Notes under the pieces: model-generated | The model's input: the letters and a program-made list of their open reading frames with translations, nothing else | Told to the model about the DNA's origin: nothing | Databases searched by the model: none | Made by a program: the position numbers and the translations under genes | Origin: Candidatus Zixiibacteriota bacterium | GTDB lineage: Bacteria > Zixibacteria > MSB-5A5 > GN15 > JAAZOE01 | Reading direction: 5' to 3' | DNA length: 64,000 bases | Assembly: GCA_043819555.1 (NCBI GenBank) | Contig: JBDREQ010000064.1 | Coordinates: 1-64,000, forward strand | Part shown: positions 1 through 64,000 of the stretch, in pieces | Numbering within the stretch: position 1 is the stretch's first letter | How the letters are laid out: each line of letters opens with the position of its first letter

Positions 1-2093
1 GGATCGGACGCGGTAACGTCAAAACAGATTGAATCCGGGGCACATAAGACTACCAGAGAATCAAAACCGTTTATAACAGGCAATTGATTAAAACTCACGT
101 CGGCTGATATTTCGCAGGTCGTCTCCGCGCAATCATTCGAAACGGTGACATTAAATGTATAAACTCCGCTCTGGTCGGCATAGAAGCATATCTGGCCATT
201 CTCATAAGTCGCGCCTTCTTCGGCAATGGTGACAACGGCATCAGTTGGAAGAATATTCAGAGGCAAACAGACATTATCGGGAGCGCACAGATTGATATTT
301 GAAAGTGGCGGACATTCTATCGACGGCGGCGTGCCGATTATAACGGTTATGACCACCGAATCGGTTGGACATTTTGAAGGCGGCTCGCCCCGCAAACAAT
401 TATCGGTAACATAATACCCAAACACATAACGCGCGGAATCCACGTTGGCCGGAAGAAAACAATGTCTCCCCTCACCGTCAGCCGTTGGGGTGAAAATGCC
501 GGGGCCGGATGTATTTATAATCTCGAGCTTATCATCTATATCGGGATCGGAAGCAGTCACGTCAAAACAAATTTCCTCAACGGAACACAAGTAAATTAAT
601 GAATCAAAAGTATTGATAGTCGGTTGTTTATTCATATCGACGTTAAAAACAATCTTTGCCGTATCGGCGCCGCAGTCATCTGAAACTTCAACCTGATATT
701 CATAAATACCTTCAATATTTGTGGTCAGACACAAAGCTCCGGTATTTGGATCAATCGTTACATTGGTATTTTCAGCCTTACTAATCGGGATCAAATCAAG
801 ATTATTCGGATCCTGCATCTCTCCGTCAAGCAACGTATAAGTCAATAAATCACCATCTGGATCCACGGCATTGACATTGTAGCAAACTTCAATGAAGGCG
901 TCGCAGGATGTTATCGCGGTGTCTCCATCATTTGCGGCGGGCGGTTGATTGAACCCGACGTCAATTATAAGAGAATCGAATGTTTCATCGCCTTTGGTAT
1001 CGGCAGCTTTGAAAACGGCAACGAATTGGCCGGGATCGGCGGGTGTCCAGGTATAATTGCCATAAACCGGAGAAGTTCCAGGTGTAGTTGAAAGTATCCC
1101 CGGACCGGATATTTGAGTGATTGTAATGATGTCGTTCGGATTTTGATCGGTAACGGTAATAAATTTGGAAATCTCTACACCGGGACAGATACCCAAATTG
1201 GTTAAACTTCCCAGAGGAGGATTAAAAACCGGTTTATTATTTCCGGCGCAGGATAGAACTGAAAATTGCAGTCCATTACCTTCATAGACATAGCTCCCGC
1301 TAAATTCACTACTGGAAGGTAATTCCCCGATTTTATCATAGGTTGCACCCGGCAACGGTACTGGTGTATAGGTTGTCATATTGGCGCCGCGCCCTGAGGT
1401 GGAATCCTGATATTTATCATAAATTCCGGCGTAGGTATCTTCAAAATCGGGTAAATACGATATCGGGATTCGCTCTTTCCCAAGGCGGAGTTGATCGGCG
1501 TCAAACGGTGACAGATGTCCGGTTGCCCAGATATTGAAATCCACCGCGCATCCATCAAAACATATTCCGACGGTATCATAATTATCGGTAATGGATTCGA
1601 CACGGGCTAAATCAATGGTAATGTCCCACCATATCTCGTACAGGTTTTCGGCAACTGAATCGGGATGTTTGACCCAGCCCCAGCGGTCGTTCTTAATGTA
1701 ATCAGCAGAAGACTCAAATCCTATCGGCCAGACATTGACGTCCGGCGCCGGTTCCTGTTCAAGCTGAACGAGAATCGATCCATGGAAATGTTCATATTGC
1801 ATGCCGCCGGGGACAATTATCCCGCAAATATACCATTTGTTTGATGTACTATCAAGAAAGACATAATAACCGACCATCCCGGGCGTACTCAATGTTTCAA
1901 ACGGAGGACCGCCGATGAAATGTTTGGAATCCAGGATGGTATAATTCGGTGGTGGGTTGGTAACCTGATTTCCCATCGTGGGATCATAGAAAAGGGAAAG
2001 ATCGTCATCATCTGCATGAGCCGTTGATAGTGGAACGGTCAGGATTAAGATTAATAAAAGAATTTTTGGGAATCTATTGCCGGAACTAAACAT
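1..2093 (-). CDS. Large secreted/surface protein with Cys-containing cadherin/Ig-like repeats (partial, runs off left edge)
   Basis: Not in the ORF track because it has no stop in the window. Manual translation from ATG at 2093 gives a signal peptide (MFSSGNRFPKILLLILILTVPLSTAHA) and reads open to base 1. Repeated units: 'N.pP.....DSL..LC....ICFDVTASDPD', 'VCYNVNAVDPDGD'. GGAGG RBS upstream. Confidence 0.85.
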   Translation of the reverse strand, partial: MFSSGNRFPKILLLILILTVPLSTAHADDDDLSLFYDPTMGNQVTNPPPNYTILDSKHFIGGPPFETLSTPGMVGYYVFLDSTSNKWYICGIIVPGGMQYEHFHGSILVQLEQEPAPDVNVWPIGFESSADYIKNDRWGWVKHPDSVAENLYEIWWDITIDLARVESITDNYDTVGICFDGCAVDFNIWATGHLSPFDADQLRLGKERIPISYLPDFEDTYAGIYDKYQDSTSGRGANMTTYTPVPLPGATYDKIGELPSSSEFSGSYVYEGNGLQFSVLSCAGNNKPVFNPPLGSLTNLGICPGVEISKFITVTDQNPNDIITITQISGPGILSTTPGTSPVYGNYTWTPADPGQFVAVFKAADTKGDETFDSLIIDVGFNQPPAANDGDTAITSCDAFIEVCYNVNAVDPDGDLLTYTLLDGEMQDPNNLDLIPISKAENTNVTIDPNTGALCLTTNIEGIYEYQVEVSDDCGADTAKIVFNVDMNKQPTINTFDSLIYLCSVEEICFDVTASDPDIDDKLEIINTSGPGIFTPTADGEGRHCFLPANVDSARYVFGYYVTDNCLRGEPPSKCPTDSVVITVIIGTPPSIECPPLSNINLCAPDNVCLPLNILPTDAVVTIAEEGATYENGQICFYADQSGVYTFNVTVSNDCAETTCEISADVSFNQLPVINGFDSLVVLCAPDSICFDVTASD

Positions 2094-2517
2094 CTATCCT
2101 CCAGAGCTTATTTTCAAGGCGGAATTCCATAGATTTATATTTTTAATCCTAAGGCGTAATGTCACATTTATCAGCTACTTGGAAACTACTCCTTACCTGA
2201 TCATGTAGCATACCAGATGCGTAAATTGAAACTTTCTTCAGCAGTAAAAAAGCACTATCAATCGGTGGGGATGAAGTGCACTACTTTAATCGAAATATAA
2301 ATGAAACGGAAGATATGTCAAGCAATTTGTGGCTTTGATAAACCACAATACCACGTTGATTTACAACAGATTACAGGGATTAATAAAATCTACGCTTTAC
2401 TATGGCAAGTTTTGAACATTTATGGCGCAGGCCTGTATTGATTATATTGATATTTACCCGGCGTATCAGGGCCTATGCATACTATTTCACAATATTAACG
2501 GGCCGCCTATTTTTCCT

Positions 2518-3684
2518 TTACTGCTCCTGCCTTTCGCGTTCGGAGATGCCCTGAATCCAGTTTACTCGACGATCAAGCTCCTTTTGATTCAAATAATTCC
2601 TTGGAATGTTCATCTTACCGGTTTTTGGATCGGGCTGGGGGACGCTATTGGACGGCGACTTATCCGTAATGAACATCAAATTCATATCTTCGTCATATCC
2701 AATATATGTTCTCTGGATTTCGACAACTCTAAAGTCTCCGAATCCAATCCCAAGCTTATTGCCTTTATCCGGATTATCTGATTCAAAGCACAAACTGATT
2801 CGTGAAATAGCCGGTTTATTCTTTCTAAATTCGAAACTAAACTCAATAGTGTCAACCGGCGTAACTGGATTGTTGTAATCCTCTGACTGATCTTTGATTT
2901 CAATATCGTCCGAATGATCTATCCTAAATCGTATTCCGGAATCATAAGCATGAAACGGCGATATACGGCAGACAACACGGCGATATCCTTCTTCATCAGC
3001 GGCAGGAAAAAATGAACTCTCTATCAGAAAATACCGGCACCTATTACTATTATCTTCGACTTTTCTCATATCTAATAATCCGTTTATCCCAGGATTATGA
3101 GGATGCCAGATATATAATAATGATTCGGCCATAATCTCAGGTAATGGCCCCAAATATGTATTATACTCACTATTTAGCCCCTCAGAATTCATCGCGAACA
3201 ATGTGCTATCATAACCAATATTAATATCCGCGCGCAAAAGGCTGAAACCTCTACGATCAAAATGGCGACTTGCGAATTCAAATTCCTCATCAACAAAGGG
3301 ACGAAAAACAATCGGTAAAATCCCGACACGCATCGGCTTTATCATAAATTCGGCTATCAGAGTATCGCCCACCGAAATCTTTTCAGGAAAATCGAAGCGC
3401 ATCGGATATATCTCAAACGATTTATCATACCCGAATATTTCAATATAAGCGCCTTTGTCCCACGAAAATTCGCTGTAATACTCAAGTGTAATTTTCGATT
3501 GCTGATTGTAGGCCGGAAGCGGATCGTAGCTTATTCTACCAATCTGTGTCGAATCGACCGGACATGTTTTGCATCTCTGTTTTATATAATACTGCTCAAT
3601 CGGATGCCTGATAAAATCGCTCTGCGCCATTACACCAGACGCCAGGAGCAACAAAATAACTATTTGATATATGTACATAATCAT
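2518..3684 (-). CDS. Hypothetical secreted protein
   Basis: Long ORF with signal peptide (IVILLLLASGVMAQ). The track's TTG start at 3732 coincides with a TTGACA -35-like box, so ATG 3684/3678 is preferred. Confidence 0.7.
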   Translation of the reverse strand: MIMYIYQIVILLLLASGVMAQSDFIRHPIEQYYIKQRCKTCPVDSTQIGRISYDPLPAYNQQSKITLEYYSEFSWDKGAYIEIFGYDKSFEIYPMRFDFPEKISVGDTLIAEFMIKPMRVGILPIVFRPFVDEEFEFASRHFDRRGFSLLRADINIGYDSTLFAMNSEGLNSEYNTYLGPLPEIMAESLLYIWHPHNPGINGLLDMRKVEDNSNRCRYFLIESSFFPAADEEGYRRVVCRISPFHAYDSGIRFRIDHSDDIEIKDQSEDYNNPVTPVDTIEFSFEFRKNKPAISRISLCFESDNPDKGNKLGIGFGDFRVVEIQRTYIGYDEDMNLMFITDKSPSNSVPQPDPKTGKMNIPRNYLNQKELDRRVNWIQGISERERQEQ

Positions 3685-3829
3685 GAGCACACCTATATTA
3701 TAATAATTTAATATATTTTCTGAATATGTCAACTCACTATTGCCTGATTATGAATATGGGCTGATAAACCAAGATTATTGCCCTTCGATTTTAATCCGAG
3801 AGTGGGTACATCAAATAGTGCCATTCATA

Positions 3830-3870
3830 CAAAAAAACGGCCACAATAAAATAAACTTACTGGGCCGTTT
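3830..3870 (-). terminator. Probable intrinsic terminator after pspC/liaF-like operon
   Basis: AAACGGCC...GGCCGTTT inverted repeat (long loop) followed by a T run on the minus strand. Confidence 0.4.
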
Positions 3871-3894
3871 AAGAATCAATCTCGCTTTTTTGGA

Positions 3895-4800
3895 CTAATA
3901 AAAATCTATCGAAAACTGGGATATCTCCGGTGAAAGCTCAAGTTCAATCTTATTTGACAAAGTATCAAATCCGGGATTGATGTAAGTGTCTTCGACCTCG
4001 GCAAATCCAATTCTTTCAAACAAACGGCGCAAATCATCGCTGTATCCGGTTACTTTTATACCGCTGCCCTCAGGGGCGTGAAGAGAATAATTGCCGCCAT
4101 TACCATCAAGTGATACTTTAATATATTCTGGTATATTGCCTATATGTATATCGATACGTCCACTAACGGATTTTACATAAAGTTCCCGGAGATCCAATAA
4201 TTTGCAGTCAAGGTCCATGTCCGATCTACCACCGTACAATTTCATGTTTAACGGCAGGCCATCGGCAACCCTGATATTCCATTGGTCATAAGAGCTGCGA
4301 TAGTGAGAATCGCTCCATCCCCACAACCGCTTTTCTTCGGTGATATCGATTTTAGCAATGCCGCCAGAGGCATCATAACCGATATCCGGTTTGTATTTGC
4401 GGCGGTTGAAACGCCCGTTGAATAAATCGGTGGCGGATTTTTTCAAATTGATATCCACGTTTTTGATATCAACGGTCATTTCTATGCCGGCAATTTCAGT
4501 GTCCTTTTCAATTTCATATTTATACGTATCACCTCGGCGTGTGAAATCCAAATCTGAATAAGATGAGCCTATCGCTACCCATAAGACGATCCCGGCAAAA
4601 AGCACCGGCGCCAGGTACGAAATGAAAACGGCTTTCGATTTGGCGAAGATTTTTTCCACGCCGATCGCAATTAAAATAAGCGGCCAAAGGGCGGCAATAT
4701 CTTCCCAGGCATACCAGTCGATAACTCCAAAGTTTTGCATAAGGATTAGCCCGCCGGCCAAAATAAATAATATCCCCCATCTAAACCGAGCCGGAGTCAT
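3895..4800 (-). CDS. LiaF/LiaI-like (DUF5668-type) membrane protein with C-terminal beta-rich domain
   Basis: N-terminal 'WGILFILAGGLILMQNFG...LWPLILIAIG' LiaI/LiaF-type TM motif; overlaps the pspC-like gene. Confidence 0.7.
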   Translation of the reverse strand: MTPARFRWGILFILAGGLILMQNFGVIDWYAWEDIAALWPLILIAIGVEKIFAKSKAVFISYLAPVLFAGIVLWVAIGSSYSDLDFTRRGDTYKYEIEKDTEIAGIEMTVDIKNVDINLKKSATDLFNGRFNRRKYKPDIGYDASGGIAKIDITEEKRLWGWSDSHYRSSYDQWNIRVADGLPLNMKLYGGRSDMDLDCKLLDLRELYVKSVSGRIDIHIGNIPEYIKVSLDGNGGNYSLHAPEGSGIKVTGYSDDLRRLFERIGFAEVEDTYINPGFDTLSNKIELELSPEISQFSIDFY

Positions 4801-5293
4801 GAGATCCCCCTTTCATTTCCTGATTATCCTTTTCCTCTCGCCTTCGGCGATTGCCCCATCGAAATATCAAAAATATTCCTATCAATATAAGCAAGGCCGG
4901 CCAGAACTGCTCAAAATCCCACCACCAGAAATTATTTTTCAATAGAAAGAAAACTCCGATACCAATTAAAATAGCGCCCGGAATATATTTATTCCAGCCA
5001 ATATACTCTGTCTTTCGGGGTTCGGGGACCGGGGACTCTTTGGCTTCGGCCTGGATTTCCGCGGTTGAATCAACAGTCTCTTGAGGGATGATAATCCAGG
5101 CGATAATATAGGCCAGAATTCCGACACCGTCGGCGAACACCAAAAGCACGGCTATGATGCGTATAAAGGTCGGATCGATTCGAAAGTATTGCCCTAATCC
5201 GCCACAAACGCCGGCAATAGTTTTATCCGTCCGAGAACGATAGATTCTATTTTCCAAAGATGCCTCCCTTTCCTTGTTTATTGTACCTGTCAT
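4781..5293 (-). CDS. pspC: PspC domain protein with LiaI-like C-terminal TM segment
   Basis: 'RIYRSRTDKTIAGVCGGLGQYFRIDPTFIRI...YIIAWIIIP' is the PspC signature. Confidence 0.9.
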   Translation of the reverse strand: MTGTINKEREASLENRIYRSRTDKTIAGVCGGLGQYFRIDPTFIRIIAVLLVFADGVGILAYIIAWIIIPQETVDSTAEIQAEAKESPVPEPRKTEYIGWNKYIPGAILIGIGVFFLLKNNFWWWDFEQFWPALLILIGIFLIFRWGNRRRREEKDNQEMKGGSHDSGSV

Positions 5294-5298
5294 TTACT

Positions 5299-5324
5299 TA
5301 CGAAAAACCTGCCAAAAAGTTGTC
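5299..5324 (-). promoter_or_regulatory. ECF (SigW-like) promoter for pspC-liaF
   Basis: Minus strand GACAAC-N16-CGTA, matching the SigW-type AAC-N16-CGTA spacing, immediately upstream of pspC. Confidence 0.65.
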
Positions 5325-5342
5325 TAATAATAATTCTGCGAA

Positions 5343-6011
5343 TCAATCACCACGCTTCAGGGGAACAAATCTAACGGGATACAAATCTTTAATGCTTAGG
5401 CGGCCTTCCATATTTTTTGAAGCCAGTTTAAGACTCTGAACATCGACGCCGACAGGAACAATCAATTTACCTCCCCGATTGAGCCGGTCAACCAATGAAT
5501 CGGGGAATTTCTCGGGGGCCGCAGTCACGATGATGGCGTCGAATTCCGGCGGGCTTTCCGGTATTTCGAGGCCATCTCCGACATAGAATTCAATATTGCC
5601 ATAACCAAAATTTGCCAATATTCCGCGCGCCTGTTCGGCAAGTTCGGATACATACTCGACCGTATAGACTTTTTTGAATAACCTTGAAAGAATGGCTGTC
5701 TGATACCCGGAGCCGGTCCCTATCTCAAGAACCGTTTTATCCGGACCCGGATCAATACTTTCCGTCATCGACGCTACAATATAAGGCTGCGATATTGTCT
5801 GGTTATATCCGATTGACAAAGGACCGTCTTTATAGGCTAAATTCAGTGAATTTTCGGGGACAAAAAGATGGCGGGGAACCTGCCTCATTGCTTCCAGAAC
5901 CAAAGGATTAGTCACACCCCGAGCCATGATTTGTTGAGCGACCATTTTCATCCTGGCGCGAAGATAATCTTTTTCAGAAGCGTCTGATTTTTTTGAAAAT
6001 CGCGAGAACAT
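5343..6011 (-). CDS. pcm: Protein-L-isoaspartate O-methyltransferase
   Basis: 'VPRHLFVP', 'QTISQPYIVA', 'VLEIGTGSGYQTA', 'FDAIIVTAA', 'VRFVPL'. Confidence 0.95.
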   Translation of the reverse strand: MFSRFSKKSDASEKDYLRARMKMVAQQIMARGVTNPLVLEAMRQVPRHLFVPENSLNLAYKDGPLSIGYNQTISQPYIVASMTESIDPGPDKTVLEIGTGSGYQTAILSRLFKKVYTVEYVSELAEQARGILANFGYGNIEFYVGDGLEIPESPPEFDAIIVTAAPEKFPDSLVDRLNRGGKLIVPVGVDVQSLKLASKNMEGRLSIKDLYPVRFVPLKRGD

Positions 6012-6037
6012 CGTACCCCTCTCAAAACCCCTATATG

Positions 6038-7246
6038 TTAATCGCTTATGTCAAGATTATTTATTCTATCTTTATAATCAATCAGATTTTGATTGTCCGG
6101 ATACATAATTAGCTGAGAATCTATCAATGCTTTTAGTGAGTTTAAATTTTCCACGGCCTCATCATAATACTGCTTTTCCCCGGTTATTTGATATAAATGT
6201 TTAGTGGCCAATATTTTCAAATATTGATTTTCTATGTTCTTTGAGGCCTGATCATATTCCGGCAAAGTCCGCAAGCTGTCCATTAGCTGTAATACCGGTT
6301 CGTTGAGACTTACTTTCGATATTGCATCACCAAACGTTCTTACTTCACCTGCCGACTTTTTGGATCGGGTTTTAATTGGTGCATAATTATCAAAAATCTT
6401 ATCGAGGCTATCGATAGAGGCAATTGTGAATCCATTTTCAGAATCATCTGCCGCAAATATTTGATCTTCCGTTCCTTTTTCACCGCGCGGCGGAGCCACT
6501 GCAAAGGACCTTATTCCTGATGAATTCAATTGTGGTTTGATTTGAGTTAGTTCTACTTTGATGTCCGTCTCCGGTGGCATTATTTCCTCGGCTTCTTTTC
6601 TATCAACAACATAATCCTGTCCATCTATTTGAATTTCCGTTTTAACCGGCGCAGGGATAGTAACTTTTTCTGCTTTCATTGACGTTTTTCCTGCTGATTC
6701 TTCCAAAACAGTTTTATCCTGTCTCTCTGTGATTCGTGAATCTTCAAGCGGTATTGATATCTCATCTTCCGTAATGGAATCCTGCAAGATATGCTCTTCG
6801 ACGGCAAGTGAATCCGCGTCGAACGGAGATTTAACTTTTGGAGAAAATATTTTCCTATTTTCTGCCGGCGACAAAATGTCAGTGCCATACTCCTGATATG
6901 CAATACGCCCAGCCAGAAAGACCACTGCGATTGCGGCCGCGGCCGTAAGATACTTCCGCCATACGGGGAAGATTTTAGCCGATTGAGATTCCTGTAATGG
7001 TCCCTTTAAAGATTTATTTTCAAGATTGGACATAATTCTGTTTTCAAGGCTGTCCAATATTTCTTCTTCAAATTCAGGCAACGATTGTTCGGCCATATCC
7101 CTGAGTCTGGCCAAACGCTCAAGCTCGGTGGCGAGATTACTATCTTTTTCCAGTGCATCGGCTATTTCTGCCATTTCCCGGGCAGACAATTCACCGTCGA
7201 GATATGCCGATAATTTCTCTGAGTATTTGGAATAGTCTTTTTCCAT
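6038..7246 (-). CDS. Membrane-spanning anti-sigma factor with large periplasmic domain
   Basis: 'LSAYLDGELS..E' anti-sigma N-terminus (no HxxxCxxC), one TM helix, directly downstream of an ECF sigma. Confidence 0.8.
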   Translation of the reverse strand: MEKDYSKYSEKLSAYLDGELSAREMAEIADALEKDSNLATELERLARLRDMAEQSLPEFEEEILDSLENRIMSNLENKSLKGPLQESQSAKIFPVWRKYLTAAAAIAVVFLAGRIAYQEYGTDILSPAENRKIFSPKVKSPFDADSLAVEEHILQDSITEDEISIPLEDSRITERQDKTVLEESAGKTSMKAEKVTIPAPVKTEIQIDGQDYVVDRKEAEEIMPPETDIKVELTQIKPQLNSSGIRSFAVAPPRGEKGTEDQIFAADDSENGFTIASIDSLDKIFDNYAPIKTRSKKSAGEVRTFGDAISKVSLNEPVLQLMDSLRTLPEYDQASKNIENQYLKILATKHLYQITGEKQYYDEAVENLNSLKALIDSQLIMYPDNQNLIDYKDRINNLDISD

Positions 7247-7247
7247 T

Positions 7248-7829
7248 TTACTCCAGTAAATCCTTCAATTTTTCCACCAGTGCCTTTCGCGCCCGATATA
7301 ACCTGGAATCCACCGTTCCGGGAGATATGTTGAGACGTTTTGCGATTTCGTCATAACTGAGCGATTCAAAATGCCTCAGTATAAATACGGCTCGATATTG
7401 CTCAGGCAGTTCTCTGACAGCTTCCAAAAATCTGCGGTCGTTTTCAGCAAGCTGGAGACTTTCCAGCGGATCGGGACCGGCGTCTAATCGTTTATCATGA
7501 CTCGGTTCAAGACTCGTTTGACGGTCGTTTCTTTTAATGAAATTGAGCGCCTGATTTGTGGCGATAGTTGACAACCAGGGATAGAATGGTCGCGTTTCAT
7601 CAAAGCTATCGAGCGCCTGCCAGCCGCGAATAAAGCTGTTTTGAACAATATCCATGGCATTATCCAAATCACCGACCATACCGATTACCATGCGCAAAAC
7701 TCTCTTCTGATATTTTTTTACCAAATAACCATAAGATGCCTTATCACCGTTTCGCGCCCCAATTATATAAGTGGCATCTTCCGGACCCTGTTCCGTATTA
7801 GTTACCGGTCTGTCTGTACTTTCTTCCAA
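7248..7829 (-). CDS. ECF RNA polymerase sigma-70 factor
   Basis: 'DIVQNSFIRGW', 'FYPWLSTIATN', 'LSYDEIAKRLNISPGTVDSRLYRAR' (regions 2 and 4). Confidence 0.95.
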   Translation of the reverse strand: MEESTDRPVTNTEQGPEDATYIIGARNGDKASYGYLVKKYQKRVLRMVIGMVGDLDNAMDIVQNSFIRGWQALDSFDETRPFYPWLSTIATNQALNFIKRNDRQTSLEPSHDKRLDAGPDPLESLQLAENDRRFLEAVRELPEQYRAVFILRHFESLSYDEIAKRLNISPGTVDSRLYRARKALVEKLKDLLE

Positions 7830-7832
7830 AAT

Positions 7833-8834
7833 TTATCGAGAAATTTCGCGAATTAAATTTTCGACCAGTAATCCTGGTTCCATACCGCTTTTGCGTATTC
7901 TGCGCTCGGTCATCGCAATTTTTGAAATTGCGTTTAGAGTCTCGTTCTTATTGTACACGGCGGCCTGCTTTGTCAGCTTGGAGATAAAAAACGGATGGTG
8001 GGCAAGCTTTTTCCCGGCGTGTATTTTCAACAGATACATCATATGCCGCGAGAGCAGAAACAGCAAGCCGGTCGGATTGGATCCCTTCTTTACCATATCA
8101 TTAAACGCGAATAACGCCCTGTCGCTGTTTTTTTCGGCAATCATATCAATCAATTCAAAAACTCCAAATTCCTCATGGGAACTGCTCAGTGATTTTATTT
8201 CATCAAGACCAATATGAGAGCCAGCATCCCTTGATATGGCAAGTTTGTCCAGTTCTCCCAAAAGACCCCCAAAATCTCCGCCAGTTAATGAAACGAGCAA
8301 ATCGACCGCATCGGCATCATGGGTAAATCCAAGAGATTCCATATGCCTGATTATCCTGACTTTGGCGCTCCCGGCCTTTAAGCGATTAAACTGCATCGGC
8401 TCGGCTATTTTAGTTATCCCTTTGAAAAAGGCGCTTCTTTTATCCAGAGCATAAGATCCCGGAGTTGAAAGGATGATGACCGTGTTGGGGGGCGGCGACA
8501 TCAAATAATCAAACAGCCGTTTATATTGTGGTGGTTTCAATTTTTGGATATTCTCAATAAAAATCAGGCGTCTTTCGCCCAGCATAGGAATTGTCGATAG
8601 TTCGCAAAATATCGCTTCAAGATCGGTTTTATCGGCGGAAAATTTCGCGCTGCTCAAAAGTTTCTGGCGGCCGGGGATATAATTGTTCAGCAGATATTTA
8701 TAAGCTTCAACTTTCCGAAAATCTTCTTCACCATAAAAATAATAAACGGGCCGAAATTTACCGGCCCCAATTTCTTTTTTAAGGGAATCGGAGTCCATAC
8801 ATAGAAAGTATGAACCGGAAGAGGCAATTGTCAA
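7833..8834 (-). CDS. holA: DNA polymerase III delta subunit (start may be ATG 8798)
   Basis: 'PVYYFYGEEDF', 'TIPMLGERRLI', 'GELDKL', 'VFELIDMI'. Confidence 0.9.
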   Translation of the reverse strand: MTIASSGSYFLCMDSDSLKKEIGAGKFRPVYYFYGEEDFRKVEAYKYLLNNYIPGRQKLLSSAKFSADKTDLEAIFCELSTIPMLGERRLIFIENIQKLKPPQYKRLFDYLMSPPPNTVIILSTPGSYALDKRSAFFKGITKIAEPMQFNRLKAGSAKVRIIRHMESLGFTHDADAVDLLVSLTGGDFGGLLGELDKLAISRDAGSHIGLDEIKSLSSSHEEFGVFELIDMIAEKNSDRALFAFNDMVKKGSNPTGLLFLLSRHMMYLLKIHAGKKLAHHPFFISKLTKQAAVYNKNETLNAISKIAMTERRIRKSGMEPGLLVENLIREISR

Positions 8835-9205
8835 TCAATTTTGGACTTTAAGGCCGGATTATTGGGCCTCGACACCCAATTCAGGGAATAATTGAGCCTG
8901 TCTCGGTATTCAAGAGCTTTTTGCAGAAATGGTGCAAGGGCGACATTACTTACTGAATTATTATTCACTTGATTTATCAGGTCGAAATTATTAGTGTACA
9001 ATTCAAGAGCTCGATTTGAAAACAATTGTGGATTGATCTCCACAAATTCCAGCAACGTCAATAGCGAAGCGTATTCAATGGCCATTCCATCGGCCTGATA
9101 CGGCGCTTTGAATTTTACTCCAATATCAGGAATATCAAAAGTCACTAGGGTATCGATACAATGGTTGGTTTTTTTAAGTCTGAAAGTGCCAAAATAAATT
9201 TCCAT
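8831..9205 (-). CDS. Small RNase H-like fold protein, apparently catalytically degenerate
   Basis: 'IEYASLLTLLEFV...LELYTNNFDLINQVN...LNWVSRPNNPA' parallels RNase HI 'AEY.AL...L.....IY.DS.LV.NQ.....I.WV.RE.N..AD'. ATG 9205 has a GGAGG RBS. Confidence 0.6.
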   Translation of the reverse strand: MEIYFGTFRLKKTNHCIDTLVTFDIPDIGVKFKAPYQADGMAIEYASLLTLLEFVEINPQLFSNRALELYTNNFDLINQVNNNSVSNVALAPFLQKALEYRDRLNYSLNWVSRPNNPALKSKID

Positions 9206-9230
9206 AAAAGTTTCCTCCGACCTGTTTAGC

Positions 9231-9246
9231 GCAATCAACATGCCTG
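9231..9246 (-). promoter_or_regulatory. Sigma54 -24/-12 promoter
   Basis: Minus strand CAGGCATGTTGATTGC (GG-N10-GC; consensus TGGCAC-N5-TTGC) about 26 nt before ATG 9205. Confidence 0.6.
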
Positions 9247-9364
9247 AAATTATACTGTGTTTTAGACAGCTAAGTTGTTCCCTGACTGGATATTACGGAA
9301 ACCTAAATTAAGGATAGGAAACGATGGTTTTAATTAATGCAGATTGTTGCGAATATTGAATAAT

Positions 9365-10501
9365 TTAAGAGTTGCGGGTAAACTCGTTTTGAGCAAATCT
9401 ATCAGTCATTCCGGCAATATAATCTACCGTTAAACGCCGGTGAGGAACTTCGGGAAATTTCTTCCTGAATCCCTCCGGTATTCGCCTGATATCTTCAAGA
9501 TAATAGCTAAAGAGAAAAGATATGATTTCAAATGATTGTTCTTTCATGACATTTAAGCGAGCATGATGATACATGTTGCTTCTTAAGAATTTTCTCAGTT
9601 TATCATTAAACTGGCTTTGTTCTTCAGAAAATGAAATAACTCTTTGAGGACAATTTCGCGCGTCGGAAACGGACTCAATATGATTATCTTCTATTCTTTT
9701 CCTGATTTCTGTGGTCAAATCGAGAACATTAATATTCACCATGTAACGAACAAGGGCGCATCGAATCATATCTTCCGATTTATCACTCAAACCGGCCTCA
9801 ACCTTATCCGCGACCGGGCCCAAAAAATCAACATCGTGCAACATTTCCAATGTCAATAACCCACTGCCTAAGCCATCGTCTATATCGTGGCCATTGTAAG
9901 CTATTTCATCGGCAAGATTAACGATCTGCCCCTCTAACAAAGGATTTTCATTGGAATCGAAATCATCAGGGATAGAAATATCATGATCGGTCTCATGTTT
10001 AATAACCGCTTCGCGCACCTCGTAAGTCAAATTCAGGCCATAATGATCCGGATACCTTTTCTCCAGAAAATCAATTACGCGCAGCGATTGCATGTTATGA
10101 TTGAAACCGCCATCATGAGCCATCATCATGTTCAATACTTCTTCTCCGGCATGACCGAAGGGTGTATGGCCCAGATCGTGGGCCAATGCCACCGCTTCCG
10201 AGAAATCCTCATTCAAGAATAATGACCGCGCAATAGTTCGACTGATTTGTGCCACTTCGATAGTGTGGGTCAGCCGCGTCCGGTAATGATCTCGTGCTTT
10301 ATCGGCCAATCCCAAATTGGCAAATACCTGGGTTTTATGCTGTAATCGCCTGAAAGCGGTCGAATGAATTATCCGATCGCGATCACGCTGATATACCGAA
10401 CGTCTCGGATCTTCTTCGATTTTATACTTTCGGCCGCGGCTGTCTTTCGCCCGGGCGGCATATGGAGCGAGATTATTGATTTCATTATTTTTTGCCATCA
10501 T
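9365..10501 (-). CDS. dgt: Deoxyguanosinetriphosphate triphosphohydrolase (HD domain)
   Basis: 'RDRDRIIHSTAFRRLQHKTQVF', 'RTRLTHTIEVAQI', 'HDLGHTPFGHAGE', 'DYIAGMTD'. Confidence 0.95.
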   Translation of the reverse strand: MMAKNNEINNLAPYAARAKDSRGRKYKIEEDPRRSVYQRDRDRIIHSTAFRRLQHKTQVFANLGLADKARDHYRTRLTHTIEVAQISRTIARSLFLNEDFSEAVALAHDLGHTPFGHAGEEVLNMMMAHDGGFNHNMQSLRVIDFLEKRYPDHYGLNLTYEVREAVIKHETDHDISIPDDFDSNENPLLEGQIVNLADEIAYNGHDIDDGLGSGLLTLEMLHDVDFLGPVADKVEAGLSDKSEDMIRCALVRYMVNINVLDLTTEIRKRIEDNHIESVSDARNCPQRVISFSEEQSQFNDKLRKFLRSNMYHHARLNVMKEQSFEIISFLFSYYLEDIRRIPEGFRKKFPEVPHRRLTVDYIAGMTDRFAQNEFTRNS

Positions 10502-10535
10502 TATATATCCATCTTAGTTTGCGGCATATAATAGT

Positions 10536-11348
10536 CTATCTTCGCCAAATTCCCAGTAAAACCGTATGAGTTAATCCCAACACGGGGTGATGTGAGAATT
10601 TATATTCAAAAGTCATTTTATGATGTTCAAATTTCAGGCCGCCTCCTATCCTTACCGGCGCCAACACCAGAGCCCAATTGATATGGGCATATTCAGCCAT
10701 TTGGAAATCCTGAGACAATTCCGCTGTCGGCTTCTGGTCCCGGATAAATAAAAACCGGATTTGAGAATCGAGTCCTGCTTTGTTTTTGTAGGATGCGCCC
10801 ACTTCCGCTTCGGTCGGTATATCGCTTTTACCATTGGCATAAGACGGCTGGCCAATCGCGCGAAGCATCCCATATCCGGAAATATCGTTGACTTTGAACA
10901 TCAAACCTGAAGTTACCATTATTGCCGAAATTGATTCATATTTTTCATTAAAAGAAATACGGCTATGGATGACAGATAGACCGATTGATATTTCGCGATA
11001 TTTATAATTTCCGGCCAGCGATAGGCCGGTTTGCTGAAAATAACTTGATTCCCCGAAATTTGAAAATCCGGCTGCCAATTGAAATTTGTCGAATGAATAT
11101 GCTAATCCCGCCCGGCTATCGGTTAATTCGCTTAAGCCGTAGAGCGAACGATACGAGGTCTGCAAAGTTAATCTTTTACCGGTCAGGGCGAAGGGATATT
11201 GAGAGATATCAAGAGCTCCGGCATTATAATGATCGATATAACCATGTGAAAAAACCTGATTATCCAGATATGACATGCCGCCTGCAAAGGTGATTTGGCA
11301 AAGTGGCAAAAAAATGAATCCAAATATGATGATTAAACGAATTATCAT
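10536..11348 (-). CDS. Putative outer-membrane beta-barrel protein (PorV/PorQ-like)
   Basis: Signal peptide, alternating amphipathic strands, C-terminal 'HPVLGLTH' segment. Confidence 0.55.
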   Translation of the reverse strand: MIIRLIIIFGFIFLPLCQITFAGGMSYLDNQVFSHGYIDHYNAGALDISQYPFALTGKRLTLQTSYRSLYGLSELTDSRAGLAYSFDKFQLAAGFSNFGESSYFQQTGLSLAGNYKYREISIGLSVIHSRISFNEKYESISAIMVTSGLMFKVNDISGYGMLRAIGQPSYANGKSDIPTEAEVGASYKNKAGLDSQIRFLFIRDQKPTAELSQDFQMAEYAHINWALVLAPVRIGGGLKFEHHKMTFEYKFSHHPVLGLTHTVLLGIWRR

Positions 11349-12211
11349 GGTACGATCACTATCGTTCTTTTTTGTTCATGATCCTCATCGCCTTGAATTC
11401 GAGCATAAAGAATATAAATTCCTACGGCAAGCATCTGATTATTATCATCTGTTCCGTCCCACTCAATTTCACCGGGAATTGTTTCTGAAGATTCGAATAA
11501 CGTTCTCAATTTTCTTCCGGAAATATCATATATGAATAGATCAAACGAACTACCGGGCGGAATATCATACGTTATAAACGCGTTATCTTCAAAACCATCG
11601 CCATTGGGTGAAAACGGGTCAGGAGTAATTTCAATTTCAATGCCATCAGGGCGAAAAGGGACAAAACTATTTGCTCTCCCCGGCGATGACCCGGTCTTAT
11701 CATATGATTGCCCCCAATATGATTCCCCCATCGCATCTACGTATCTTTCCCAACTTCGATTTTCCGGAAATACCTCTTCGTAGTAAAAACTATCAAGTGG
11801 GGGCGAATCAATAATTCCCAATCTTATTTTATCTCCGCCTGAATTATTGAGAATCTTCCATCCCTCCGGCTCAATGACAATGCCCTCAAAATCATAATAA
11901 TAATTGAGAAATGATGACTTATTCTGGGCCACTATTATATAGGCAGATCCCGAAATAAAAATACCCGTATCCGAGATATTTGCCCAGCCGAGGTTATCGC
12001 CAATGGCATATTTAGATAAATCAATGGTCGTATCAGCGCCAAAATATAGCTCGATCCATTCGCTTTCCAAATCACCAGATGGATTGGCCAGGAATTCGTT
12101 TATTCTTACTTCACCCAATATATTCGGCGATGACATCACCGATATTAGCATTAAAACAATTAAGAACTTCACTAACCTCAGACTCATTAGATTCTCCAGA
12201 TTATATCCCAC
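11345..12211 (-). CDS. Lamin-tail-domain protein with C-terminal FlgD-Ig/'PNGDG' sorting-type domain
   Basis: 'VRINEFLANPSGD..EWIELY', 'LNNSGGD.I.L', 'SPGRANS' (LTD); 'PDPFSPNGDG..D', 'IYDISGRKLR', 'WDGTD....L.VGIYI'. Confidence 0.85.
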   Translation of the reverse strand: MGYNLENLMSLRLVKFLIVLMLISVMSSPNILGEVRINEFLANPSGDLESEWIELYFGADTTIDLSKYAIGDNLGWANISDTGIFISGSAYIIVAQNKSSFLNYYYDFEGIVIEPEGWKILNNSGGDKIRLGIIDSPPLDSFYYEEVFPENRSWERYVDAMGESYWGQSYDKTGSSPGRANSFVPFRPDGIEIEITPDPFSPNGDGFEDNAFITYDIPPGSSFDLFIYDISGRKLRTLFESSETIPGEIEWDGTDDNNQMLAVGIYILYARIQGDEDHEQKRTIVIVP

Positions 12212-13824
12212 CGCATAGTCACATACCTTTGATCGGTATAATCGGCCCGGTATCGATAACCATACCGGATATAAGAACTGATATTTTTGCTGATAGTCGT
12301 CTCATGCGATATTGTCGAGTAAATGTAATTGTTCCTTATGTCCGTCAGTTTTATTCTATCCAGCTTTATAAGAATATGTAAATTCCCCAATCGGTTTTTT
12401 ACATTGGCTTCAGCCAACAACAGATAGTCGTTGCGATTATTGTATCTGTCAAAATAATATCCTACTGCTAAACGTCCGGTTAGGGCTGAGCGATTTTTGT
12501 TAATTTCAAACTGGATTCGCCTCTGTGCCTTGTCAGTAGAATATAAATTATCATACTTCCAATAACAATTGAGTTTTGCGGTATAATTTTCCGACAAGAA
12601 GCGAATGATTCCGGTTTTTGCCTCCAGCCGGTTATCATCGGCAAAACGATCGGCGTATCCCAAAAATGATGTAAATTGAGTGCCTTTGGTCATTGAGTAA
12701 GATGTATTGATGGCGCCTCCTGTTTCTCCTGCATAACGGTCGGAATATGAATAATCGATATCATCCGAATACAGGGTTCGGCTTCGGCGTGAAGATGGCC
12801 CCCCCGAAAAATATGACGGATACCGATTATCATAATGCCATCCGTTGATAATGAGTAAAGTGGAATTTTTGTCCCAGCGAACCATGATAGCCGCAGCCGA
12901 AGTGATTTTATTGTCATGATAAGCCAAAGCGATTTCGCCCTCTCTTAGCGGCGATGTATCCGTCGCAATGCCCAATGATATAAAGGTCGCATTGATTTTG
13001 TTATCATTGTCTCGGTTAGCGATGCGGCCATGCGCCCCCGATAAGATAGCGGGCGCTGAAAACAAATTGAACGGAATTGATATGCCGGAAAGAAATTTCA
13101 TGAAGGCATCATTGCGATCATAATCGATAATCAATTTTGCTTCACCATGTTTTACAGGCCGGTACAATAAAATCCCGTTCGATCCGCCGTAATTGGGAAG
13201 CAGGAATTTTTCCATATCGTCCCGCTCGGCGGATTTGGAAAAGAGTTGTCCATGATATCCATAAATCAAGCCCATCGAGAATTTTTCTTTATAATTTCCC
13301 AACGTAAGCATGGCCGGGGTTTTATCAGTACTCGGAAAGCTGAATCTGGCATACCTCCTTAACCATCTTTGATTACCGGCATAGCTGTGTTCCCATTCAC
13401 CATAGATTTCAAAATGATTATTTGTTCCAAAATAACGGATCAGCCTCTGATTTTCCTGCTCAGGTTCTAATTTTTGATATTGCCGAAATAAAACACTTTG
13501 ATTGAGTGTTTTTTCATGTTTTTGCGCCTGGGTCGCTTCCCCCGTTGATGCCTCCTTTGAGATATCTTTGATATATGGATTTGAAGAAAACCCAGCAATC
13601 AAGTCAGGGTATTGCACTATAATTTGAGAATCAGCCGGAGTTAGTGATTCTTTTCTAATTATCTCCAGCAGCTCGATATAATCATTATACTCCAGAAATC
13701 CGCTTTCAAATGCTTCGTTTATTTCCTCCGGCGAAGGGATGTGTATATTGGATTCCCCATACGAAGCGGAGCTGAAGAAATATAGAATAATTAATAATGC
13801 GAGGAGCCCTGATTTAAATTTCAC
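12187..13824 (-). CDS. Putative outer-membrane beta-barrel protein, FCB 'helix-hairpin-helix-associated' type
   Basis: Signal peptide, helical N-domain, 'LGNY...F..GL' motif, Tyr/Arg-rich strands, aromatic C-terminus. Confidence 0.5.
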   Translation of the reverse strand: MKFKSGLLALLIILYFFSSASYGESNIHIPSPEEINEAFESGFLEYNDYIELLEIIRKESLTPADSQIIVQYPDLIAGFSSNPYIKDISKEASTGEATQAQKHEKTLNQSVLFRQYQKLEPEQENQRLIRYFGTNNHFEIYGEWEHSYAGNQRWLRRYARFSFPSTDKTPAMLTLGNYKEKFSMGLIYGYHGQLFSKSAERDDMEKFLLPNYGGSNGILLYRPVKHGEAKLIIDYDRNDAFMKFLSGISIPFNLFSAPAILSGAHGRIANRDNDNKINATFISLGIATDTSPLREGEIALAYHDNKITSAAAIMVRWDKNSTLLIINGWHYDNRYPSYFSGGPSSRRSRTLYSDDIDYSYSDRYAGETGGAINTSYSMTKGTQFTSFLGYADRFADDNRLEAKTGIIRFLSENYTAKLNCYWKYDNLYSTDKAQRRIQFEINKNRSALTGRLAVGYYFDRYNNRNDYLLLAEANVKNRLGNLHILIKLDRIKLTDIRNNYIYSTISHETTISKNISSYIRYGYRYRADYTDQRYVTMRWDIIWRI

Positions 13825-15238
13825 CGTACTTTTTTAGCTTGCGATATAAAGTTCGTTCGCCTATCCCCAATTTATTCGCCGCTTCACGGCGATTGCCTCC
13901 GGTCGCCTGCAACGTCCGAAGAATTAATTCTTCTTCCATATCCTCGACGGTTTTGATGGATGTTTCCCGGGGAGTTTCTTCGGTAAAAACCGTTTCGCCT
14001 CTTCCCGGGAGATTATCGACAATCAAATCGCGCAGGATGCGGATTTCCTGACCCAAAGACAGCAATGCTTGATAGATTAGTTGAAATTCGGCTTCCTGAG
14101 GCGATTTACCGGTTACAACCGGAAGTGTTCGTTCGCTATATCCCTGTTCTTCAATGTACTGAATAACTTGCTGTTCTGAAATTTCGCCTTTTCCGCCCGA
14201 AACGATTATTCGGTTTACAAAATTCCGAAGCTGCCTGATATTTCCAGGCCAGCCATAATTTAAAAGCAGTTCCATCGCTTTTCCGGAAACAAGGCGCGTC
14301 GTTCCCGTTTCTTTAAGAAAAAAGTAATTCAACAAAGGCATAATATCAGCTTGGCGGTGGATAAGCCCGGTCAAGTTTATCCGCATCGCTCCCAGCCGAT
14401 AATACAGGTCTTCCCTGAATTCATTGTCGGAAATGGCGTCAAGAAGCTCGCGATTGGTAGCGGCGACAATACGCACATCGGTATGAACCAATTCACCACC
14501 GCCCACACGATAAAAAGTGCCCTCTTCCAACACCCTCAAAAGTTTGACCTGCAAAGCTGGCGACGTTTCCCCTATTTCATCCAGGAAAACCGTTCCTCCG
14601 TCAGCACGTTTGAAAATACCTTCGCGGCGTCCAATTGCCCCGGTAAATGAGCCTTTTTCATAGCCAAATAGTTCGGATTCCAAAAGAGTCTCAGCAAGAG
14701 CCCCGCAATTTACCGCGACATAAGGCTTTCCCTTTCTGCCGGAAAAATCATGAACGGCCCGAGCAACCAATTCTTTTCCCGACCCGGACGGTCCGATAAT
14801 CAAAGTAGAAATATTCGTTGGCGCGACTTGCGCGATCATTTCCGCCGTGCGTTTTAGATTGGCGGATTTCCCCGACAGTCCATAATCTTCCAACTTTTCC
14901 CTGATGCGCAGACATGAATTAATTCGCGCTTGAAAATCCGCAGCCTCGGTAAGCGGTGAGATTACATTATCGACTATGTAATCGGGCAAATGATGTCCAT
15001 TCGTATCGGAGATGAGCCAGAATTCCGCTTCAGGGATCTTTCGATACACCCTAAATACCAGAGATTCCGAATATTGCGAATGATTGGTGTCAATCAGGAT
15101 TATCTCATACTCTTGCTTTTTGACCGCTTCAAAGAGATTTGAAGGTTCCCACAAACGCTGCGCCTGTCCACTGTCTAAAACGATTTCAAGAAAACCGTGT
15201 TCTTCTTCTGAAAACACCAAAATGTTTGGCATAACCAT
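13814..15238 (-). CDS. Sigma54-dependent Fis-family enhancer-binding protein with degenerate receiver-like N-terminus
   Basis: 'GPSGSGKE', 'ESELFGYEKGSFTGA', 'VFLDEIGE', 'FREDLYYRL', 'WPGNIRQL', HTH 'LGIGERTLYRKLK'. Confidence 0.93.
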   Translation of the reverse strand: MVMPNILVFSEEEHGFLEIVLDSGQAQRLWEPSNLFEAVKKQEYEIILIDTNHSQYSESLVFRVYRKIPEAEFWLISDTNGHHLPDYIVDNVISPLTEAADFQARINSCLRIREKLEDYGLSGKSANLKRTAEMIAQVAPTNISTLIIGPSGSGKELVARAVHDFSGRKGKPYVAVNCGALAETLLESELFGYEKGSFTGAIGRREGIFKRADGGTVFLDEIGETSPALQVKLLRVLEEGTFYRVGGGELVHTDVRIVAATNRELLDAISDNEFREDLYYRLGAMRINLTGLIHRQADIMPLLNYFFLKETGTTRLVSGKAMELLLNYGWPGNIRQLRNFVNRIIVSGGKGEISEQQVIQYIEEQGYSERTLPVVTGKSPQEAEFQLIYQALLSLGQEIRILRDLIVDNLPGRGETVFTEETPRETSIKTVEDMEEELILRTLQATGGNRREAANKLGIGERTLYRKLKKYGEI

Positions 15239-15242
15239 TAAT

Positions 15243-17414
15243 TTAATTCCTCTTTCTCAAGCATCTTCTTCCATGGGGTTTCTTACTTAGATTATTTCCG
15301 CTAACCACAAATAAGTCAATCTCCTTTGCTTCCTTATCCACCTTCATAACCCCGACTCGAATCTTATCTCCCAGCCTGAATACTCTGCCTCGCCGCCTCC
15401 CCTTTAGCAGATAGTTTGCTTCATCGAAGTTATAATAATCATCATCCATTGTCGAAAGACGAATCATCCCTTCGCATTCGGGTCCGCTTATGCGCACAAA
15501 AAATCCAAAGTTCATTACTCCCGAAATAATCCCATCATATTCCGACCCAACCTGGCCCGCCATATAGGCGACCTGCTTGGCCTTAACGGCGTCGCGCTCG
15601 GCTTCCATCGCCCGCCGTTCCATGGCTGAGCAATGTTTGCCGGTATTGTTCAATATTATACCCAGTTTCTGGCTCGTTTTAACCGGGTATTTATTCTTTT
15701 TCAGCATTTTCAAAAGGCGATGGACAAGTAAATCCGGATACCTCCGAATCGGCGAAGTAAAATGGAGATAATGTTTAAATGCCAATCCAAAGTGGCCAAT
15801 ATTCTCGGGCTGATAGACGGCCTTGGCCATCGAGCGCAGGAGAAGTTCATTGATAAAATCTTCTTCCGGCTGACCCTTAATCTTCTTCAGTAATTTCGCG
15901 AAATCGCCGGTTGGCATTGTCGGCGAGACTGGAAATCGATAACCAAGTTTGGAAATCAAAAATGAAAAGGCTTCCACTTTTTCCATATTGGGTCGATCAT
16001 GAACGCGGTATAAAGTCGGCAAAGCATGATGAAGAAAATGATAAGCCACCTGGCGATTGGCGGCCAGCATGAATTCTTCAACAAGCCGATGCGATTCGCG
16101 CCTGACCCGATTTCCAATTTCTATCACATTCCCCTGCTTGTCCAGGATTATTTTGGCTTCGGGCAAATCAAAATCAAGCGAACCGGCTTTTTGGCGCCGG
16201 GCTAAAAGAATTTTCGCCAGTTCTCGCATAATCGTTAAATCATCGGCAATACGGTCAATGCGCGGACACGGTATTCCAGTATCAAAATAATCCTGAACTT
16301 CGTCATAACTTAATTTGGCACGCGATCTGATGACCGATGGAAACAGTTCGTAATCGAGAACTTTGCCGGTCTTATCAAAATCAATAATTATCGAGAACGC
16401 CAGTCTCTTCCGATTGGGCATCAGCGAGCAGACATTATTGGATAATATCTCAGGAAGCATTGGAATAACCCGGTCGGGGAAATAAACCGACGTCGCCCTG
16501 CTATACGCTTCTTTATCAAGCCTGGTATTGGCAATAACGAAATGCGACACATCAGCGATGTGAACTCCCAGTCGATAGATATCTCCCTCTTTTTTTATTG
16601 AAACAGCATCATCATGATCTTTGGCATCGGCAGGATCAATTGTAAATGAGTTGAGATTCGTCAAATCGGAACGCCTGGAGATTTCGCCTTGCCAGTCGCT
16701 GATAACGGCGTCTGCCTCGCGCTGAATTTCCTCGGGAAATTCCATTGGGAGATCATATGCCCTGATAATCGATAACATATCCACGCCCGGATCGCCGGGA
16801 AAACCAAGCCTCTCAGAGATCTCACCTTCCGGATTCAATGACGGATGTTCCCATTCAACCAGCCTGACGACAACTTTTTCGCCATTCGCGGCATCCATTG
16901 TTTTGCCCCTGATAATATAAATGTCGCGATTGATATTTTTCGCATCGGGAATAACGAAGGCGTATCCGCGGCCTTTTCGAAATGTACCTACAATCGATTG
17001 TAATTTACGCTCGACAACCTTGATGACTATTCCGGTGCGTTTGCCTTTGAAGCCAAATCCCGGCTTGAGCCTGACCAGAACTTTGTCGCCGCCAAATGCG
17101 GTCAGAGTATCTCCGGGGGCGATATAAATCTCTTCATCGGTCCCTTCCGGCGTGCAAAAACCCATTCCAGATTTAGTGATTTGTATAATTCCACTAATCA
17201 AATCCATCGCTTCGGGAAGGCCGATGCGATTCCGCTTGAGGCTGACCAGTTTCCCCTTATCCAGCAGGCTCTTAATCTTCCCGCGAAATGACGAATACGC
17301 GGAATCCTGGATTCCCATTGCTTTGGCCAATTCGCGAACTTTCATCGGATGATCAGCGTTTAAGCGAATGAATTGAAGAATCTGGTTAGAGCTTTCTGAG
17401 CGTTTCTTTTTCAT
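15243..17414 (-). CDS. rnr: Ribonuclease R
   Basis: 'TIDPADAKDHDDA', 'VHIADVSHF', 'HFTSPIRRYPDLLVHR', C-terminal S1 domain. Confidence 0.96.
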   Translation of the reverse strand: MKKKRSESSNQILQFIRLNADHPMKVRELAKAMGIQDSAYSSFRGKIKSLLDKGKLVSLKRNRIGLPEAMDLISGIIQITKSGMGFCTPEGTDEEIYIAPGDTLTAFGGDKVLVRLKPGFGFKGKRTGIVIKVVERKLQSIVGTFRKGRGYAFVIPDAKNINRDIYIIRGKTMDAANGEKVVVRLVEWEHPSLNPEGEISERLGFPGDPGVDMLSIIRAYDLPMEFPEEIQREADAVISDWQGEISRRSDLTNLNSFTIDPADAKDHDDAVSIKKEGDIYRLGVHIADVSHFVIANTRLDKEAYSRATSVYFPDRVIPMLPEILSNNVCSLMPNRKRLAFSIIIDFDKTGKVLDYELFPSVIRSRAKLSYDEVQDYFDTGIPCPRIDRIADDLTIMRELAKILLARRQKAGSLDFDLPEAKIILDKQGNVIEIGNRVRRESHRLVEEFMLAANRQVAYHFLHHALPTLYRVHDRPNMEKVEAFSFLISKLGYRFPVSPTMPTGDFAKLLKKIKGQPEEDFINELLLRSMAKAVYQPENIGHFGLAFKHYLHFTSPIRRYPDLLVHRLLKMLKKNKYPVKTSQKLGIILNNTGKHCSAMERRAMEAERDAVKAKQVAYMAGQVGSEYDGIISGVMNFGFFVRISGPECEGMIRLSTMDDDYYNFDEANYLLKGRRRGRVFRLGDKIRVGVMKVDKEAKEIDLFVVSGNNLSKKPHGRRCLRKRN

Positions 17415-17500
17415 ATGGGAATCCGTTTTTAAAAGAATTTGGGATGATTAATCAAGTTTGTCAAGTAAATATTGGCGCATTACTGCCAATTTGGCAGAAA

Positions 17501-17533
17501 AATAAGGGGCCAGGCATATCCTGACCCCCTTAA
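17501..17533 (-). terminator. Intrinsic terminator after spy-like genes
   Basis: TAAGGGG...CCCCTTA inverted repeat next to an A/T run. Confidence 0.55.
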
Positions 17534-17563
17534 GGGATTCATTGAGAAGGGAATCATTTTACG

Positions 17564-18088
17564 TTAAAGACCACAACCATCGCGGTGGCGCATTCCCATT
17601 CCATGGCCGCCTTGTCCCATCCCCTTTGGCGGATGTTCGAGCTTTAATTCATCAAGTTTCTTGATTTGATCTTCAGTCAGAATATCATGTAATTCAAATC
17701 GGTGGCGCAATCTCATCTCTGAAATCTGGCCTTTGAGTTTGGTGATTTCGGAATTCAGCGAAAGCATACTGTTTTTGTCGGGAGAGTCCGAATGCATTTC
17801 ACTGCGAAGACGCAGTTCAAGCTTTTTCAAATCCGCCCGTAAATCAATCATCGCTTCCTGGTTAGACAATTGCATTGATTTGATTTTGTCAATCTGCTGA
17901 TCGGTTAGTTCGAGAGCTTCAGCATGTCTTAAAATATTCCCCGGATGATGCCCCTTTTCAAACCGCTCACCTTGTCCAAATTTATTGCATCCGGCTTCTC
18001 CCATTTGTCCCTTGCCATGTCCGTGCATCTGGGCAGCAGCGGTTCCGGCAAAGAGAACTACTATCAGAAGTATTAATGTCCGTTTCAT
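17564..18088 (-). CDS. Spy/CpxP/ZraP-family periplasmic chaperone (His/Met-rich)
   Basis: Start reassigned to MKRTLILL (AGGAG RBS). LTxxQ motifs 'LELTDQQ' and 'ILTEDQ'. Confidence 0.85.
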   Translation of the reverse strand: MKRTLILLIVVLFAGTAAAQMHGHGKGQMGEAGCNKFGQGERFEKGHHPGNILRHAEALELTDQQIDKIKSMQLSNQEAMIDLRADLKKLELRLRSEMHSDSPDKNSMLSLNSEITKLKGQISEMRLRHRFELHDILTEDQIKKLDELKLEHPPKGMGQGGHGMGMRHRDGCGL

Positions 18089-18104
18089 GTCTAATCTCCT
18101 TTTT

Positions 18105-18620
18105 TTAAATTCCATCATCATTGGGAGGGAATGGCCCGCCCCGTTTTCGATCAAACAGGGTCTCAAGCAAATCCCTCTCAAAATGTTCCTTAAAGAGGAC
18201 AAACTTCCCCTTTTGATAAATATCAAGGATATTGGAAAGTTTATTGGCCAATACGTTCTTTTCCTCACCCATTTTTTTCTCATTATAATTTAATAACTCG
18301 AACATCCGTTCAATATCTTGTTGTGCGTTTTCCTGTTTAACAAAACCGGACAAAGAATCAAGTATCATCATTCTCTCCTGGTGTAACTCCCGCATTTGTT
18401 TGCGGTGCGTATTAAAAACCGGCAGAAATTTATCGGCTTGCTCTTCAGTCATCTCCAGCGTCTCAATAAGTTTCATCTTTCGAAGTGTCTCAAAATTCTC
18501 AGCGCTGCGATGTTTGCCGTTTTTGCTTCCGGGTCCTCTTCCGCGATGCTGGGCATTGGCGGGGAGGTTTAGGGTAAATATCAGCATGATCAATGCCGCG
18601 ATTGCAATTATCCGCTTCAT
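18105..18620 (-). CDS. Spy/CpxP-like periplasmic helical protein
   Basis: Signal peptide; 'LEMTEEQADKF' and 'ILDIYQKGKF' LTxxQ-like motifs. Confidence 0.75.
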   Translation of the reverse strand: MKRIIAIAALIMLIFTLNLPANAQHRGRGPGSKNGKHRSAENFETLRKMKLIETLEMTEEQADKFLPVFNTHRKQMRELHQERMMILDSLSGFVKQENAQQDIERMFELLNYNEKKMGEEKNVLANKLSNILDIYQKGKFVLFKEHFERDLLETLFDRKRGGPFPPNDDGI

Positions 18621-18623
18621 AAT

Positions 18624-19205
18624 TTATATCTCCATTGTAAAGTTTTCGCTTAGCCATGCCAATTCTTCTTCAGTCAGGTTTTCAAGCAGATCAAAGGCCT
18701 GGTCCGACTCTATCTGTGACGTAATATAATCGGTCGTCGATTCATCGATGAATTCGCCCAATATATTTTCATCCGAATCGAAAATCATTTCGGCCAGCAA
18801 ATCGGTATCGATGTTATCCGAATTAATTTCCGTCCAGTCGAGAGCTGTCGTTATTTGATTTGGACTTTCCGGCGAATAAATAAACAAAACAATTAGGGCT
18901 ACCACTGCGACCGCTGATGCCATTCTAATCCATGAAAATATATTTCGTTCCCGGGGTTGCACCGGTATCGGCGCCGGTTCGTCGATCATTTTCTTTCTAA
19001 GCCCCGATTCGAGCCGCGCCGCTTCCTTTTCAGTCAATTCAAAACCAGCAAGGGGGGCCAACATTTCCGACATTTGCGCAAACTCGTTATAGTATGCCCG
19101 GCACTCGTCGCACGACTCGATATGATTTTGCATCTCATCCGGCAATTTCATTGGAGAACCGGTAAAGAGCTCATCCATCTTTGATTTGAATTCATGACAT
19201 TTCAT
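18624..19205 (-). CDS. Zinc-binding anti-sigma factor (zf-HC2)
   Basis: 'HIESCDEC' (HxxxCxxC), one TM helix, overlaps the ECF sigma gene. Confidence 0.85.
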   Translation of the reverse strand: MKCHEFKSKMDELFTGSPMKLPDEMQNHIESCDECRAYYNEFAQMSEMLAPLAGFELTEKEAARLESGLRKKMIDEPAPIPVQPRERNIFSWIRMASAVAVVALIVLFIYSPESPNQITTALDWTEINSDNIDTDLLAEMIFDSDENILGEFIDESTTDYITSQIESDQAFDLLENLTEEELAWLSENFTMEI

Positions 19206-19734
19206 AGAACTTACTCATTGATATTTTTAGTTTTTTCAACGCCTCAGCATAATTTGTCTTGGCCGCCGACGCTGAGATTTCTAAAACTTCGGCGATTTCA
19301 TTAAACTTCATCTGTTCATAATACCGCATATTGAAAACCAATTTCTGCCGCGGAGGCAAATCAGTCACGACCTCCATTATCTTTTGACCCGATTCCTTGT
19401 TGACAATCTTCCCATGAGGCGATTCTTCACTGGAGGGTGTATCAAAATCATCAGGCAAGGGCAATTCCCGTTTTGCCTTTTTCAAATAATTTTTGGTTTT
19501 GTTGGCGGCGATTTGAAACAGCCACGAAGAGAACTGCGCGTCCTGCCTAAAACCGTTCAGGTTCTGCCACGCCGCCAGGAAAGTATCCTGGGTCAAGTCA
19601 AGAGCCGCTTCTCTGTTTGCCGTCATTCTCATAACAAATCCAAAAATCCTGTTTTGATATTCCCGGACGAGTTCGGTAAAAGCGTTTTTGTCGCCCTTTG
19701 CCGCTTTTTCTATGAGTTCCATCTCGCCTGTCAT
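19192..19734 (-). CDS. ECF RNA polymerase sigma-70 factor
   Basis: 'GDKNAFTELV..YQ', 'DLTQDTFL', 'FSSWLFQIA.N', 'LPPRQKLVF', 'EIAEVL'. Confidence 0.95.
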   Translation of the reverse strand: MTGEMELIEKAAKGDKNAFTELVREYQNRIFGFVMRMTANREAALDLTQDTFLAAWQNLNGFRQDAQFSSWLFQIAANKTKNYLKKAKRELPLPDDFDTPSSEESPHGKIVNKESGQKIMEVVTDLPPRQKLVFNMRYYEQMKFNEIAEVLEISASAAKTNYAEALKKLKISMSKFYEMS

Positions 19735-19850
19735 ATCATTATTTATACTTTCTGTAAATTAGACACCCCAACCCGGAAAAAGACCAATGGGAAATGACAT
19801 CCCCCGACTATACCTCCTAAGATATGTCATTTCGATAGATTCGGAGCAAC

Positions 19851-19880
19851 AAAAAAACGGCCCAAATAAATTGAGCCGTT
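19851..19880 (-). terminator. Intrinsic terminator after mreB
   Basis: AACGGC...GCCGTT stem with T7 tail on the minus strand. Confidence 0.6.
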
Positions 19881-19910
19881 ATTGAATTTCATATGATTGT
19901 ATTAAAAAAA

Positions 19911-20954
<1,044 letters not shown>

Positions 20955-21039
20955 TCATAAGGGCTCAAAATACATGACCTTTGAATATTATCGGCAATTT
21001 ATGCGAAATCAACAAAAAATAATGGGACCGGACTAAGAT

Positions 21040-21762
21040 TTATCTGGTCAGACCCGTCATACTTCTTAAATTATTGATTTCATCAGCAGTCAATTCGCGC
21101 CATCTCCCCTTTTTCAATCCCTGACAGGTAATGCCTCCAAACGATATTCTCTTTAGTTTAATCACCGGATGTCCGGCCGCTTCGCACAGATGTTTGACTT
21201 CCCGCTTGCGCCCTTCGGTCAGTTCCAACTCAATCTCGCTCTGGTTTACACACGCTGAAATAATCGAAACGCTGGCCTTTCCCACAACACCATCGGGAAG
21301 TTTAATTCCTCTTTTAAATAAACCTAATTTCTCACTTTCCATCTGGTCCTTAACACAAGCCCGATAAACTCTTTTGATGTTATAACGCGGATGCGTAAGA
21401 CGAAAAGCCAATTCGCCGTCATTGGTAAAAAGCAAAACGCCCTCGGTATCCAAATCCAGACGCCCAACCGGATTGAGGCGGTGCGGCATATCTTTGAGAA
21501 GATCAATTACAGTTTTTTTATGATGAGGGTCTCCGCGGGAAGTCAGATATCCCTTCGGTTTGTGCAACACGATGTATGTAAAAACTTCAATTGGAGCTAC
21601 ATGTTTACCGTCAATGCAGATTACATCTTTGGTTTCATCGACGTTATATCCCGGGGATTCCAGTATCTCGCCATTAACCGAGATTTTTCCTTCTATAATG
21701 AGCGAATCAGCCCGGCGGCGCGATGATACGCCGCACCGTGCCAGGTATTTATTAATTCTCAT
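21040..21762 (-). CDS. rluB: rRNA pseudouridine synthase (RluB/RsuA family)
   Basis: S4 domain 'RINKYLARCGVSSRR', 'PVGRLDLDTEG', 'LTHPRY', 'EGRKREV'; follows scpAB. Confidence 0.9.
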   Translation of the reverse strand: MRINKYLARCGVSSRRRADSLIIEGKISVNGEILESPGYNVDETKDVICIDGKHVAPIEVFTYIVLHKPKGYLTSRGDPHHKKTVIDLLKDMPHRLNPVGRLDLDTEGVLLFTNDGELAFRLTHPRYNIKRVYRACVKDQMESEKLGLFKRGIKLPDGVVGKASVSIISACVNQSEIELELTEGRKREVKHLCEAAGHPVIKLKRISFGGITCQGLKKGRWRELTADEINNLRSMTGLTR

Positions 21763-21782
21763 AATGATGATAAACCGGATGT

Positions 21783-22877
21783 CTAACGATCCGGATCATA
21801 TTCTTCATCATCCGATTCGTTTTCAGCGGTTTCTCGTCGATTGAAATAAATCGGGGCAGGACTATCCGCATCATCCAGGTTCTCGATGATAATCGAGCAA
21901 GGGCCTGACTCCGGTGTGGCTACGACAGTGTTTTCTCCGCCATCTTCCTGTTCGGCAACCGGCTCGTCCTCATCTTCTACCGGCAATTTGAATCGATTAA
22001 TTGGTGGAGGTGAAATTCCATTATCTTTGGAAACGTCACTAACTTCGGCGTCCAGTGAATCAATTTCAAGCTCGGTGCTAAACATATTGGTTTCGCTGAC
22101 TTCGCGCGGCAGTTCAATGATTTCTTCCGGTTCCGAGTCTATGCCATCTCTGCGCAAATCATCCTGAAAATCATCCTGAATAGCTTCATATTCATCTACC
22201 CTGACCGCCACGCTTTCGGGAATTTCTTCCAGAGTGGTTTCCAGGATTTCAGATTCCTCGCCATCTTCATCATTTGCTTCAAAAGCACTTTGCTCTTTTA
22301 CCTCTTCAAATGGCAAAGCGGTTTGCTCTTTGGGTTCTTCAGACAGCTTAATCATCTCTTCAATTTCGTCCATGCGAGGCAAATCAGTTAATCGATTCAA
22401 CCCGAAGAATTTTAAAAATTCGGATGATGTTTTATATAACAAAGGCCGTCCTGGCGTTTCCGCGCGTCCGGCAATCAGGATTAACTTATGGCTAAGGAGA
22501 TTATGCAATACTCCGTCGGAAGCGACTCCGCGAATATGTTCGACCTCGGTTTTAGTGACAGGCTGTTTGTAGGCAATTATCGCCAGTGCCTCCAGTGCGG
22601 CCCGAGTCAGGCGAACGGTACGTTCTTTGGTCAAGAGACGTTTAATTAATATTTCAAAATCAGGTAAGATATGGAATTGATATCCATTGGCCACTTCCCT
22701 GATGCGAAACGACGAACCGCATCCCATATAGACATTGTTGAGATCATCGACGCCCTGCCTTATTCTTGCCGGAGTAATATCGCCAATGACATCGCATAAT
22801 TTCCTGACGGATACCGGCTCGGGAGAGGCCAGAATCAACGCTTCAATTGTACAATTTGTATTTTCATCTTTAATCAT
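21783..22877 (-). CDS. scpB: SMC-ScpAB subunit ScpB with long acidic C-terminal tail
   Basis: 'LTRAALEALAIIAYKQPVT..EVE.IRGV', 'GRPLLY.TS.EFLKFFGL'. Confidence 0.95.
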   Translation of the reverse strand: MIKDENTNCTIEALILASPEPVSVRKLCDVIGDITPARIRQGVDDLNNVYMGCGSSFRIREVANGYQFHILPDFEILIKRLLTKERTVRLTRAALEALAIIAYKQPVTKTEVEHIRGVASDGVLHNLLSHKLILIAGRAETPGRPLLYKTSSEFLKFFGLNRLTDLPRMDEIEEMIKLSEEPKEQTALPFEEVKEQSAFEANDEDGEESEILETTLEEIPESVAVRVDEYEAIQDDFQDDLRRDGIDSEPEEIIELPREVSETNMFSTELEIDSLDAEVSDVSKDNGISPPPINRFKLPVEDEDEPVAEQEDGGENTVVATPESGPCSIIIENLDDADSPAPIYFNRRETAENESDDEEYDPDR

Positions 22878-23683
22878 CAGTCTATATTTACCTTTTCTTT
22901 GTCAACGGCCGGTCTGATATTTATGGCTCCAATTGTGGGCAATGGGCTTATTGCCTGCAGCAGACGATCGGTTCTGTAAACTCTGATTTCCGAAAACAGC
23001 CGCGCCTGCCGAATCATTATACGATGATTCTTTGCCAATTCGAGAATGGCAAGAAAAGTCAAAATCGCTATTATTTTCACTTTGATATCAGAGAATAATT
23101 CTTCAAGAGACACAAATTCGCTTTTTGATAATTTCTCGACGATAATTTCAATCCGATCATCAACCGAAACATCCTGATGATCCACGAGGTATGAATTATC
23201 ATCTTTGTAGGCTGACATTACTTCATGAAACACTGTCAGCAATTCGAATAGAGAATTGTTTTCGACAAGGACGGGGCGATCCGGTTTGAAACCATTGGTC
23301 CTTCCGGCCACAGCGGAAAGCCTCGTTTCGAGTTCGCGTTTTTCCCGCAGAATCTCACCGGCCTCTTTAAATTTTCCATATTCCAAAAGAGCCCGAGTCA
23401 GTTCTTCCCGGGGATCAACTTCTTCGTTATCGATCGATTCCCGCGGCAGCAGCATCTGGGCCTTGATGCGAATCAGGGTCGCGGCCAGAAGAATATAATC
23501 GCCGGCGTTTTCCAGATTGAGCAGTTTGAGCATTTTGACATATTCCATATACTGACTGGTAATGCGGGCGATCGGGATATCATAAATATCAATTTCATCC
23601 TTCCGAATTAAATACAGAAGCAAATCCATCGGTCCTTGAAAAACATCGATGTCAACCGAGTAGTTATTGATATCAACCGTCAT
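22877..23683 (-). CDS. scpA: Segregation/condensation protein ScpA
   Basis: 'FQGPMDLLLYLI...EIDIYDIPIA.IT.QY', 'TFLAILEL'. Confidence 0.95.
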   Translation of the reverse strand: MTVDINNYSVDIDVFQGPMDLLLYLIRKDEIDIYDIPIARITSQYMEYVKMLKLLNLENAGDYILLAATLIRIKAQMLLPRESIDNEEVDPREELTRALLEYGKFKEAGEILREKRELETRLSAVAGRTNGFKPDRPVLVENNSLFELLTVFHEVMSAYKDDNSYLVDHQDVSVDDRIEIIVEKLSKSEFVSLEELFSDIKVKIIAILTFLAILELAKNHRIMIRQARLFSEIRVYRTDRLLQAISPLPTIGAINIRPAVDKEKVNID

Positions 23684-24654
23684 TTAAAATAGTCCATTTT
23701 CATGTTGCGTCTCACTCTATCCATTGCCTCGGCAGCCCGTTTACGCGCCTTTTGACCGCCGTCCTTTAGAACATCAAAAACAAAGTCAGGTTTTTCAACT
23801 AATTTTTTTCTTTTTTCTCGTATTGGCGCCAGGGCCGAATTCAGGTTTTCAGTCAATCTTTTCTTGCAATCGACACAACCGAGTTCGCCGCTTTTACAGG
23901 GCCCGACAATATCGGCATGGTCGGGAGTATAAATTTGATGGAGTAAAAATACAGGGCATATCTCAGGTCGCCCCGGATCGCCTTTACGCAATTTCTCCGG
24001 ATCGGTAAAAAATCTCTTTAGTTTTTGGGCCGTTTCTTCTTCGCTGTCGGCCAGGGCAATGTGATTATTCAAAGATTTTGACATTTTCTTACCGTCCGAA
24101 CCGGGAATCGTCGGGAATTTTGTCAGAAGGGCTTCAGGTTCATTGAATGTCGGTCCGTAGAGATTGTTAAATTTTTTGGCTAGATCATTAGCCAGCCAGA
24201 TATGTTTTACCTGGTCCTTTCCCACCGGGACTTTATTGGCATTATATATAAGGATATCGGCCGCCTGCAAAACAGGATATCCCAAAAAACCGTAACTATC
24301 CAAACCAGCTTCTTCCTTTTTTTCAAGGTAAGTCGGCAAGCGCGTCAGAGTAGGAACGGTCGTTATCATCGATAATAAGAGATGAAGTTCGGCGTGCTCT
24401 TTGACATCGGATTGAATAAAAATCGCGCATTTTTGAGGATCCAGCCCCCCTGCTATGAAATCAACAGCCATTTGAAAGACATTTTCCTTAAGCTCATTAG
24501 TCTTATCGAATTCAGCGGTCAATGCATGCCAATCGACAATGCACAAATACATTTCATAAGAATCCTGCAGGGCCGCCCAGTTTTTCAAGGCGCCCTCATA
24601 ATTTCCCAAATGCAGATGACCGGTCGGCTGCATGCCCGATAAAATCGTTTCCAT
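23680..24654 (-). CDS. trpS: Tryptophanyl-tRNA synthetase
   Basis: 'SGMQPTGHLHLGNY', 'YPVLQAADIL', 'VPVGKDQ', 'KMSKS'. Confidence 0.97.
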   Translation of the reverse strand: METILSGMQPTGHLHLGNYEGALKNWAALQDSYEMYLCIVDWHALTAEFDKTNELKENVFQMAVDFIAGGLDPQKCAIFIQSDVKEHAELHLLLSMITTVPTLTRLPTYLEKKEEAGLDSYGFLGYPVLQAADILIYNANKVPVGKDQVKHIWLANDLAKKFNNLYGPTFNEPEALLTKFPTIPGSDGKKMSKSLNNHIALADSEEETAQKLKRFFTDPEKLRKGDPGRPEICPVFLLHQIYTPDHADIVGPCKSGELGCVDCKKRLTENLNSALAPIREKRKKLVEKPDFVFDVLKDGGQKARKRAAEAMDRVRRNMKMDYFK

Positions 24655-24666
24655 AGTTACTCCGCG

Positions 24667-25173
24667 TTAATCCAAAAAAAGATATGGCCTCCAGCGCTCA
24701 TCGGAAATACCGATGAAACTCTGAATAAAAGTTATATGGCTGGGCCGGTGTGGCTTTTTAAACAGTTTCATTCCCGCCTGTTCGGGAAGGCGATCGCCTT
24801 TGCGGTTATTGCATTTCTCACAAGCGCAAACCATATTTTCCCAAGTGTCGGTGCCGCCATAACATTTCGGAATGATATGATCGACTGTCATCGGACCCCG
24901 CACATCGCGGCAATACTGGCACATATGACGATCGCGCTTGATAATATTCTTCCGGGTTAATAGAATATTTTTGTACGGAACTCGAATATATCCGCCCAGA
25001 CGGACAATCGACGGCAGCGGAATTGAGGAATTCACCGAATGAACTCGGACGCCATCATACGTCTCCACGATTTCAACCTTTCCCAGAAGCTGCATTATTA
25101 TGGCACGCTTAGCCGAGCATACCGATAACGGCTCATAATTTTGATTCAGCACTAATACTCTACTGGTAATCAC
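24667..25173 (-). CDS. HNH endonuclease
   Basis: 'VLVLNQNYEPL', 'RDRHMCQYC', 'TVDHIIP...GG.DTWENMV.AC..CN.RKG'. Confidence 0.92.
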   Translation of the reverse strand: MITSRVLVLNQNYEPLSVCSAKRAIIMQLLGKVEIVETYDGVRVHSVNSSIPLPSIVRLGGYIRVPYKNILLTRKNIIKRDRHMCQYCRDVRGPMTVDHIIPKCYGGTDTWENMVCACEKCNNRKGDRLPEQAGMKLFKKPHRPSHITFIQSFIGISDERWRPYLFLD

Positions 25174-25208
25174 GATGCTAACTCCCGCTAACGGCCGGTA
25201 AATTAGGT

Positions 25209-25237
25209 ATTATGGATAACTTAACACGGTGTGTCAA
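25209..25237 (-). promoter_or_regulatory. Sigma70-type promoter of the HNH-trpS-scpAB-rluB operon
   Basis: TTGACA-N17-CATAAT on the minus strand. Confidence 0.65.
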
Positions 25238-25477
25238 CTTCAAAATTGTCTTCAAAACTAATAAATTCAATACGCCCGGCCTAAATGCGCTTACACCCTG
25301 TTTATTATTTTTACGCTTATCCAATATAATCGCTGAAAAATAATTTTGCATTTGATTTTTACCCCTTTCATTCGTTTAAAAAACAAATGAGATAAAATGT
25401 AAAATGGACACTTTACAGACTTGCAAATTATCGTATATTGTGAGGCTTATTTGTCTGAAGAAGAAGGAGTGTTGATT

Positions 25478-28401
25478 GTGAAAATATATATTTCTCTATT
25501 ACTTGGCATCGCCTTATTTTCTAATTTGGCGATGGCTGACGATTTATATCGGGTGAACCTTAGAAACCAGCAGGACGCAAGTTTATTAGAAGCTTCCGGA
25601 ATTGAGCCGGTCCTCAGAGTTGATGGAGATTACTTGGTTCTGGCCAATCAAAATACAATGATACAATTAACTCAATCAGGGCTTCCCATGTACCGTCTGG
25701 CGTCGGATATTAATCTGGATGAGTTATTTCTTGAATTTGAAGAAGGCGCAGGCGATAATGCCAATTACAAGACACTTTTTGAATTCAACAGCTTAAAACT
25801 CTATCAATCATCCGCCACCAACCTGACCCTGTCAGCAATATCCACCAAAATGCTCCCAGTCAGAGGCAATCAGCCTCGGATTTTTTTCAGGCGTCCGACA
25901 ATATTTAATCCGTCATTTTCAATAGTAAACGCCCAAATCGATCTGGATTCACTCACCGGCCTTGTGAGCAAGGATACCATCATGGCATACACCGATACTC
26001 TTCAGACTTTTAATGGCCGATTATCGGGAACGCCTTCAATTTTTGCCGCCCGCGATTGGATCGCGGCCAAGTTTACAGCATTTGGCTACGATTCGGTTGT
26101 TGTCGATTCCTTTACCGGTATTCAACAAAACACCCGGGACGATGTCCCGGCTTATAATGTCGCGGCTTACAAAATTGGCACCGTTTATCCGGAGAAGCAT
26201 ATTATTATTGGCGCTCATTATGATGCCGTCTATGGCTCTCCCGGAGCAGATGATAATGGGTCTGGTACGGTTGGCGTTCTTGAATTCGCAAGAGTACTTT
26301 CGAATCTGGACACATATATGACAATAGTACTGGTCGTTTTGATTCCGAAGAATCGGGTCTTCACGGCTCTCACCATTACGTTAATAATGCTGAAGCTATA
26401 GGTGAGGATATCGTCTATATGCTGAATATGGATATGATCGCCAATATCGACAATGATATTTTTGCCAAGCTTTTTCATGGCGCCCAAACCGCTTATTCCC
26501 AATTATGGGGGAACCTGGCCGATAGCTTATTCAACATAATCGGAGTTTTGTCAGGAACCTCACCGAGTTCGGATCATTATCCGTTTCAACTTAAGGGTTA
26601 CGATGTAACTTTTGTTTTTGAATATGAATTTTCAACAGTTTACCACTCTCCGCGGGATAGCGCTACTTATATGAATTTTGATTACATGACAAAAATGATA
26701 AAATCCTCACTGGCAACGGCGTATGTCGTCGATTATTCACCGCCTCCGGTGATAATTACAAGCATTGGTGACGTCGGCGATGGCCAATCATTAAAAGTTA
26801 TGTGGGAAACCCTAGACCAGAATTATACCGATCATTATTATTTGCACTATAATCAAGTTCCGGCGGCAAATCCCGATTCGGTGCTGATACCCAATGATAG
26901 CAGTAGTTATGTAGTCAATGGATTAATTGAGGGACAGAAATACAGCTTCTATATGATCTCTTATGATAATCTGGGCCGCTCATCAATCGCAATTACAAAA
27001 GTCGAGGCTACGCCTCTGGCAATACCTCATAATCCGGGCGGTTTAAAAGCGCTGCCGATTTTTGGTGCGATAAATCTAATCTGGGGCAAGAACAATATTG
27101 AGCTTGATTTCAGCCATTATCAGATCATCCGTGATGGAACGTTATTACCTGATATTGTATCTGATACGACTTATACCGATAATGATCCATCTCTGGGTTC
27201 GAATTTGCATGACTATTTGGTTGTTGCTTTCGATGAGAGCGATAATATGTCCGACACGACCGGGGCCGAACCGGTTCAGATGAAAACGGCCGCACTTGAG
27301 GCGGATCGAATTCTTGCCCTCAATCGTTCATCGGATCAGTTTTTCGCCAATGTCAATGAACAGATTACCGGCGAATTTATGCGCCAGGCTCTGGAAGGAA
27401 TGAATTATGATTATTATTCTGATAGTTCGACCGCCAATACCGAACGAGCCGACTTGATTTCATTATTGGATTATGGAGTTGTAATTATCGGAGCCGAATC
27501 AGGAAACTCCACTGACGATATCGGAGCCTTCCCTGGAAACTTCCTGAACGATCTTTCTTATTATTTATCCATCGGAGGGAAAGCCGTCGTTTTTGGCCGC
27601 TGGGGTACAATAACTTCCCCTCCATCCCGTATGGATACGGTTTTTTATAATCCCGCAGCCTATAATGGGGATTATTATAATTACTTCAACACTGCCTTTA
27701 GAATAATTCCGACCACGGAAATTACTACTCCCGGACCCTACCTGGTTTCGGACTTTGTGGGCGCAATTAGTCAAATATCGGGATATCCTTCACTCAACTG
27801 GGACTCAACAGCGACGGCCAATCATATCAGCCCCATTTTCCTGGCGGCATCTGGGATTCCCAGCCCGAGCATACCGGGGATTTTTGGCTCGGGTAATGAA
27901 ATAATTTATACTTATAATTCCTCGACAGGCAACGCTGAAACGGATGGCAAACCAATTGCATGGCGCCATATTAACAGCAGCAGAGATTATGTTTTCTTTG
28001 ATATCCCTCTTTCATTTATTGAACGGACCGCGGCAATTACCGCGTTACAAAAGGCCATTTATGATCTGGTGACTCCCGTCGCGACGGATGATGAATTTGA
28101 TGAAAAATCTTTGCCGATATACTTTACCCTATCGCAGAATTATCCAAATCCGTTTAATCCTCGGACAACAATTGAATTTTATAATCCCTATAATCAACCT
28201 CGCAATGCATCGCTTAAAGTTTTCAATATAATCGGGCAGGAAATCAAATTGTTATTTGACGATATTGCGCAGCCCGGAATCAACCACATTGAATGGGATG
28301 GCACCGATAATATAGGCCGGCCCGTGTCTTCGGGAATTTACTTCTACCAATTGAAAACTGATGAGATATCTGAAACCAAAAAGATGTTACTCTTGAAATA
28401 A
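25478..28401 (+). pseudogene. Secreted M28 metallopeptidase + FN3 + FlgD-Ig tail, split by a 1-nt frameshift near 26336 (pseudogene or sequence error)
   Basis: ORF1 has 'GAHYD..GADDNGSG'. The next M28 motifs 'FDSEESGL.GS', 'LNMDMI', 'SDH', 'YHS..D' are in the frame of ORF2 (26419..28401) and begin upstream of its ATG. Tail 'QNYPNPFNP.TTI'. Confidence 0.85.
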
Positions 28402-28419
28402 TTCCGAATATTACAAATT

Positions 28420-28456
28420 AAAAGGCCGGTCGTAATAAGCGATCGGCCCTTTTTTA
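28420..28456. terminator. Bidirectional intrinsic terminator
   Basis: GGCCGGTCG...CGATCGGCC stem flanked by A and T runs between convergent genes. Confidence 0.75.
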
Positions 28457-28470
28457 TTCATGTGTGACGT

Positions 28471-29604
28471 TTATGATTCAATAAGTTCAACATTGGCGCG
28501 CGGGACAATCGCGGTTTGACCGTCGTCAAATTCGACTTCCAAAACGCGAGCCTTTGATTCTGATTCCAAAACCTGGAGCGGCGATGGCAATCCTGAAACC
28601 TTACCCAGCATTCCAAAATAAGGGTGGCGGATAACACGAATCGGAGATCCAATTTCAAGACCCTGCTGTTCATAGGCGGCTGAGTCATCCTTTTCTTTCG
28701 GATCACCGCCGAGAGGTACAACTACTTCCGGGCGGATTACGCCGGCTCGAATTTGAGTAGCCCCATTAATACATGCCATTTGCCCATTTCTGGATTTAAG
28801 CAGATCAAATGTTTTTTGAGCCATGTTGATATCGCCAAACCCTTCCGTAACAACCAGAGTAATGCCCAAATCCTCAGAGCCGGTAATGGCTACGCCGATA
28901 TCATATCCCAAAAACTCGCGCAAATCCTTATCATCAAAACCGCCGGTGACAACGCCTTTGGCCCCGACTTTTATAGCCTTTCTAATAGCATTAGCAGTTA
29001 CCCGGGAACCGCCGATGATGATGCAGTCTTTGCAATCATCGGTAATATATTTTTCCTGCAACTGAGTGTAATTATCCGGGACAACAACTTTAATCATCCC
29101 ATGGGTCTCGCCGCCGATGCCAAATATACCCTGTATAAACGCTCCCCAGGCCGCCACAGCCACACCCTCTTCGGGGATCACTTCCATAACTTCGCCTACG
29201 AGATATGCCGTTACTTCAACCGGAATGGGCTCTCCGCGCAGAAGAACCTGACCGGTAATGCTGGATATTGATTCCACTGTACCTTTCAAAGTGGACGCAC
29301 TTGAAGAGGAAAATATTTTCAATCCAAAAAGAGGTTTTGTGCGGGCGATAATTTCGCCCTTTTCAACCGCGTCACCCACCTTTTTGAGCATACATCCCTC
29401 AATATCCTCGGGTGGCAACCCCAATTGGTTGGCGACATTAATAGGTTCGACGTCACCGGGTAAAAATGTCCGGGCAACTACGGTCTCAGGCGAAACTCTG
29501 TCGCCCTTTGAAGCGACAACTTCTCCTTTAAGGGGGAGAATTCTTCTCTTCGTCACAAGCAGCTTTTCGCTGACTTTCAATCCGGGTGTATATGCATGTG
29601 CCAT
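28471..29604 (-). CDS. Conserved-looking hypothetical cytoplasmic protein, GlmL-neighbour (barrel-sandwich-hybrid-like, swivelling-like and KOW-like segments)
   Basis: 'KGDRVSPETVVA', 'KVGDAVEKGEIIA...GTVESI', 'GAKGVVTGG', 'TEGFG', 'GSPIRVIRHPYFGMLGKV'. Confidence 0.75.
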   Translation of the reverse strand: MAHAYTPGLKVSEKLLVTKRRILPLKGEVVASKGDRVSPETVVARTFLPGDVEPINVANQLGLPPEDIEGCMLKKVGDAVEKGEIIARTKPLFGLKIFSSSSASTLKGTVESISSITGQVLLRGEPIPVEVTAYLVGEVMEVIPEEGVAVAAWGAFIQGIFGIGGETHGMIKVVVPDNYTQLQEKYITDDCKDCIIIGGSRVTANAIRKAIKVGAKGVVTGGFDDKDLREFLGYDIGVAITGSEDLGITLVVTEGFGDINMAQKTFDLLKSRNGQMACINGATQIRAGVIRPEVVVPLGGDPKEKDDSAAYEQQGLEIGSPIRVIRHPYFGMLGKVSGLPSPLQVLESESKARVLEVEFDDGQTAIVPRANVELIES

Positions 29605-29637
29605 TCTGTTTTTGCCTTCCTAAAATTACTCCAAATT

Positions 29638-30444
29638 CTAATCGGACTTTTCCTTTGATTTTTTCACGCGAGGCGCGATGACAAAATTCCATATCAAGCC
29701 AAAAGAAATGATCACTAATACTCCGGCAAGCATCCAGTTTTTGAATCGCGTAACCGGTTCAGCCGCCTGTTCCTCAGTCGCCTCAGATGAAGATTCGTTC
29801 AGGTTTTCCGTATTGCCGACTTCCGTAAATTTCAGTTCTTCCTGCGCCTGAGCTTCTTTTAAATTATCAAATGATAGTGATGCGATCACGCTGTCAAAAA
29901 TCGGCTTATTATCTTCAAACGCGGAATCCGGACTATAACAATAGAGAGTCACCAAACCGGCGTCATTCAATTTCATATGCATCAGAAGCTTCATCATCGC
30001 TTCAGGAGTAAAAGCCATTTCCGATATGACTGTAATTGATTTTTCTTTCAAATTTAACCGAGGCTGTCCGGGCAACAAATCAGACATTTTATCCACTACG
30101 CGGCTTTTGTAAATGTCCTTCTTATAACTGTCGGAGATATCTTGAAGCAATGAATCCGCCTCGTGCTTGCCCAATTCTCCGGTAGAGTCGAAGGCAATCA
30201 CGACATAAGCGTCATCCAGATATTGCGATGATATTGGCGCGAAAACTGCTTCATAATTATATGCATCGCTGGAGGCATCAGAAGGCGAAAATATGGCATC
30301 AACAATTCGGTAATCGACTTTTTCCCAATTTTTCGGATAGCTTATCCAGAAACCGCCTTTCCAATTGACATAGTTTCCTGCCAGAGCGCCAATTGGCAAT
30401 ATAAAAACCGCCAATGCTAAAAAAATTATCACCCACTTTTTCAT
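29638..30444 (-). CDS. Hypothetical exported protein with C-terminal membrane anchor
   Basis: Start reassigned to MKKWVIIF (GAAGGA RBS). Signal peptide, 'F.ISYPKNW' PsbP/DcrB-like start, C-terminal TM followed by a basic tail. Confidence 0.7.
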   Translation of the reverse strand: MKKWVIIFLALAVFILPIGALAGNYVNWKGGFWISYPKNWEKVDYRIVDAIFSPSDASSDAYNYEAVFAPISSQYLDDAYVVIAFDSTGELGKHEADSLLQDISDSYKKDIYKSRVVDKMSDLLPGQPRLNLKEKSITVISEMAFTPEAMMKLLMHMKLNDAGLVTLYCYSPDSAFEDNKPIFDSVIASLSFDNLKEAQAQEELKFTEVGNTENLNESSSEATEEQAAEPVTRFKNWMLAGVLVIISFGLIWNFVIAPRVKKSKEKSD

Positions 30445-30469
30445 AAAAATATATCCTTCATATGATCCC

Positions 30470-32323
30470 TTAATCATTATCCAGGGCCTTTTTGGGATAA
30501 ATATCAAGTTCTGTCATCCATTTTTTCAAAGAGCTAATCCTCTGTGAATTATCTTCCGGCAGTACAAATGGATTGCGGCCTCGGCCATCGAGAATAATCC
30601 CAACTACGCCGCCTTTGAGTTCTGTCTCGACTTTTTGTCCGCGTCCTTTGCCGAGATCGAGGTGCTTTAGCGGTTCCAGCGTCGCCTGGGCAGTCATCGG
30701 TAATCCGTTTTCGGCGACGCCGAGCTTGAGCAGCTTAATCTCGCCGAATTCAAGTCTGCCCGAAACAGTTCCGTCAGGCAGATCAATCTTATAACTGAGA
30801 ATCTCTCCGCCTTTTTTAACTTCTCCCGAAGGAGCCACACAGGTTCCGAGATGAATCAAACAGTCTTTTTCAAATACTTCGGTAGCCGCCTGAGGATGCA
30901 ATGTAGAAAGAACGCCCAACTGGGGCATCATAAAGATGGAATCAACCGCGAGGCGAGTTATGCCTTCCGGCTGAAACGCGTCAATCAGCATCAGGGCCGA
31001 TTGCTGCCGGCGGGGAGCGTGAGACAATACGCCGCCCGAACCGATTAGCATGTCCAGAGTCATCATATTGACAATTGTCGAACCGGAACTATCCTGTTCA
31101 AAGGCGTCGGCGATTGTCCTCTGTTTTTGAACGCCTTTCAAAACCGTCGCGAAACTTTTATGCTGTATAAAGGCCAAGCGAAGAGCTTCCTTCGCGACTC
31201 CCTGTTCAAACACTAATTCTTCCATTGATTGAGGAATCGTCGTCGGGCGGATCATTTTATTTTTAACTCGGTTGCGCAGATCGCGCTCATCCATTTCAAA
31301 TGGCACCCAGCGCATGATATTGGGCAGAGTCGCTTCAGCGAACACATTTGAAATTGAGTAACTCATCCCCAAATTAGCCGATACCGTCCGGTTAAAGACG
31401 CCTTCTCCTCCACCGGGACGGAAAACGGAAAACACATCAGTCGTAGCGCCGCCGATATCAACTCCAACGGCTTCCATATTTCCCAGATCGGCAATCGTCT
31501 TGATAATCAATCCCACCGCCCCCGGCGTCGGCATGATCGGAGCATCGGTCCATTTCATCAGTTTGGAATATCCCGGAGCCTGCGCCATGACATGTTCCAT
31601 AAATAAGTTATGAATCTCTTCACGGGCGGGATAGAGGTTTTCCCGCTCTAAAACCGGTCGGAGATTATCGACAATGCCTAAATCTACTTTTTTATCAAGA
31701 GTTTCTTTGACGGCTTTGCGGGCTTCTATATTACCGGCGAAAATAACCGGTAATTTATATCCCGAACCCAGGCGCGGTTTGGGATCGGCTGCGGCAATTA
31801 ATTCCGCGATTTCCGCGACGTGCGATGTGGTTCCACCGTCGATCCCTCCCGATAATAAAATCATATCGGGACGCAAATGACGAATTCTTTCAATTTGCTG
31901 ATGAGGACGGCGCTTGTCGTTGGATGCTATCACATCCATAACGATTGCTCCCGCCCCAAGAGCGGCGCGCTCGGCCGATTCGGCTGTCATAGAACGAACC
32001 ACACCGGCAACCATCATTTGCAATCCGCCGCCGGCCGATGAAGTCGAAATATAAATATCGCATCCCCGGTCCCCGTCTGCGGGCGTGATGATTCTATCGT
32101 TTTCATCGAGCAGAGTTTTATTGGTCAATTCACCGACTTCGGCCACGGCGTTGAGGACCCCCATCGTTACATCCTCAAAAGGCGCTTCAACCGTCGTGGG
32201 CGCCTCGCCTCGTGCAATCAATCGATACTCGCCGTCTCGTTTTTCTATCAGGATTGCCTTGGTAGTCGTTGAACCGCAATCGGTAGCCAAAATTGTATTA
32301 ATCTTTTCCAGATTCTCAAGCAT
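30470..32323 (-). CDS. glmL: Glutamate mutase L / MutL-like actin-fold ATPase
   Basis: 'TDCGSTTTKA', 'SSAGGGLQM', 'PDMILLSGGIDGG', 'MPTPGAV', 'VDIGGATTDVFS', 'RTVSANLGM', 'IGSGGVLSH'. Confidence 0.88.
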   Translation of the reverse strand: MLENLEKINTILATDCGSTTTKAILIEKRDGEYRLIARGEAPTTVEAPFEDVTMGVLNAVAEVGELTNKTLLDENDRIITPADGDRGCDIYISTSSAGGGLQMMVAGVVRSMTAESAERAALGAGAIVMDVIASNDKRRPHQQIERIRHLRPDMILLSGGIDGGTTSHVAEIAELIAAADPKPRLGSGYKLPVIFAGNIEARKAVKETLDKKVDLGIVDNLRPVLERENLYPAREEIHNLFMEHVMAQAPGYSKLMKWTDAPIMPTPGAVGLIIKTIADLGNMEAVGVDIGGATTDVFSVFRPGGGEGVFNRTVSANLGMSYSISNVFAEATLPNIMRWVPFEMDERDLRNRVKNKMIRPTTIPQSMEELVFEQGVAKEALRLAFIQHKSFATVLKGVQKQRTIADAFEQDSSGSTIVNMMTLDMLIGSGGVLSHAPRRQQSALMLIDAFQPEGITRLAVDSIFMMPQLGVLSTLHPQAATEVFEKDCLIHLGTCVAPSGEVKKGGEILSYKIDLPDGTVSGRLEFGEIKLLKLGVAENGLPMTAQATLEPLKHLDLGKGRGQKVETELKGGVVGIILDGRGRNPFVLPEDNSQRISSLKKWMTELDIYPKKALDND

Positions 32324-32586
32324 GTTTCTCTCACTATCCTAAATGTAAAATCCCAAAATTGCCTGTCTGCAAAATCATTTTTACTTCCCAGCCACAAATA
32401 TAGCGGCCAAGAAAAGATTCCAAATATAATCATCAGAGGCAATTTTGTCCACCCCTTTCGGAAGGATTTTATTGGCCAAAAACTACCTCTCCTAATCGAC
32501 AGTTCTGTAACCATTTCCGAGAAATAGCAATATTGGCATGATGTGGGGGAAAAAAGAACTTGCATCGACCGGGTTTCCCTGCCCAC

Positions 32587-33400
32587 GGGCGAGGCGACCT
32601 CGCCCCTACATCAAAAATAAAATCCTTTGCTATTATCATATAAATAGAGTATTATTGATTTGTGCGCGATTGCTTAGTCATTGCGAGTCCCGCGTTAGCG
32701 GGACGTGGCTAACTGTTGAGGGAAAAATCTTGGGCAATAAGGCAATTGAATAAAGATAATTCAAAATTGACGAGTGATGGATGAATAATCTTCTTGTCAA
32801 AAATCAACATTATATCCCGGAAGGATTCCTTAAAGGATTCACCGATTCTGATGGTAGATTGGTGGAAGTCCTTTTGAGGAACAAGAAAATTTATCGGACT
32901 AGCCCTTCTAATTCAATGTCTGAGAAATTTGTATACGAGCATGATAACCTAAGAAGGAATACCTTAGAAAAGTATTTTGCCAAATTAGATAGTAACATTG
33001 TACCAAGACCGGTGGCCCATTGTTCCCGTGAAACGGGAACGGTGGGTTCCCGCTTTTATGCCTATGCACCAACTCCATCAATCTCCAATGGCACCTTGCC
33101 CAGGATTCCGTATTCATATTTAATAATAGAGTAATTGTACGATAATTGCAACAAATTTGGGAATTACTTACGGGCAGACGAGGACGTCTGCCCTTTTGAA
33201 TTTCATTCCGGCAGATGTCAACATCTGCCGGCCACAATTAATATGTGTCATTGTGAGCGAACGAAGTGAGCGTGGCAATCTTGGAATTTTGTGAGATGGA
33301 AACAGATCGCCACGTCGGCCTTCGGCCTTCTCGCGATGACCGAGACGACAACCCGAGGGTTGTCGCTACGAATTTATTGGCGGGATCGCGGGCTTCCGCC
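32587..33400. repeat. Cluster of heterogeneous REP-like palindromic elements
   Basis: About eight GC-rich hairpins, e.g. 32587-32609, 32677-32709, 33016-33046, 33172-33193, 33208-33235, 33247-33340, 33346-33369. Several end in CTAC/CCAC (GTAG/GTGG on the minus strand). Confidence 0.75.
32781..33134 (+). pseudogene. Truncated DUF4238-like gene fragment
   Basis: N-terminal 'KNQHYIPEGFLKGF...LEKYFAKLDS' resembles the DUF4238 N-terminus. After ~33005 the frame runs into a palindrome and loses protein-like character. Confidence 0.65.
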
Positions 33401-33570
33401 CGGCCAAGTCCAACAATTTGCCTCCCCAACTGGAACCTTTTCTTGCGATTTGTTGTATAAATTCTTAATCCGCAAGCGTTTTTTGTTGAATTAAACACAA
33501 CCTTTTTCTATCGTTATCAGTCTGACAGATAAAACATAAACCTTTTTATAGAGATTGTGTACAATAGGTT

Positions 33571-34317
33571 ATGACTTCAATTCCAATCGCTCTTTTGAGC
33601 GCTCAGGTTCACATGCCGATCGCGTTATTCTCCGGAGGGGTCTGGGAAATCATCGCGCACATGTCATTCTTTGGCTGGATCATCGTCAGCGTTTTGGTCA
33701 TCATGTCTCTGGTGTCATGGGGCATCATGTTCAACAAATACCGCCTCTTCAAGGAAGTCGAATCGCAGTCGTTTAAGTTTAATAATTTATTCGACAAAGC
33801 GACCGACATCTCGGATTTGATTAATCAAACCAAGAACTTTCGTCTAACGCCTGATTCGGGAGTCTATACCGCCGGCATCAAAGAGGCCGACGCCATCATG
33901 GAAGCCAAAAACAAAGGCGGTGTTCCCGAAAACCAGCGCAAATTATCTGAAGATGATTTCAAGACGATTACGATGATGATGGACAAGGCCGTCAACGAGC
34001 AGGTCGGCGAACTGGAGCGGTATGTCGTTTTCCTGGCGACCACCGCCAACGCCGCGCCGTTTCTGGGACTTTTGGGAACGGTCGTCGGTGTCATGGATTC
34101 CTTCTGGTCAATCGGCGAACGCGGCTCAGCGTCATTAACGGTTGTCGCTCCGGGCATCGCCGAGGCGCTTTTGGCCACAATCGTCGGTCTGGCCGCGGCC
34201 ATCCCCGCAGTAATCGGATACAACTGGGCCAATAATAAACTCAAATATATAATCGACCGGTCCAACAATTTCAGCATCTCGTTTATGGCCCGCCTCAAGA
34301 AAGACAGCTATCAATGA
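33571..34317 (+). CDS. tolQ: TolQ / MotA-ExbB family proton channel
   Basis: 'LATTANAAPFLGLLGTVVGVM.SF', 'VVAPGIAEALLAT..GL.AAIPAV..YN'. Confidence 0.93.
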   Translation: MTSIPIALLSAQVHMPIALFSGGVWEIIAHMSFFGWIIVSVLVIMSLVSWGIMFNKYRLFKEVESQSFKFNNLFDKATDISDLINQTKNFRLTPDSGVYTAGIKEADAIMEAKNKGGVPENQRKLSEDDFKTITMMMDKAVNEQVGELERYVVFLATTANAAPFLGLLGTVVGVMDSFWSIGERGSASLTVVAPGIAEALLATIVGLAAAIPAVIGYNWANNKLKYIIDRSNNFSISFMARLKKDSYQ

Positions 34318-34730
34318 TACAACGTCGCTATGGACATATGGCCGATATAAACGTCACCAACCTCGTTGACGTCGTCCTGGTGCTGTTGATTATCTTTATG
34401 ATTACGGCGCCAATGCTTCAGTCCGGAATCGATGTCAACCTGCCCAAAACAAAAACGGCGATAAGCGATGATTTGGGCGAAGGTGTCGTCCTGACGATCG
34501 ATAAAAAAGGCGGCATATTCATTGATGATATCTGGGTCAGGATTCCCGATTTCGAAAAACGGCTTGATGCCGTTATGAGGCAGAAAAATACCTCATCGGT
34601 TTATGTCAGGGCCGACAGCGCCGTCGTTTATGCCGCCGTTGTTGACGTTGTCGCCAAATTGAAGGAAATGGGAATCGATTATCTTGGGCTGGTCACGACC
34701 CCGGTCAATTCTGATAATATGCGGAAATAA
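34314..34730 (+). CDS. tolR: TolR/ExbD
   Basis: 'DINVTNLVDVVLVLLIIFMITAP', 'VRAD..V.Y'. Confidence 0.92.
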   Translation: MIQRRYGHMADINVTNLVDVVLVLLIIFMITAPMLQSGIDVNLPKTKTAISDDLGEGVVLTIDKKGGIFIDDIWVRIPDFEKRLDAVMRQKNTSSVYVRADSAVVYAAVVDVVAKLKEMGIDYLGLVTTPVNSDNMRK

Positions 34731-34735
34731 CAGCC

Positions 34736-35452
34736 ATGGATTTTACGGCACGAGATATTTTTTACTCCATTATTTTTCATGTGGGATTGATTATGATGAT
34801 CACTATCATGAATCCATTTAAGGTCCTGATGAAGCCGGATTTTGATTCGGTGGGAGTAAATATTATCGAAATGCCTCCGCTGGGAAGTCCCGAACTTATA
34901 CAACCCGACAAGATGCCCGAAATTTCAATTCCTGAAGCATTGGTCGAAGAGGATATTGCCGTACCCATTTCCACTCCCGAAACCCGCGAGAAGCCGGTTG
35001 AGATCAAAAAACCGCCTGAAGAAAAAGTCGAAGATCCCAAACCGGAACGCGATACGAGCTATAAAGGCCAGGCCAAGACCGCAGATAAAAATCAACAAGG
35101 CGGCGCCGACGTCAGCAGTCAAATCGGTCCCGGAAGCGCCTTTGGTTCGGCAACGGTTGACAATGCCAGTTTTCAATATCCTTCATATTTGACGCAGGTT
35201 TTTTTAAAGGTGGAGAGAAACTGGTCAAATCCGGTCAGAGCCAATAAACAAATTTCGGCGCAAATCTATTTTCAAATAATCAGATCGGGTACAATTCTGG
35301 ACGCGAAGCTCGTCCAGTCATCAGGAGTCGAAGCATATGATCGGGCATGCTTAAGGGCCATTCAGGCAACCACAATGTTACCGCCTCTGCCTGCGAATTT
35401 TCAGGACGATATTATAGGCATCACTTTGGAATTTCGTTATATACCGGAATAA
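34736..35452 (+). CDS. tolA: TolA/TonB C-terminal domain protein
   Basis: N-terminal TM with 'S..FH', Pro/Glu/Lys linker, 'SSG..AYDRAC.RAI....LPPLP'. Confidence 0.8.
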   Translation: MDFTARDIFYSIIFHVGLIMMITIMNPFKVLMKPDFDSVGVNIIEMPPLGSPELIQPDKMPEISIPEALVEEDIAVPISTPETREKPVEIKKPPEEKVEDPKPERDTSYKGQAKTADKNQQGGADVSSQIGPGSAFGSATVDNASFQYPSYLTQVFLKVERNWSNPVRANKQISAQIYFQIIRSGTILDAKLVQSSGVEAYDRACLRAIQATTMLPPLPANFQDDIIGITLEFRYIPE

Positions 35453-35454
35453 GT

Positions 35455-36756
35455 ATGAAAAAAACTGCTTTATCAATAATCTGCGTAATCCTTTTTTGCG
35501 CACAGGTATATTCCCAATCCGACTGGAAAGGGATAATAACCAAACAGGGGACTTTTCAACCCATATCCCTCGGCGTCGAAGATTTTACCGGCGTTGAAAA
35601 TCAGCGATTATCATCCGCCGATTCGGTTGTTCTCGTACGAATGGGTGAGATTATTCGAAAAGACCTGAACTTCTCACCGTTCTATGAAGTCATTGCACTT
35701 GATTCGTTTTACCTGCGCCATATGGAACTCGAGATAATGACGCTTCTGGGATGGTCTCAGCTCGGCGCCGAATATGTCGTCAAAGGCGAAGCGTCATTTT
35801 CGGGAGAGAACATCAATTTCAGTTACCGGATTTATGCCGCCAAATCGCAAATGGTTTTCGCTCGCGGACGATTCCAATCAATCACAAGTAATTATCGGCG
35901 ACTGTCGCATACCATCGCCAATGATATTATTTATTATCTCACCGGCGACAAGGGCATCTTCGATACCCGCATCTGTTTTATGTCCAAGCGAACCGGCAAC
36001 AAGGAATTATTCCTGTGCGATTATGACGGTGCCAATATCTATCAATTGACCGGGAACGGCTCGATTAACCTGTCCCCGGCATTCGACCCTGACGGCAGGC
36101 GTATTATATTTACTTCGTTTATGAATGATGAACCCCAGCTTTTTGAATATAATGTTATCAATGGCAACGTCAGCCAGATCGCGGCGTATCCGGGAATAAA
36201 TTCAGCCGCGCGGGTTTCGCCTGATGGGGATAATATAGTAGCGGCGCTTTCCCGCGACGGTAACGCCGAATTATATCTTTTAAGACGCGATGGACGAATC
36301 AAACGCCGGCTAACCTACACCAATTCAATTGAATCTGGCCCGTGCTGGTCGCCGACCGGCAAGGAAATCGCCTTCACTTCAGACCGAACCGGATCGCCTC
36401 AGATATATATAATGGATATCGACGGCGTCAACGTACGAAGGCTAACTTACCAGGGAAATTATAACGACTCCCCCGACTGGTCGCCGAAAGGAGATAATAT
36501 CGTCTTTTTAAGCCGGGTCAACGGTGAATTCGATATCTGCACAATTGACGTTACCGGCGATAATTATCGCGTCCTGACCGAACGGGGAAATAACGAAAAC
36601 CCGCATTGGTCGCCCGACGGTAATCATATCGTATTCTCATCGACCCGGACCGGAACGAAAGAGATTTATATCATGGATAGATTTGGGTTTGAGGAAAAGC
36701 GTCTGACAACCGGAGGGGGCAATTCCAACCCATATTGGTCGGGATATGACCGATAA
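35455..36756 (+). CDS. tolB: Tol-Pal beta-propeller protein TolB
   Basis: Start reassigned to MKKTAL. PD40 repeats 'P.WSPDG..I.F.S.R.G..EIY'. Confidence 0.95.
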   Translation: MKKTALSIICVILFCAQVYSQSDWKGIITKQGTFQPISLGVEDFTGVENQRLSSADSVVLVRMGEIIRKDLNFSPFYEVIALDSFYLRHMELEIMTLLGWSQLGAEYVVKGEASFSGENINFSYRIYAAKSQMVFARGRFQSITSNYRRLSHTIANDIIYYLTGDKGIFDTRICFMSKRTGNKELFLCDYDGANIYQLTGNGSINLSPAFDPDGRRIIFTSFMNDEPQLFEYNVINGNVSQIAAYPGINSAARVSPDGDNIVAALSRDGNAELYLLRRDGRIKRRLTYTNSIESGPCWSPTGKEIAFTSDRTGSPQIYIMDIDGVNVRRLTYQGNYNDSPDWSPKGDNIVFLSRVNGEFDICTIDVTGDNYRVLTERGNNENPHWSPDGNHIVFSSTRTGTKEIYIMDRFGFEEKRLTTGGGNSNPYWSGYDR

Positions 36757-36874
36757 ATTTTTTCGATGTATTGATAAAATTTTGTTGCAATGGATATTCC
36801 AATTTCGTACAGTTTTACAATAGATTGGAGATTAACGAAACTGAGTCTGTATAAAAAATTGTAAGGAGGGACTA

Positions 36875-37393
36875 ATGAAAAAATTATTGCTCATTCTTGG
36901 GCTAATAATGATTATGATTTTCATCTACGGATGCGGCGGCAAGAAAACCGCCCCGCCTGTGGTTGAAGAACCGGTTGCGGTAGTCGATACGACTCCTCCA
37001 CCGCCACCACCACCACCACCGCCGCCACCACCACCGCCGCCACCCACAATTAAGGCATCCGATTTTGTCACAATTTATTTCGATTTTGACAAGTACAATA
37101 TTCGAGGCGATCAGAAAGCGAGTCTTGATAAAAATGCTGACGTGATGAGGTCGTTCAGCAACGCGGTCATTAAAATTGAAGGGCATTGCGACGAACGCGG
37201 AACGGTCGAATACAACCTTGCCCTGGGTGACAAACGCACAAACTCGGTTAAGGAGTATTTAGTCGGCCTTGGCATCAGAGCTGATCGTATTGAAATCGTC
37301 AGCTACGGTAAGGAAAAACCGGCCGTCATGGGCAGCAATGAAGACGCCTGGGCCAAAAATCGCCGGGCTGAATTCCGAATCGTGGCGAAATAA
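36875..37393 (+). CDS. pal: Peptidoglycan-associated lipoprotein Pal
   Basis: Lipobox 'IYGC', poly-Pro linker, 'IYFDFDK', 'EGHCDERGT.EYN.ALG', 'SYGKEKP', 'NRRAEF'. Confidence 0.96.
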   Translation: MKKLLLILGLIMIMIFIYGCGGKKTAPPVVEEPVAVVDTTPPPPPPPPPPPPPPPPPTIKASDFVTIYFDFDKYNIRGDQKASLDKNADVMRSFSNAVIKIEGHCDERGTVEYNLALGDKRTNSVKEYLVGLGIRADRIEIVSYGKEKPAVMGSNEDAWAKNRRAEFRIVAK

Positions 37394-37397
37394 TCGG

Positions 37398-38210
37398 ATG
37401 GTTATGCGAAAAGGAAAACGCATTAAGGGATACCTCATTGTGGTATCCCTTTTTAGCCTGATGGTTTTATTCGCCGGATGCGCCACCAAGCAGGATGTTT
37501 TGCGGGTTGAGGAAAAGGTCAATCAGGTTCGCGCCGACCAAAGACTCTTGAAGGCAAAAATTGACGCCATCGATTCACTGATCGCCGACGGCGCCGAGCA
37601 AGACAACCGTCTCCGCGCCGATATGCGTTCGTCTGTTGAAGATTTAAACGAACAGCTAACTCAACTACAAAATCAACTCAACGATCTCAATCAGATGATC
37701 TATAATTTCTCTCAGCGCGTCGCTTCGCAGCCGGCCCAGTCCCAGGTATTCCAGCAAGCGCCGCTGGCAGATGATGCGGCCGCGCAGGCCAGTGATACCA
37801 CTGAAATTGAAGCGGTTTCATCGGTAGATTGTACCGGCCTGTGGGATCAGGCTTTCAAGGATATGCGACGCGGCCAATACGACCTGGCCCTTTCCGGATT
37901 TTCAGATTATATCAAATTTTGCCCGAAAGGCAATCTCCTTGATAACAGCCAGTACTGGATTGCTGAATGCTATTATGAGATGGAAATGAATGAGCGGGCT
38001 ATCGAGGAATATACCAGGCTCATCGACGGGTACCCCGAATCTGAAAAGCTATCATCCGCTTATTTCAAAATCGGCCGCTCGTATGAAAAAATGAACAATA
38101 ACGGAAAGGCTCTCGAGTATTATATCATAATCCAGGAGCAGTTCCCCGGCTCGGTTCAGCACGAGCAGGTCAAAGATAAGATTGAGCGTTGGCAAAAAGA
38201 GCACAATTAA
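37398..38210 (+). CDS. cpoB: Tol-Pal system protein CpoB/YbgF
   Basis: Lipobox 'FAGC', coiled coil, TPRs 'NSQYWIAECYY', 'YPESEK.SSA.FKIG'; follows pal. Confidence 0.88.
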   Translation: MVMRKGKRIKGYLIVVSLFSLMVLFAGCATKQDVLRVEEKVNQVRADQRLLKAKIDAIDSLIADGAEQDNRLRADMRSSVEDLNEQLTQLQNQLNDLNQMIYNFSQRVASQPAQSQVFQQAPLADDAAAQASDTTEIEAVSSVDCTGLWDQAFKDMRRGQYDLALSGFSDYIKFCPKGNLLDNSQYWIAECYYEMEMNERAIEEYTRLIDGYPESEKLSSAYFKIGRSYEKMNNNGKALEYYIIIQEQFPGSVQHEQVKDKIERWQKEHN

Positions 38211-38812
38211 GCGGCGGCAATTATATTGAATTAAGTATAAGAAGACTACCGGCAGAAACTGAGTATTTCTGCCAGGGTTTTTATCAGATTGAAGAAGACG
38301 TATTATACGTACCGATATACCCTTCGGGACGTTTTTATTCTTATTTGGATTCAATCCCGGATAACAATATTCAAAATGCGGATAATAATAAGCAACCGCT
38401 TGCAAATCTGGATATAGATCATGAAGGACGGCTGGTATTTCTGCAAATTAAGACTCCTCGTCGGCAATGGAAGGTAAACAAATCATTGAAGCCTTCTCCG
38501 CCGATTGAATTGGCTGATGTAAGATTTATAAGTTTCCGCGAAAAAACACAATGCCTTGATATTGAAACCGATCAAAATCATTCACAGGTTCGATTGACAT
38601 TTTCCGCTAAAAAAATCAAACGCTCATTTCGTGCCGCAGACAATTTAATATTTGATCTATCTGAGGATAATTTCCTTGTTGCCATTTGGATTATTTCGAT
38701 TACCGATGACCGGGCGGCAAAGCTAATGTCGGAATGGCGTAAAGCAATGCGAATAAATCAAAAACCCGAAGATACCCAATCGTTTTATAAACGAATTGAG
38801 ATAAATAAATAA
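38189..38812 (+). CDS. Hypothetical protein with two DUF2283-like units
   Basis: 'YQIEEDVLYVPI...LDIDHEGRLVFLQI' and 'LIFDLSEDNFLVAIWI' resemble the DUF2283 pattern. Confidence 0.55.
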   Translation: MAKRAQLSGGNYIELSIRRLPAETEYFCQGFYQIEEDVLYVPIYPSGRFYSYLDSIPDNNIQNADNNKQPLANLDIDHEGRLVFLQIKTPRRQWKVNKSLKPSPPIELADVRFISFREKTQCLDIETDQNHSQVRLTFSAKKIKRSFRAADNLIFDLSEDNFLVAIWIISITDDRAAKLMSEWRKAMRINQKPEDTQSFYKRIEINK

Positions 38813-38817
38813 CGTTC

Positions 38818-38854
38818 AAAAAAAACGCCCCGATTAATCCATCGGGACGTTTTT
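38818..38854. terminator. Bidirectional intrinsic terminator
   Basis: AAAAACG.CCCGAT...ATCGGG.CGTTTTT between convergent genes. Confidence 0.8.
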
Positions 38855-38873
38855 AATCTAAAACGAAACTCAA

Positions 38874-41780
38874 TTATTTTTTCTTTTTGGCACCCTTTTT
38901 CTTGGCAGCCGCCTTTTTCAAGGCAGGTTTCTTGGCGCCGCCCTTAATTGATTTGATGTTGGTTTTGGCGGTTTTCTTTTGGGAAGCTGCTTTTGGAGCC
39001 GGTTTCTTTTTGGCCGGAGTCTTGGTTGTTTCCTTTGGCTTAGTCACCACCTTTTGGGCCGCCATCTTTTTGCCCGTCGGTTTGGCCAGCGTACCTTTAT
39101 CTCTTAGGGTCGCTTGAGCCGCTACCAGTCGAGCAATCGGAACTCTGAAAGGTGAACAGGATACGTAGTTGAGCCCGACGTCATGGCAAAACTGAATCGA
39201 AGCAGGGTCGCCGCCATGCTCGCCGCAAATACCCACTTTCAATTCAGGATTAACGGAACGGCCTTTTTCGCATCCCATCTTTACCAGCTGGCCGACACCT
39301 ACCGTATCCAAAGAAACAAACGGATCAGCCGGCAATATGCCCTTCTCGACATAATAATTGAGAAACTTACCGGCATCATCGCGAGAAAATCCCATTGACA
39401 TCTGCGTCAGATCATTGGTTCCGAATGAGAAAAATTGAGCTTCTGCCGCGATTTCATCAGCGGTTAAAGCCGCCCTCGGAATCTCAATCATCGTTCCGAC
39501 CAGATATTTTAGTTTGGATTTCTTGCGGCTGGTAATTTCGAGAGCGATGCGCTCAACGATTTCCTTCTGATTCTTAAATTCATTGACATGACCAATCAAC
39601 GGTATCATTATTTCAGGATATACTTTTTTGCCTTTCTTGGTCAATTCATTGGCCGCCTCAAGAATGGCCCGAACCTGCATTTCAGTGATCTCAGGATAAA
39701 CAATGCCCAAGCGGCAACCACGATGGCCCAGCATGGGATTCATTTCATGAAGCTCGTCAATGCGCTGTAGCATCTTCTCAATTTTTTCCAGTTTCTCTTC
39801 ATATTGTTCGTCAGACTTTTCGAGCAATCCTATGCGAGCTTCGACCTCTTCTCGATTCGGGAGGAATTCATGAAGGGGCGGATCAAGAGTCCTGATAGTT
39901 ACCGGATAACCCTCCATGGCCGCAAAGATTTTCTTGAAATCATCTTTCTGGAATGGAAGGAGTTTATCCAGAGCGGCCTGCCGTTCTTCGGTTGTCTCAG
40001 CAAGTATCATTTCCTGTACAATCGGCAAACGCTCCTCGGAGAAAAACATATGTTCAGTGCGGCAAAGACCGATGCCTTCGGCTCCAAACTTTATCGCTTT
40101 GATGGAATCAGCCGGAGTGTCGGCGTTAGTGCGAACGCCCAGTTTTCGATATTTATCGGCCCATTCCATAAGTTCCGCGAATTCGCCCGATAATTCCGGT
40201 TCGATCGTGGGCACTTCGCCCACAATTACTTCACCAGTCGAACCATTGATGGTAATTACTTCGCCTTCCTTAATAATAAGACGGCCGATATGAAATCGCT
40301 TTTTGGCTTCGTCAACACGAATCTTTTCACAGCCGGCCACACAAGGCTTTCCCATTCCGCGCGCGACGACAGCCGCGTGCGAAGTCATACCGCCCCGACT
40401 GGTCAGGATTCCAGCGGCAGAGTTCATCCCTTCAATATCATCCGGATTAGTTTCCTGTCTGACCAAAATGCATTTTTTCTTTGCCGACACCCGTACCGCT
40501 TCCTCGGCGGTAAAAACGACCATACCGGAACCGGCACCGGGAGACGCGGCCAATCCGGTAGCCACCGAAGTATATTCGACTTTTGGATCCAAACGCGGAT
40601 GCAATAGCTGATCAAGCTGAGTCGGCTCAATACGCATCAGAGCTTCCTCTTCGGATATTAAGCCTTCTTTGACCATATCCGTCGCAATCTTCAAAGCGGC
40701 CTGGATGGTGCGCTTTCCGGAACGCGTCTGAAGCATATACAGTTTGCCTTCCTGAATAGTAAACTCAAAATCCTGAACATCCCGATAATGAGCCTCAAGA
40801 CGATCCGTAATATCTTTTAGCTGTTTATAAACATCCGGCATATCCGTTTTAAGCTGACCGATTTGAAGAGGAGTTCTGATTCCGGCGACGACATCCTCAC
40901 CCTGAGCATTATGCAGGTACTCTCCATAGAAAACCTTTGCGCCACTGCCCGGATCGCGGGTGAACCCAACGCCGGTGCCGGAAGTATTGCCCATATTTCC
41001 GTAAACCATAACCTGCACATTCACCGCCGTTCCCAGATTCGAAGGGATATTATTTAAGCGGCGGTAGCTAATCGCTCTGGGATTATTCCAGGAACGAAAA
41101 ACCGCGTCGCGTGACATTGCCAGCTGCTTATAAGGATCCTCCGGGAAAGGTTCACCGGTTTTCTTAAGTACGATTTTTTTAAATTTCGCAACAATTTCCT
41201 GAAGATCCTTAACCTGAAGAGAACTATCCTGCTTAATCCGTTTGTCCTTCTTTTTCGCGGTTATTACTTCCTCAAAGATATCTTTATCAATACCAAGAAC
41301 GACATTTCCAAACATGGAAATGAAGCGCCGATAATTATCATAACCAAAACGCTCATCACCGGCCCTGGCGATAAAACCTTTCAAGGTTTCTTCATTTAAT
41401 CCCAGATTCAGAACCGTATCCATCATACCGGGCATTGAAAACTTGGCGCCCGAGCGAACCGATACCAGAAGCGGATTTGTAGGATCGCCAAATTTGGCTC
41501 CCATGATTTTCTCCACTTTGGCCATGTATGATTTCATCTCTTTTTCAAAACCCGATGGCAAGCTCATATTATTTTCATAATACGCCAGACATGCTTCGGT
41601 CGTGATTGTAAATCCCGGCGGAACCGGAATCTTAATATTGGTCATTTCGGCCAGGCCGGCGCCTTTACCGCCAAGGAGATCTTTCATATCTCCCCTGCCC
41701 TCAGCCTTGCCAGCGCCAAAGAAATAGATAAATTTAGATTCAGCCTTGCTTGCTCTTTTTGTTTGACTTTTCTTAACCAT
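38874..41780 (-). CDS. ppdK: Pyruvate, phosphate dikinase with Lys/Ala-rich C-terminal tail
   Basis: 'LLGGKGAGLAEM', 'LLVSVRSGA..SMPGMMDT', 'GGMTSHAAVVARG', 'FSFGTNDLTQ', 'GICGEHGG'. Confidence 0.97.
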   Translation of the reverse strand: MVKKSQTKRASKAESKFIYFFGAGKAEGRGDMKDLLGGKGAGLAEMTNIKIPVPPGFTITTEACLAYYENNMSLPSGFEKEMKSYMAKVEKIMGAKFGDPTNPLLVSVRSGAKFSMPGMMDTVLNLGLNEETLKGFIARAGDERFGYDNYRRFISMFGNVVLGIDKDIFEEVITAKKKDKRIKQDSSLQVKDLQEIVAKFKKIVLKKTGEPFPEDPYKQLAMSRDAVFRSWNNPRAISYRRLNNIPSNLGTAVNVQVMVYGNMGNTSGTGVGFTRDPGSGAKVFYGEYLHNAQGEDVVAGIRTPLQIGQLKTDMPDVYKQLKDITDRLEAHYRDVQDFEFTIQEGKLYMLQTRSGKRTIQAALKIATDMVKEGLISEEEALMRIEPTQLDQLLHPRLDPKVEYTSVATGLAASPGAGSGMVVFTAEEAVRVSAKKKCILVRQETNPDDIEGMNSAAGILTSRGGMTSHAAVVARGMGKPCVAGCEKIRVDEAKKRFHIGRLIIKEGEVITINGSTGEVIVGEVPTIEPELSGEFAELMEWADKYRKLGVRTNADTPADSIKAIKFGAEGIGLCRTEHMFFSEERLPIVQEMILAETTEERQAALDKLLPFQKDDFKKIFAAMEGYPVTIRTLDPPLHEFLPNREEVEARIGLLEKSDEQYEEKLEKIEKMLQRIDELHEMNPMLGHRGCRLGIVYPEITEMQVRAILEAANELTKKGKKVYPEIMIPLIGHVNEFKNQKEIVERIALEITSRKKSKLKYLVGTMIEIPRAALTADEIAAEAQFFSFGTNDLTQMSMGFSRDDAGKFLNYYVEKGILPADPFVSLDTVGVGQLVKMGCEKGRSVNPELKVGICGEHGGDPASIQFCHDVGLNYVSCSPFRVPIARLVAAQATLRDKGTLAKPTGKKMAAQKVVTKPKETTKTPAKKKPAPKAASQKKTAKTNIKSIKGGAKKPALKKAAAKKKGAKKKK

Positions 41781-42055
41781 TTTCTTTATCTCCGCAAATC
41801 GTTTATGGTTTGAAGCTGTATTTACAAAAATTATGAACAATTTTCAAGTGTAAAGGCATAAACAAACTCTAAAAATCAATTTTTGTGGACTAAAATACCG
41901 ATTTTTAGGTATAATTCAGTACAAAATTACATATTGCTGCTTTTTTGGCTTTTATTTCACGCCAATCCTGTCGCTTGTTTTAGAGACACTGCCCCATTAG
42001 GCAAGAAACATAATAAATTTCATCCATATAATAAATCGAAAAAGAAGAGTATTAA

Positions 42056-42361
42056 TTACATTGTAAACAGCCGTTCACCGGTAATAATTTTCTCCAGCAT
42101 CTTGATGGTTTTTTCTACCGGTGAATTCATTAAATCACAGGTGTTAAAGGTGTGGCGGGTCGCCTCTCGAGGACAGACAAAGTTGGCCTTGCCACGCCCC
42201 CCTCTCTTTTTCTTATGGGTCAGATTATATAACCGCTGATACTCCTTGGCCTTCTCCTTATGCATCTGATAATAGTGGCGCTGATACTCCCTGCGGGCTT
42301 CAGCCGTTGATAATCTACCCTTACTTATTCTTGTGGTAGAAGAATCAGTCTTCCGTGCCAT
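42056..42361 (-). CDS. Small basic hypothetical protein
   Basis: GAGGTG RBS and its own promoter. Arg/Lys/Tyr-rich helix 'RREYQRHYYQMHKEKAKEYQR'. Confidence 0.75.
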   Translation of the reverse strand: MARKTDSSTTRISKGRLSTAEARREYQRHYYQMHKEKAKEYQRLYNLTHKKKRGGRGKANFVCPREATRHTFNTCDLMNSPVEKTIKMLEKIITGERLFTM

Positions 42362-42452
42362 TCTTCACCTCACTTTTGCCTTGGTTAGAAAACCCCAGGT
42401 TACTCCTGATATCTCGTAAGTCTTCTTATTACAAGGAAATCCCACAGCGATT

Positions 42453-42481
42453 ATATTAAAAATATCGGCCGCCTTTGTCAA
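42453..42481 (-). promoter_or_regulatory. Sigma70-type promoter
   Basis: TTGACA-N17-TAATAT on the minus strand. Confidence 0.6.
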
Positions 42482-42790
42482 GGGATATTTTCGTTTTTTT
42501 GAAAAAACTTGCTTCATATCATTTTGTGGTCAAACAAGTTAGTTTTCTGAATAAAGCGAAACTCTTGTAATAAACTCCATTGTAACAACTTACGACTACC
42601 ACCGCAACTCCCGATCCAGCAATAGCTTAACATTCTAAAAGACACATTCCTACTGATTCTTTTTACAGGATTAAATTATTGAAAAAAAGGCACAGATTTA
42701 AATCTGTCTCCCCGCCTTTATAGTTTTAATATAGTACGTTGTTAAAACTTTATTCAATAATTTTTTTTGATTTTCTGGAAATTTTTTAAC

Positions 42791-42822
42791 AAAAAAAACC
42801 CCGCTCGATGACGGGGTTTTTT
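42791..42822 (-). terminator. Intrinsic terminator of the 12-gene membrane operon
   Basis: A8-CCCCG...CGGGG-T6 hairpin 25 nt past the last stop codon. Confidence 0.85.
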
Positions 42823-42846
42823 ATCTTATTTAATCTATACTAAATA

Positions 42847-43632
42847 TCAAGCCGGCGCCTGTGCTGATTTCTTTTGCAGGTGGCGAATGATTTCAAGTAT
42901 GATTAACAAAACCAAAATCAGGGCAATTGCCCAGACAACGGTTGTCATACCTCCTCCCCCTTCGAATCCGGCCGAGACCCAGTCGCGAATTATTTGAATT
43001 CTTTGAATGAAAAGCGAGATGCGCGCCATAACTGTATATCCAAACGATGCGCCAAAACCAATCATTAGAATATATATTCCAAATTTAGCGACACCGCCAA
43101 ACGTGCCCTTATGAGCGACCGAGAAAAAGAAGTAGAATAATCCGGTAACGACTCCTAAGATTATTACTACGTCTTCAAAGCCAACCCAAAATCCCTCGGC
43201 AAAATGCTGTTTAACATCAAACAGAATATTAACCGTATCGGCCAATTGACGGCTGACCCTGTTCTGCATTTCCGTAGGAATAGCTACACCGGTAGCGATA
43301 CCGATATAAAAGGCAATCGGATAACGAGAAATCCAGGCTTTCTTTTTGGAGAAGCGAAACCACATAAGCACTCCAAGAATTCCCGGGAATAAATACCACC
43401 ATTGTCCTCCCCAGAATTGCCACCAGGGCTGTTCCGGCGTCATCCAGACTTTGTCAAAGAGAGTCGGGATTAAACTGGTATAGACCAGAATCATCGAAAA
43501 GTAACCGGCTGATACGCCGACAAATAAACTCTCGGAAAATTTATAAAACGGATTGTCTTTATACAGAAATGAAAACGTACACAGGGTGAGACAAACACCG
43601 AGAGTCGTCCAAAGAAAAGTTGCCCAATCCAT
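42847..43632 (-). CDS. Cassette copy 3, subunit D: polytopic membrane protein
   Basis: Start reassigned to MDWATFLW (TGATG overlap with C3). Motifs 'SFLYKDN.FYK..E..FVG.SAGY', 'YFFFS..HKG.FG', 'FGASFGYTVM.RISL'. Confidence 0.88.
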   Translation of the reverse strand: MDWATFLWTTLGVCLTLCTFSFLYKDNPFYKFSESLFVGVSAGYFSMILVYTSLIPTLFDKVWMTPEQPWWQFWGGQWWYLFPGILGVLMWFRFSKKKAWISRYPIAFYIGIATGVAIPTEMQNRVSRQLADTVNILFDVKQHFAEGFWVGFEDVVIILGVVTGLFYFFFSVAHKGTFGGVAKFGIYILMIGFGASFGYTVMARISLFIQRIQIIRDWVSAGFEGGGGMTTVVWAIALILVLLIILEIIRHLQKKSAQAPA

Positions 43633-44495
43633 CAGTGCGTCCCTCCTCTCCGCCTGGAAATAAAGAAACCTATATTTCCAATCAAAATAAAGATTATGAT
43701 TGTCATATGGGTCCAAACCTGAACTCTCATGGCCTCCATCGCTGGACCGGGCTTTGCCCCCGGTAATTTTTTACGGAGCAATGTTTCGTATTCAGCGGCA
43801 CCGAGCATTCCACCCATAAGTCCGAATAATTGGCCAGAGCGAAGGTATGGATAATAATCGGCTGCGGATACGCCGGTTAGTCCAGCGGCCAGAAGAGCGT
43901 TATATCTGCCGTTGGCGTAAGAAAGCCAATAATCGATTCCGCTTGTCCCCGTGATTAAAATAATACCTTCGACATTATTGTAATTAACAATGCCGTTCAT
44001 CATTGGTATGCTGTCGGTCAGCGTATTATAATAATCACTGGGGAAGGATAACCTGTAATTCTGCCCCATACTCAGGATGACAATTCCCGGATATGGTTTG
44101 TATCCGAGAAACACGACGTCCTGACCATATGTAAGTTCACGTCCGTATTTGGTTCTCACCGAATCCATAACATCAAGCATTGCTGCTTCAGCCATCCCCG
44201 GACCGTTTGGAGATAACGCGGTAATTATTAGCTTAACCCCTTTTGCCATGGCCTGCTCCATGATAGCATAAGTCATCGGATGCAACTCAGCCATTGAACC
44301 GGGATCATAGTCCACTGCGAAATGGATATACTGGCCTTCCTCAAGATTTTCAACGAAATCATAAATCGAACGAACTTCCGGATTGACACGGAGAGGCGAT
44401 TCGAATTCAATCAGAACAGTAATAATAACGACTGCGGCAAGGATCAGGTATATCCATCTTCTATCGAGTCCTGCTATTTTTTCAAAAAAATTCAT
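43632..44495 (-). CDS. Cassette copy 3, subunit C: TM - periplasmic alpha/beta domain - TM
   Basis: 'DRRWIY', 'DYDPGSMAELHPM', 'YPY..SGQL.GL.GG..GAAEYE', basic C-terminal tail. Confidence 0.88.
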   Translation of the reverse strand: MNFFEKIAGLDRRWIYLILAAVVIITVLIEFESPLRVNPEVRSIYDFVENLEEGQYIHFAVDYDPGSMAELHPMTYAIMEQAMAKGVKLIITALSPNGPGMAEAAMLDVMDSVRTKYGRELTYGQDVVFLGYKPYPGIVILSMGQNYRLSFPSDYYNTLTDSIPMMNGIVNYNNVEGIILITGTSGIDYWLSYANGRYNALLAAGLTGVSAADYYPYLRSGQLFGLMGGMLGAAEYETLLRKKLPGAKPGPAMEAMRVQVWTHMTIIIFILIGNIGFFISRRRGGTH

Positions 44496-44508
44496 ATCTC
44501 ATCCTCCC

Positions 44509-45126
44509 TCAATCGCTTCCCATATAGGTTCGTTCAATACCAAGGATAACCTTGAGAGCAGTTCCCACCATACCCAGGCCGATTCCGATAACGATCGCTC
44601 GTTTGGCGGCCATATTGGGCACGTTTAGAATCCAAGCGGCCAGATCACCGATCGGTTCGCCCAAAAATCCCAGAAATGGATTAAATCTCAACATTATAAT
44701 TATTGCGGCAAGAAGTAAAACTGTTGCCAGAAGAGAGTGTGCCCTGAATGCCCGGAATGCCGCCGAGGCGATAAAAAATGCCAATAGCGAAAACATCGTC
44801 GCGTGAAGGGGCATTATTATATACAGGAAGAAACTACGGAACATATATGATTCCAATCCTCCAAATAGGGCAAAGATGGTCATACTAATTAAGCCGGCAA
44901 GAACAACAATCGCGTATTGCCAGTTTTCCGCTTTTCGTTTTATTTTATTGGCTGAAACTCTGATCAGCGACCATATCCCCAGAGCCAGCGCAAAAATACC
45001 GATAATAATTGTCCATTCCATCACAAATTCATAAACGAATTCCGAGCTGCTGTGAGGAATAAAAAATTGTACCGCCATAAACAGGCCGGTAACAAAGACA
45101 ATCATTAGAGGAATTTCTCTTTTCAT
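44509..45126 (-). CDS. Cassette copy 3, subunit B: polytopic membrane protein
   Basis: 'MKREIP', 'TMFSLLAFFIASAAFRAFRA', 'PN.AA.RAI.IG.GLG', 'GIERTY.G'. Confidence 0.88.
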   Translation of the reverse strand: MKREIPLMIVFVTGLFMAVQFFIPHSSSEFVYEFVMEWTIIIGIFALALGIWSLIRVSANKIKRKAENWQYAIVVLAGLISMTIFALFGGLESYMFRSFFLYIIMPLHATMFSLLAFFIASAAFRAFRAHSLLATVLLLAAIIIMLRFNPFLGFLGEPIGDLAAWILNVPNMAAKRAIVIGIGLGMVGTALKVILGIERTYMGSD

Positions 45127-45139
45127 AATTTAATCCTCC

Positions 45140-46369
45140 CTAATTACCGACCCGAAAAAGGTTCATAAAGCCGTCCCAATTAAAAATAGCCGCAACGACT
45201 CCAAGTAAAATACTAATTATAACTAGTGCTTTTCCGTAGTCCTGACCTTTTAAAGAACCGAGTAAAACCGGTTCGCGACCGAGATATGCCGAAGCTGCAT
45301 AGAGTTCTTCCCCGATCAGGGTATAATCGCAAGCCACAACGAAGAAAGGAATCTGAGTAACCTCATCAGTACCGGAAATCTGAATCGATCCAGTGGCTGA
45401 TCCGGTTTCTGCCAGGATAAGCGATTCGGCGTAAAATTTACCCAAATAAAAATTCGTCGCCGGTTTTTCTCGAACCATGATTCCATTAACACCGCCAACA
45501 TATGCGAACTGCTGATTGGTAACAAAGAAAATATCATCCTCATTGTAAGCGTCCGGACGTCCGGCATCATAGTAAGCGGTCTTGACAGTTTCCTGGGCGA
45601 CCGTCATAACGATCGGATCATAACAGGGAACAATTAGCGAAGTCTGATATTCGGCGACTTTTTTGGCGACGCGGCTGAGGATAGTAAACGATGCGATAGT
45701 CGCGACGTCCGCGGCGGTACCCAATCCCAGAACGTACAAAATCGGTTTTCCCATTTCCGTGGCCCGACCAATTGCTTCGTCAACAGCGTCAATTCCCGCC
45801 AGCGGGCGAACATATAATTCCGCACCAGCCCGAGCTCTCTGGATAAAATACAGAGTAAAGATAGTAAACAGGATTACTGCGGCCGCAACTGGAGTTTTTC
45901 CCCAGTTGTAATACTGCCCCACAGCACGTACCGGCCCAAATGCTTCCGATTCAGTATTGCCATTTTTCTGAAGGGCAACTATTTTATACCAGAAGTCTTT
46001 TTCTCTTGGGAAGTAATCAGCATTATCAGATTCCTTAACGCCGCTATCCCTTTCCGAAGTATTCCCGCGAGCAACATCTTTTCGTTCCGCAAAAGGTTCA
46101 TCCGGTGATTCCGCTCGCAAAATGCGATAACCGATGAAATCTAAATTTTCATCAACATCATCGGCCGATAACTCCCATTCCAGCGATATTGAATGACCGT
46201 TATCATTGGGAGTATCAACTGCATTTACGTTTGTGGGCGGCGCCGGCAGCGCAGATTCAGCGACACTATCGGGGACTGCTTCATCTTGAGCCCATCCGGC
46301 AACGGGAATAACCAGAAGTACCATGATAAACAGTAAAAATTTGTTTTTCATAATGACTCCACTCATCAT
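45140..46369 (-). CDS. Cassette copy 3, subunit A: FN3 + TM + DUF6754-like domain + TM
   Basis: Signal peptide, FN3 'PAPPTNV.A.DTPND.G.SI.LEW', 'GRATEMG.PI', 'ESLILAETG', 'ACDYTLIGEEL.AASAYL', 'GSLKGQD'. Confidence 0.88.
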   Translation of the reverse strand: MMSGVIMKNKFLLFIMVLLVIPVAGWAQDEAVPDSVAESALPAPPTNVNAVDTPNDNGHSISLEWELSADDVDENLDFIGYRILRAESPDEPFAERKDVARGNTSERDSGVKESDNADYFPREKDFWYKIVALQKNGNTESEAFGPVRAVGQYYNWGKTPVAAAVILFTIFTLYFIQRARAGAELYVRPLAGIDAVDEAIGRATEMGKPILYVLGLGTAADVATIASFTILSRVAKKVAEYQTSLIVPCYDPIVMTVAQETVKTAYYDAGRPDAYNEDDIFFVTNQQFAYVGGVNGIMVREKPATNFYLGKFYAESLILAETGSATGSIQISGTDEVTQIPFFVVACDYTLIGEELYAASAYLGREPVLLGSLKGQDYGKALVIISILLGVVAAIFNWDGFMNLFRVGN

Positions 46370-46390
46370 CTATTATATTTATTTTGTATT

Positions 46391-47203
46391 CTATTGAATC
46401 AGTCCCAGCCAATCATCCAACAAGAATGTCAAACGTCCGACCAGAAGCGATATTCGTCCCATCACTGTGTATCCGAATGAAGCCCCAAAAGTAATCATCA
46501 GAATCCAAATGCCAAAACGCGAGCTTACACCAAAAGCTCCCTTATGCTCCTTGCTGAAAAAGAAATATATTATTCCGCAAAATACGCCCGTGAAAACTAC
46601 AAGGTTGCTTAGCATTCCGACCAATTGACCGGACGCCGCAAGAGACATATTTGAGAAAAAATGTCCAAAGCCTTGCCAATCGACTAATAAAGGCATAAAC
46701 GTAGATGAAATCTGCGAAATAAAATCTGAGCGCAAGAATCGCGGCAAATTCAAACCGGCCGTGGTTCCGACAATAAATGCCAAAGCCCATCTCGATATCC
46801 AGCCGCCTTTGGGCGACAGTCGCATCAACAGGATTATTCCTAGCGCCGGAGGAATTAAATAATGCCATTCGAATCCGGCAAACGGCACATCAAACCAGTT
46901 ACTTAAAGTTTCCGATACGCGGGGGAATAGATTGCCAACCAATGTCGTCCAAAAACCGAGACACATCCAGTAAGCTGCGGAAACACCAACATACAGATGC
47001 TCGGCGAACTTGTAAAAGGTATTATCCTTATATAAGAAAGACAACACTGCCAAGGTTAAAAATGCCGCGAATGTTACCCAGAAGGCTGACGCAAATGAAT
47101 CGAATGCAGAGGCGCTTTCAGGCGAGCCCAACATTTTAGCCCAAATGCTGAATAAAAACAATACCGCCACAACCGCAACAACGATAACTGGTCCCTTACG
47201 CAT
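46391..47203 (-). CDS. Cassette copy 2, subunit D
   Basis: Same D motifs (SFLYKDN, YFFFSKEHKG, FGASFGYTVMGRISLL). Confidence 0.88.
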   Translation of the reverse strand: MRKGPVIVVAVVAVLFLFSIWAKMLGSPESASAFDSFASAFWVTFAAFLTLAVLSFLYKDNTFYKFAEHLYVGVSAAYWMCLGFWTTLVGNLFPRVSETLSNWFDVPFAGFEWHYLIPPALGIILLMRLSPKGGWISRWALAFIVGTTAGLNLPRFLRSDFISQISSTFMPLLVDWQGFGHFFSNMSLAASGQLVGMLSNLVVFTGVFCGIIYFFFSKEHKGAFGVSSRFGIWILMITFGASFGYTVMGRISLLVGRLTFLLDDWLGLIQ

Positions 47204-48119
47204 CGATATTTTTCCTTCTGCTCCGGAAGTAAGAAATATTCCCGATTACGATAAAAGCCATCACGACAATATGCGCCAGCGTTTGCGGTCCCATCATTCT
47301 CAGGGCGGGCGCTTCGGTATCCTTAAATTGAGGATATCTCTCCATTAATTTGGATTCATATTCAGCGGCACCCTTAACGCCGCCCAAAAGGCCAACTACC
47401 TGCCTGGGATAATAAGGGTATATCTGCGGAGCCACGACAGCCGCCAAACCCGCCGCAATATCAACATTCCCCGGATCACCGATGAATTGTATCCATTCTT
47501 TTGGTCCTGGAAATCCGCCTCCAATCGCAAGTATCAAATCCATATCCGTAGCCGAATTGACATTTTTAAAAATCGGCAATTCGGATAATTCAGTATTATT
47601 ATCATCGGTCGGGTACATTTTCTGGAAATCGGTAACAATGACATTCAATACTCCAACACCGCCAGCCTTAAATCCCAGTGATGTAAAATCTACGCCATAA
47701 ACCGCGTCGGGAAAATCAGTTTTCAAAACTTCTTCAATACTTTCGGTCATAAGCGCGTGGCCGGTAGCCCAAAGAGTCATAAAATACATTTTGTGCCCTT
47801 TTGACATGCAATGCCGGACAAAAGCATTTGCCATCGGGCCCACTTCAGGCTTCATCGCTGGATCAAAATCAAATGATATTAAAATTTTTGAACCGGGCGG
47901 CATGCTATCGATCTTTTCAAATACGGCCCTGACAATGGGTGTTGGTGTCTCTTTAAACTTAATATTGAAAACTATTGCGAAGGCGACGGATAAAAATATA
48001 AACAGGAATATGATGCGGCGATCTATATCTCGGCCCTTCAGAGAATAAATCAGGATGACCAATAGACCAATCAGTACTCCGACGACGGATAGAATTGAGC
48101 CGATATTAGTCATTATCAC
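47196..48119 (-). CDS. Cassette copy 2, subunit C
   Basis: 'DRRIIF', 'DFDPAMKPEVGPM', 'GLLGGVKGAAEYE', 'QTLAH'. Confidence 0.88.
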   Translation of the reverse strand: MIMTNIGSILSVVGVLIGLLVILIYSLKGRDIDRRIIFLFIFLSVAFAIVFNIKFKETPTPIVRAVFEKIDSMPPGSKILISFDFDPAMKPEVGPMANAFVRHCMSKGHKMYFMTLWATGHALMTESIEEVLKTDFPDAVYGVDFTSLGFKAGGVGVLNVIVTDFQKMYPTDDNNTELSELPIFKNVNSATDMDLILAIGGGFPGPKEWIQFIGDPGNVDIAAGLAAVVAPQIYPYYPRQVVGLLGGVKGAAEYESKLMERYPQFKDTEAPALRMMGPQTLAHIVVMAFIVIGNISYFRSRRKNIDA

Positions 48120-48780
48120 TCCCCAGATAAGTTCGTTCCATGCCTAATATCAGCCTGAGGGACATCGATACTACGCCTAAACCGACACCGATTAGAATCG
48201 CCCTTTGCCCCGCCAAATTTGGACCGTTCATAATCCAAACGGCCAAATTTGGAATTTGGAGAACGGAAAATGATTCGGGAATCCAGCCGGTTACGGCCAT
48301 ACCCAACGGTGTCCTGCCCAATAAAATAATAAATGCCGCAATAAGGAGTATTGTGGCCTCTCGATTTTTGGCGCGAAACGCCCTGTACGACGCTGAGGCA
48401 ACAAAGAACGCCAATAGAGCGTACATTGTCGAAGATAACGGCGCGATAATATTATCGAAGATTACTTTTAATGCGGTTCCTTCGGCAATAACCGAAGCCG
48501 CGATGTTTTCACTGCCGACTTTTAGCATGCCCAATATCAGAGTCAGCAAAAACCCGGTGATGGTAACGATTGAAAATCCCCAATCGGGTTTCTTGCGATA
48601 TACTTTGGCGAAATGTATGCGGACCAGGTTTCCTCCGCCGAGGAAAAACGCGAATACCGCGATAATATCAAAAAACAGCGAGAAATCTTCACCCAACGTT
48701 TGAGCGGTCGGGAAAAAAACCGAGAGGATCAGAACAACTCCTACCACTGATGTTATGACAATCGGTATAATGCGTTTCAT
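48106..48780 (-). CDS. Cassette copy 2, subunit B
   Basis: 'STMYALLAFFVASASYRAFRA.N.EATILL', 'AGQRAI', 'GMERTYLG'. Confidence 0.88.
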   Translation of the reverse strand: MKRIIPIVITSVVGVVLILSVFFPTAQTLGEDFSLFFDIIAVFAFFLGGGNLVRIHFAKVYRKKPDWGFSIVTITGFLLTLILGMLKVGSENIAASVIAEGTALKVIFDNIIAPLSSTMYALLAFFVASASYRAFRAKNREATILLIAAFIILLGRTPLGMAVTGWIPESFSVLQIPNLAVWIMNGPNLAGQRAILIGVGLGVVSMSLRLILGMERTYLGSDND

Positions 48781-48798
48781 TTTCTAATACGATCCTCG

Positions 48799-50013
48799 CT
48801 AATTAGTTGCGAATATAGCGTTCAATATATCCAGGAGCCATTGCATTGATTCACTGCCCCAGGCATTAGCGATTGTTGCGGCCATCGTGCCCAGTAAGAT
48901 GGCGCACATTGCCATAATCTTTCCGATATCCTGCCCTTTTAATGATCCCAGCTGTTTGGGATCGCCCGATAGATAAGCCGACGCTGCAAATAATTCTTCA
49001 CCAATTAAAGTGTAATCGCAGGCGGCCACAAAAAACGGCAACTGACCTGGGCGAGCCGTACCGGCGATTTGAATCGCCCCGATACTATTACCGGTCTCGG
49101 CCAGAATCAGGGACTCCGCGAAAAAAGCGCCCAAATACAGACAGGTCGCCGGCTTTTCGCGCACCATGATTCCATTCACAGCCGCTACAAATCCAAACTG
49201 CTCATCGGTGATATACTGAACCATATCGTCGCTGTATCCATCAGGGCGTCCGGCCGACATATATGCTTCTTTTATTGTTTCTCGGGCGGAAGTCATTACC
49301 AATGAGCGCGAGACAGGCATCCTTATTTTACTATCATAGTCGGCAATAACTCGGGCAACTCGCCCCAAAATAGTTATCCCCGCAATTGTTTGAACATCGT
49401 CCATATCCTGAATACCGGCTATAAATAAAATCGGGCGTCCCATTTCGGTTGCGCGGCCAACCGCCTCTTCAATCGCTTCCAAACCCGCGATTTTTCTAAT
49501 AAAAAATTTGCGCCCGCCCTTTACAGACAATATAAAGCCTATGACCGAACCGCAAACGATAAAGGCCAGAATCAGAATATTCAATTGACCAAAATTAAAA
49601 AACTCCCATGTTGCCGCTGCGGGCCGTGATGGTTCCGAAATAGATTCACCGGCCGAATTATACGCCGCGACTTTATACTGATAAGGGATATCGTTTTCTA
49701 ACTCCTGGTCACTATAAGTAGTCTGGCCAATTATTAAATCGGTAATGTGTTCAAAATCGTTGTCCGACTGTGAACGATATAGTTTGTATCCGAGAATATT
49801 ATCGGGATCGTCAGGGGATTTTTCCCAGGTCACGATTAATATTCCACCGGCGTCATATACCGCGTTTTGGGCAGTTACATTAGTCGCCGGCAGAGGCAGA
49901 GAAACAACCAAAGAATCGGCCAATTCATCAATTGGAGTTACTTCCTCGGCGAAAACCGCCAATGAAGATATGAGACAAAACGTAAGTGCCGGCGCTAAGA
50001 ATATCTTATTCAT
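48799..50013 (-). CDS. Cassette copy 2, subunit A (FN3 + DUF6754-like)
   Basis: Start reassigned to MNKIFL (TAATG overlap with D1). FN3 'YQYKVAAYNSAGES'; same conserved C-domain. Confidence 0.88.
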   Translation of the reverse strand: MNKIFLAPALTFCLISSLAVFAEEVTPIDELADSLVVSLPLPATNVTAQNAVYDAGGILIVTWEKSPDDPDNILGYKLYRSQSDNDFEHITDLIIGQTTYSDQELENDIPYQYKVAAYNSAGESISEPSRPAAATWEFFNFGQLNILILAFIVCGSVIGFILSVKGGRKFFIRKIAGLEAIEEAVGRATEMGRPILFIAGIQDMDDVQTIAGITILGRVARVIADYDSKIRMPVSRSLVMTSARETIKEAYMSAGRPDGYSDDMVQYITDEQFGFVAAVNGIMVREKPATCLYLGAFFAESLILAETGNSIGAIQIAGTARPGQLPFFVAACDYTLIGEELFAASAYLSGDPKQLGSLKGQDIGKIMAMCAILLGTMAATIANAWGSESMQWLLDILNAIFATN

Positions 50014-50642
50014 TACGGTAATAATCCGAGCCATTGATCAAAAAGAAAATCAAGTCTTCCAAGCATAAGCGACATACGGCTCATTACCGTATATCCGAAT
50101 GAAGCTCCAAAGGTGGCCATCAAAAACCAAATGCCGACCTTTGCGGTCGCTCCAAAAAGCCCTTTATGTTCTTTACTGAAGAAGAAATAAACAAGGCCAG
50201 AACAGACTCCAACAATAATAATCAAGTTGTTTATAAAGAGACTGGCTCCGCCCCCAAAAAGAGGCACAATTGTTGCCGAAACCTGTTGCATGGCATTAGA
50301 GACAAAGTACATCATCATATATAAACCGGCCGTCGCGCCGACTATGAAAGCAAGCGGCCATCGCGCTATCCAGCCAATCTTATCAAAAAGGCGGGCCAGC
50401 ATAAGAACTCCCAAAATAAAACCGAACCATGGATAAATTAAGGGATCTGTGGCAAAAACTGTTTGTTCCAGAAATTTACTGTACATCATGTCCCAAAAAT
50501 AGACGACAAACCAGTAACCGGCCGAAGCGCCGACAAAGATCGCCTCACTTATCTTGTAGAACACATTGTCTTTATATAAGAAAGAGATAATGCCCAAAGT
50601 CAAAAGAGCAGCTACCCAAATGCCAAATACTTCCCAGCTCAT
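50013..50642 (-). CDS. Cassette copy 1, subunit D
   Basis: Same D motifs. Confidence 0.88.
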   Translation of the reverse strand: MSWEVFGIWVAALLTLGIISFLYKDNVFYKISEAIFVGASAGYWFVVYFWDMMYSKFLEQTVFATDPLIYPWFGFILGVLMLARLFDKIGWIARWPLAFIVGATAGLYMMMYFVSNAMQQVSATIVPLFGGGASLFINNLIIIVGVCSGLVYFFFSKEHKGLFGATAKVGIWFLMATFGASFGYTVMSRMSLMLGRLDFLFDQWLGLLP

Positions 50643-51637
50643 GACTTTTTCTCCTTCTTTTTCTTATCCCGAAGATAGGCGACATTACCAATTATTATAA
50701 AACCGATCACTACGATATGCGCGAACGATTGTGATAATAAAAACGTGGTTGCCTTGCCCATATATTCAGTCAGCAATTCAAATTCAGCCGCGCCTGACAT
50801 GCCTCCCATTAATCCGATTAATTGCCCCGAATTGACATAAGGATAAGCCATTGGAGCCTGAACCGCGGTATTCCCGGCTCCCATTTTTAGATTATATCTA
50901 TCAACGGCCAATTGAACCCATTCAACGGTTCCCGGCTTACCGGCAGAAAGATTTATCGAATAATCTATATTTGTAAAATTCGAAACGTTGCGCACCAATG
51001 GGATCGAATCATAAATTCGTCCATTCATATCGCGCGGGAATGTTGCCCGAATCGATTCGCCCATGCGCAGGATTACGAATTCATTCCCTGATTGAAAACC
51101 AAGATTGCAATAATCAACCCCATCAACCTTCTGCGTCCGCCATTCAGGATTTTCCACAAAAGCCGCCTCAAGCGCAAGCTGCGCCTGCTGCGGACCCATG
51201 GGCCACAAACCCATAATAATTAAATTCAAATCATGCTCGAAGGCGTATTTGATTATGCATTCCGCCATTGGTTGTAATTCTGGCGCGGACGGGGGATCAT
51301 AATCAAAAGAAACCAATATGGTCGAACCCGACTGCAGTTCAACCAATCCATCATAGACGCCTCGAACTTCAGCTGAGATTTGAATGGGAAGGGTGAATTG
51401 CATGAAAAATGGCAGGAGCAGCGAAATGCCAATCAATAAAAATACCATCCGACGCTTAACATATTTCCCTTGCAACGTCCTGACAAAAATAATAACGAAA
51501 ACCAGAAACATCAGGATGATGATGACCGTCGAAACCGTAGTCGAAAACCGAAGCGGTCCCTTCATAAAGTAACAAACAAGAAAAAATATGGCGATTAACA
51601 CCGTTGCAATAATTTCTTTCATCCTGATAGTCATCAA
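50639..51637 (-). CDS. Cassette copy 1, subunit C (extra N-terminal TM helices)
   Basis: 'DYDPPSAPELQPM', 'YPYVNSGQLIGLMGGMSGAAEFE', 'QSFAH'. Confidence 0.88.
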   Translation of the reverse strand: MMTIRMKEIIATVLIAIFFLVCYFMKGPLRFSTTVSTVIIILMFLVFVIIFVRTLQGKYVKRRMVFLLIGISLLLPFFMQFTLPIQISAEVRGVYDGLVELQSGSTILVSFDYDPPSAPELQPMAECIIKYAFEHDLNLIIMGLWPMGPQQAQLALEAAFVENPEWRTQKVDGVDYCNLGFQSGNEFVILRMGESIRATFPRDMNGRIYDSIPLVRNVSNFTNIDYSINLSAGKPGTVEWVQLAVDRYNLKMGAGNTAVQAPMAYPYVNSGQLIGLMGGMSGAAEFELLTEYMGKATTFLLSQSFAHIVVIGFIIIGNVAYLRDKKKKEKKS

Positions 51638-52284
51638 TCACCCCCCAGATACGATCGTTCAAGCCCAATAATAATTCGCAGAGAGTTGGAAACCAATCCG
51701 AGGGCGATACCCATCATAATCGCCCGCTGTCCGGCAGTATTAAGAACATTCATTATCCAGTTAGCCCATTGAGACATTTGATATTTGTAAGGAAGCCAGG
51801 AGGTAATAAGATCCCCTACCGGAACCCGTCCAAGCATTACAAAAAACGCAGCCAAAAGTAATATGGTCGCCTCAAAATTGCGAGCCCTGAAGGCTCGATA
51901 AGAAGCTGAGGCTACAAAAAACGCCAGCAGAGCAAACATAGTCGATGACAACGAACTATAGACATTGATATAAAGCCAGTCAAATGCCGTGCCAGGGTTT
52001 CGAAATTCTATCCCGCCAGCAAATCCGGCAATAGCAACGATTAAAAACGATATTATAATTATAACGGCATATGGCCAATCGGGACGTTTCCTGAAAATTT
52101 TTATGCTGGAAATTTTAATCAGATTCAACGCGCCCAGCCAGATTGCGAAAGCGGCCACAATTAAAAACCAATCGGTAAACCATTTCTCAAATTCATAAAA
52201 TGGCCAATGCGGTATGAAATAGGATATAACATACGCAACACCGACTACAAAGGTTATTATCAGGGGTATTTCTCGTCTCATCAA
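51634..52284 (-). CDS. Cassette copy 1, subunit B
   Basis: Same B motifs. Confidence 0.88.
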   Translation of the reverse strand: MMRREIPLIITFVVGVAYVISYFIPHWPFYEFEKWFTDWFLIVAAFAIWLGALNLIKISSIKIFRKRPDWPYAVIIIISFLIVAIAGFAGGIEFRNPGTAFDWLYINVYSSLSSTMFALLAFFVASASYRAFRARNFEATILLLAAFFVMLGRVPVGDLITSWLPYKYQMSQWANWIMNVLNTAGQRAIMMGIALGLVSNSLRIIIGLERSYLGGD

Positions 52285-52308
52285 AAATCCCTTATATTTT
52301 CTATTTCG

Positions 52309-53568
52309 TTAATGGGCGGCAAACCACTCCGAGATATTCCAATCCGGGTTAAGCGCCAGTAAGATTACACCAATTATAATCGCTGTCAGACAAAGCACTT
52401 TGCCTACGTCCTGCCCCTTAAGCGATCCCAAGAGTTTTGGTTCGCCTGTCAAATATGCCGACGCCGCAAAAAGTTCCTCGCCAATTAAAGTGTAGTCGCA
52501 GGCCGCGACAAAGAACGGCAATTGTGCCGGCATGGCCGTGCCCGCTATTTGAATGGCGCCAATGCTGTTACCAGTTTCAGCCATGATTAGTGATTCAGCG
52601 AAGAAGGTACCGATCAGAAAAACTGTCGCCGGTTTTTCACGCACAAATAATCCGTCAATTGCTGCAGCATATCCGAATTGATCATCAGTAAGATATCTTA
52701 CCTGATCTTCAATAAAAGAATCCGGCCGACCGGCTTTGCTGTATGCTTCTTTGACGACTTCTTTGGCCGTGACCATAACCATAGAACGGCAAACCGGTAC
52801 ATCTATTCGGGTATCGTTTTCGGCGGCAATCGTCGCAACCCGACCCAAAATTGACATACTGGCAAGGGTTTGAACATCATCCATATCATGAATGCCCGGA
52901 ACATAATATATTGAACGCCCCATTTCCGTGGCACGTCCCACCGCATTCTCCACTTCTTCAATACCGGCAATTTTCCGGATATAAAATTTCTTCCCGCTTT
53001 TGGCCGCAAAGATAAAATAAATAATTGAGGATGACAGCAGGATCGTACCGATAAAAATTACAAAGCGACTCATATTAAACCATTGAGAGACAGATTTCAC
53101 AGGTCCAATCACGGCAGAACTACTCGATGTCGACCATAAAACATTCCCGCCCGTTTTGACAAAATTCACAGTAATGATTTTATAATAGTATTCCGTATCG
53201 GTAGGCGCCTGAAAATCAGTAAACGTAGTATGCCCTTGCGGGGTACTGCCCAGTTCCGTGAATTCTCCTTCCGGCGATGTACTGCGTAATATCTTATATT
53301 CCATTACATTGCCGCCTTCATAGTCGTCTGGCGATCTTTCCCAGTTGATTACAATGGCATCACCCTTATCATTTGCATTGTCAAAGGCGTTAATATCAAA
53401 GGCAGGCTGCGGGGTTAGTTCCTCCAAAAACGACGAATCATAAACCTGTTGGGCTAGAGTATCTGTATTTGATTCAACCGGTTCGGATTGAGCTATAGCT
53501 TTTGGTGAGGATAGTACTAATGAAAATAGAACGGCATAAAAAGAAAAAACACTAAGTCGTTTAAGCAT
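52309..53568 (-). CDS. Cassette copy 1, subunit A (FN3 + DUF6754-like)
   Basis: Signal peptide, FN3 'AFDNANDKGDAIVINWERSPDD...EYYYKI', conserved C-domain. Confidence 0.88.
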   Translation of the reverse strand: MLKRLSVFSFYAVLFSLVLSSPKAIAQSEPVESNTDTLAQQVYDSSFLEELTPQPAFDINAFDNANDKGDAIVINWERSPDDYEGGNVMEYKILRSTSPEGEFTELGSTPQGHTTFTDFQAPTDTEYYYKIITVNFVKTGGNVLWSTSSSSAVIGPVKSVSQWFNMSRFVIFIGTILLSSSIIYFIFAAKSGKKFYIRKIAGIEEVENAVGRATEMGRSIYYVPGIHDMDDVQTLASMSILGRVATIAAENDTRIDVPVCRSMVMVTAKEVVKEAYSKAGRPDSFIEDQVRYLTDDQFGYAAAIDGLFVREKPATVFLIGTFFAESLIMAETGNSIGAIQIAGTAMPAQLPFFVAACDYTLIGEELFAASAYLTGEPKLLGSLKGQDVGKVLCLTAIIIGVILLALNPDWNISEWFAAH

Positions 53569-53719
53569 AACGATTCCTTATTATTGTGCCGCCTATTATG
53601 CCCCGCACGATAGGGATTATGCGAAAATCCGGTTATATACTAAGACGATTGACACACAATTGTGTTCAATCGTTTTGAAATAGATTCACATATTATTAAA
53701 AGCGGCAAACATTGCGGAT

Positions 53720-53748
53720 AATGTACACCCGACTCAAATTCAAGTCAA
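53720..53748 (-). promoter_or_regulatory. Sigma70-type promoter of the membrane operon
   Basis: TTGACT-N17-TACATT on the minus strand, about 150 nt upstream of A1. Confidence 0.55.
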
Positions 53749-54360
53749 GCCAAATATGTGTTATGTTTTTTTGGGGGGGGTGGTTTCCATAGGATTATTC
53801 CGCATCAGGCGGGGATGCAAAAAAATGGTTGCGATAAATTCATTTTGCTTCCCAATATTCCATTGACTGAAGAACCCAATCCGTTTTGACCATAATTAAC
53901 ACCCCCTGAACCTTGTCCACCGGCATCAACTGCAATAATATCGGCCTCAATTTTCCTGAAGTTTTGTAGCCATATATAAATTCGAGCGCTAAGGGTCAAA
54001 TTGGGAACGGTCTGCAATAAGTATCCAGTCTCTGCTTTGATATCAAGACTATTTTTGATCTGCTGCAGTAATCCGACAAATAAGATACCCGGAAGAATCT
54101 GAGGTGTTATTTGAAGTCTCCATTATTATCCAAAATCCATATGTAATATATTTTATTTGACGCTTTACAATTCAGCTTGGATTGATTATAATGGCGCCAT
54201 TCGCCGGTTAGATATTATAGTCTTGATTATGGTAGATTATGAAATAGGTTTTTAATACCATTTGGGAAGCGAACTGACGGATGATCACGTCGGCCCGGAT
54301 GTTCCGCGCCGACCGTCTGTTTTTAACAAAAATATTGGGCTAGGAGATTTGGAGAATTTC

Positions 54361-55842
54361 ATGAAACAAATTCGCTTGATTGCAATCAAAGGCTTATGGG
54401 CGCTGTGCCTGGCGATAATAATTACTGCCTGCTCGGATTTAGCTGGCCAGGGGAAAATACCTATTACATCTTCTTCGGAGAAAGCTCTGGAGTACTATTA
54501 TCAGGGATTGGATATGGCTGATAATCTTCAGACTCAACAAGCCCGGCTTCTTTTCCAAAAGGCTATAGAAATTGATCCCAAGTTTGCTATGGCTCATTTG
54601 CAGCTGGCTGCCGTTCAGCCAACAACTAATGAATTTCTTGAAAGCTTTAATAATGCAAAAGCCCTCATAAATAATGTGTCGCAAGCGGAACGATTATGGA
54701 TCCTTGGATATGAGGCGGCGAACATTACCGGTATCCCAAAGGCACAGTTGGAGAATTTTCAAGAACTCGCAAATTTATACCCCGGCGACGAGCGGGCACA
54801 TTATTTATTGGGTGGATATTATTTTGGTCAGCAGGACTGGGAATCGGCAATAGCTAAATTTAAGCAGGCCGCGAAAATAAACCCAGAGTTCTCGCCACTA
54901 TATAATCAAATGGGCTATGCCCTTGTGTTTACTGAACGTTACGATGAGGCTGAAATTACTTTTAAGAAGTATATTGAACTGATCCCTCAGGATCCTAATC
55001 CTTATGATTCATACGCCGAACTCCTAATGAAAACGGGGCGCTACGATGAGGCAATTGAACAATATAAAAAGGTTTTGGAAATTAAACCCGATTTCTTAAC
55101 CTCATATGTTGGCATTGCCACCAATCTCAATTTTATTGGGAAATATGAGGAAGCTCGAAAACAATTACAGATTATGTGTGATTTAGCCGGAGATGTCGGC
55201 CAACAGCGGTTAGCCAATTCCGCCATGGCGTATTCATATATAGATGAAGGCGATTTCGATCAAGGGCTTAAACAATACGACAAAAATTATGCGATAGCTG
55301 AAGCCTTAGGAGATACTTCCTTAATGGCTGGAGACCTGGCTCTTATGGGATTTGCCCTGGTTGAAGTAAAAGGACGCGAAATGGAGGCTTTGGATAAATT
55401 CAATAAAGCAACAGCTATGATACAAGCTTCATCGCTTGCTGATAGAACCAAAGCTATTAACAGGCAAGGCCACCGCTATAACGCCAGCCGAGCATATGTG
55501 GCCATGGGAAATATTGAAGAAGCCCGAAAATATGCCGCCGAATATCGCGCAGAGGCTGAAGCCGCCAATAATCAGAACCAGATTAAGACGGTATGCCAAT
55601 TGGATGGATTAATTGCTTCGGAAGAAGGCAAATATGACCAGGCAATTGAATATTTCTTAAATTCAAATCTACAGAACCCCTGGAACTTCTTTCATCTTGC
55701 CAAAGCGTATGAACGCAATGGTGACCGCGTTAATGCCAAAAAGTACTATGAAAAAGCAGCCTACTTCAATGGACTCAACAGCAGCCCTCTGGCATGTATA
55801 AGGGTTCAGGCTAAAGAACGAGCCGAAGCAATGCAGGACTGA
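54361..55842 (+). CDS. TPR-repeat lipoprotein
   Basis: Start reassigned to MKQIRL (GGAG RBS). Lipobox 'ITAC'; multiple TPRs ('KAIEIDPKFAMAH', 'NPYDSYAELL..GRYDEAI'). Confidence 0.88.
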   Translation: MKQIRLIAIKGLWALCLAIIITACSDLAGQGKIPITSSSEKALEYYYQGLDMADNLQTQQARLLFQKAIEIDPKFAMAHLQLAAVQPTTNEFLESFNNAKALINNVSQAERLWILGYEAANITGIPKAQLENFQELANLYPGDERAHYLLGGYYFGQQDWESAIAKFKQAAKINPEFSPLYNQMGYALVFTERYDEAEITFKKYIELIPQDPNPYDSYAELLMKTGRYDEAIEQYKKVLEIKPDFLTSYVGIATNLNFIGKYEEARKQLQIMCDLAGDVGQQRLANSAMAYSYIDEGDFDQGLKQYDKNYAIAEALGDTSLMAGDLALMGFALVEVKGREMEALDKFNKATAMIQASSLADRTKAINRQGHRYNASRAYVAMGNIEEARKYAAEYRAEAEAANNQNQIKTVCQLDGLIASEEGKYDQAIEYFLNSNLQNPWNFFHLAKAYERNGDRVNAKKYYEKAAYFNGLNSSPLACIRVQAKERAEAMQD

Positions 55843-55863
55843 TCTATCAGTATGCGAATATTA

Positions 55864-55892
55864 TTTGACTGGGGCGACCGCCCCAGTCAATT
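55864..55892 (+). terminator. Hairpin/terminator after the TPR gene
   Basis: TTGACTGGGGCG-AC-CGCCCCAGTCAA perfect 12-bp inverted repeat. Confidence 0.65.
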
Positions 55893-56103
55893 CATAGTCT
55901 CAGAATAGACAAATACTTAATGGAACTCCTGGCCGGTTTTTTCTCCAAAGGCGGTCGTTAATAAATTCCAGATGAATCAAAACTTGATAATATTTAAAAA
56001 CTTCATTTCAGAATTATTGCAACAAATGATTTGTGTTATATATTTAAATGAACTATTGGTAATGTGATCAAAAATTTACAGACAATAAGATGATTATCAA
56101 ATT

Positions 56104-57618
56104 ATGAAACGTTTTTCAATTATTGAATATACAAAAAGGTATCCAATCATCCCGCCTATTTTACTTGCTCTGATCTGTCTTATTCCATGGATTCTTAATC
56201 TATACCCATTATTTTTTGTATCCCCTGATGTTGCATATGTGAAGGCAAAAATTCTGTGGGTATTGGAGGGCGAACTATTTAAAGACCCTGTAACCGGTTA
56301 CACGAATATGCACCCGCCTCTTTATCACCTCTTCCTTGCGGCATTAAATTCAATTGGAATTCCGATTAATTTTCTCTTATGGATTATTTCAATATTGAAT
56401 GTCATTATGATTTTTATTTTCTCATTTAAAATAAACCAGCGATTATTTAATCAAAACACTGCCATCGTTGCGGCAGCATTAATGCCGTTTATTGTTGAAT
56501 ATATGGGTTGCGGTAATCTTCTCTTGCCAACCGCTTTTTATTTCGGCCTGCCTTTTTTTCTAATTGGGGTTTGGTTATACTTACACCCGAATAGAACGCT
56601 CAAGCACATTTTTCTATTCTCAATTTTCTGGGGACTTGCATTCCTGATTTCTCCCGTATATATTTTCCTAATCGGTTTTTCCTTAATTTATGAATTACTA
56701 ATTAATCGCAATTACCGTCTTTTTATTAATTCCGCATTCGTACTTGTGATTATGCTAATCCCTTTTTTCTATCAAGCATATATTGTGTATACCCATGGGC
56801 TCTTTGGCACTTCCGCTTTTTCTTTCTGGCGCGGGTACCCGAATCTCGAATATTTCAAAAACCTCCTGCAATACATTATCAATCCAACTATGAAATCATG
56901 GAGCAATCCTTTGATTTGGATTGCCCCAATACTTTCCGGGCTGGGAATCTGGGGACTATTACGAGGATTACCAAAAGCAGAATTCTCTCGTTTTAAATGG
57001 TTTCTGATAATTACTTTCCTGGCATATATTTTTACCTATTACAATTTTAAACCGCAATATGCCATACGGATTCATCTCATAATTTCTATCTTTCTGGCGG
57101 CTCTTGCGGTTGAGTACTTATTTCATCGATTCAAAAATTCGCGCCTGCCAATTTTCGTACTATCAGGATTGATTATATGCGGAATGATTTATCACCAATA
57201 CATTTATTTTACTGAGTACAAAAATCAAAACGTTCACATGCTTGAATTTAACAAATCCAGGGCCGGTATCTCAAAAGTCCTAAAGCAAATTGTCCTCCCC
57301 GATGAATTTATTATTATCCATGCCGATACCTATCGCCAGTATATCCTTCCGTTTTTTAAAGTCCATGCGCTGTTGGCATATAAATCAGGAGAGTATTTCC
57401 AGCTTAACGCAAAATTATCCGATGAAATGCTGAATGATTATGAAGTGTTAATGAAATGCGATACACAAGATTGTATCAACTCCATTAGCAATAAATATAC
57501 TATGGTCATTGCTATAGCAAGCGGAAATGATTTTGATTATCCGGTATTTCAATTGATCAACAAATCATGGCCATGCGTCTATAACGACAACTATTTTAGA
57601 ATTTATCATAAGCCCTGA
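56104..57618 (+). CDS. GT-C fold (ArnT/PMT-like) membrane glycosyltransferase
   Basis: Many TM helices, acidic first loop 'SPD', 'HPPLYH' motif, soluble C-terminal domain; AT-rich. Confidence 0.7.
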   Translation: MKRFSIIEYTKRYPIIPPILLALICLIPWILNLYPLFFVSPDVAYVKAKILWVLEGELFKDPVTGYTNMHPPLYHLFLAALNSIGIPINFLLWIISILNVIMIFIFSFKINQRLFNQNTAIVAAALMPFIVEYMGCGNLLLPTAFYFGLPFFLIGVWLYLHPNRTLKHIFLFSIFWGLAFLISPVYIFLIGFSLIYELLINRNYRLFINSAFVLVIMLIPFFYQAYIVYTHGLFGTSAFSFWRGYPNLEYFKNLLQYIINPTMKSWSNPLIWIAPILSGLGIWGLLRGLPKAEFSRFKWFLIITFLAYIFTYYNFKPQYAIRIHLIISIFLAALAVEYLFHRFKNSRLPIFVLSGLIICGMIYHQYIYFTEYKNQNVHMLEFNKSRAGISKVLKQIVLPDEFIIIHADTYRQYILPFFKVHALLAYKSGEYFQLNAKLSDEMLNDYEVLMKCDTQDCINSISNKYTMVIAIASGNDFDYPVFQLINKSWPCVYNDNYFRIYHKP

Positions 57619-57787
57619 GATATATACTGTTTATCAAAATATACAAGTCAGTGGCATGTCAGGCTTCAAATAACCTTAGCGAATTGGAATCTCAAAAAGG
57701 AGCACAATTTCTTACAATCAATCTTTCGTTTCCCACTTGAATTGATTATAATAACGGCAGGTCAACCAAACCGATAGGGGTTGCAAA

Positions 57788-58258
57788 ATGCCTGAAAAAA
57801 CCTGCCTCTTAAAAGAAGAACAGATCAAGTTGTGGCGTAAATATATTAAACCAAATATTAATGATTCGTTGAGCTTTGCGCCCGATGACAAACTCGATTG
57901 GGCGCCGGCCGAAGGGATGATGACTTTTGGCCAGGTTTTTGTTCATATTGCCGAGACATCTGACTGGTGGTATGACGAGGTGATGAAGAATAATATCAGC
58001 GTCGAGTTGACCAGCAAGACTATCGAAAGCAAAAAAGAGATCGCCGCGCATCTCGATGCACACTGGAATCGGATGGATCGATTTTTCTCAGAACCTCAGG
58101 AAGCTCTGGAGAAACAGTACAGCTTCAAACATGAAGACAAGACTTTTACTTTTTCCGGGAACTGGATTTTCACTCACTTGCTCGAGCATGACAGCCACCA
58201 TCGCAGCCAGATTCATCAATATTTGCGCATCCTCGGCATCACCCCACCACGGGTGTGA
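57788..58258 (+). CDS. DinB family protein
   Basis: 'LDW.P..GMMTFGQVFVHIA', 'HLLEHDSHHRSQI..YLR.LGI.PP'. Confidence 0.9.
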   Translation: MPEKTCLLKEEQIKLWRKYIKPNINDSLSFAPDDKLDWAPAEGMMTFGQVFVHIAETSDWWYDEVMKNNISVELTSKTIESKKEIAAHLDAHWNRMDRFFSEPQEALEKQYSFKHEDKTFTFSGNWIFTHLLEHDSHHRSQIHQYLRILGITPPRV

Positions 58259-58341
58259 GGCCAGTTTACTTATAGATTAGAAGCTTAGGCGGTCTCTTTC
58301 GATAAATATCCCTTCCCACAGCAAAGTTTTGGGCCACAGGG

Positions 58342-59037
58342 TTATTCTTGAATTGAAGCTTTTAAAATGAATTGGCTTAGTTTTTTGATGCGTTTTTCAA
58401 AATCGATTATTCCAGGTTTTTCATCTATTATTGAATTCACATACTCATAATAATGCGCGCAGATGCTTGACAAAAAACCTATTAGCATTATAAAAACTCC
58501 ATCTATATAATTGTCATCAACAGTAGGATGGAATTTCAAGATCGAATAATTATTGACCTTTTGTCCATAATTTGCAATCTGTGAGAATTCGGCATGCTTC
58601 ATTTGACTAATTTTACCCCATCCTTTATTACTTATAACTGTTGGAATATTTTCCTTCTTTAGCCTCTTTCTAACTTCCTTAGATTTTAATTTCCCCTTTA
58701 ATAAATATTCCATTTCGTGAGGAAATTGGCTGGCAAAAGCTATTTTTTCTATAGAATCATTTACTTCTCGAAAAAGTGACTCGGCTGTTGCATAATATCC
58801 ATTTAATAATGCATGATAAATAGTTCTTATATCGCCGTTAGCTTTATTAGTTTGCATCAAAAATATTCGATTAAACAGCTTTTCATTACCGTTTTTTAAT
58901 TGAATTTGCGACTCATTGACACACTCAATAAATAGTAAATAAGCATCCTTGAATATCATATTTAGGGTTGAGTATTCCTGCAAAACATAAGACTTATGAT
59001 CGCATTCGAGAATATCAATATTTTCTGCGTCATTCAC
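58342..59037 (-). CDS. AT-rich hypothetical helical protein (DUF5677-like?)
   Basis: 231-aa ORF, 'GYY.TAESLFRE..D' and 'SQMKH' pattern; begins 12 nt after the guaA stop. Confidence 0.6.
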   Translation of the reverse strand: MNDAENIDILECDHKSYVLQEYSTLNMIFKDAYLLFIECVNESQIQLKNGNEKLFNRIFLMQTNKANGDIRTIYHALLNGYYATAESLFREVNDSIEKIAFASQFPHEMEYLLKGKLKSKEVRKRLKKENIPTVISNKGWGKISQMKHAEFSQIANYGQKVNNYSILKFHPTVDDNYIDGVFIMLIGFLSSICAHYYEYVNSIIDEKPGIIDFEKRIKKLSQFILKASIQE

Positions 59038-59049
59038 TTTTCCGCCGCC

Positions 59050-60597
59050 CTACTCCCACTCAATTGTTGCTGGGGGTTTGGATGAGATATCATAACAGAT
59101 GCGGTTGACACCTTTGACTTCGTTGATAATACGATTTGAAACACGAGCCAGAATATCATTGGGGATATGCGCCCAGTCAGCAGTCATTCCGTCGGTTGAA
59201 GTCACCGCTCGAAGCGCTATTGTATTCTCATATGTCCGTTCATCACCCATAACTCCAACCGATTGCACCGGCAAGAGTACCGCGAACGCCTGCCAGATTT
59301 TATCATACTGACCGGTCGCCTTCAGCTCGGATATATAAATCGCGTCGGCTTCACGAAGCACAGCCAGTCGTTCTTCAGTAATATCGCCGATAATGCGAAC
59401 TGCCAGACCCGGTCCGGGAAACGGATGCCGCCCAATTAGCAGCGGATCAAGTTCGAGCTTTCGGCCCAGCGCCCGCACTTCGTCTTTAAACAGTTCCCGC
59501 AACGGTTCGACGATTTTAAGATTCATCTTTTCGGGAAGACCCCCGACGTTGTGATGCGATTTAATTGTCGCCGACGGGCCTTTGAAACTGACTGACTCGA
59601 TTACATCTGGATAAAGTGTTCCCTGCGCGAGATATTTGGCGTCGCCGTCATTGCGGGCGGCTTCTTCGAATACTTCAATAAACGTCTCCCCGATAATTTT
59701 GCGTTTCTTTTCGGGATCGACAACACCGGACAAACGATCAAGAAATTTCTTTGAGGCATCTACCGGTTTGAGGTTTATCCCCATTGACTTATATGACTGG
59801 ATGACGTCTTCATATTCATTCTTGCGCAAAAGGCCATTATTAACGAAAATTGCTGTCATCTGATCGCCGACCGCTTTTTGCAAAAGCGCCGCTGTGACGG
59901 TTGAATCTACTCCGCCGGATATTCCCAGGATAACCTTGTCGTCGCCGATAGTCTTATGAAGCGATTTGACCGATGATTCAATAAATGATTCGGTTGTCCA
60001 GTCACCGGAAACGCCGCATATGTCGAACAGAAAATTCTTAATTATCTTTGTGCCTTCTTCGGTATGATTGACTTCGGGATGAAACTGAACCCCGTAAAAG
60101 TTTTTCTTCTCGTTGGCAACGGCCGCATAAGGAATATCCGGTGTTGACGCCAGAATCTGAAACCCATCAGGCATTTTCGTCAGAGAATCGCCATGGCTCA
60201 TCCATCCCTGGCTGGGTGAGTTCACATCTTTCAAAAACGGGCTGCCGTTTTTGATATCAATCATCGCCCGGCCATATTCTCGCTTTTCGGCCCGCGATAA
60301 TTCGCCGCCCAGACGATAAGCCATGAGATGCAGTCCATAACAAATGCCAAGAATGGGAAGGTCACAATCAAAAAATGAAGCAGGCAATCGGGGCGCATCG
60401 TCATCAAGTACCGAAGCCGGTCCCCCGGAAAGGATATAACCCTTCAGATTTGCATTTCCGTATTTTGATAAATCGGCATTAAACGGCACGATTTCACAAT
60501 AGACGTTTTGCTCGCGCACGCGGCGGGCGATTAGTTGCGTATATTGGGAGCCAAAATCTAAAATCAGTATTAGTTCATGCTGTCGATCCATCGACAT
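59050..60597 (-). CDS. guaA: GMP synthase (glutamine-hydrolysing)
   Basis: '[14 protein letters not shown]', 'GICYG', 'SGGVDS', '[11 protein letters not shown]', 'HPFPGPGL', 'KPPATIEWE'. Confidence 0.98.
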
Positions 60598-62186
60598 GTT
60601 CCCTTTTTGTTAAAAATCGTATCCTTCTTCCAATTGGTATCATCGGTATCGGGAAAATCTGCCATATAATGCAAACCTCGAGACTCCTTGCGCGCACTCG
60701 CTCCTTCGATTATCAGACAGGCATTGAGAGCCATGTTTCTAAGTTCAATACTTGGGTATGATAATGCATGCGACTGAAAGTAACGGCTCACGCTGGTTCT
60801 GATAAGAGCCATATGTTCGGCGGCTTCTTCGAGAAGATATGAACTGCGCACAATCCCGACACAATCCCACATTATTCGTTTTAGCTCACGGCGGTTGTGC
60901 ATCAAAATGACTCGTTCACGGGTCGCTTTCGGCCGATCAGGATGGGGGAAAACCAATTTAGGCGGTTCTGGAATTTTTGATGTTCTAAATACTTTTACTG
61001 CCTGATTTGCTGCCATTTCGGCCGTTGCGACGGCTTCCAATAGTGAATTAGATGCCAGACGATTGGCGCCGTGCATTCCGGTGCAGGCTGTTTCGCCGCA
61101 TACAAATAATCGTTCAATTCCGGTCCGTCCGCAGACATCAGCAACCACCCCGCCGCATAGATAATGAGCCGCCGGGACAACTGGGATTAAATCTCGGGTA
61201 ATATCGATTCCTTCTTCAAGGCAGTTTATATAGATATTAGGAAATCGAGATCTTATATGTCCTGATGAAATGTGTCTTAAATCAAGCCAGACACTATCCT
61301 GCCCTGATAGTTTCAATTCAGTATCAATTGCCCGCGCGACAATATCCCTGGGCGCCAAATCTTTCATGGGATGATATTTTTCCATGAATGGCTTGCCGTC
61401 GCCGGTTCGCAAAACGGCTCCTTCGCCTCGAACCGCTTCGGAAATCAAAAAAGTCCGTTTACCAATGACCGATAGCGTCGTAGGATGAAATTGGATAAAT
61501 TCCATATTGGCCACGTTGGCTCCGGCGCGGAACGCCATGGCGACACCATCTCCGGTAGCGATGCGAGGGTTGGTAGTGTGGCGATAAACCTGCCCGCTCC
61601 CCCCCGTCGCCAGCATTGTAATCGCGGAACGGATGTTTATCCGATCCTGATTGTGGGGATTAAAAACATAAGCCCCGCCGCAAATTGTTTTCCCCTGAGA
61701 TTCGAAGGCTATTAAATCGACGGCTATTTGATTGGAGTACACCGATATATTTTTATGCTCGTGGCAGGCCGCTACTAAAGCCGTTTCTATTTCGCGGCCG
61801 GTCAGATCGTCAGCATGGACGACTCGCTTATGAGAATGTCCCCCTTCGCGCCCCAATGAAAAGCGATCGCCGTTTCGACCTCGGGTGAATCTGACTCCAA
61901 TATCTTTTAACCGCTCAATGCAGGCCGGGCCGGCTTTGATAATCGTTTCCACGACTTCCTTATTACATAACCCCGCCCCGGCTGTTAAAGTATCGGCCAG
62001 ATGCGACTCAAAGCTGTCAGTGGGAGACATGACCGAGGCGATCCCACCCTGGGCGTAGTTGGTATTCGATTCCGTTTCTTCTTTTTTGGTAATAATCGCC
62101 ACGCTGCCATATTCGGCCACCTTCAATGCGAATGACAGCCCTGCGATTCCAGAACCTATGATAAGAAAATCATATTCGTTTTTCAT
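60570..62186 (-). CDS. nadB: L-aspartate oxidase
   Basis: 'GSGIAGL', 'AQGGIA', 'EGGHS..RVVH', 'QFHPT', 'SEAVRGEG', '[13 protein letters not shown]'. Confidence 0.96.
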
Positions 62187-63273
62187 TGTTCACTCGACCC
62201 AGAATTTTGCTTAGAACCTCCTCGTCAAATGGCTCTACTTTAAGAGACAGCGAATAAATTGGCATATCAAGGCCTTCCTGCGGTAATTTAACCATGTCTT
62301 TGGCAGTTGTCAAATAGCAGTCGGCTCCGCAATTATCTGATAAAACTCGCAGATGAGCAAAGTCCGATTTATCATAGTCATAATGGTCGCCAAAGCTATA
62401 CGAACCGGCCAGGTCAATTCCGGACTCTTTCAGCATATCCTGAAGGCGAGAAAATGAACCAATGCCTGCGAATAAAAACGGTTTATGATTTTTCAACCCT
62501 GATACAGGTAATTTTTGATTGCCAAGCATGACCCCGTCCCATGAATATTTCCAAATCATGCAGGGTGCCATTGCATTAAAGTTCCGATATAATTGGCTTG
62601 AATTGTCAATTTCTTCTTTGCCGCTTTGGATAAACATAATCGCATCAGCCCGGGATATTGAATCAAGAGGCTCCCGCAATTTACCAACCGGAAACATCCT
62701 CCAATTTTTCTTTTCATTTTCTGAATCTTTATTAAATACTTCTGCGGGTAATATCGCCAAATCAATATCTTTTTGAATATCAAGCCTCTGATAACCATCA
62801 TCGATTAAGATTATCTCAGGCGATAATTTTTCATCGATTAGCTTAACCATTTTTTTCTTATCCCGGCCGACGGCAAATCCCGCATTCGACAATTGTTGAG
62901 CCATCATGGATACTTCATCGCCAACATCTTTATAATTTAGGCCATTAAACTTCCCTGGTTCAACGACAATGCAATTGTTTGAGGACCGTCCGTAACCGGA
63001 ATGAACTATGGCGACCTTTTTCTCCTGCTCCAGAAAATATCGCGCCAGCCAGATAACAATCGGCGTCTTACCTGTTCCGCCGACGGATATATTCCCGACT
63101 GAAATAACGCGGGCGTTCCATTCACGAGAACAGCGATTTTTGCGGTTTCGCAGATTCATTCTTGAGAATAATTGATATATCGGTGCGATTATCCTGAAGA
63201 GCAGTAAAAACGGAAAACAATAAAATCTGTCGCTGCCCCGGGAATCAACGACGATTTCCCAGAATCGTTTCAT
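62170..63273 (-). CDS. lpxK: Tetraacyldisaccharide 4'-kinase
   Basis: 'ISVGNISVGGTGKTP', 'GYGR', 'GDE', 'DDGYQ', 'P.G.LREP', 'TT.KD.VK'. Confidence 0.93.
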   Translation of the reverse strand: MKRFWEIVVDSRGSDRFYCFPFLLLFRIIAPIYQLFSRMNLRNRKNRCSREWNARVISVGNISVGGTGKTPIVIWLARYFLEQEKKVAIVHSGYGRSSNNCIVVEPGKFNGLNYKDVGDEVSMMAQQLSNAGFAVGRDKKKMVKLIDEKLSPEIILIDDGYQRLDIQKDIDLAILPAEVFNKDSENEKKNWRMFPVGKLREPLDSISRADAIMFIQSGKEEIDNSSQLYRNFNAMAPCMIWKYSWDGVMLGNQKLPVSGLKNHKPFLFAGIGSFSRLQDMLKESGIDLAGSYSFGDHYDYDKSDFAHLRVLSDNCGADCYLTTAKDMVKLPQEGLDMPIYSLSLKVEPFDEEVLSKILGRVNNEKRI

Positions 63274-64000
63274 AGTCCGAATTCCTTGACAATAATTTCA
63301 GCGGTCATATCGGCAACGGATTCATTGTTCGCCGCATACTCCTTGAATTTCAAACTGCCTGAAATGAATTGAATCAATGTCTCAGCCATGGATTTACCAT
63401 TTTCTATCATTGTGCCCCAGTTTTGGGACAGAATCTGCTTCGATGCCTCGCGAACATTATCGAGTGATGGCCCGAATATAACCGGTATGCCGGCCAAAAC
63501 CGGTTCCATTATATTATGACCGCCGATATCCGTTAAAGTTCCTCCGACAAAAGCGATATCCGCACCGCAGAATAAATCAGCCAGGACACCCATGCTATCC
63601 ATGAGGATGATATCTTCGGCAATATGTTTCCCTTCACCCAATTCCGAATATAAGACATATGAATACCCGTATGAGCCAATAATTCCTTTAACTTCGCCAA
63701 TCCTCTCCAAATGCCGTGGTGCAATAAGTAATTTAAAATTACTCGAATGGCGGTTTATTCGTTTCATCGCTTCGCAAATCTGTTCTTCTTCGCCTGAGCG
63801 GGTGGATGCCGCTATAAAAAAGGTAGTCTGATTATCTATTCCCAGTGTCTCCCGAATTGTTTTTTTAGATTTACTTTGTTCATCGTTATTATTGCGGTCA
63901 TGCTTGATATTGCCGCCTACAAGAATTTTATCATGTTTGGCCCCGATAGCTTCCATTCGTGCGGCATCGGTTTTGGTTTGGACAATAAATTTTCGGTAAA
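63270..64000 (-). CDS. waaA: Kdo transferase, C-terminal part (5' end outside window)
   Basis: 'GNIK.D', 'AASTR.GEE', 'APRHLER', 'D.MGVL', 'AFVGGTL..IGGHN.MEP'; frame stays open to the window edge. Confidence 0.93.
   Translation of the reverse strand, partial: YRKFIVQTKTDAARMEAIGAKHDKILVGGNIKHDRNNNDEQSKSKKTIRETLGIDNQTTFFIAASTRSGEEEQICEAMKRINRHSSNFKLLIAPRHLERIGEVKGIIGSYGYSYVLYSELGEGKHIAEDIILMDSMGVLADLFCGADIAFVGGTLTDIGGHNIMEPVLAGIPVIFGPSLDNVREASKQILSQNWGTMIENGKSMAETLIQFISGSLKFKEYAANNESVADMTAEIIVKEFGL

Follow-up and report, generated by a model that had tools for sequence, protein, structure and literature searches.

One ATPase is shared in group II ECF transporters and in some ABC importers. 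The closest described relatives of the ATPase considered here belong to other settings: a part of PMC4682846 presents MutL/GlmL as the reactivation chaperone of glutamate mutase, and a section of PMC5597319 counts a 'glutamate mutase' family among the actin-like families. In glycerol dehydratase reactivase, which works by subunit swapping, the alpha subunit joins a swiveling domain to an ATPase domain of the Hsp70-like type (PMC7674605). Our literature search, limited to article text, found no paper on the system described below, and the passages of PMC5167688 and PMC4389238 are not relevant to it.

The window analysed is a stretch of 64,000 nt from a Candidatus Zixiibacteriota bacterium (GCA_043819555.1, contig JBDREQ010000064.1, positions 1-64,000), in which the locus under study occupies positions 28471-32323. 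It contains three open reading frames of 617, 289 (counted from a TTG) and 377 aa, all on the minus strand; they and their flanking features are:

30470-32323, minus strand: long-form GlmL/MutL-family ASKHA-type ATPase (PF13941), 617 aa, with a C-terminal extension of ~130 aa
29638-30444, minus strand: accessory exported protein with a C-terminal membrane anchor, ~268 aa (from hydropathy; frame open from TTG 30507)
28471-29604, minus strand: obligate partner, 377 aa, with two lipoyl-like domains, a swivel domain and a KOW/SH3 domain (from a model and fold comparison)
32423-32451, minus strand: sigma70-like promoter, a consensus match only (10/12), ~100 nt upstream of the ATPase gene
28424-28448, no strand assigned: hairpin with a 10-bp stem and a T-run on the plus strand, between the partner gene and a convergent peptidase gene

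The intergenic gaps are 25 and 33 nt, so the three genes fit one operon, as a preliminary description of this DNA had proposed. Consensus matching gave 18 promoter-like sites, compared with an expectation of 9.1 from shuffles, and the hairpin is probably a terminator. For the middle gene, the true start is likely ATG 30444 (268 aa), which has a Shine-Dalgarno-like AAGGA upstream, and not TTG 30507 (289 aa).

The 617-aa protein matched PF13941 with 436.9 bits (threshold 27) over residues 11-488 and model positions 1-450, and no Pfam family matched its C-terminal 128 residues. It shares with canonical GlmL the PF13941 domain, the ASKHA motifs and 29% identity over 497 columns, but it is ~150 aa longer, has no glmS/glmE flanks, is linked to a partner protein and to a membrane cassette, and is far more conserved across lineages, with 59-67% identity between distant ones. 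It scored under the NCBIfam cut-offs for GlmL/MutL (NF040745, 225.8 against 475; TIGR01319, 169.5 against 204) and Or-4 (NF040744, 216.2 against 600); a canonical GlmL used as control passed NF040745 (515.8 against 475). The motifs D15-K22, D289-D296 and S429-G431, which we take to be phosphate-1, phosphate-2 and adenosine, respectively, are invariant or at least 90% conserved among 58 homologues, and from its sequence the protein reads as an ASKHA-type ATPase with intact ATP motifs. A PDB sequence search with it gave no match at E < 0.5. In the PF13941 tree, the long forms occupy a long branch with a slow rate; given that the tree held just three mutase-linked sequences, one of them badly placed, it provides neither a root nor an order of events, and rooting on the badly placed sequence left the node uniting the long forms with a support of 0.17.

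Membership of PF13941 would suit an ordinary B12-mutase accessory that works in trans, perhaps on the methylmalonyl-CoA mutase-like proteins of the genome, its linkage to membrane cassettes being incidental, and the genome does encode B12-binding proteins on other contigs. We regard this as highly improbable, since the ATPase falls under the GlmL and Or-4 cut-offs with low identity to canonical GlmL, most carriers lack GlmE, and co-occurrence and operon order tie it tightly to the membrane proteins A-D described below. The genome (97% complete) has one PF13941 gene, four complete A-D cassettes and no GlmE, and none of its six B12-binding-domain matches lies on the window's contig (0/6), which agrees with the earlier statement that no mutase or B12-binding gene is nearby and extends it, as regards GlmE, to the whole genome. 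Among genomes of the phylum, PF13941 was detected in 149/151, mostly as a single gene, and GlmE over its cut-off in 8/151. PF09043 (ornithine/lysine aminomutase) was detected in 0/151 and 0/1 genomes, and no control genome matched it either.

The model of the partner (pLDDT 92.8) contains two nested barrel-sandwich-hybrid (lipoyl-like) domains, a swivel domain of the phosphohistidine fold without the His, and a KOW/SH3 domain. Its comparison with PTS enzyme I gave a VIA Z of 10.1 (rmsd 2.5, 101 aligned), and the swivel domain matched the phosphohistidine domains of PTS enzyme I, PPDK and rifampin phosphotransferase at Z 9.7-10.1; the fold is held in common, but the partner has no conserved His. 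Matches to KOW domains reached Z 8.2-8.4 and to RnfC Z 7.9. Residues 48-127 alone align to RnfC/NqrA, the central domain being the swivel fold, and the partner thus shares just the hybrid domain with Rnf/Nqr, without their FMN-binding or Fe-S domains. Foldseek, with either the partner or A as query, returned nothing with an E of 0.001 or lower, the Atlas search returned only the partner's own unnamed clusters, no RNA holder was found among those listed, and the plasmid collection held no partner homologue. In an alignment of 131 partner sequences, no His reached 80% or more and no Lys or Cys was conserved; the Lys at 96 falls in a column with 90% gaps. The hairpin tip L92-F93-G94-L95-F98 is conserved at 54, 74, 88, 68 and 58%. 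The presence of gcv and lipoate-ligase neighbours had suggested that the partner is lipoylated, a reading rejected because no Lys is conserved. The partner is naturally fused to the ATPase in P0130, P0216, L150 and L168, and fusions of full length were found repeatedly in two clusters.

A distance of 10.5 kb separates the ATPase module from the closest cassette gene, which is encoded on the same strand and ends at 42847. The interval contains tolQ-tolR-tonB/tolA-tolB-pal-ybgF, which run on the opposite strand (tolQ, tolR and ybgF assigned by sequence and position), as well as ppdK and a 101-aa gene; the ~10 kb, tol-pal and ppdK given earlier for this interval were accurate. Three cassettes lie in the window, and a fourth elsewhere in the genome:

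52309-53568, minus strand: A1, DUF6754 protein (PF20539, 397.9 bits)
51634-52284, minus strand: B1, polytopic membrane protein of a conserved family, no named family above cut-off
50639-51637, minus strand: C1, membrane protein with a ~210-aa extracytoplasmic domain, no named family, topology inferred
50013-50642, minus strand: D1, polytopic membrane protein with two GxSxGY-like motifs, no named family (from the family alignment)
48799-50034, minus strand: A2, DUF6754 protein (PF20539, 401.7 bits) with an fn3 domain (30.6 bits)
46391-48780, minus strand: rest of the second cassette, B2 (48106-48780), C2 (47196-48119) and D2 (46391-47203), paralogues of B1, C1 and D1
45140-46369, minus strand: A3, DUF6754 protein (PF20539, 400 bits)
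42847-45126, minus strand: rest of the third cassette, B3 (44509-45126), C3 (43632-44495) and D3 (42847-43716), paralogues of B1, C1 and D1

Identity to B1, C1 and D1 is 48, 31 and 46% for B2, C2 and D2 and 38, 37 and 40% for B3, C3 and D3. Mean column identity is highest in A (57%), followed by D (42%), C (41%) and B (35%). From hydropathy and K/R counts, A1 would consist of a signal peptide, an extracytoplasmic part, a transmembrane helix, a cytoplasmic Rossmann-type domain and a further transmembrane helix; the outer part of A ranges in length from almost none to >600 aa. Predicted membrane helices of A, C and D contain or adjoin invariant polar residues: D230/K233 in A, H263/N274 in C and E33/T185/R189 in D. 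Like the ECF and ABC systems that share an ATPase, this one pairs a cytoplasmic ATPase module with several membrane cassettes encoded apart, but its ATPase is of the ASKHA type and not a P-loop ABC protein, and ABC ATPase, EcfT, S-component and permease families in Pfam and NCBIfam matched 0/15 genes. B gave a sub-threshold TMD0_ABC match in 21/63 members, and PDB profile searches with A, B, C and D gave nothing at E < 0.5. A homology of A to C and of B to D, as inverted repeats, was considered and was not significant in hhalign.

Transhydrogenase domain III, Sir2 and CODH epsilon form one fold group. The A2 model has a pLDDT of 93.1 over residues 140-411, and the cytoplasmic domain of A matched Sir2 (Z 11.9), transhydrogenase domain III (Z 9.5), RCK domains (Z 9.3-9.6), GT-B half-domains such as LpxB and MurG (Z 9.3-10.2) and also CODH epsilon. 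A SIS-like and a B12-binding-like fold had been considered for this domain, but neither was among the 50 matches listed, and the Atlas gave no usable match for this domain. The matches are generic, with no clear lead over unrelated Rossmann folds. Transhydrogenase domain III and the RCK/KTN domains of K+ transporters have a similar membrane-attached cytoplasmic Rossmann-type fold (4-13% identity), but the A domain sits between two membrane helices and has a predicted contact with the ATPase.

These similarities (Z 9-12), the invariant intramembrane polar residues, the near-universal and mostly single ATPase gene in the phylum and the likeness of the partner's lipoyl-like domain to that of RnfC/NqrA would fit an ion-translocating energy converter, which would couple the turnover of ATP to the movement of H+ or Na+, with the A domain gating, like transhydrogenase domain III, a channel lined by invariant His, Asn, Asp, Lys and Glu. 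We consider this distinctly unlikely: the fold matches of A are no clearer than those to unrelated Rossmann folds, several divergent cassettes per genome would be unusual for an ion pump, and no redox cofactor is evident, conserved Cys being absent from the partner and limited to one in A. A membrane phosphoryl-transfer enzyme has a comparably small chance. Here, the ASKHA protein would be a kinase or an amide-activating enzyme like hydantoinase A or oxoprolinase, and the swivel domain would hand substrate or a phosphoryl group over to A, serving either group translocation or the modification of a lipid or envelope polymer. The ATPase weakly matches Hydantoinase_A and Hydant_A_N in Pfam, the partner's best folds are phosphocarrier domains, those of PTS enzyme I and rifampin phosphotransferase, and A resembles the GT-B enzymes; however, those GT-B matches are generic, and the partner lacks a conserved His or Lys. 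Where, on a reading of the sequences, the His-bearing helix of enzyme I starts, the partner's Asp residues are just 41-60% conserved.

The distribution of these genes links the ATPase to the cassettes. In the counts that follow, related genomes are not independent of one another. Among 201 Planctomycetota-group genomes, 53 carried both PF13941 and DUF6754, 4 PF13941 alone, 2 DUF6754 alone and 142 neither (phi 0.93). D was found in 54/55 of the DUF6754 genomes and nowhere else in this set, and GlmE in 2/201, with 0/53 among genomes carrying both. In the Fibrobacterota group (n=121), DUF6754 was detected in exactly two genomes, both with the long form, and two short-form genomes carry glmS-glmL-glmE. 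The long clade thus tracks DUF6754 and D, not GlmE, and is syntenic with A-D. A cassette gene lies within 2 kb in 36/80 genome loci and 31/80 metagenome loci. In sister families, the module stands head-to-head with A/B/C/D cassettes, which marks the 10-kb separation in this genome as a local rearrangement. There are incomplete cases: G489 has the ATPase and partner, with A, C and D not found; G370 and G373 have the cassette, with ATPase and partner not found; and G171, a 340-contig assembly, has partner and cassettes, with the ATPase not found. The absence of the ATPase from G134 was discounted, its C-terminal end being joined to the start of an acyl-CoA dehydrogenase, probably by misassembly.

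In a predicted complex with the A cytoplasmic domain as the scored partner, the score was 0.54, and the best of three controls, one of which replaced the ATPase (0.00), gave 0.00. Contact agreement between runs was at least 87% and the pLDDT of the scored partner at least 77. The complex-score mark was reached by 116/157 solved and 2/215 mismatched pairs, and at scores of 0.60 or below by just 18/157 solved pairs and both mismatches, so that the modelling lends weak support to an ATPase contact with the A cytoplasmic domain. Very probably, the ATPase, the partner, A-D and two further core genes, F5 and F2, form one system, because of co-occurrence, synteny, the ATPase-partner fusion, the intact ATP motifs and the presence of one ATPase for four cassettes. 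The best explanation of the locus is that it encodes the cytoplasmic ATPase module of an eight-part inner-membrane system of F5, F2, ATPase, partner, A, B, C and D, unconnected with B12 mutases.

The preliminary description had anticipated much of this: its grouping of ATPase, partner and A/B/C/D is borne out by co-occurrence, fusion, synteny and the weakly supported predicted contact with A, although the middle exported protein is not part of the core, and it missed F5, F2 and the fourth cassette. The pattern that it named as refuting, a clade found with mutase genes but not with A-D homologues, is not the one seen. Its proposal that one ATPase serves three cassettes stands as regards sharing, here among four, and 42/50 close genomes carry 3-6 DUF6754 copies; but sharing is not universal, since some Planctomycetota-group genomes have a second cluster with its own ATPase. 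The adjacency of DUF6754 to glmL-like genes that it mentioned for anaerobes was also recovered, without the restriction to obviously anaerobic lineages, as it is common in the Planctomycetota group.

The link between the ATPase module and the membrane cassettes is well supported; from it we infer the role, tentatively, as ATP-driven solute transport through interchangeable cassettes, a reading we put at slightly under even. ATPase and partner would combine into a stable motor of two subunits, which the hydrophobic hairpin tip of the partner probably anchors at the membrane, and the ATPase would dock on the cytoplasmic Rossmann/DHS-like domain of A, which is the best-conserved part across cassette paralogues. 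The ATP cycle may shift this domain and the long second helix of A, opening and closing a path formed jointly by B, D and membrane helices from A and C, while solute would be caught by the extracytoplasmic domain of C and the variable outer part of A. The cassettes would then be interchangeable specificity units with a single motor for all. Peptides or amino acids as the solute are a guess; in 27 loci, the flanking genes (gcv and lipoate ligase, TonB receptor/ExbBD, pepT and an OPT transporter, housekeeping genes) gave no consistent substrate hint. No ASKHA ATPase is known to us to power solute transport, and by sequence no subunit resembles a known transporter, which counts against the transport reading.

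Alternatively, the system could be a platform for envelope remodelling or assembly, with the ATPase as a chaperone-like switch or a PilM/EpsL-like scaffold that, instead of carrying a solute, would build or reshape membrane complexes or pass force on to the envelope via the fn3-containing outer part of A. ATPase and partner recreate the pairing of ASKHA ATPase and swivel-type domain known from the alpha subunit of glycerol/diol dehydratase reactivase, an enzyme with a beta subunit as well; this likeness, together with the variable length of A's outer part, the strong conservation of the ATPase in distant lineages and tol-pal or ExbBD genes adjoining the system in some lineages, would fit such a platform. 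In contrast to the reactivase, the swivel here is C-terminal or in trans and accompanied by lipoyl-like and KOW domains, and the clients appear to be membrane proteins; among the 50 fold matches listed for the partner there is no reactivase chain. We judge the platform unlikely: tol-pal adjacency is confined to one group of loci, and four to six stable cassette paralogues are better suited to specificity units.

If the ATPase drives transport, this would be a new mode of coupling ATP to a membrane process. It is possible, though we lean somewhat against it, that this is a new primary-active class beside ABC/ECF, P-type and rotary ATPases, in which an actin/Hsp70-fold ATPase and a swivel-arm partner move a solute or ion via interchangeable four-subunit cassettes, forming a core feature of Zixibacteria-like bacteria that is widespread in other little-cultured phyla, with mutase-associated GlmL as a derived side branch. 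Transport or not, the membrane subunits of this eight-part complex have no sequence match to solved structures. The system is strongly conserved yet unstudied, and its ATPase is mislabelled as a B12 enzyme helper: existing PF13941 annotations include 'glutamate mutase L', but most PF13941 genes in the sampled lineages are not mutase helpers, so these labels wrongly imply glutamate fermentation. It is near-universal in the window's phylum and occurs in about a quarter of Planctomycetota-group genomes; Planctomycetota include cultured, genetically tractable members, which makes the system open to experiment.

The middle protein of the operon has two hydrophobic stretches, one N-terminal and the other C-terminal with a basic tail behind it, and its sole Pfam signal is a sub-threshold PsbP match (E 0.0065). 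Present in 39/80 genome loci and 9/80 metagenome loci, it is lineage-restricted and lies outside the core of the system.

The ATPase, middle and partner genes are closely spaced on the minus strand, and the triple cassette reported on that strand by the preliminary description was recovered as three A-B-C-D sets. The genes of the window and two further loci of its genome (G000) are as follows.

28471-29604, minus: partner, 377 aa
29638-30444 (ORF open from 30507), minus: membrane-anchored exported protein (middle gene)
30470-32323, minus: ATPase, 617 aa, PF13941 match
42847-53568, minus (strand of the ATPase genes): three A-B-C-D cassettes, A being DUF6754
G000:C66:36156-39339 (L006): fourth complete A-B-C-D cassette
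G000:C34:2228-3183 (L188): F5 and F2, adjoining, unannotated; they precede the ATPase in other lineages

G000 (97% complete) encodes a single PF13941 gene, a single partner and four DUF6754 genes, the fourth within the full cassette on C66. Of the proposal that one ATPase serves three cassettes, the single ATPase gene holds, and the genome has four cassettes. F5, which combines two TM helices with a soluble domain, and the 159-aa F2 probably belong to the core of the system. As first described, no mutase or B12-binding gene lies nearby: a search of G000 found no GlmE, and its six B12-binding matches are all on other contigs. At the three loci viewed, ORF starts and neighbours suggest methylmalonyl-CoA mutase-like and methyltransferase corrinoid proteins; the others, from their size alone, would be radical-SAM proteins. 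The A of the C66 cassette is 324 aa long, its outer domain nearly absent, and such short-A cassettes recur in many relatives.

The preliminary description's statement that DUF6754 lies beside glmL-like genes elsewhere was borne out. Among 80 genome loci, the partner occurs in 64 and a cassette gene in 39 (within 2 kb in 36); among the 43 loci flanked by 4 kb or more on each side, the counts are 37, 27 and 24. In 80 metagenome loci retrieved with the partner as query, the ATPase is found in 55 and a cassette gene in 31, never more than 2 kb away; among the 22 long loci, 10 have one. The middle gene, present in 39/80 genome and 9/80 metagenome loci, is accessory. Distant lineages carry a single operon, F5-F2-ATPase-partner-A-B-C-D (L040, L145, L171), and in L010, L024, L017 and L108 the cassettes stand head-to-head with ATPase-middle-partner-tolQ; the 10-kb gap thus arose by rearrangement within the family of the window, whose gene order is common to L007, L027, L190 and L192. 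In G440, A adjoins the ATPase and partner, and D lies ~2 Mb away.

In the window's phylum (151 genomes), PF13941 was detected in 149 and GlmE over the cut-off in 8, and a whole-genome search of 50 genomes, taken from the 80 closest loci, found DUF6754 in 48, with 1-6 copies each. The phylum of G021 (Fibrobacterota-group, 121 genomes) has PF13941 in 4 and DUF6754 in 2, the latter being exactly the two whose PF13941 protein is of the long form, and glmS-glmL-glmE is present in the remaining two. In that of G014 (Planctomycetota-group, 201 genomes), 57 have PF13941, six sub-threshold hits being omitted, and 55 DUF6754: 53 have both, 4 PF13941 alone, 2 DUF6754 alone and 142 neither (phi 0.93, which overstates the evidence because related genomes are not independent). 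D was found in 54 of the 55 DUF6754 genomes and in no other. The PF13941-only genomes are G359, whose short PF13941 gene adjoins GlmE, G489, where ATPase and partner were found but no cassette, G014, which has a truncated partner and lacks a cassette, and G515 (a fragment at a contig end); G370 and G373 have the cassette alone. GlmE occurs in 2 of the 201, neither among the 53. The weight of the case rests on the agreement among the three phyla: rather than accompanying mutase genes without A-D homologues, the long form tracks DUF6754 and D, not GlmE. That it helps a mutase in trans is very improbable. Separately, GlmE matches in L173-L176 (G077, G061, G062, G064) fall in ~650-aa open frames, possibly fused glutamate mutase S+E, and the only PF13941 gene of those genomes is the long form.

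The ATPase matches PF13941 over residues 11-488 (436.9 bits) and falls under the NCBIfam cut-offs for GlmL (225.8/475), Or-4 (216.2/600) and TIGR01319 (169.5/204), with 29% identity to the canonical GlmL of a glmS-glmL-glmE operon. Its phosphate-1, phosphate-2 and adenosine motifs, also present in canonical GlmL, are intact across 58 homologues. In seven distant loci it retains 59-67% identity to the window protein, vs 30-60% for A-D. A FastTree of 58 sequences places the long forms on short branches distant from two canonical GlmL, and yields no root because it holds only three mutase-linked sequences. Parts of the literature term MutL/GlmL a reactivation chaperone (PMC4682846), describe the domains and subunit swapping of a dehydratase reactivase (PMC7674605) and treat the actin superfamily (PMC5597319); remodelling of the envelope by a chaperone-like switch or scaffold ranks second among the possible actions of the system here, as an unlikely one.

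Partner and ATPase are fused in P0130 (995 aa), P0216 (1003 aa), L150 and L168, the fusion clusters having several full-length members apiece. The partner model (pLDDT 92.8) has two nested barrel-sandwich-hybrid domains, with a likeness to RnfC (Z 7.9) and NqrA (Z 7.7); ion-coupled energy conversion nevertheless seems improbable. The second hybrid domain terminates in a hydrophobic hairpin that may contact the membrane. The model also includes a KOW domain and a swivel domain (residues 154-300) resembling in fold PTS enzyme I (Z 10.1, rmsd 2.5 over 101) and rifampin phosphotransferase (Z 9.7-9.9), and conserved polar residues concentrate in these two domains. No conserved His or Lys was found among partner sequences, the conserved His of those enzymes included; the partner therefore belongs to no known type of phospho- or lipoyl-carrier, and a phosphoryl-transfer enzyme is no likelier than energy conversion. 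A second class of long PF13941 proteins (L087-L090, L197, L198, L202-L205, several loci short) has a KOW-less partner, separate or fused (824-933 aa), with no cassette near it in the four longer loci viewed.

From hydropathy and K/R counts, the A domain would be cytoplasmic, the C domain extracytoplasmic, and B and D polytopic. The A model (pLDDT 93.1) is a six-stranded Rossmann-type domain flanked by two membrane helices; its best fold match is Sir2 (Z 11.9, rmsd 3.4 over 139), followed at Z 9-10 by GT-B half-domains, RCK domains, transhydrogenase dIII and CODH epsilon, none standing clear. A family search with B, C and D gave no match above cut-off. Some B subunits (L146:4332-5882, L154:2941-4794) have a 280-390-aa soluble middle-loop insertion, with no Pfam match in L154, the one scanned. 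The complex proposed earlier was predicted with ATPase 9-598, partner 150-377 (hybrid domains omitted) and A2 177-358 as the scored chain, giving 0.54, 0.54 and 0.50 vs 0.00 in all three controls, one with the ATPase replaced (at least 87% contact agreement; scored-chain pLDDT at least 77). The mark is reached by 116/157 solved and 2/215 mismatched pairs; scores no higher than 0.60 account for just 18 of these solved pairs but for both mismatches, so that the predicted contact weakly suggests A as the ATPase's docking site.

Co-occurrence, synteny and the ATPase-partner fusions agree with the original proposal, and we consider it highly probable that ATPase, partner and cassette genes form one system. 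ATP-driven solute transport through interchangeable cassettes ranks first among its possible actions, tentatively. Neighbours in the 27 loci viewed point to no one substrate: gcv and lipoate ligase, TonB receptor and ExbBD, pepT and OPT transporter, and housekeeping genes. The system is real and very conserved; its ATPase is a new form inside an established family, and taken together the parts correspond to no kind of machine known so far. Literature searches, with supplements and most subscription journals outside their scope, returned no paper on DUF6754, no relevant paper by accession or name, and no description of the system.

Glycine-cleavage genes precede the operon in a metagenome group (L143, L145, L167, L171), and in L143 a gene of the lipoate-ligase family lies downstream of it. 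In L187 (G134:C1:1104872-1105954), the ATPase C terminus runs in frame into the start of an acyl-CoA dehydrogenase, a probable misassembly. Within the window, 32324-33570, between the ATPase and tolQ, contains a fragment of DUF4238 (32781-33134) as well as a hairpin (33172-33193) and looks like a decayed insertion at the rearrangement junction. An M28 peptidase that also carries fn3 and a sorting domain at its C terminus (25421-28401, plus strand) is broken into 326-aa and 660-aa ORFs, likely by a frameshift or sequence error, since relatives (L027, L189, L190, L192) have a single ORF of ~970-1050 aa. A small basic protein of 101 aa, matching no Pfam family (42056-42361, minus strand), is retained between the cassettes and ppdK in L007, L010, L024, L027 and L190.

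Follow-up and report, generated by a model that had tools for sequence, protein, structure and literature searches.

Which machine is encoded by an array that repeats the same four membrane-protein genes three times in tandem, and does it work on its own? The array lies on the minus strand (42847–53568) of a 64,000-nucleotide stretch of a Candidatus Zixiibacteriota contig, hereafter the window. The list of open reading frames (ORFs) gave exactly 12 intact minus-strand genes filling this region in the order (A-B-C-D)×3, as the initial annotation had stated, and the tight packing it had described was also found, with gaps of −22 to +24 nt between neighbours except at C3/D3. There the ORFs as called overlap (−85 nt), which is an artefact of the ORF caller: an internal ATG of D3 at 43632 (residue 29, MDWATF...) shares a single nucleotide with the C3 stop, so that this junction is of the TAATG/TGATG type noted before, and the alignment of D3 with D1 begins at residue 29 of the D3 ORF. 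Directly after D3 lies a terminator-like hairpin (42793–42822; 11 G+C base pairs with an A run and a T run on either side), in agreement with the strong terminator that had been claimed. The presumed promoter region is the intergenic segment between A1 and a divergent TPR gene (53569–54261), where several sigma-70-like matches fall within 53720–54255 and the region as a whole holds 44 consensus matches against 28.7 expected. The three tandem cassettes are probably transcribed as one mRNA ending at the hairpin.

Composition and age of the cassettes

All 12 genes are on the minus strand. The first cassette consists of A1 (52309–53568, 419 aa), with a signal peptide, an FN3-like ectodomain, a transmembrane (TM) helix, a cytoplasmic DUF6754 domain and a second TM helix; B1 (51634–52284, 216 aa), a polytopic membrane protein with five to six hydrophobic segments; C1 (50639–51637, 332 aa), with extra N-terminal TM helices before a TM helix, an outward Rossmann-like domain, another TM helix and a basic tail; and D1 (50013–50642, 209 aa), a polytopic protein carrying the motifs SFLYKDN and FGASFGYTVM. 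In the second cassette, A2 (48799–50034, 411 aa) has the same signal peptide, FN3, TM, DUF6754 and TM order, B2 (48106–48780, 224 aa) is 51% identical to B1, C2 (47196–48119, 307 aa) is 33% identical to C1 and 31% to C3, and D2 (46391–47203, 270 aa; 52% identity to D1) has an extra N-terminal hydrophobic segment. The third is formed by A3 (45140–46369, 409 aa; signal peptide, FN3-like region, TM, DUF6754, TM), B3 (44509–45126, 205 aa; 45% identity to both B1 and B2), C3 (43632–44495, 287 aa), which is the minimal form with a TM helix, six beta-alpha units, a long TM helix and an RRR tail, and D3 (42847–43716), an ORF of 289 aa whose likely start at 43632 gives 261 aa and which has an extra C-terminal TM helix.

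The earlier suggestion that A resembles Pfam DUF6754 (PF20539) proved correct: A1 (residues 161–410), A2 and A3 scored 397.9, 401.7 and 400.0 bits against a cut-off of 27 bits, and together with a fourth copy in the genome the A proteins gave 392–402 bits over the whole 257-position model (E about 1e-120). FN3 in A was likewise supported by Pfam (A2, 30.6 bits), by a profile match to titin FN3 in the PDB (E 8.5e-25) and by the AF2 model of A2 (pLDDT 91.9; fold match Z 13.9), and FN3 took up all the matches in fold searches with this model. Neither B, C nor D matched a sequence family in Pfam, NCBIfam, PADLOC or the PDB; B1 had no Pfam family above cut-off and no PDB relative, C1 no Pfam or PDB relative, and D1 no Pfam, NCBIfam or PDB relative and no named Atlas cluster. 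An hhalign comparison of B with D gave a probability of 0.6%, so that no relation between the two families was detectable. The AF2 model of C3 (pLDDT 95.6, pTM 0.90) matched only generic Rossmann-like folds among the matches listed (best Z 9.0, TM-score at most 0.34). Family and profile searches of A–D, PDB sequences included, returned no relative among characterised transporters or complexes, in line with the initial annotation. Its quoted motifs were present, with one correction: four residues, not three, separate D[YF]DP from E..PM in C.

The topology proposed earlier fits the charge distribution and the structure models. In A, the signal peptide and outward FN3 are followed by a TM helix, a K/R-rich stretch, the cytoplasmic alpha/beta domain and the second TM helix, and in C an RR motif precedes the first TM helix, the alpha/beta domain faces outward and the last TM helix is followed by the basic tail. 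Conservation differed strongly between these parts. The cytoplasmic domain of A had the highest mean pairwise identity of all cassette parts (67.5%, 104 sequences), compared to 48–49% for B and D, 42% for the C ectodomain and 29% for FN3. The 120 long A forms listed included 58 with PQQ-type beta-propellers, seven with several FN3 domains and one with RHS repeats, and two third-cassette B proteins contained an FG-GAP insert.

The three copies are paralogous and old, as had been claimed. Identities between copies were 45–50% for A, 45–51% for B, 31–36% for C and 44–52% for D, with local alignment scores of 331–948, whereas pairwise scores across the A, B, C and D families were 31–44, indicating no similarity between families. 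Synonymous sites between paralogs were saturated (pS 0.73–0.85) while pN was 0.33–0.47, and in the trees copies 1, 2 and 3 formed separate, position-matched clades: A1 grouped with the first cassettes of loci L005 and L006 (copy-1 clade, SH-aLRT 99), and A2 and A3 fell in the copy-2 and copy-3 clades (SH-aLRT 97 and 99, respectively). These substitution patterns point to purifying selection on the cassette genes. A further cassette, absent from the initial annotation, is located on another contig of the same genome (G000:C66, 36156–39339), and its A protein has no FN3.

Conserved gene order and an ASKHA ATPase near the cassettes

The expectation that A–D homologs co-localise in other genomes held. 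Of 73 loci, which represent more than 10 phyla (labelled Zixibacteria, Ignavibacteria, WOR-3, Acidobacteriota, Planctomycetota, Fermentibacteria, Cloacimonadota, Poribacteria, Marinimicrobia and others), at least 60 contained one or more full A-B-C-D runs, the remaining loci being mostly broken by contig ends or an N gap, and matches to the B1-family HMM adjoined A in other genomes. DUF6754 was found in all 201 searched genomes of this phylum (labelled Zixibacteria), mostly with two to six matches per genome. Two loci (L070 and L077) have A without B–D, which counts against the reading favoured below.

A link that the initial annotation did not contain emerged from the neighbourhoods of these loci. 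The window also encodes E (30470–32323, minus strand, 617 aa), a GlmL/MutL-type ATPase of the ASKHA (actin/Hsp70) fold (PF13941, 436.9 bits) that retains the ASKHA nucleotide and phosphate motifs, and F (28471–29604, minus strand, 377 aa), a soluble barrel-sandwich-hybrid protein that is the constant companion of E. Between them lies G (29638–30507, minus strand, 289 aa), with a signal or anchor helix, an outward domain, a C-terminal TM helix and a weak PsbP match (E 0.0065); this is its place in Zixibacteria-type loci, and relatives stand between E and F in six of the 73 loci. In 32 of the 73 loci, E and/or F lay no more than 6 kb from a cassette: 17 have the co-directional order E-F-A-B-C-D, with F placed directly between E and A and several phyla represented, five have F-A at the start of the locus, eight have a divergent F-G-E | A arrangement and two have the genes downstream. 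E was present in 41 of 41 Zixibacteria genomes, with one match in 39, against two to six DUF6754 matches in the same genomes; in many of them E and A are within a few kilobases of one another. The genome studied here has one copy each of E and F versus four cassettes.

From this synteny, E is probably a cytoplasmic partner of the cassette, and the self-contained A–D machine implied earlier is unlikely. Pfam and NCBIfam searches found no nucleotide-binding motif in the cassette proteins, but with E and F encoded nearby, a missing Walker A in A–D is no proof against ATP coupling. Against a shared engine, neither E nor F was found within the stored flanks of 41 of the 73 loci, and in the window E-G-F is about 10.5 kb from the array, with Tol-Pal and PPDK genes between. 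In locus L074, A shares its first 4 nt with the gene of an orphan Opp-type ABC ATPase, an arrangement that may represent a swap of the ATPase and, if so, would count for the reading favoured below.

Candidate roles of the modules

We tentatively favour a set of interchangeable membrane modules that share one ATPase and probably serve uptake, a reading that we hold at somewhat less than even odds. Each A-B-C-D cassette would form one inner-membrane module with B and D as its polytopic core, to which A would supply the outward FN3 and the very conserved cytoplasmic Rossmann-like domain (DUF6754), and C an outward Rossmann-like domain. E-F would be the shared ATP-driven engine docking on the near-invariant domain of A, and the variable outward parts (the C domain, FN3 of A, and elsewhere beta-propellers or the FG-GAP of B) would give each module its own ligand. 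The likeliest task would be import of nutrients, perhaps derived from peptides or amino acids; clues to a substrate among the genes near cassettes are weak and scattered, namely M28 peptidases, one Opp-type ATPase, TonB-dependent receptors and acyl-CoA dehydrogenases. If this reading is true, the cassettes may belong to an ATP-driven membrane machine of a new kind.

FN3, beta-propellers and FG-GAP are typical protein- or glycan-binding scaffolds, not classical solute-binding proteins, so an envelope machine without solute import fits these outward domains as well. E, with F, would then work on or assemble at the cytoplasmic domain of A, and the modules would relay force, position or a signal to outward binding domains that hold glycan, wall or surface proteins. 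Such a machine would serve for scaffolding, anchoring, motility or signalling across the membrane. The outward add-ons are indeed of adhesion or scaffold types (FN3, PQQ/BamB-like beta-propellers, RHS repeats, FG-GAP), cassettes have bactofilin genes as neighbours in L055 and L057, in four WOR-3/Stahlbacteria loci D is followed by DUF4388 genes, the E-F operon includes the membrane-anchored outward protein G, and chaperones and filament formers are common among ASKHA proteins. We nevertheless regard this role as somewhat less likely: there was no sign of E polymerising and the named proteins closest to it are GlmL-type accessory proteins, the bactofilin and DUF4388 neighbours occur in only two to four loci each, and several diverged modules per single ATPase resemble specificity modules more. 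In the C ectodomain, conserved glycine-rich and acidic motifs lie along the C-terminal edge of the sheet, where Rossmann-like folds usually bind small ligands.

That A–D alone move an ion or solute by the membrane potential, the E-F neighbourhood reflecting shared regulation or metabolism instead of physical coupling, would agree with a cassette free of nucleotide-binding motifs, with the loci whose flanks lack E and F, and with the compact array of this window, which forms a separate unit and ends in a terminator of its own. Such a secondary transporter or channel appears improbable given the contiguous E-F-A-B-C-D runs across phyla, the presence of E in 41 of 41 genomes of a phylum where DUF6754 is in 201 of 201, and the extreme conservation of the cytoplasmic domain of A, which suggests that this domain has a conserved partner in the cytoplasm or is catalytic; a weak further point is that the invariant columns include no acidic or basic residue in the mid-membrane segments of B and D. 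Still less probable is a membrane-bound enzyme complex, in which two Rossmann-like domains, one per membrane side, would bind phosphorylated or lipid-linked substrates; the chemistry would resemble glycosyl transfer or group translocation, and the ASKHA protein would be a kinase. ASKHA proteins do include sugar and acid kinases, and invariant polar residues of A (GRATEMG, REKPAT, AESL..AETG, IQIAGT, ACDYT.xGEE) and of C (D.DP....E..PM, GG..GAAE.E) lie at strand ends and helix starts. The weak best matches of C include the glycosyltransferases TagA (E 0.18) and OtsA (Foldseek E 1e-4, TM-score 0.29), but all of these are at noise level, and the best VIA Z of 9.0 is tied with unrelated Rossmann-like folds. 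F has no conserved His at 95% conservation, which argues against a PTS-like relay, just one Cys, located in A, shows wide conservation (at least 90% of sequences), and enzymes are rarely present as four to six diverged full cassettes per genome.

Relation to known systems

The shared-ATPase arrangement that we favour resembles group II ECF transporters, in which one EcfAA'T energising module is common to several S components: here too the cytoplasmic ATPase unit is single-copy and the genome carries several diverged membrane modules at separate sites. The likeness is of design only, as there is no sequence relation, A–D matched no ECF or ABC Pfam family, the ATPase has the ASKHA and not the ABC fold, and each module comprises four proteins, with large domains facing both the cytoplasm and the exterior. 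Rnf and Na+-NQR complexes likewise have two small polytopic subunits (RnfA/E, NqrD/E), comparable to those of about 210 aa here, and F weakly matched RnfC_N and NqrA_N, which represent the N-terminal barrel-sandwich of RnfC/NqrA (E 0.003–0.01), and Biotin_lipoyl, all below cut-off. However, in 21 genomes (20 relatives and this one, with B and D among the proteins searched) the PF02508 model had no match, neither flavin nor Fe-S motifs were seen, and B and D have no detectable relation to each other.

GlmL/MutL is the accessory protein of coenzyme-B12 glutamate mutase, and Or-4 is its ornithine-degradation relative. E resembles both (PF13941; NF040745, NF040744, TIGR01319) in its end-to-end PF13941 match and ASKHA motifs, but it scores far below the curated GlmL/Or-4 cut-offs (225.8 vs. 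475, 216.2 vs. 600 and 169.5 vs. 204), is longer by about 130 residues at its C terminus and always occurs together with F, and this genome encodes no glutamate mutase E subunit. No solved relative of E was found by sequence. For A, the Pfam entry DUF6754 is a catalogue entry without a function, covering the domain of A alone and not B, C, D or the link to E-F. Our literature search found no paper mentioning DUF6754 or PF20539, and as far as this search extends, the four-protein unit is widespread and has never been studied. In the source annotations, members of the A family are named 'DUF6754 domain-containing' or 'fibronectin type III domain-containing' protein.

The twelve-gene array and its four protein families

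The twelve co-directional genes described in the initial annotation correspond to exactly 12 minus-strand ORFs of 205-419 aa, which fill window positions 42847-53568. Sequence comparison grouped the ORFs into four families, arranged as three successive A-B-C-D sets, as had been claimed. The pairwise identities between copies were 45-50% for A, 45-51% for B, 31-36% for C and 44-52% for D, and there was no similarity across the four families in pairwise comparison of the 12 proteins. The spacing of adjacent genes ranged from -22 to +24 nt; C3 and D3 apparently overlap by 85 nt, which becomes a 1-base overlap on the C3 stop when the start of D3 is placed at the internal ATG 43632. Directly 3ʹ of D3 lies a hairpin (42793-42822) with 11 G+C pairs and runs of A and T on either side. 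A consensus scan of the region upstream of A1 gave 44 promoter-consensus matches versus 28.7 expected, which is uninformative. The motifs listed in the initial annotation were found in the proteins, except that D[YF]DP and E..PM in the C motif are separated by four residues instead of three. The same-strand A-B-C-D order, present three times in the window, occurs once more on another contig of the same genome, where this fourth cassette adjoins metK and ahcY and its A protein has no FN3 domain.

The resemblance of A to DUF6754 stated in the initial annotation was borne out: PF20539 (gathering score 27 bits) matched A1, A2 and A3 end to end with 397.9, 401.7 and 400.0 bits, respectively, and the fourth-copy A with 392.6 bits in a six-frame search. 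The N-terminal part of A is an FN3 domain. PF00041 matched this region of A2 with 30.6 bits against a threshold of 25 bits, while A1 and A3 taken alone fell below the Pfam threshold; the family profile of the region matched titin FN3 in the PDB at E 8.5e-25, and the A2 model aligned with FN3 structures over 104 residues (Z 13.9, rmsd 2.6). Pfam, NCBIfam and PADLOC contained no family for B, C or D, and profile searches with these proteins and with the DUF6754 part of A found no PDB sequence relative below E 0.1. In the ESM Atlas, the clusters nearest to C were unnamed ("hypothetical protein"), with Zixibacteria and Latescibacterota as the commonest taxa, and D had no usable named cluster. Current annotations of the system read "DUF6754", "fibronectin type III protein" or "hypothetical" and, misleadingly, "glutamate mutase L".

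Structures of A and C were predicted by AlphaFold2 from alignments of 104 and 94 natural sequences, respectively. The A2 model (pLDDT 91.9) consists of a signal helix, FN3 at residues 51-141, a TM helix at 148-172, six beta-alpha units at 183-356 and a long TM helix; in the C3 model (pLDDT 95.6, pTM 0.90), six beta-alpha units lie between a first TM helix and a long C-terminal one. In fold searches with the C domain, the best match by VIA had Z 9.0 (1kjn, rmsd 3.8, 140 residues aligned), tied with KtrA/TrkA (RCK/KTN) at Z 8.4-8.6, a sirtuin at 8.3 and a sugar-binding protein at 8.2, and the Foldseek TM-score was at most 0.34 among the matches listed. As judged from the predicted model, these matches are generic Rossmann-like only. 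The whole A model returned only FN3 structures among the matches listed; an alignment with the C-terminal domain of Nir2, 325 columns at rmsd 25.9, was discarded as meaningless.

In A, a K/R-rich stretch follows the first TM helix and the C-terminal tail is acidic, and in C the first TM helix is preceded by an RR pair and the last one followed by a basic tail. Together with the signal peptide of A, this charge distribution assigns DUF6754 to the cytoplasmic side and the C domain to the outer side, in agreement with the topology proposed initially. By hhalign, relatedness was detectable neither between B and D (probability 0.6%) nor between A and C (6.9%, confined to a TM helix). The A and C models share the order TM helix, six beta-alpha units and long TM helix; as this order is generic, we do not claim that the cassette consists of two inverted paralog pairs. 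Upon complex prediction with A1 158-419, B1, C1 58-332 and D1, A being the partner, a control in which C was replaced reached the score of the real set, so that the prediction speaks neither for nor against binding.

Distribution, age and modular ectodomains of the cassette

DUF6754 was found in all 201 sampled genomes of the phylum Candidatus Zixiibacteriota, mostly with 2-6 matches each, and in none of 14 control genomes. A pattern scan of the genomes of 185,579 species gave at least 633 matching stretches, 616 of which were confirmed, and the total was estimated at about 6000. We searched 73 kept loci with HMMs built from the four copies of this genome. The loci were labeled as Zixibacteria, Ignavibacteria, WOR-3, Stahlbacteria, Acidobacteriota, Planctomycetota/Phycisphaerae, Fermentibacteria, Aegiribacteria, Cloacimonadota, Poribacteria, Coatesbacteria, Eisenbacteria, Edwardsbacteria, Marinimicrobia and a "Deltaproteobacteria" bin. 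A complete A-B-C-D run, or several (up to three in tandem), was present in 60 of the 73 loci, so that the homologs of A-D co-localize in other genomes, as the four-gene complex of the initial annotation would have it. The loci without a full run were mostly cut by contig ends, and L015 by an N gap. L070 and L077 carry a solitary A without B, C and D, followed by an unrelated membrane-anchored protein in L070 and by an opposite-strand gene in L077, which also forms the longest branch in the tree of A.

Between the paralogs of the array, pS was 0.73-0.85, i.e. saturated, and pN was 0.33-0.47, compared to a pN of 0.12-0.20 between the array and the orthologous cassettes of another genome (L005). 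As dS was saturated in 14 of 20 comparisons, no meaningful dN/dS ratio could be obtained. A tree of the DUF6754 domain, built from 104 sequences by a quick method with SH-aLRT as the only support, put copies 1, 2 and 3 into three separate clades (SH-aLRT 99, 97 and 99), each consisting of first-, second- or later-position cassettes from arrays of other Zixibacteria-type genomes; separate orthologous clades for the three copies had been suggested as a check initially. The position-matched clades and the saturated synonymous differences indicate that the triplication is old and its order conserved, which bears out the earlier view of old paralogs rather than a recent amplification. The placement of copy 4 is unsure because of its long branch. 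Several bins labeled "uncultured Ignavibacteria/Ignavibacteriales" group tightly inside the Zixibacteria cassette clades (for example L028 with L031, L036 with L039); either these bins are mislabeled or the arrays are common to both groups.

Conservation is graded along the cassette, with mean pairwise identities over full alignments of 67.5% for the cytoplasmic domain of A, 48.8% for B, 48.3% for D, 41.8% for the C ectodomain and 29.1% for the FN3 region of A. FN3 is replaced or extended in long homologs of A (735-2095 aa), of which there were 441 at E ≤1e-10 among 1105 candidates. Among the 120 of these 441 that were listed, 58 carry PQQ/BamB-like beta-propellers, 7 several FN3 domains and 1 RHS repeats, and the remaining ones have DUF6754 alone. 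B can be extended as well: the third-cassette B of L028 (10932-12707) and that of L031 (11229-13001) each have about 370 aa of FG-GAP repeats inserted (E about 5e-28). L071 encodes a long B (610 aa) whose insert has no Pfam match.

E and F as putative partners of the cassette

A Pfam scan of 116 flank ORFs, out of 169 collected around the loci, showed that PF13941 ("MutL", a GlmL-type ASKHA ATPase) recurs in the flanks and is followed by an approximately 375-aa protein that has no Pfam family. The corresponding genes in the window are E (30470-32323, minus strand; PF13941 436.9 bits) and F (28471-29604, minus strand), the latter with weak barrel-sandwich matches (RnfC_N, E 0.009); between them lies G (29638-30507, minus strand), encoding a membrane-anchored outward protein. 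When all locus ORFs were searched by phmmer with E, F and G, E and/or F were present in 32 of the 73 loci, arranged as co-directional E-F-A-B-C-D (17 loci), as F-A at the start of the locus (5), as F-G-E divergent from A (8) or downstream of the cassette (2). E occurs in all 41 sampled genomes of the phylum, with one match in 39, and in many of them it maps no more than a few kb from a DUF6754 gene. The present genome (97.13% complete) has one copy each of E and F and four cassettes, a 4:1 cassette to E-F ratio. Both proteins are extremely conserved (22 and 24 sequences, respectively), and the ASKHA motifs for phosphate and adenosine are retained in E. PDB sequence profile searches with E and F alone gave nothing useful.

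E-F directly adjoins a cassette in most relatives, unlike in the window, where E-G-F and the array are 10.5 kb apart. The intervening DNA holds a Tol-Pal-like cluster at 33571-38812 (plus strand), with MotA/ExbB-type, TonB_2, TolB, OmpA-family and TPR/YbgF-like proteins, and a pyruvate phosphate dikinase gene at 38874-41840 (minus strand). In a Marinimicrobia contig (L068, 14-2626), E and F form one 870-aa open frame directly upstream of A-B-C-D, and this reading frame points to a natural fusion of the two.

Catalogued families cover only A (DUF6754, FN3) and E (PF13941), neither with a function described in this context. A full-text literature search returned no paper on DUF6754, PF20539 or PF13941, and among the titles and opening lines of abstracts listed for GlmL/ASKHA there was nothing relevant. 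E scored 225.8 bits with NF040745 against an equivalog cut-off of 475, 216.2 versus 600 bits with the Or-4 model, and 169.5 versus 204.05 bits with TIGR01319. As these scores are far below the curated cut-offs and the glutamate mutase E subunit (PF06368) has no match in this 97.13% complete genome, E is not a true GlmL.

In layout only, with one engine serving many modules, the cassettes and E-F resemble group II ECF transporters; A-D matched no ECF family (EcfT/CbiQ, S components) in Pfam or NCBIfam. The 12 array proteins had no match to ABC_tran or ABC permease families at E ≤0.1 in Pfam and none in NCBIfam; B1 gave a sub-threshold TMD0_ABC match of 20.2 versus 27 bits. The likeness to Rnf/Nqr, which have two small polytopic subunits and a soluble barrel-sandwich subunit, is fainter. 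We rejected this identity because PF02508 was found in none of 21 genomes searched in six frames, this genome included, and because the matches of F stay below the cut-offs (16.5 versus 25.6 bits for RnfC_N; 18.1 versus 25 bits for NQRA_N with the F relative of L023). A phospho-relay of the PTS type finds no support, since no His in F reaches 95% conservation. Known anti-phage defense was also rejected, with no PADLOC family matching A1, B1, C1, D1, E, G or F at E ≤0.01.

Possible function and gene neighborhoods

The feature is real, strongly conserved and uncharacterized, and it probably represents a new type of system. Its mechanism we infer, including the assembly of A-D, the docking of E-F, the coupling to ATP and any substrate. 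The best reading, which we hold tentatively and at a little short of an even chance, is a modular machine with a shared E-F, the likeliest task of which would be uptake. In such a machine, B and D would form the membrane core, the C domain, the A ectodomain and the inserts in B would make up an outward, diversifying face, DUF6754 would be the cytoplasmic, almost invariant face, and a single cytoplasmic ATPase pair, E-F, would be common to all modules. The cassette is frequent in uncultured, often peptide-fermenting lineages, in which nutrient uptake is poorly understood. With rather more doubt, we suggest that DUF6754 cassettes and E-F may constitute a new class of primary active membrane machine, in which an ASKHA ATPase, and not an ABC, P-type or rotary one, would drive several interchangeable four-subunit modules via the near-invariant cytoplasmic domain of A, each module being tuned to a different outside ligand. 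To our knowledge, the well-studied ATP-driven membrane machines all run on a few engine types, namely ABC, P-type, rotary and AAA+/secretion ATPases. If the suggestion is true, an actin/Hsp70-fold ATPase coupled to a four-subunit membrane module would be an added engine type. Direct testing is feasible with compact genes and partners identified through synteny.

A machine of the envelope with a task other than transport is somewhat unlikely, and the scaffold-type ectodomains and the occasional bactofilin or DUF4388 neighbors speak for it. A secondary transporter, for which the cassette would be self-contained, seems improbable, and a membrane enzyme is more improbable still. With regard to a substrate for the favored modular machine, the gene neighborhoods offer scattered and weak hints in the form of M28 peptidases, TonB-dependent receptors, acyl-CoA dehydrogenases and one Opp-type ATPase. 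M28 peptidases adjoin cassettes in four loci (L042, L043, L066 and L076) and F in the window, and TonB-dependent receptors follow D in three Fermentibacteria/Aegiribacteria loci.

In four WOR-3/Stahlbacteria loci (L029, L032, L034 and L038), two genes directly follow D on the same strand, one for a DUF4388 protein and one for a product of about 220 aa without Pfam match; upstream, in the opposite orientation, are acyl-CoA dehydrogenase genes. The Opp-type ABC ATPase (ABC_tran and oligo_HPY) of L074 is an orphan at 4892-5917 (plus strand) that shares 4 nt with the start of A; the 5.9 kb upstream of it contain no ABC permease gene, and the products encoded upstream are a MutL of DNA mismatch repair and a DUF5610 protein. 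Two window ORFs, 56104-57618 (plus strand, 504 aa) and 58342-59037 (minus strand, 231 aa), had no Pfam match at E ≤1e-5. Directly beside F, at 25421-28401 (plus strand), lies the M28 peptidase of the window, which has a T9SS C-terminal sorting domain and is seemingly split into two ORFs in different frames. The ORF at 25421-26401 covers positions 9-59 of the Pfam M28 family and that at 26419-28401 positions 89-187, and the split may reflect a frameshift, an error of sequencing or a pseudogene.
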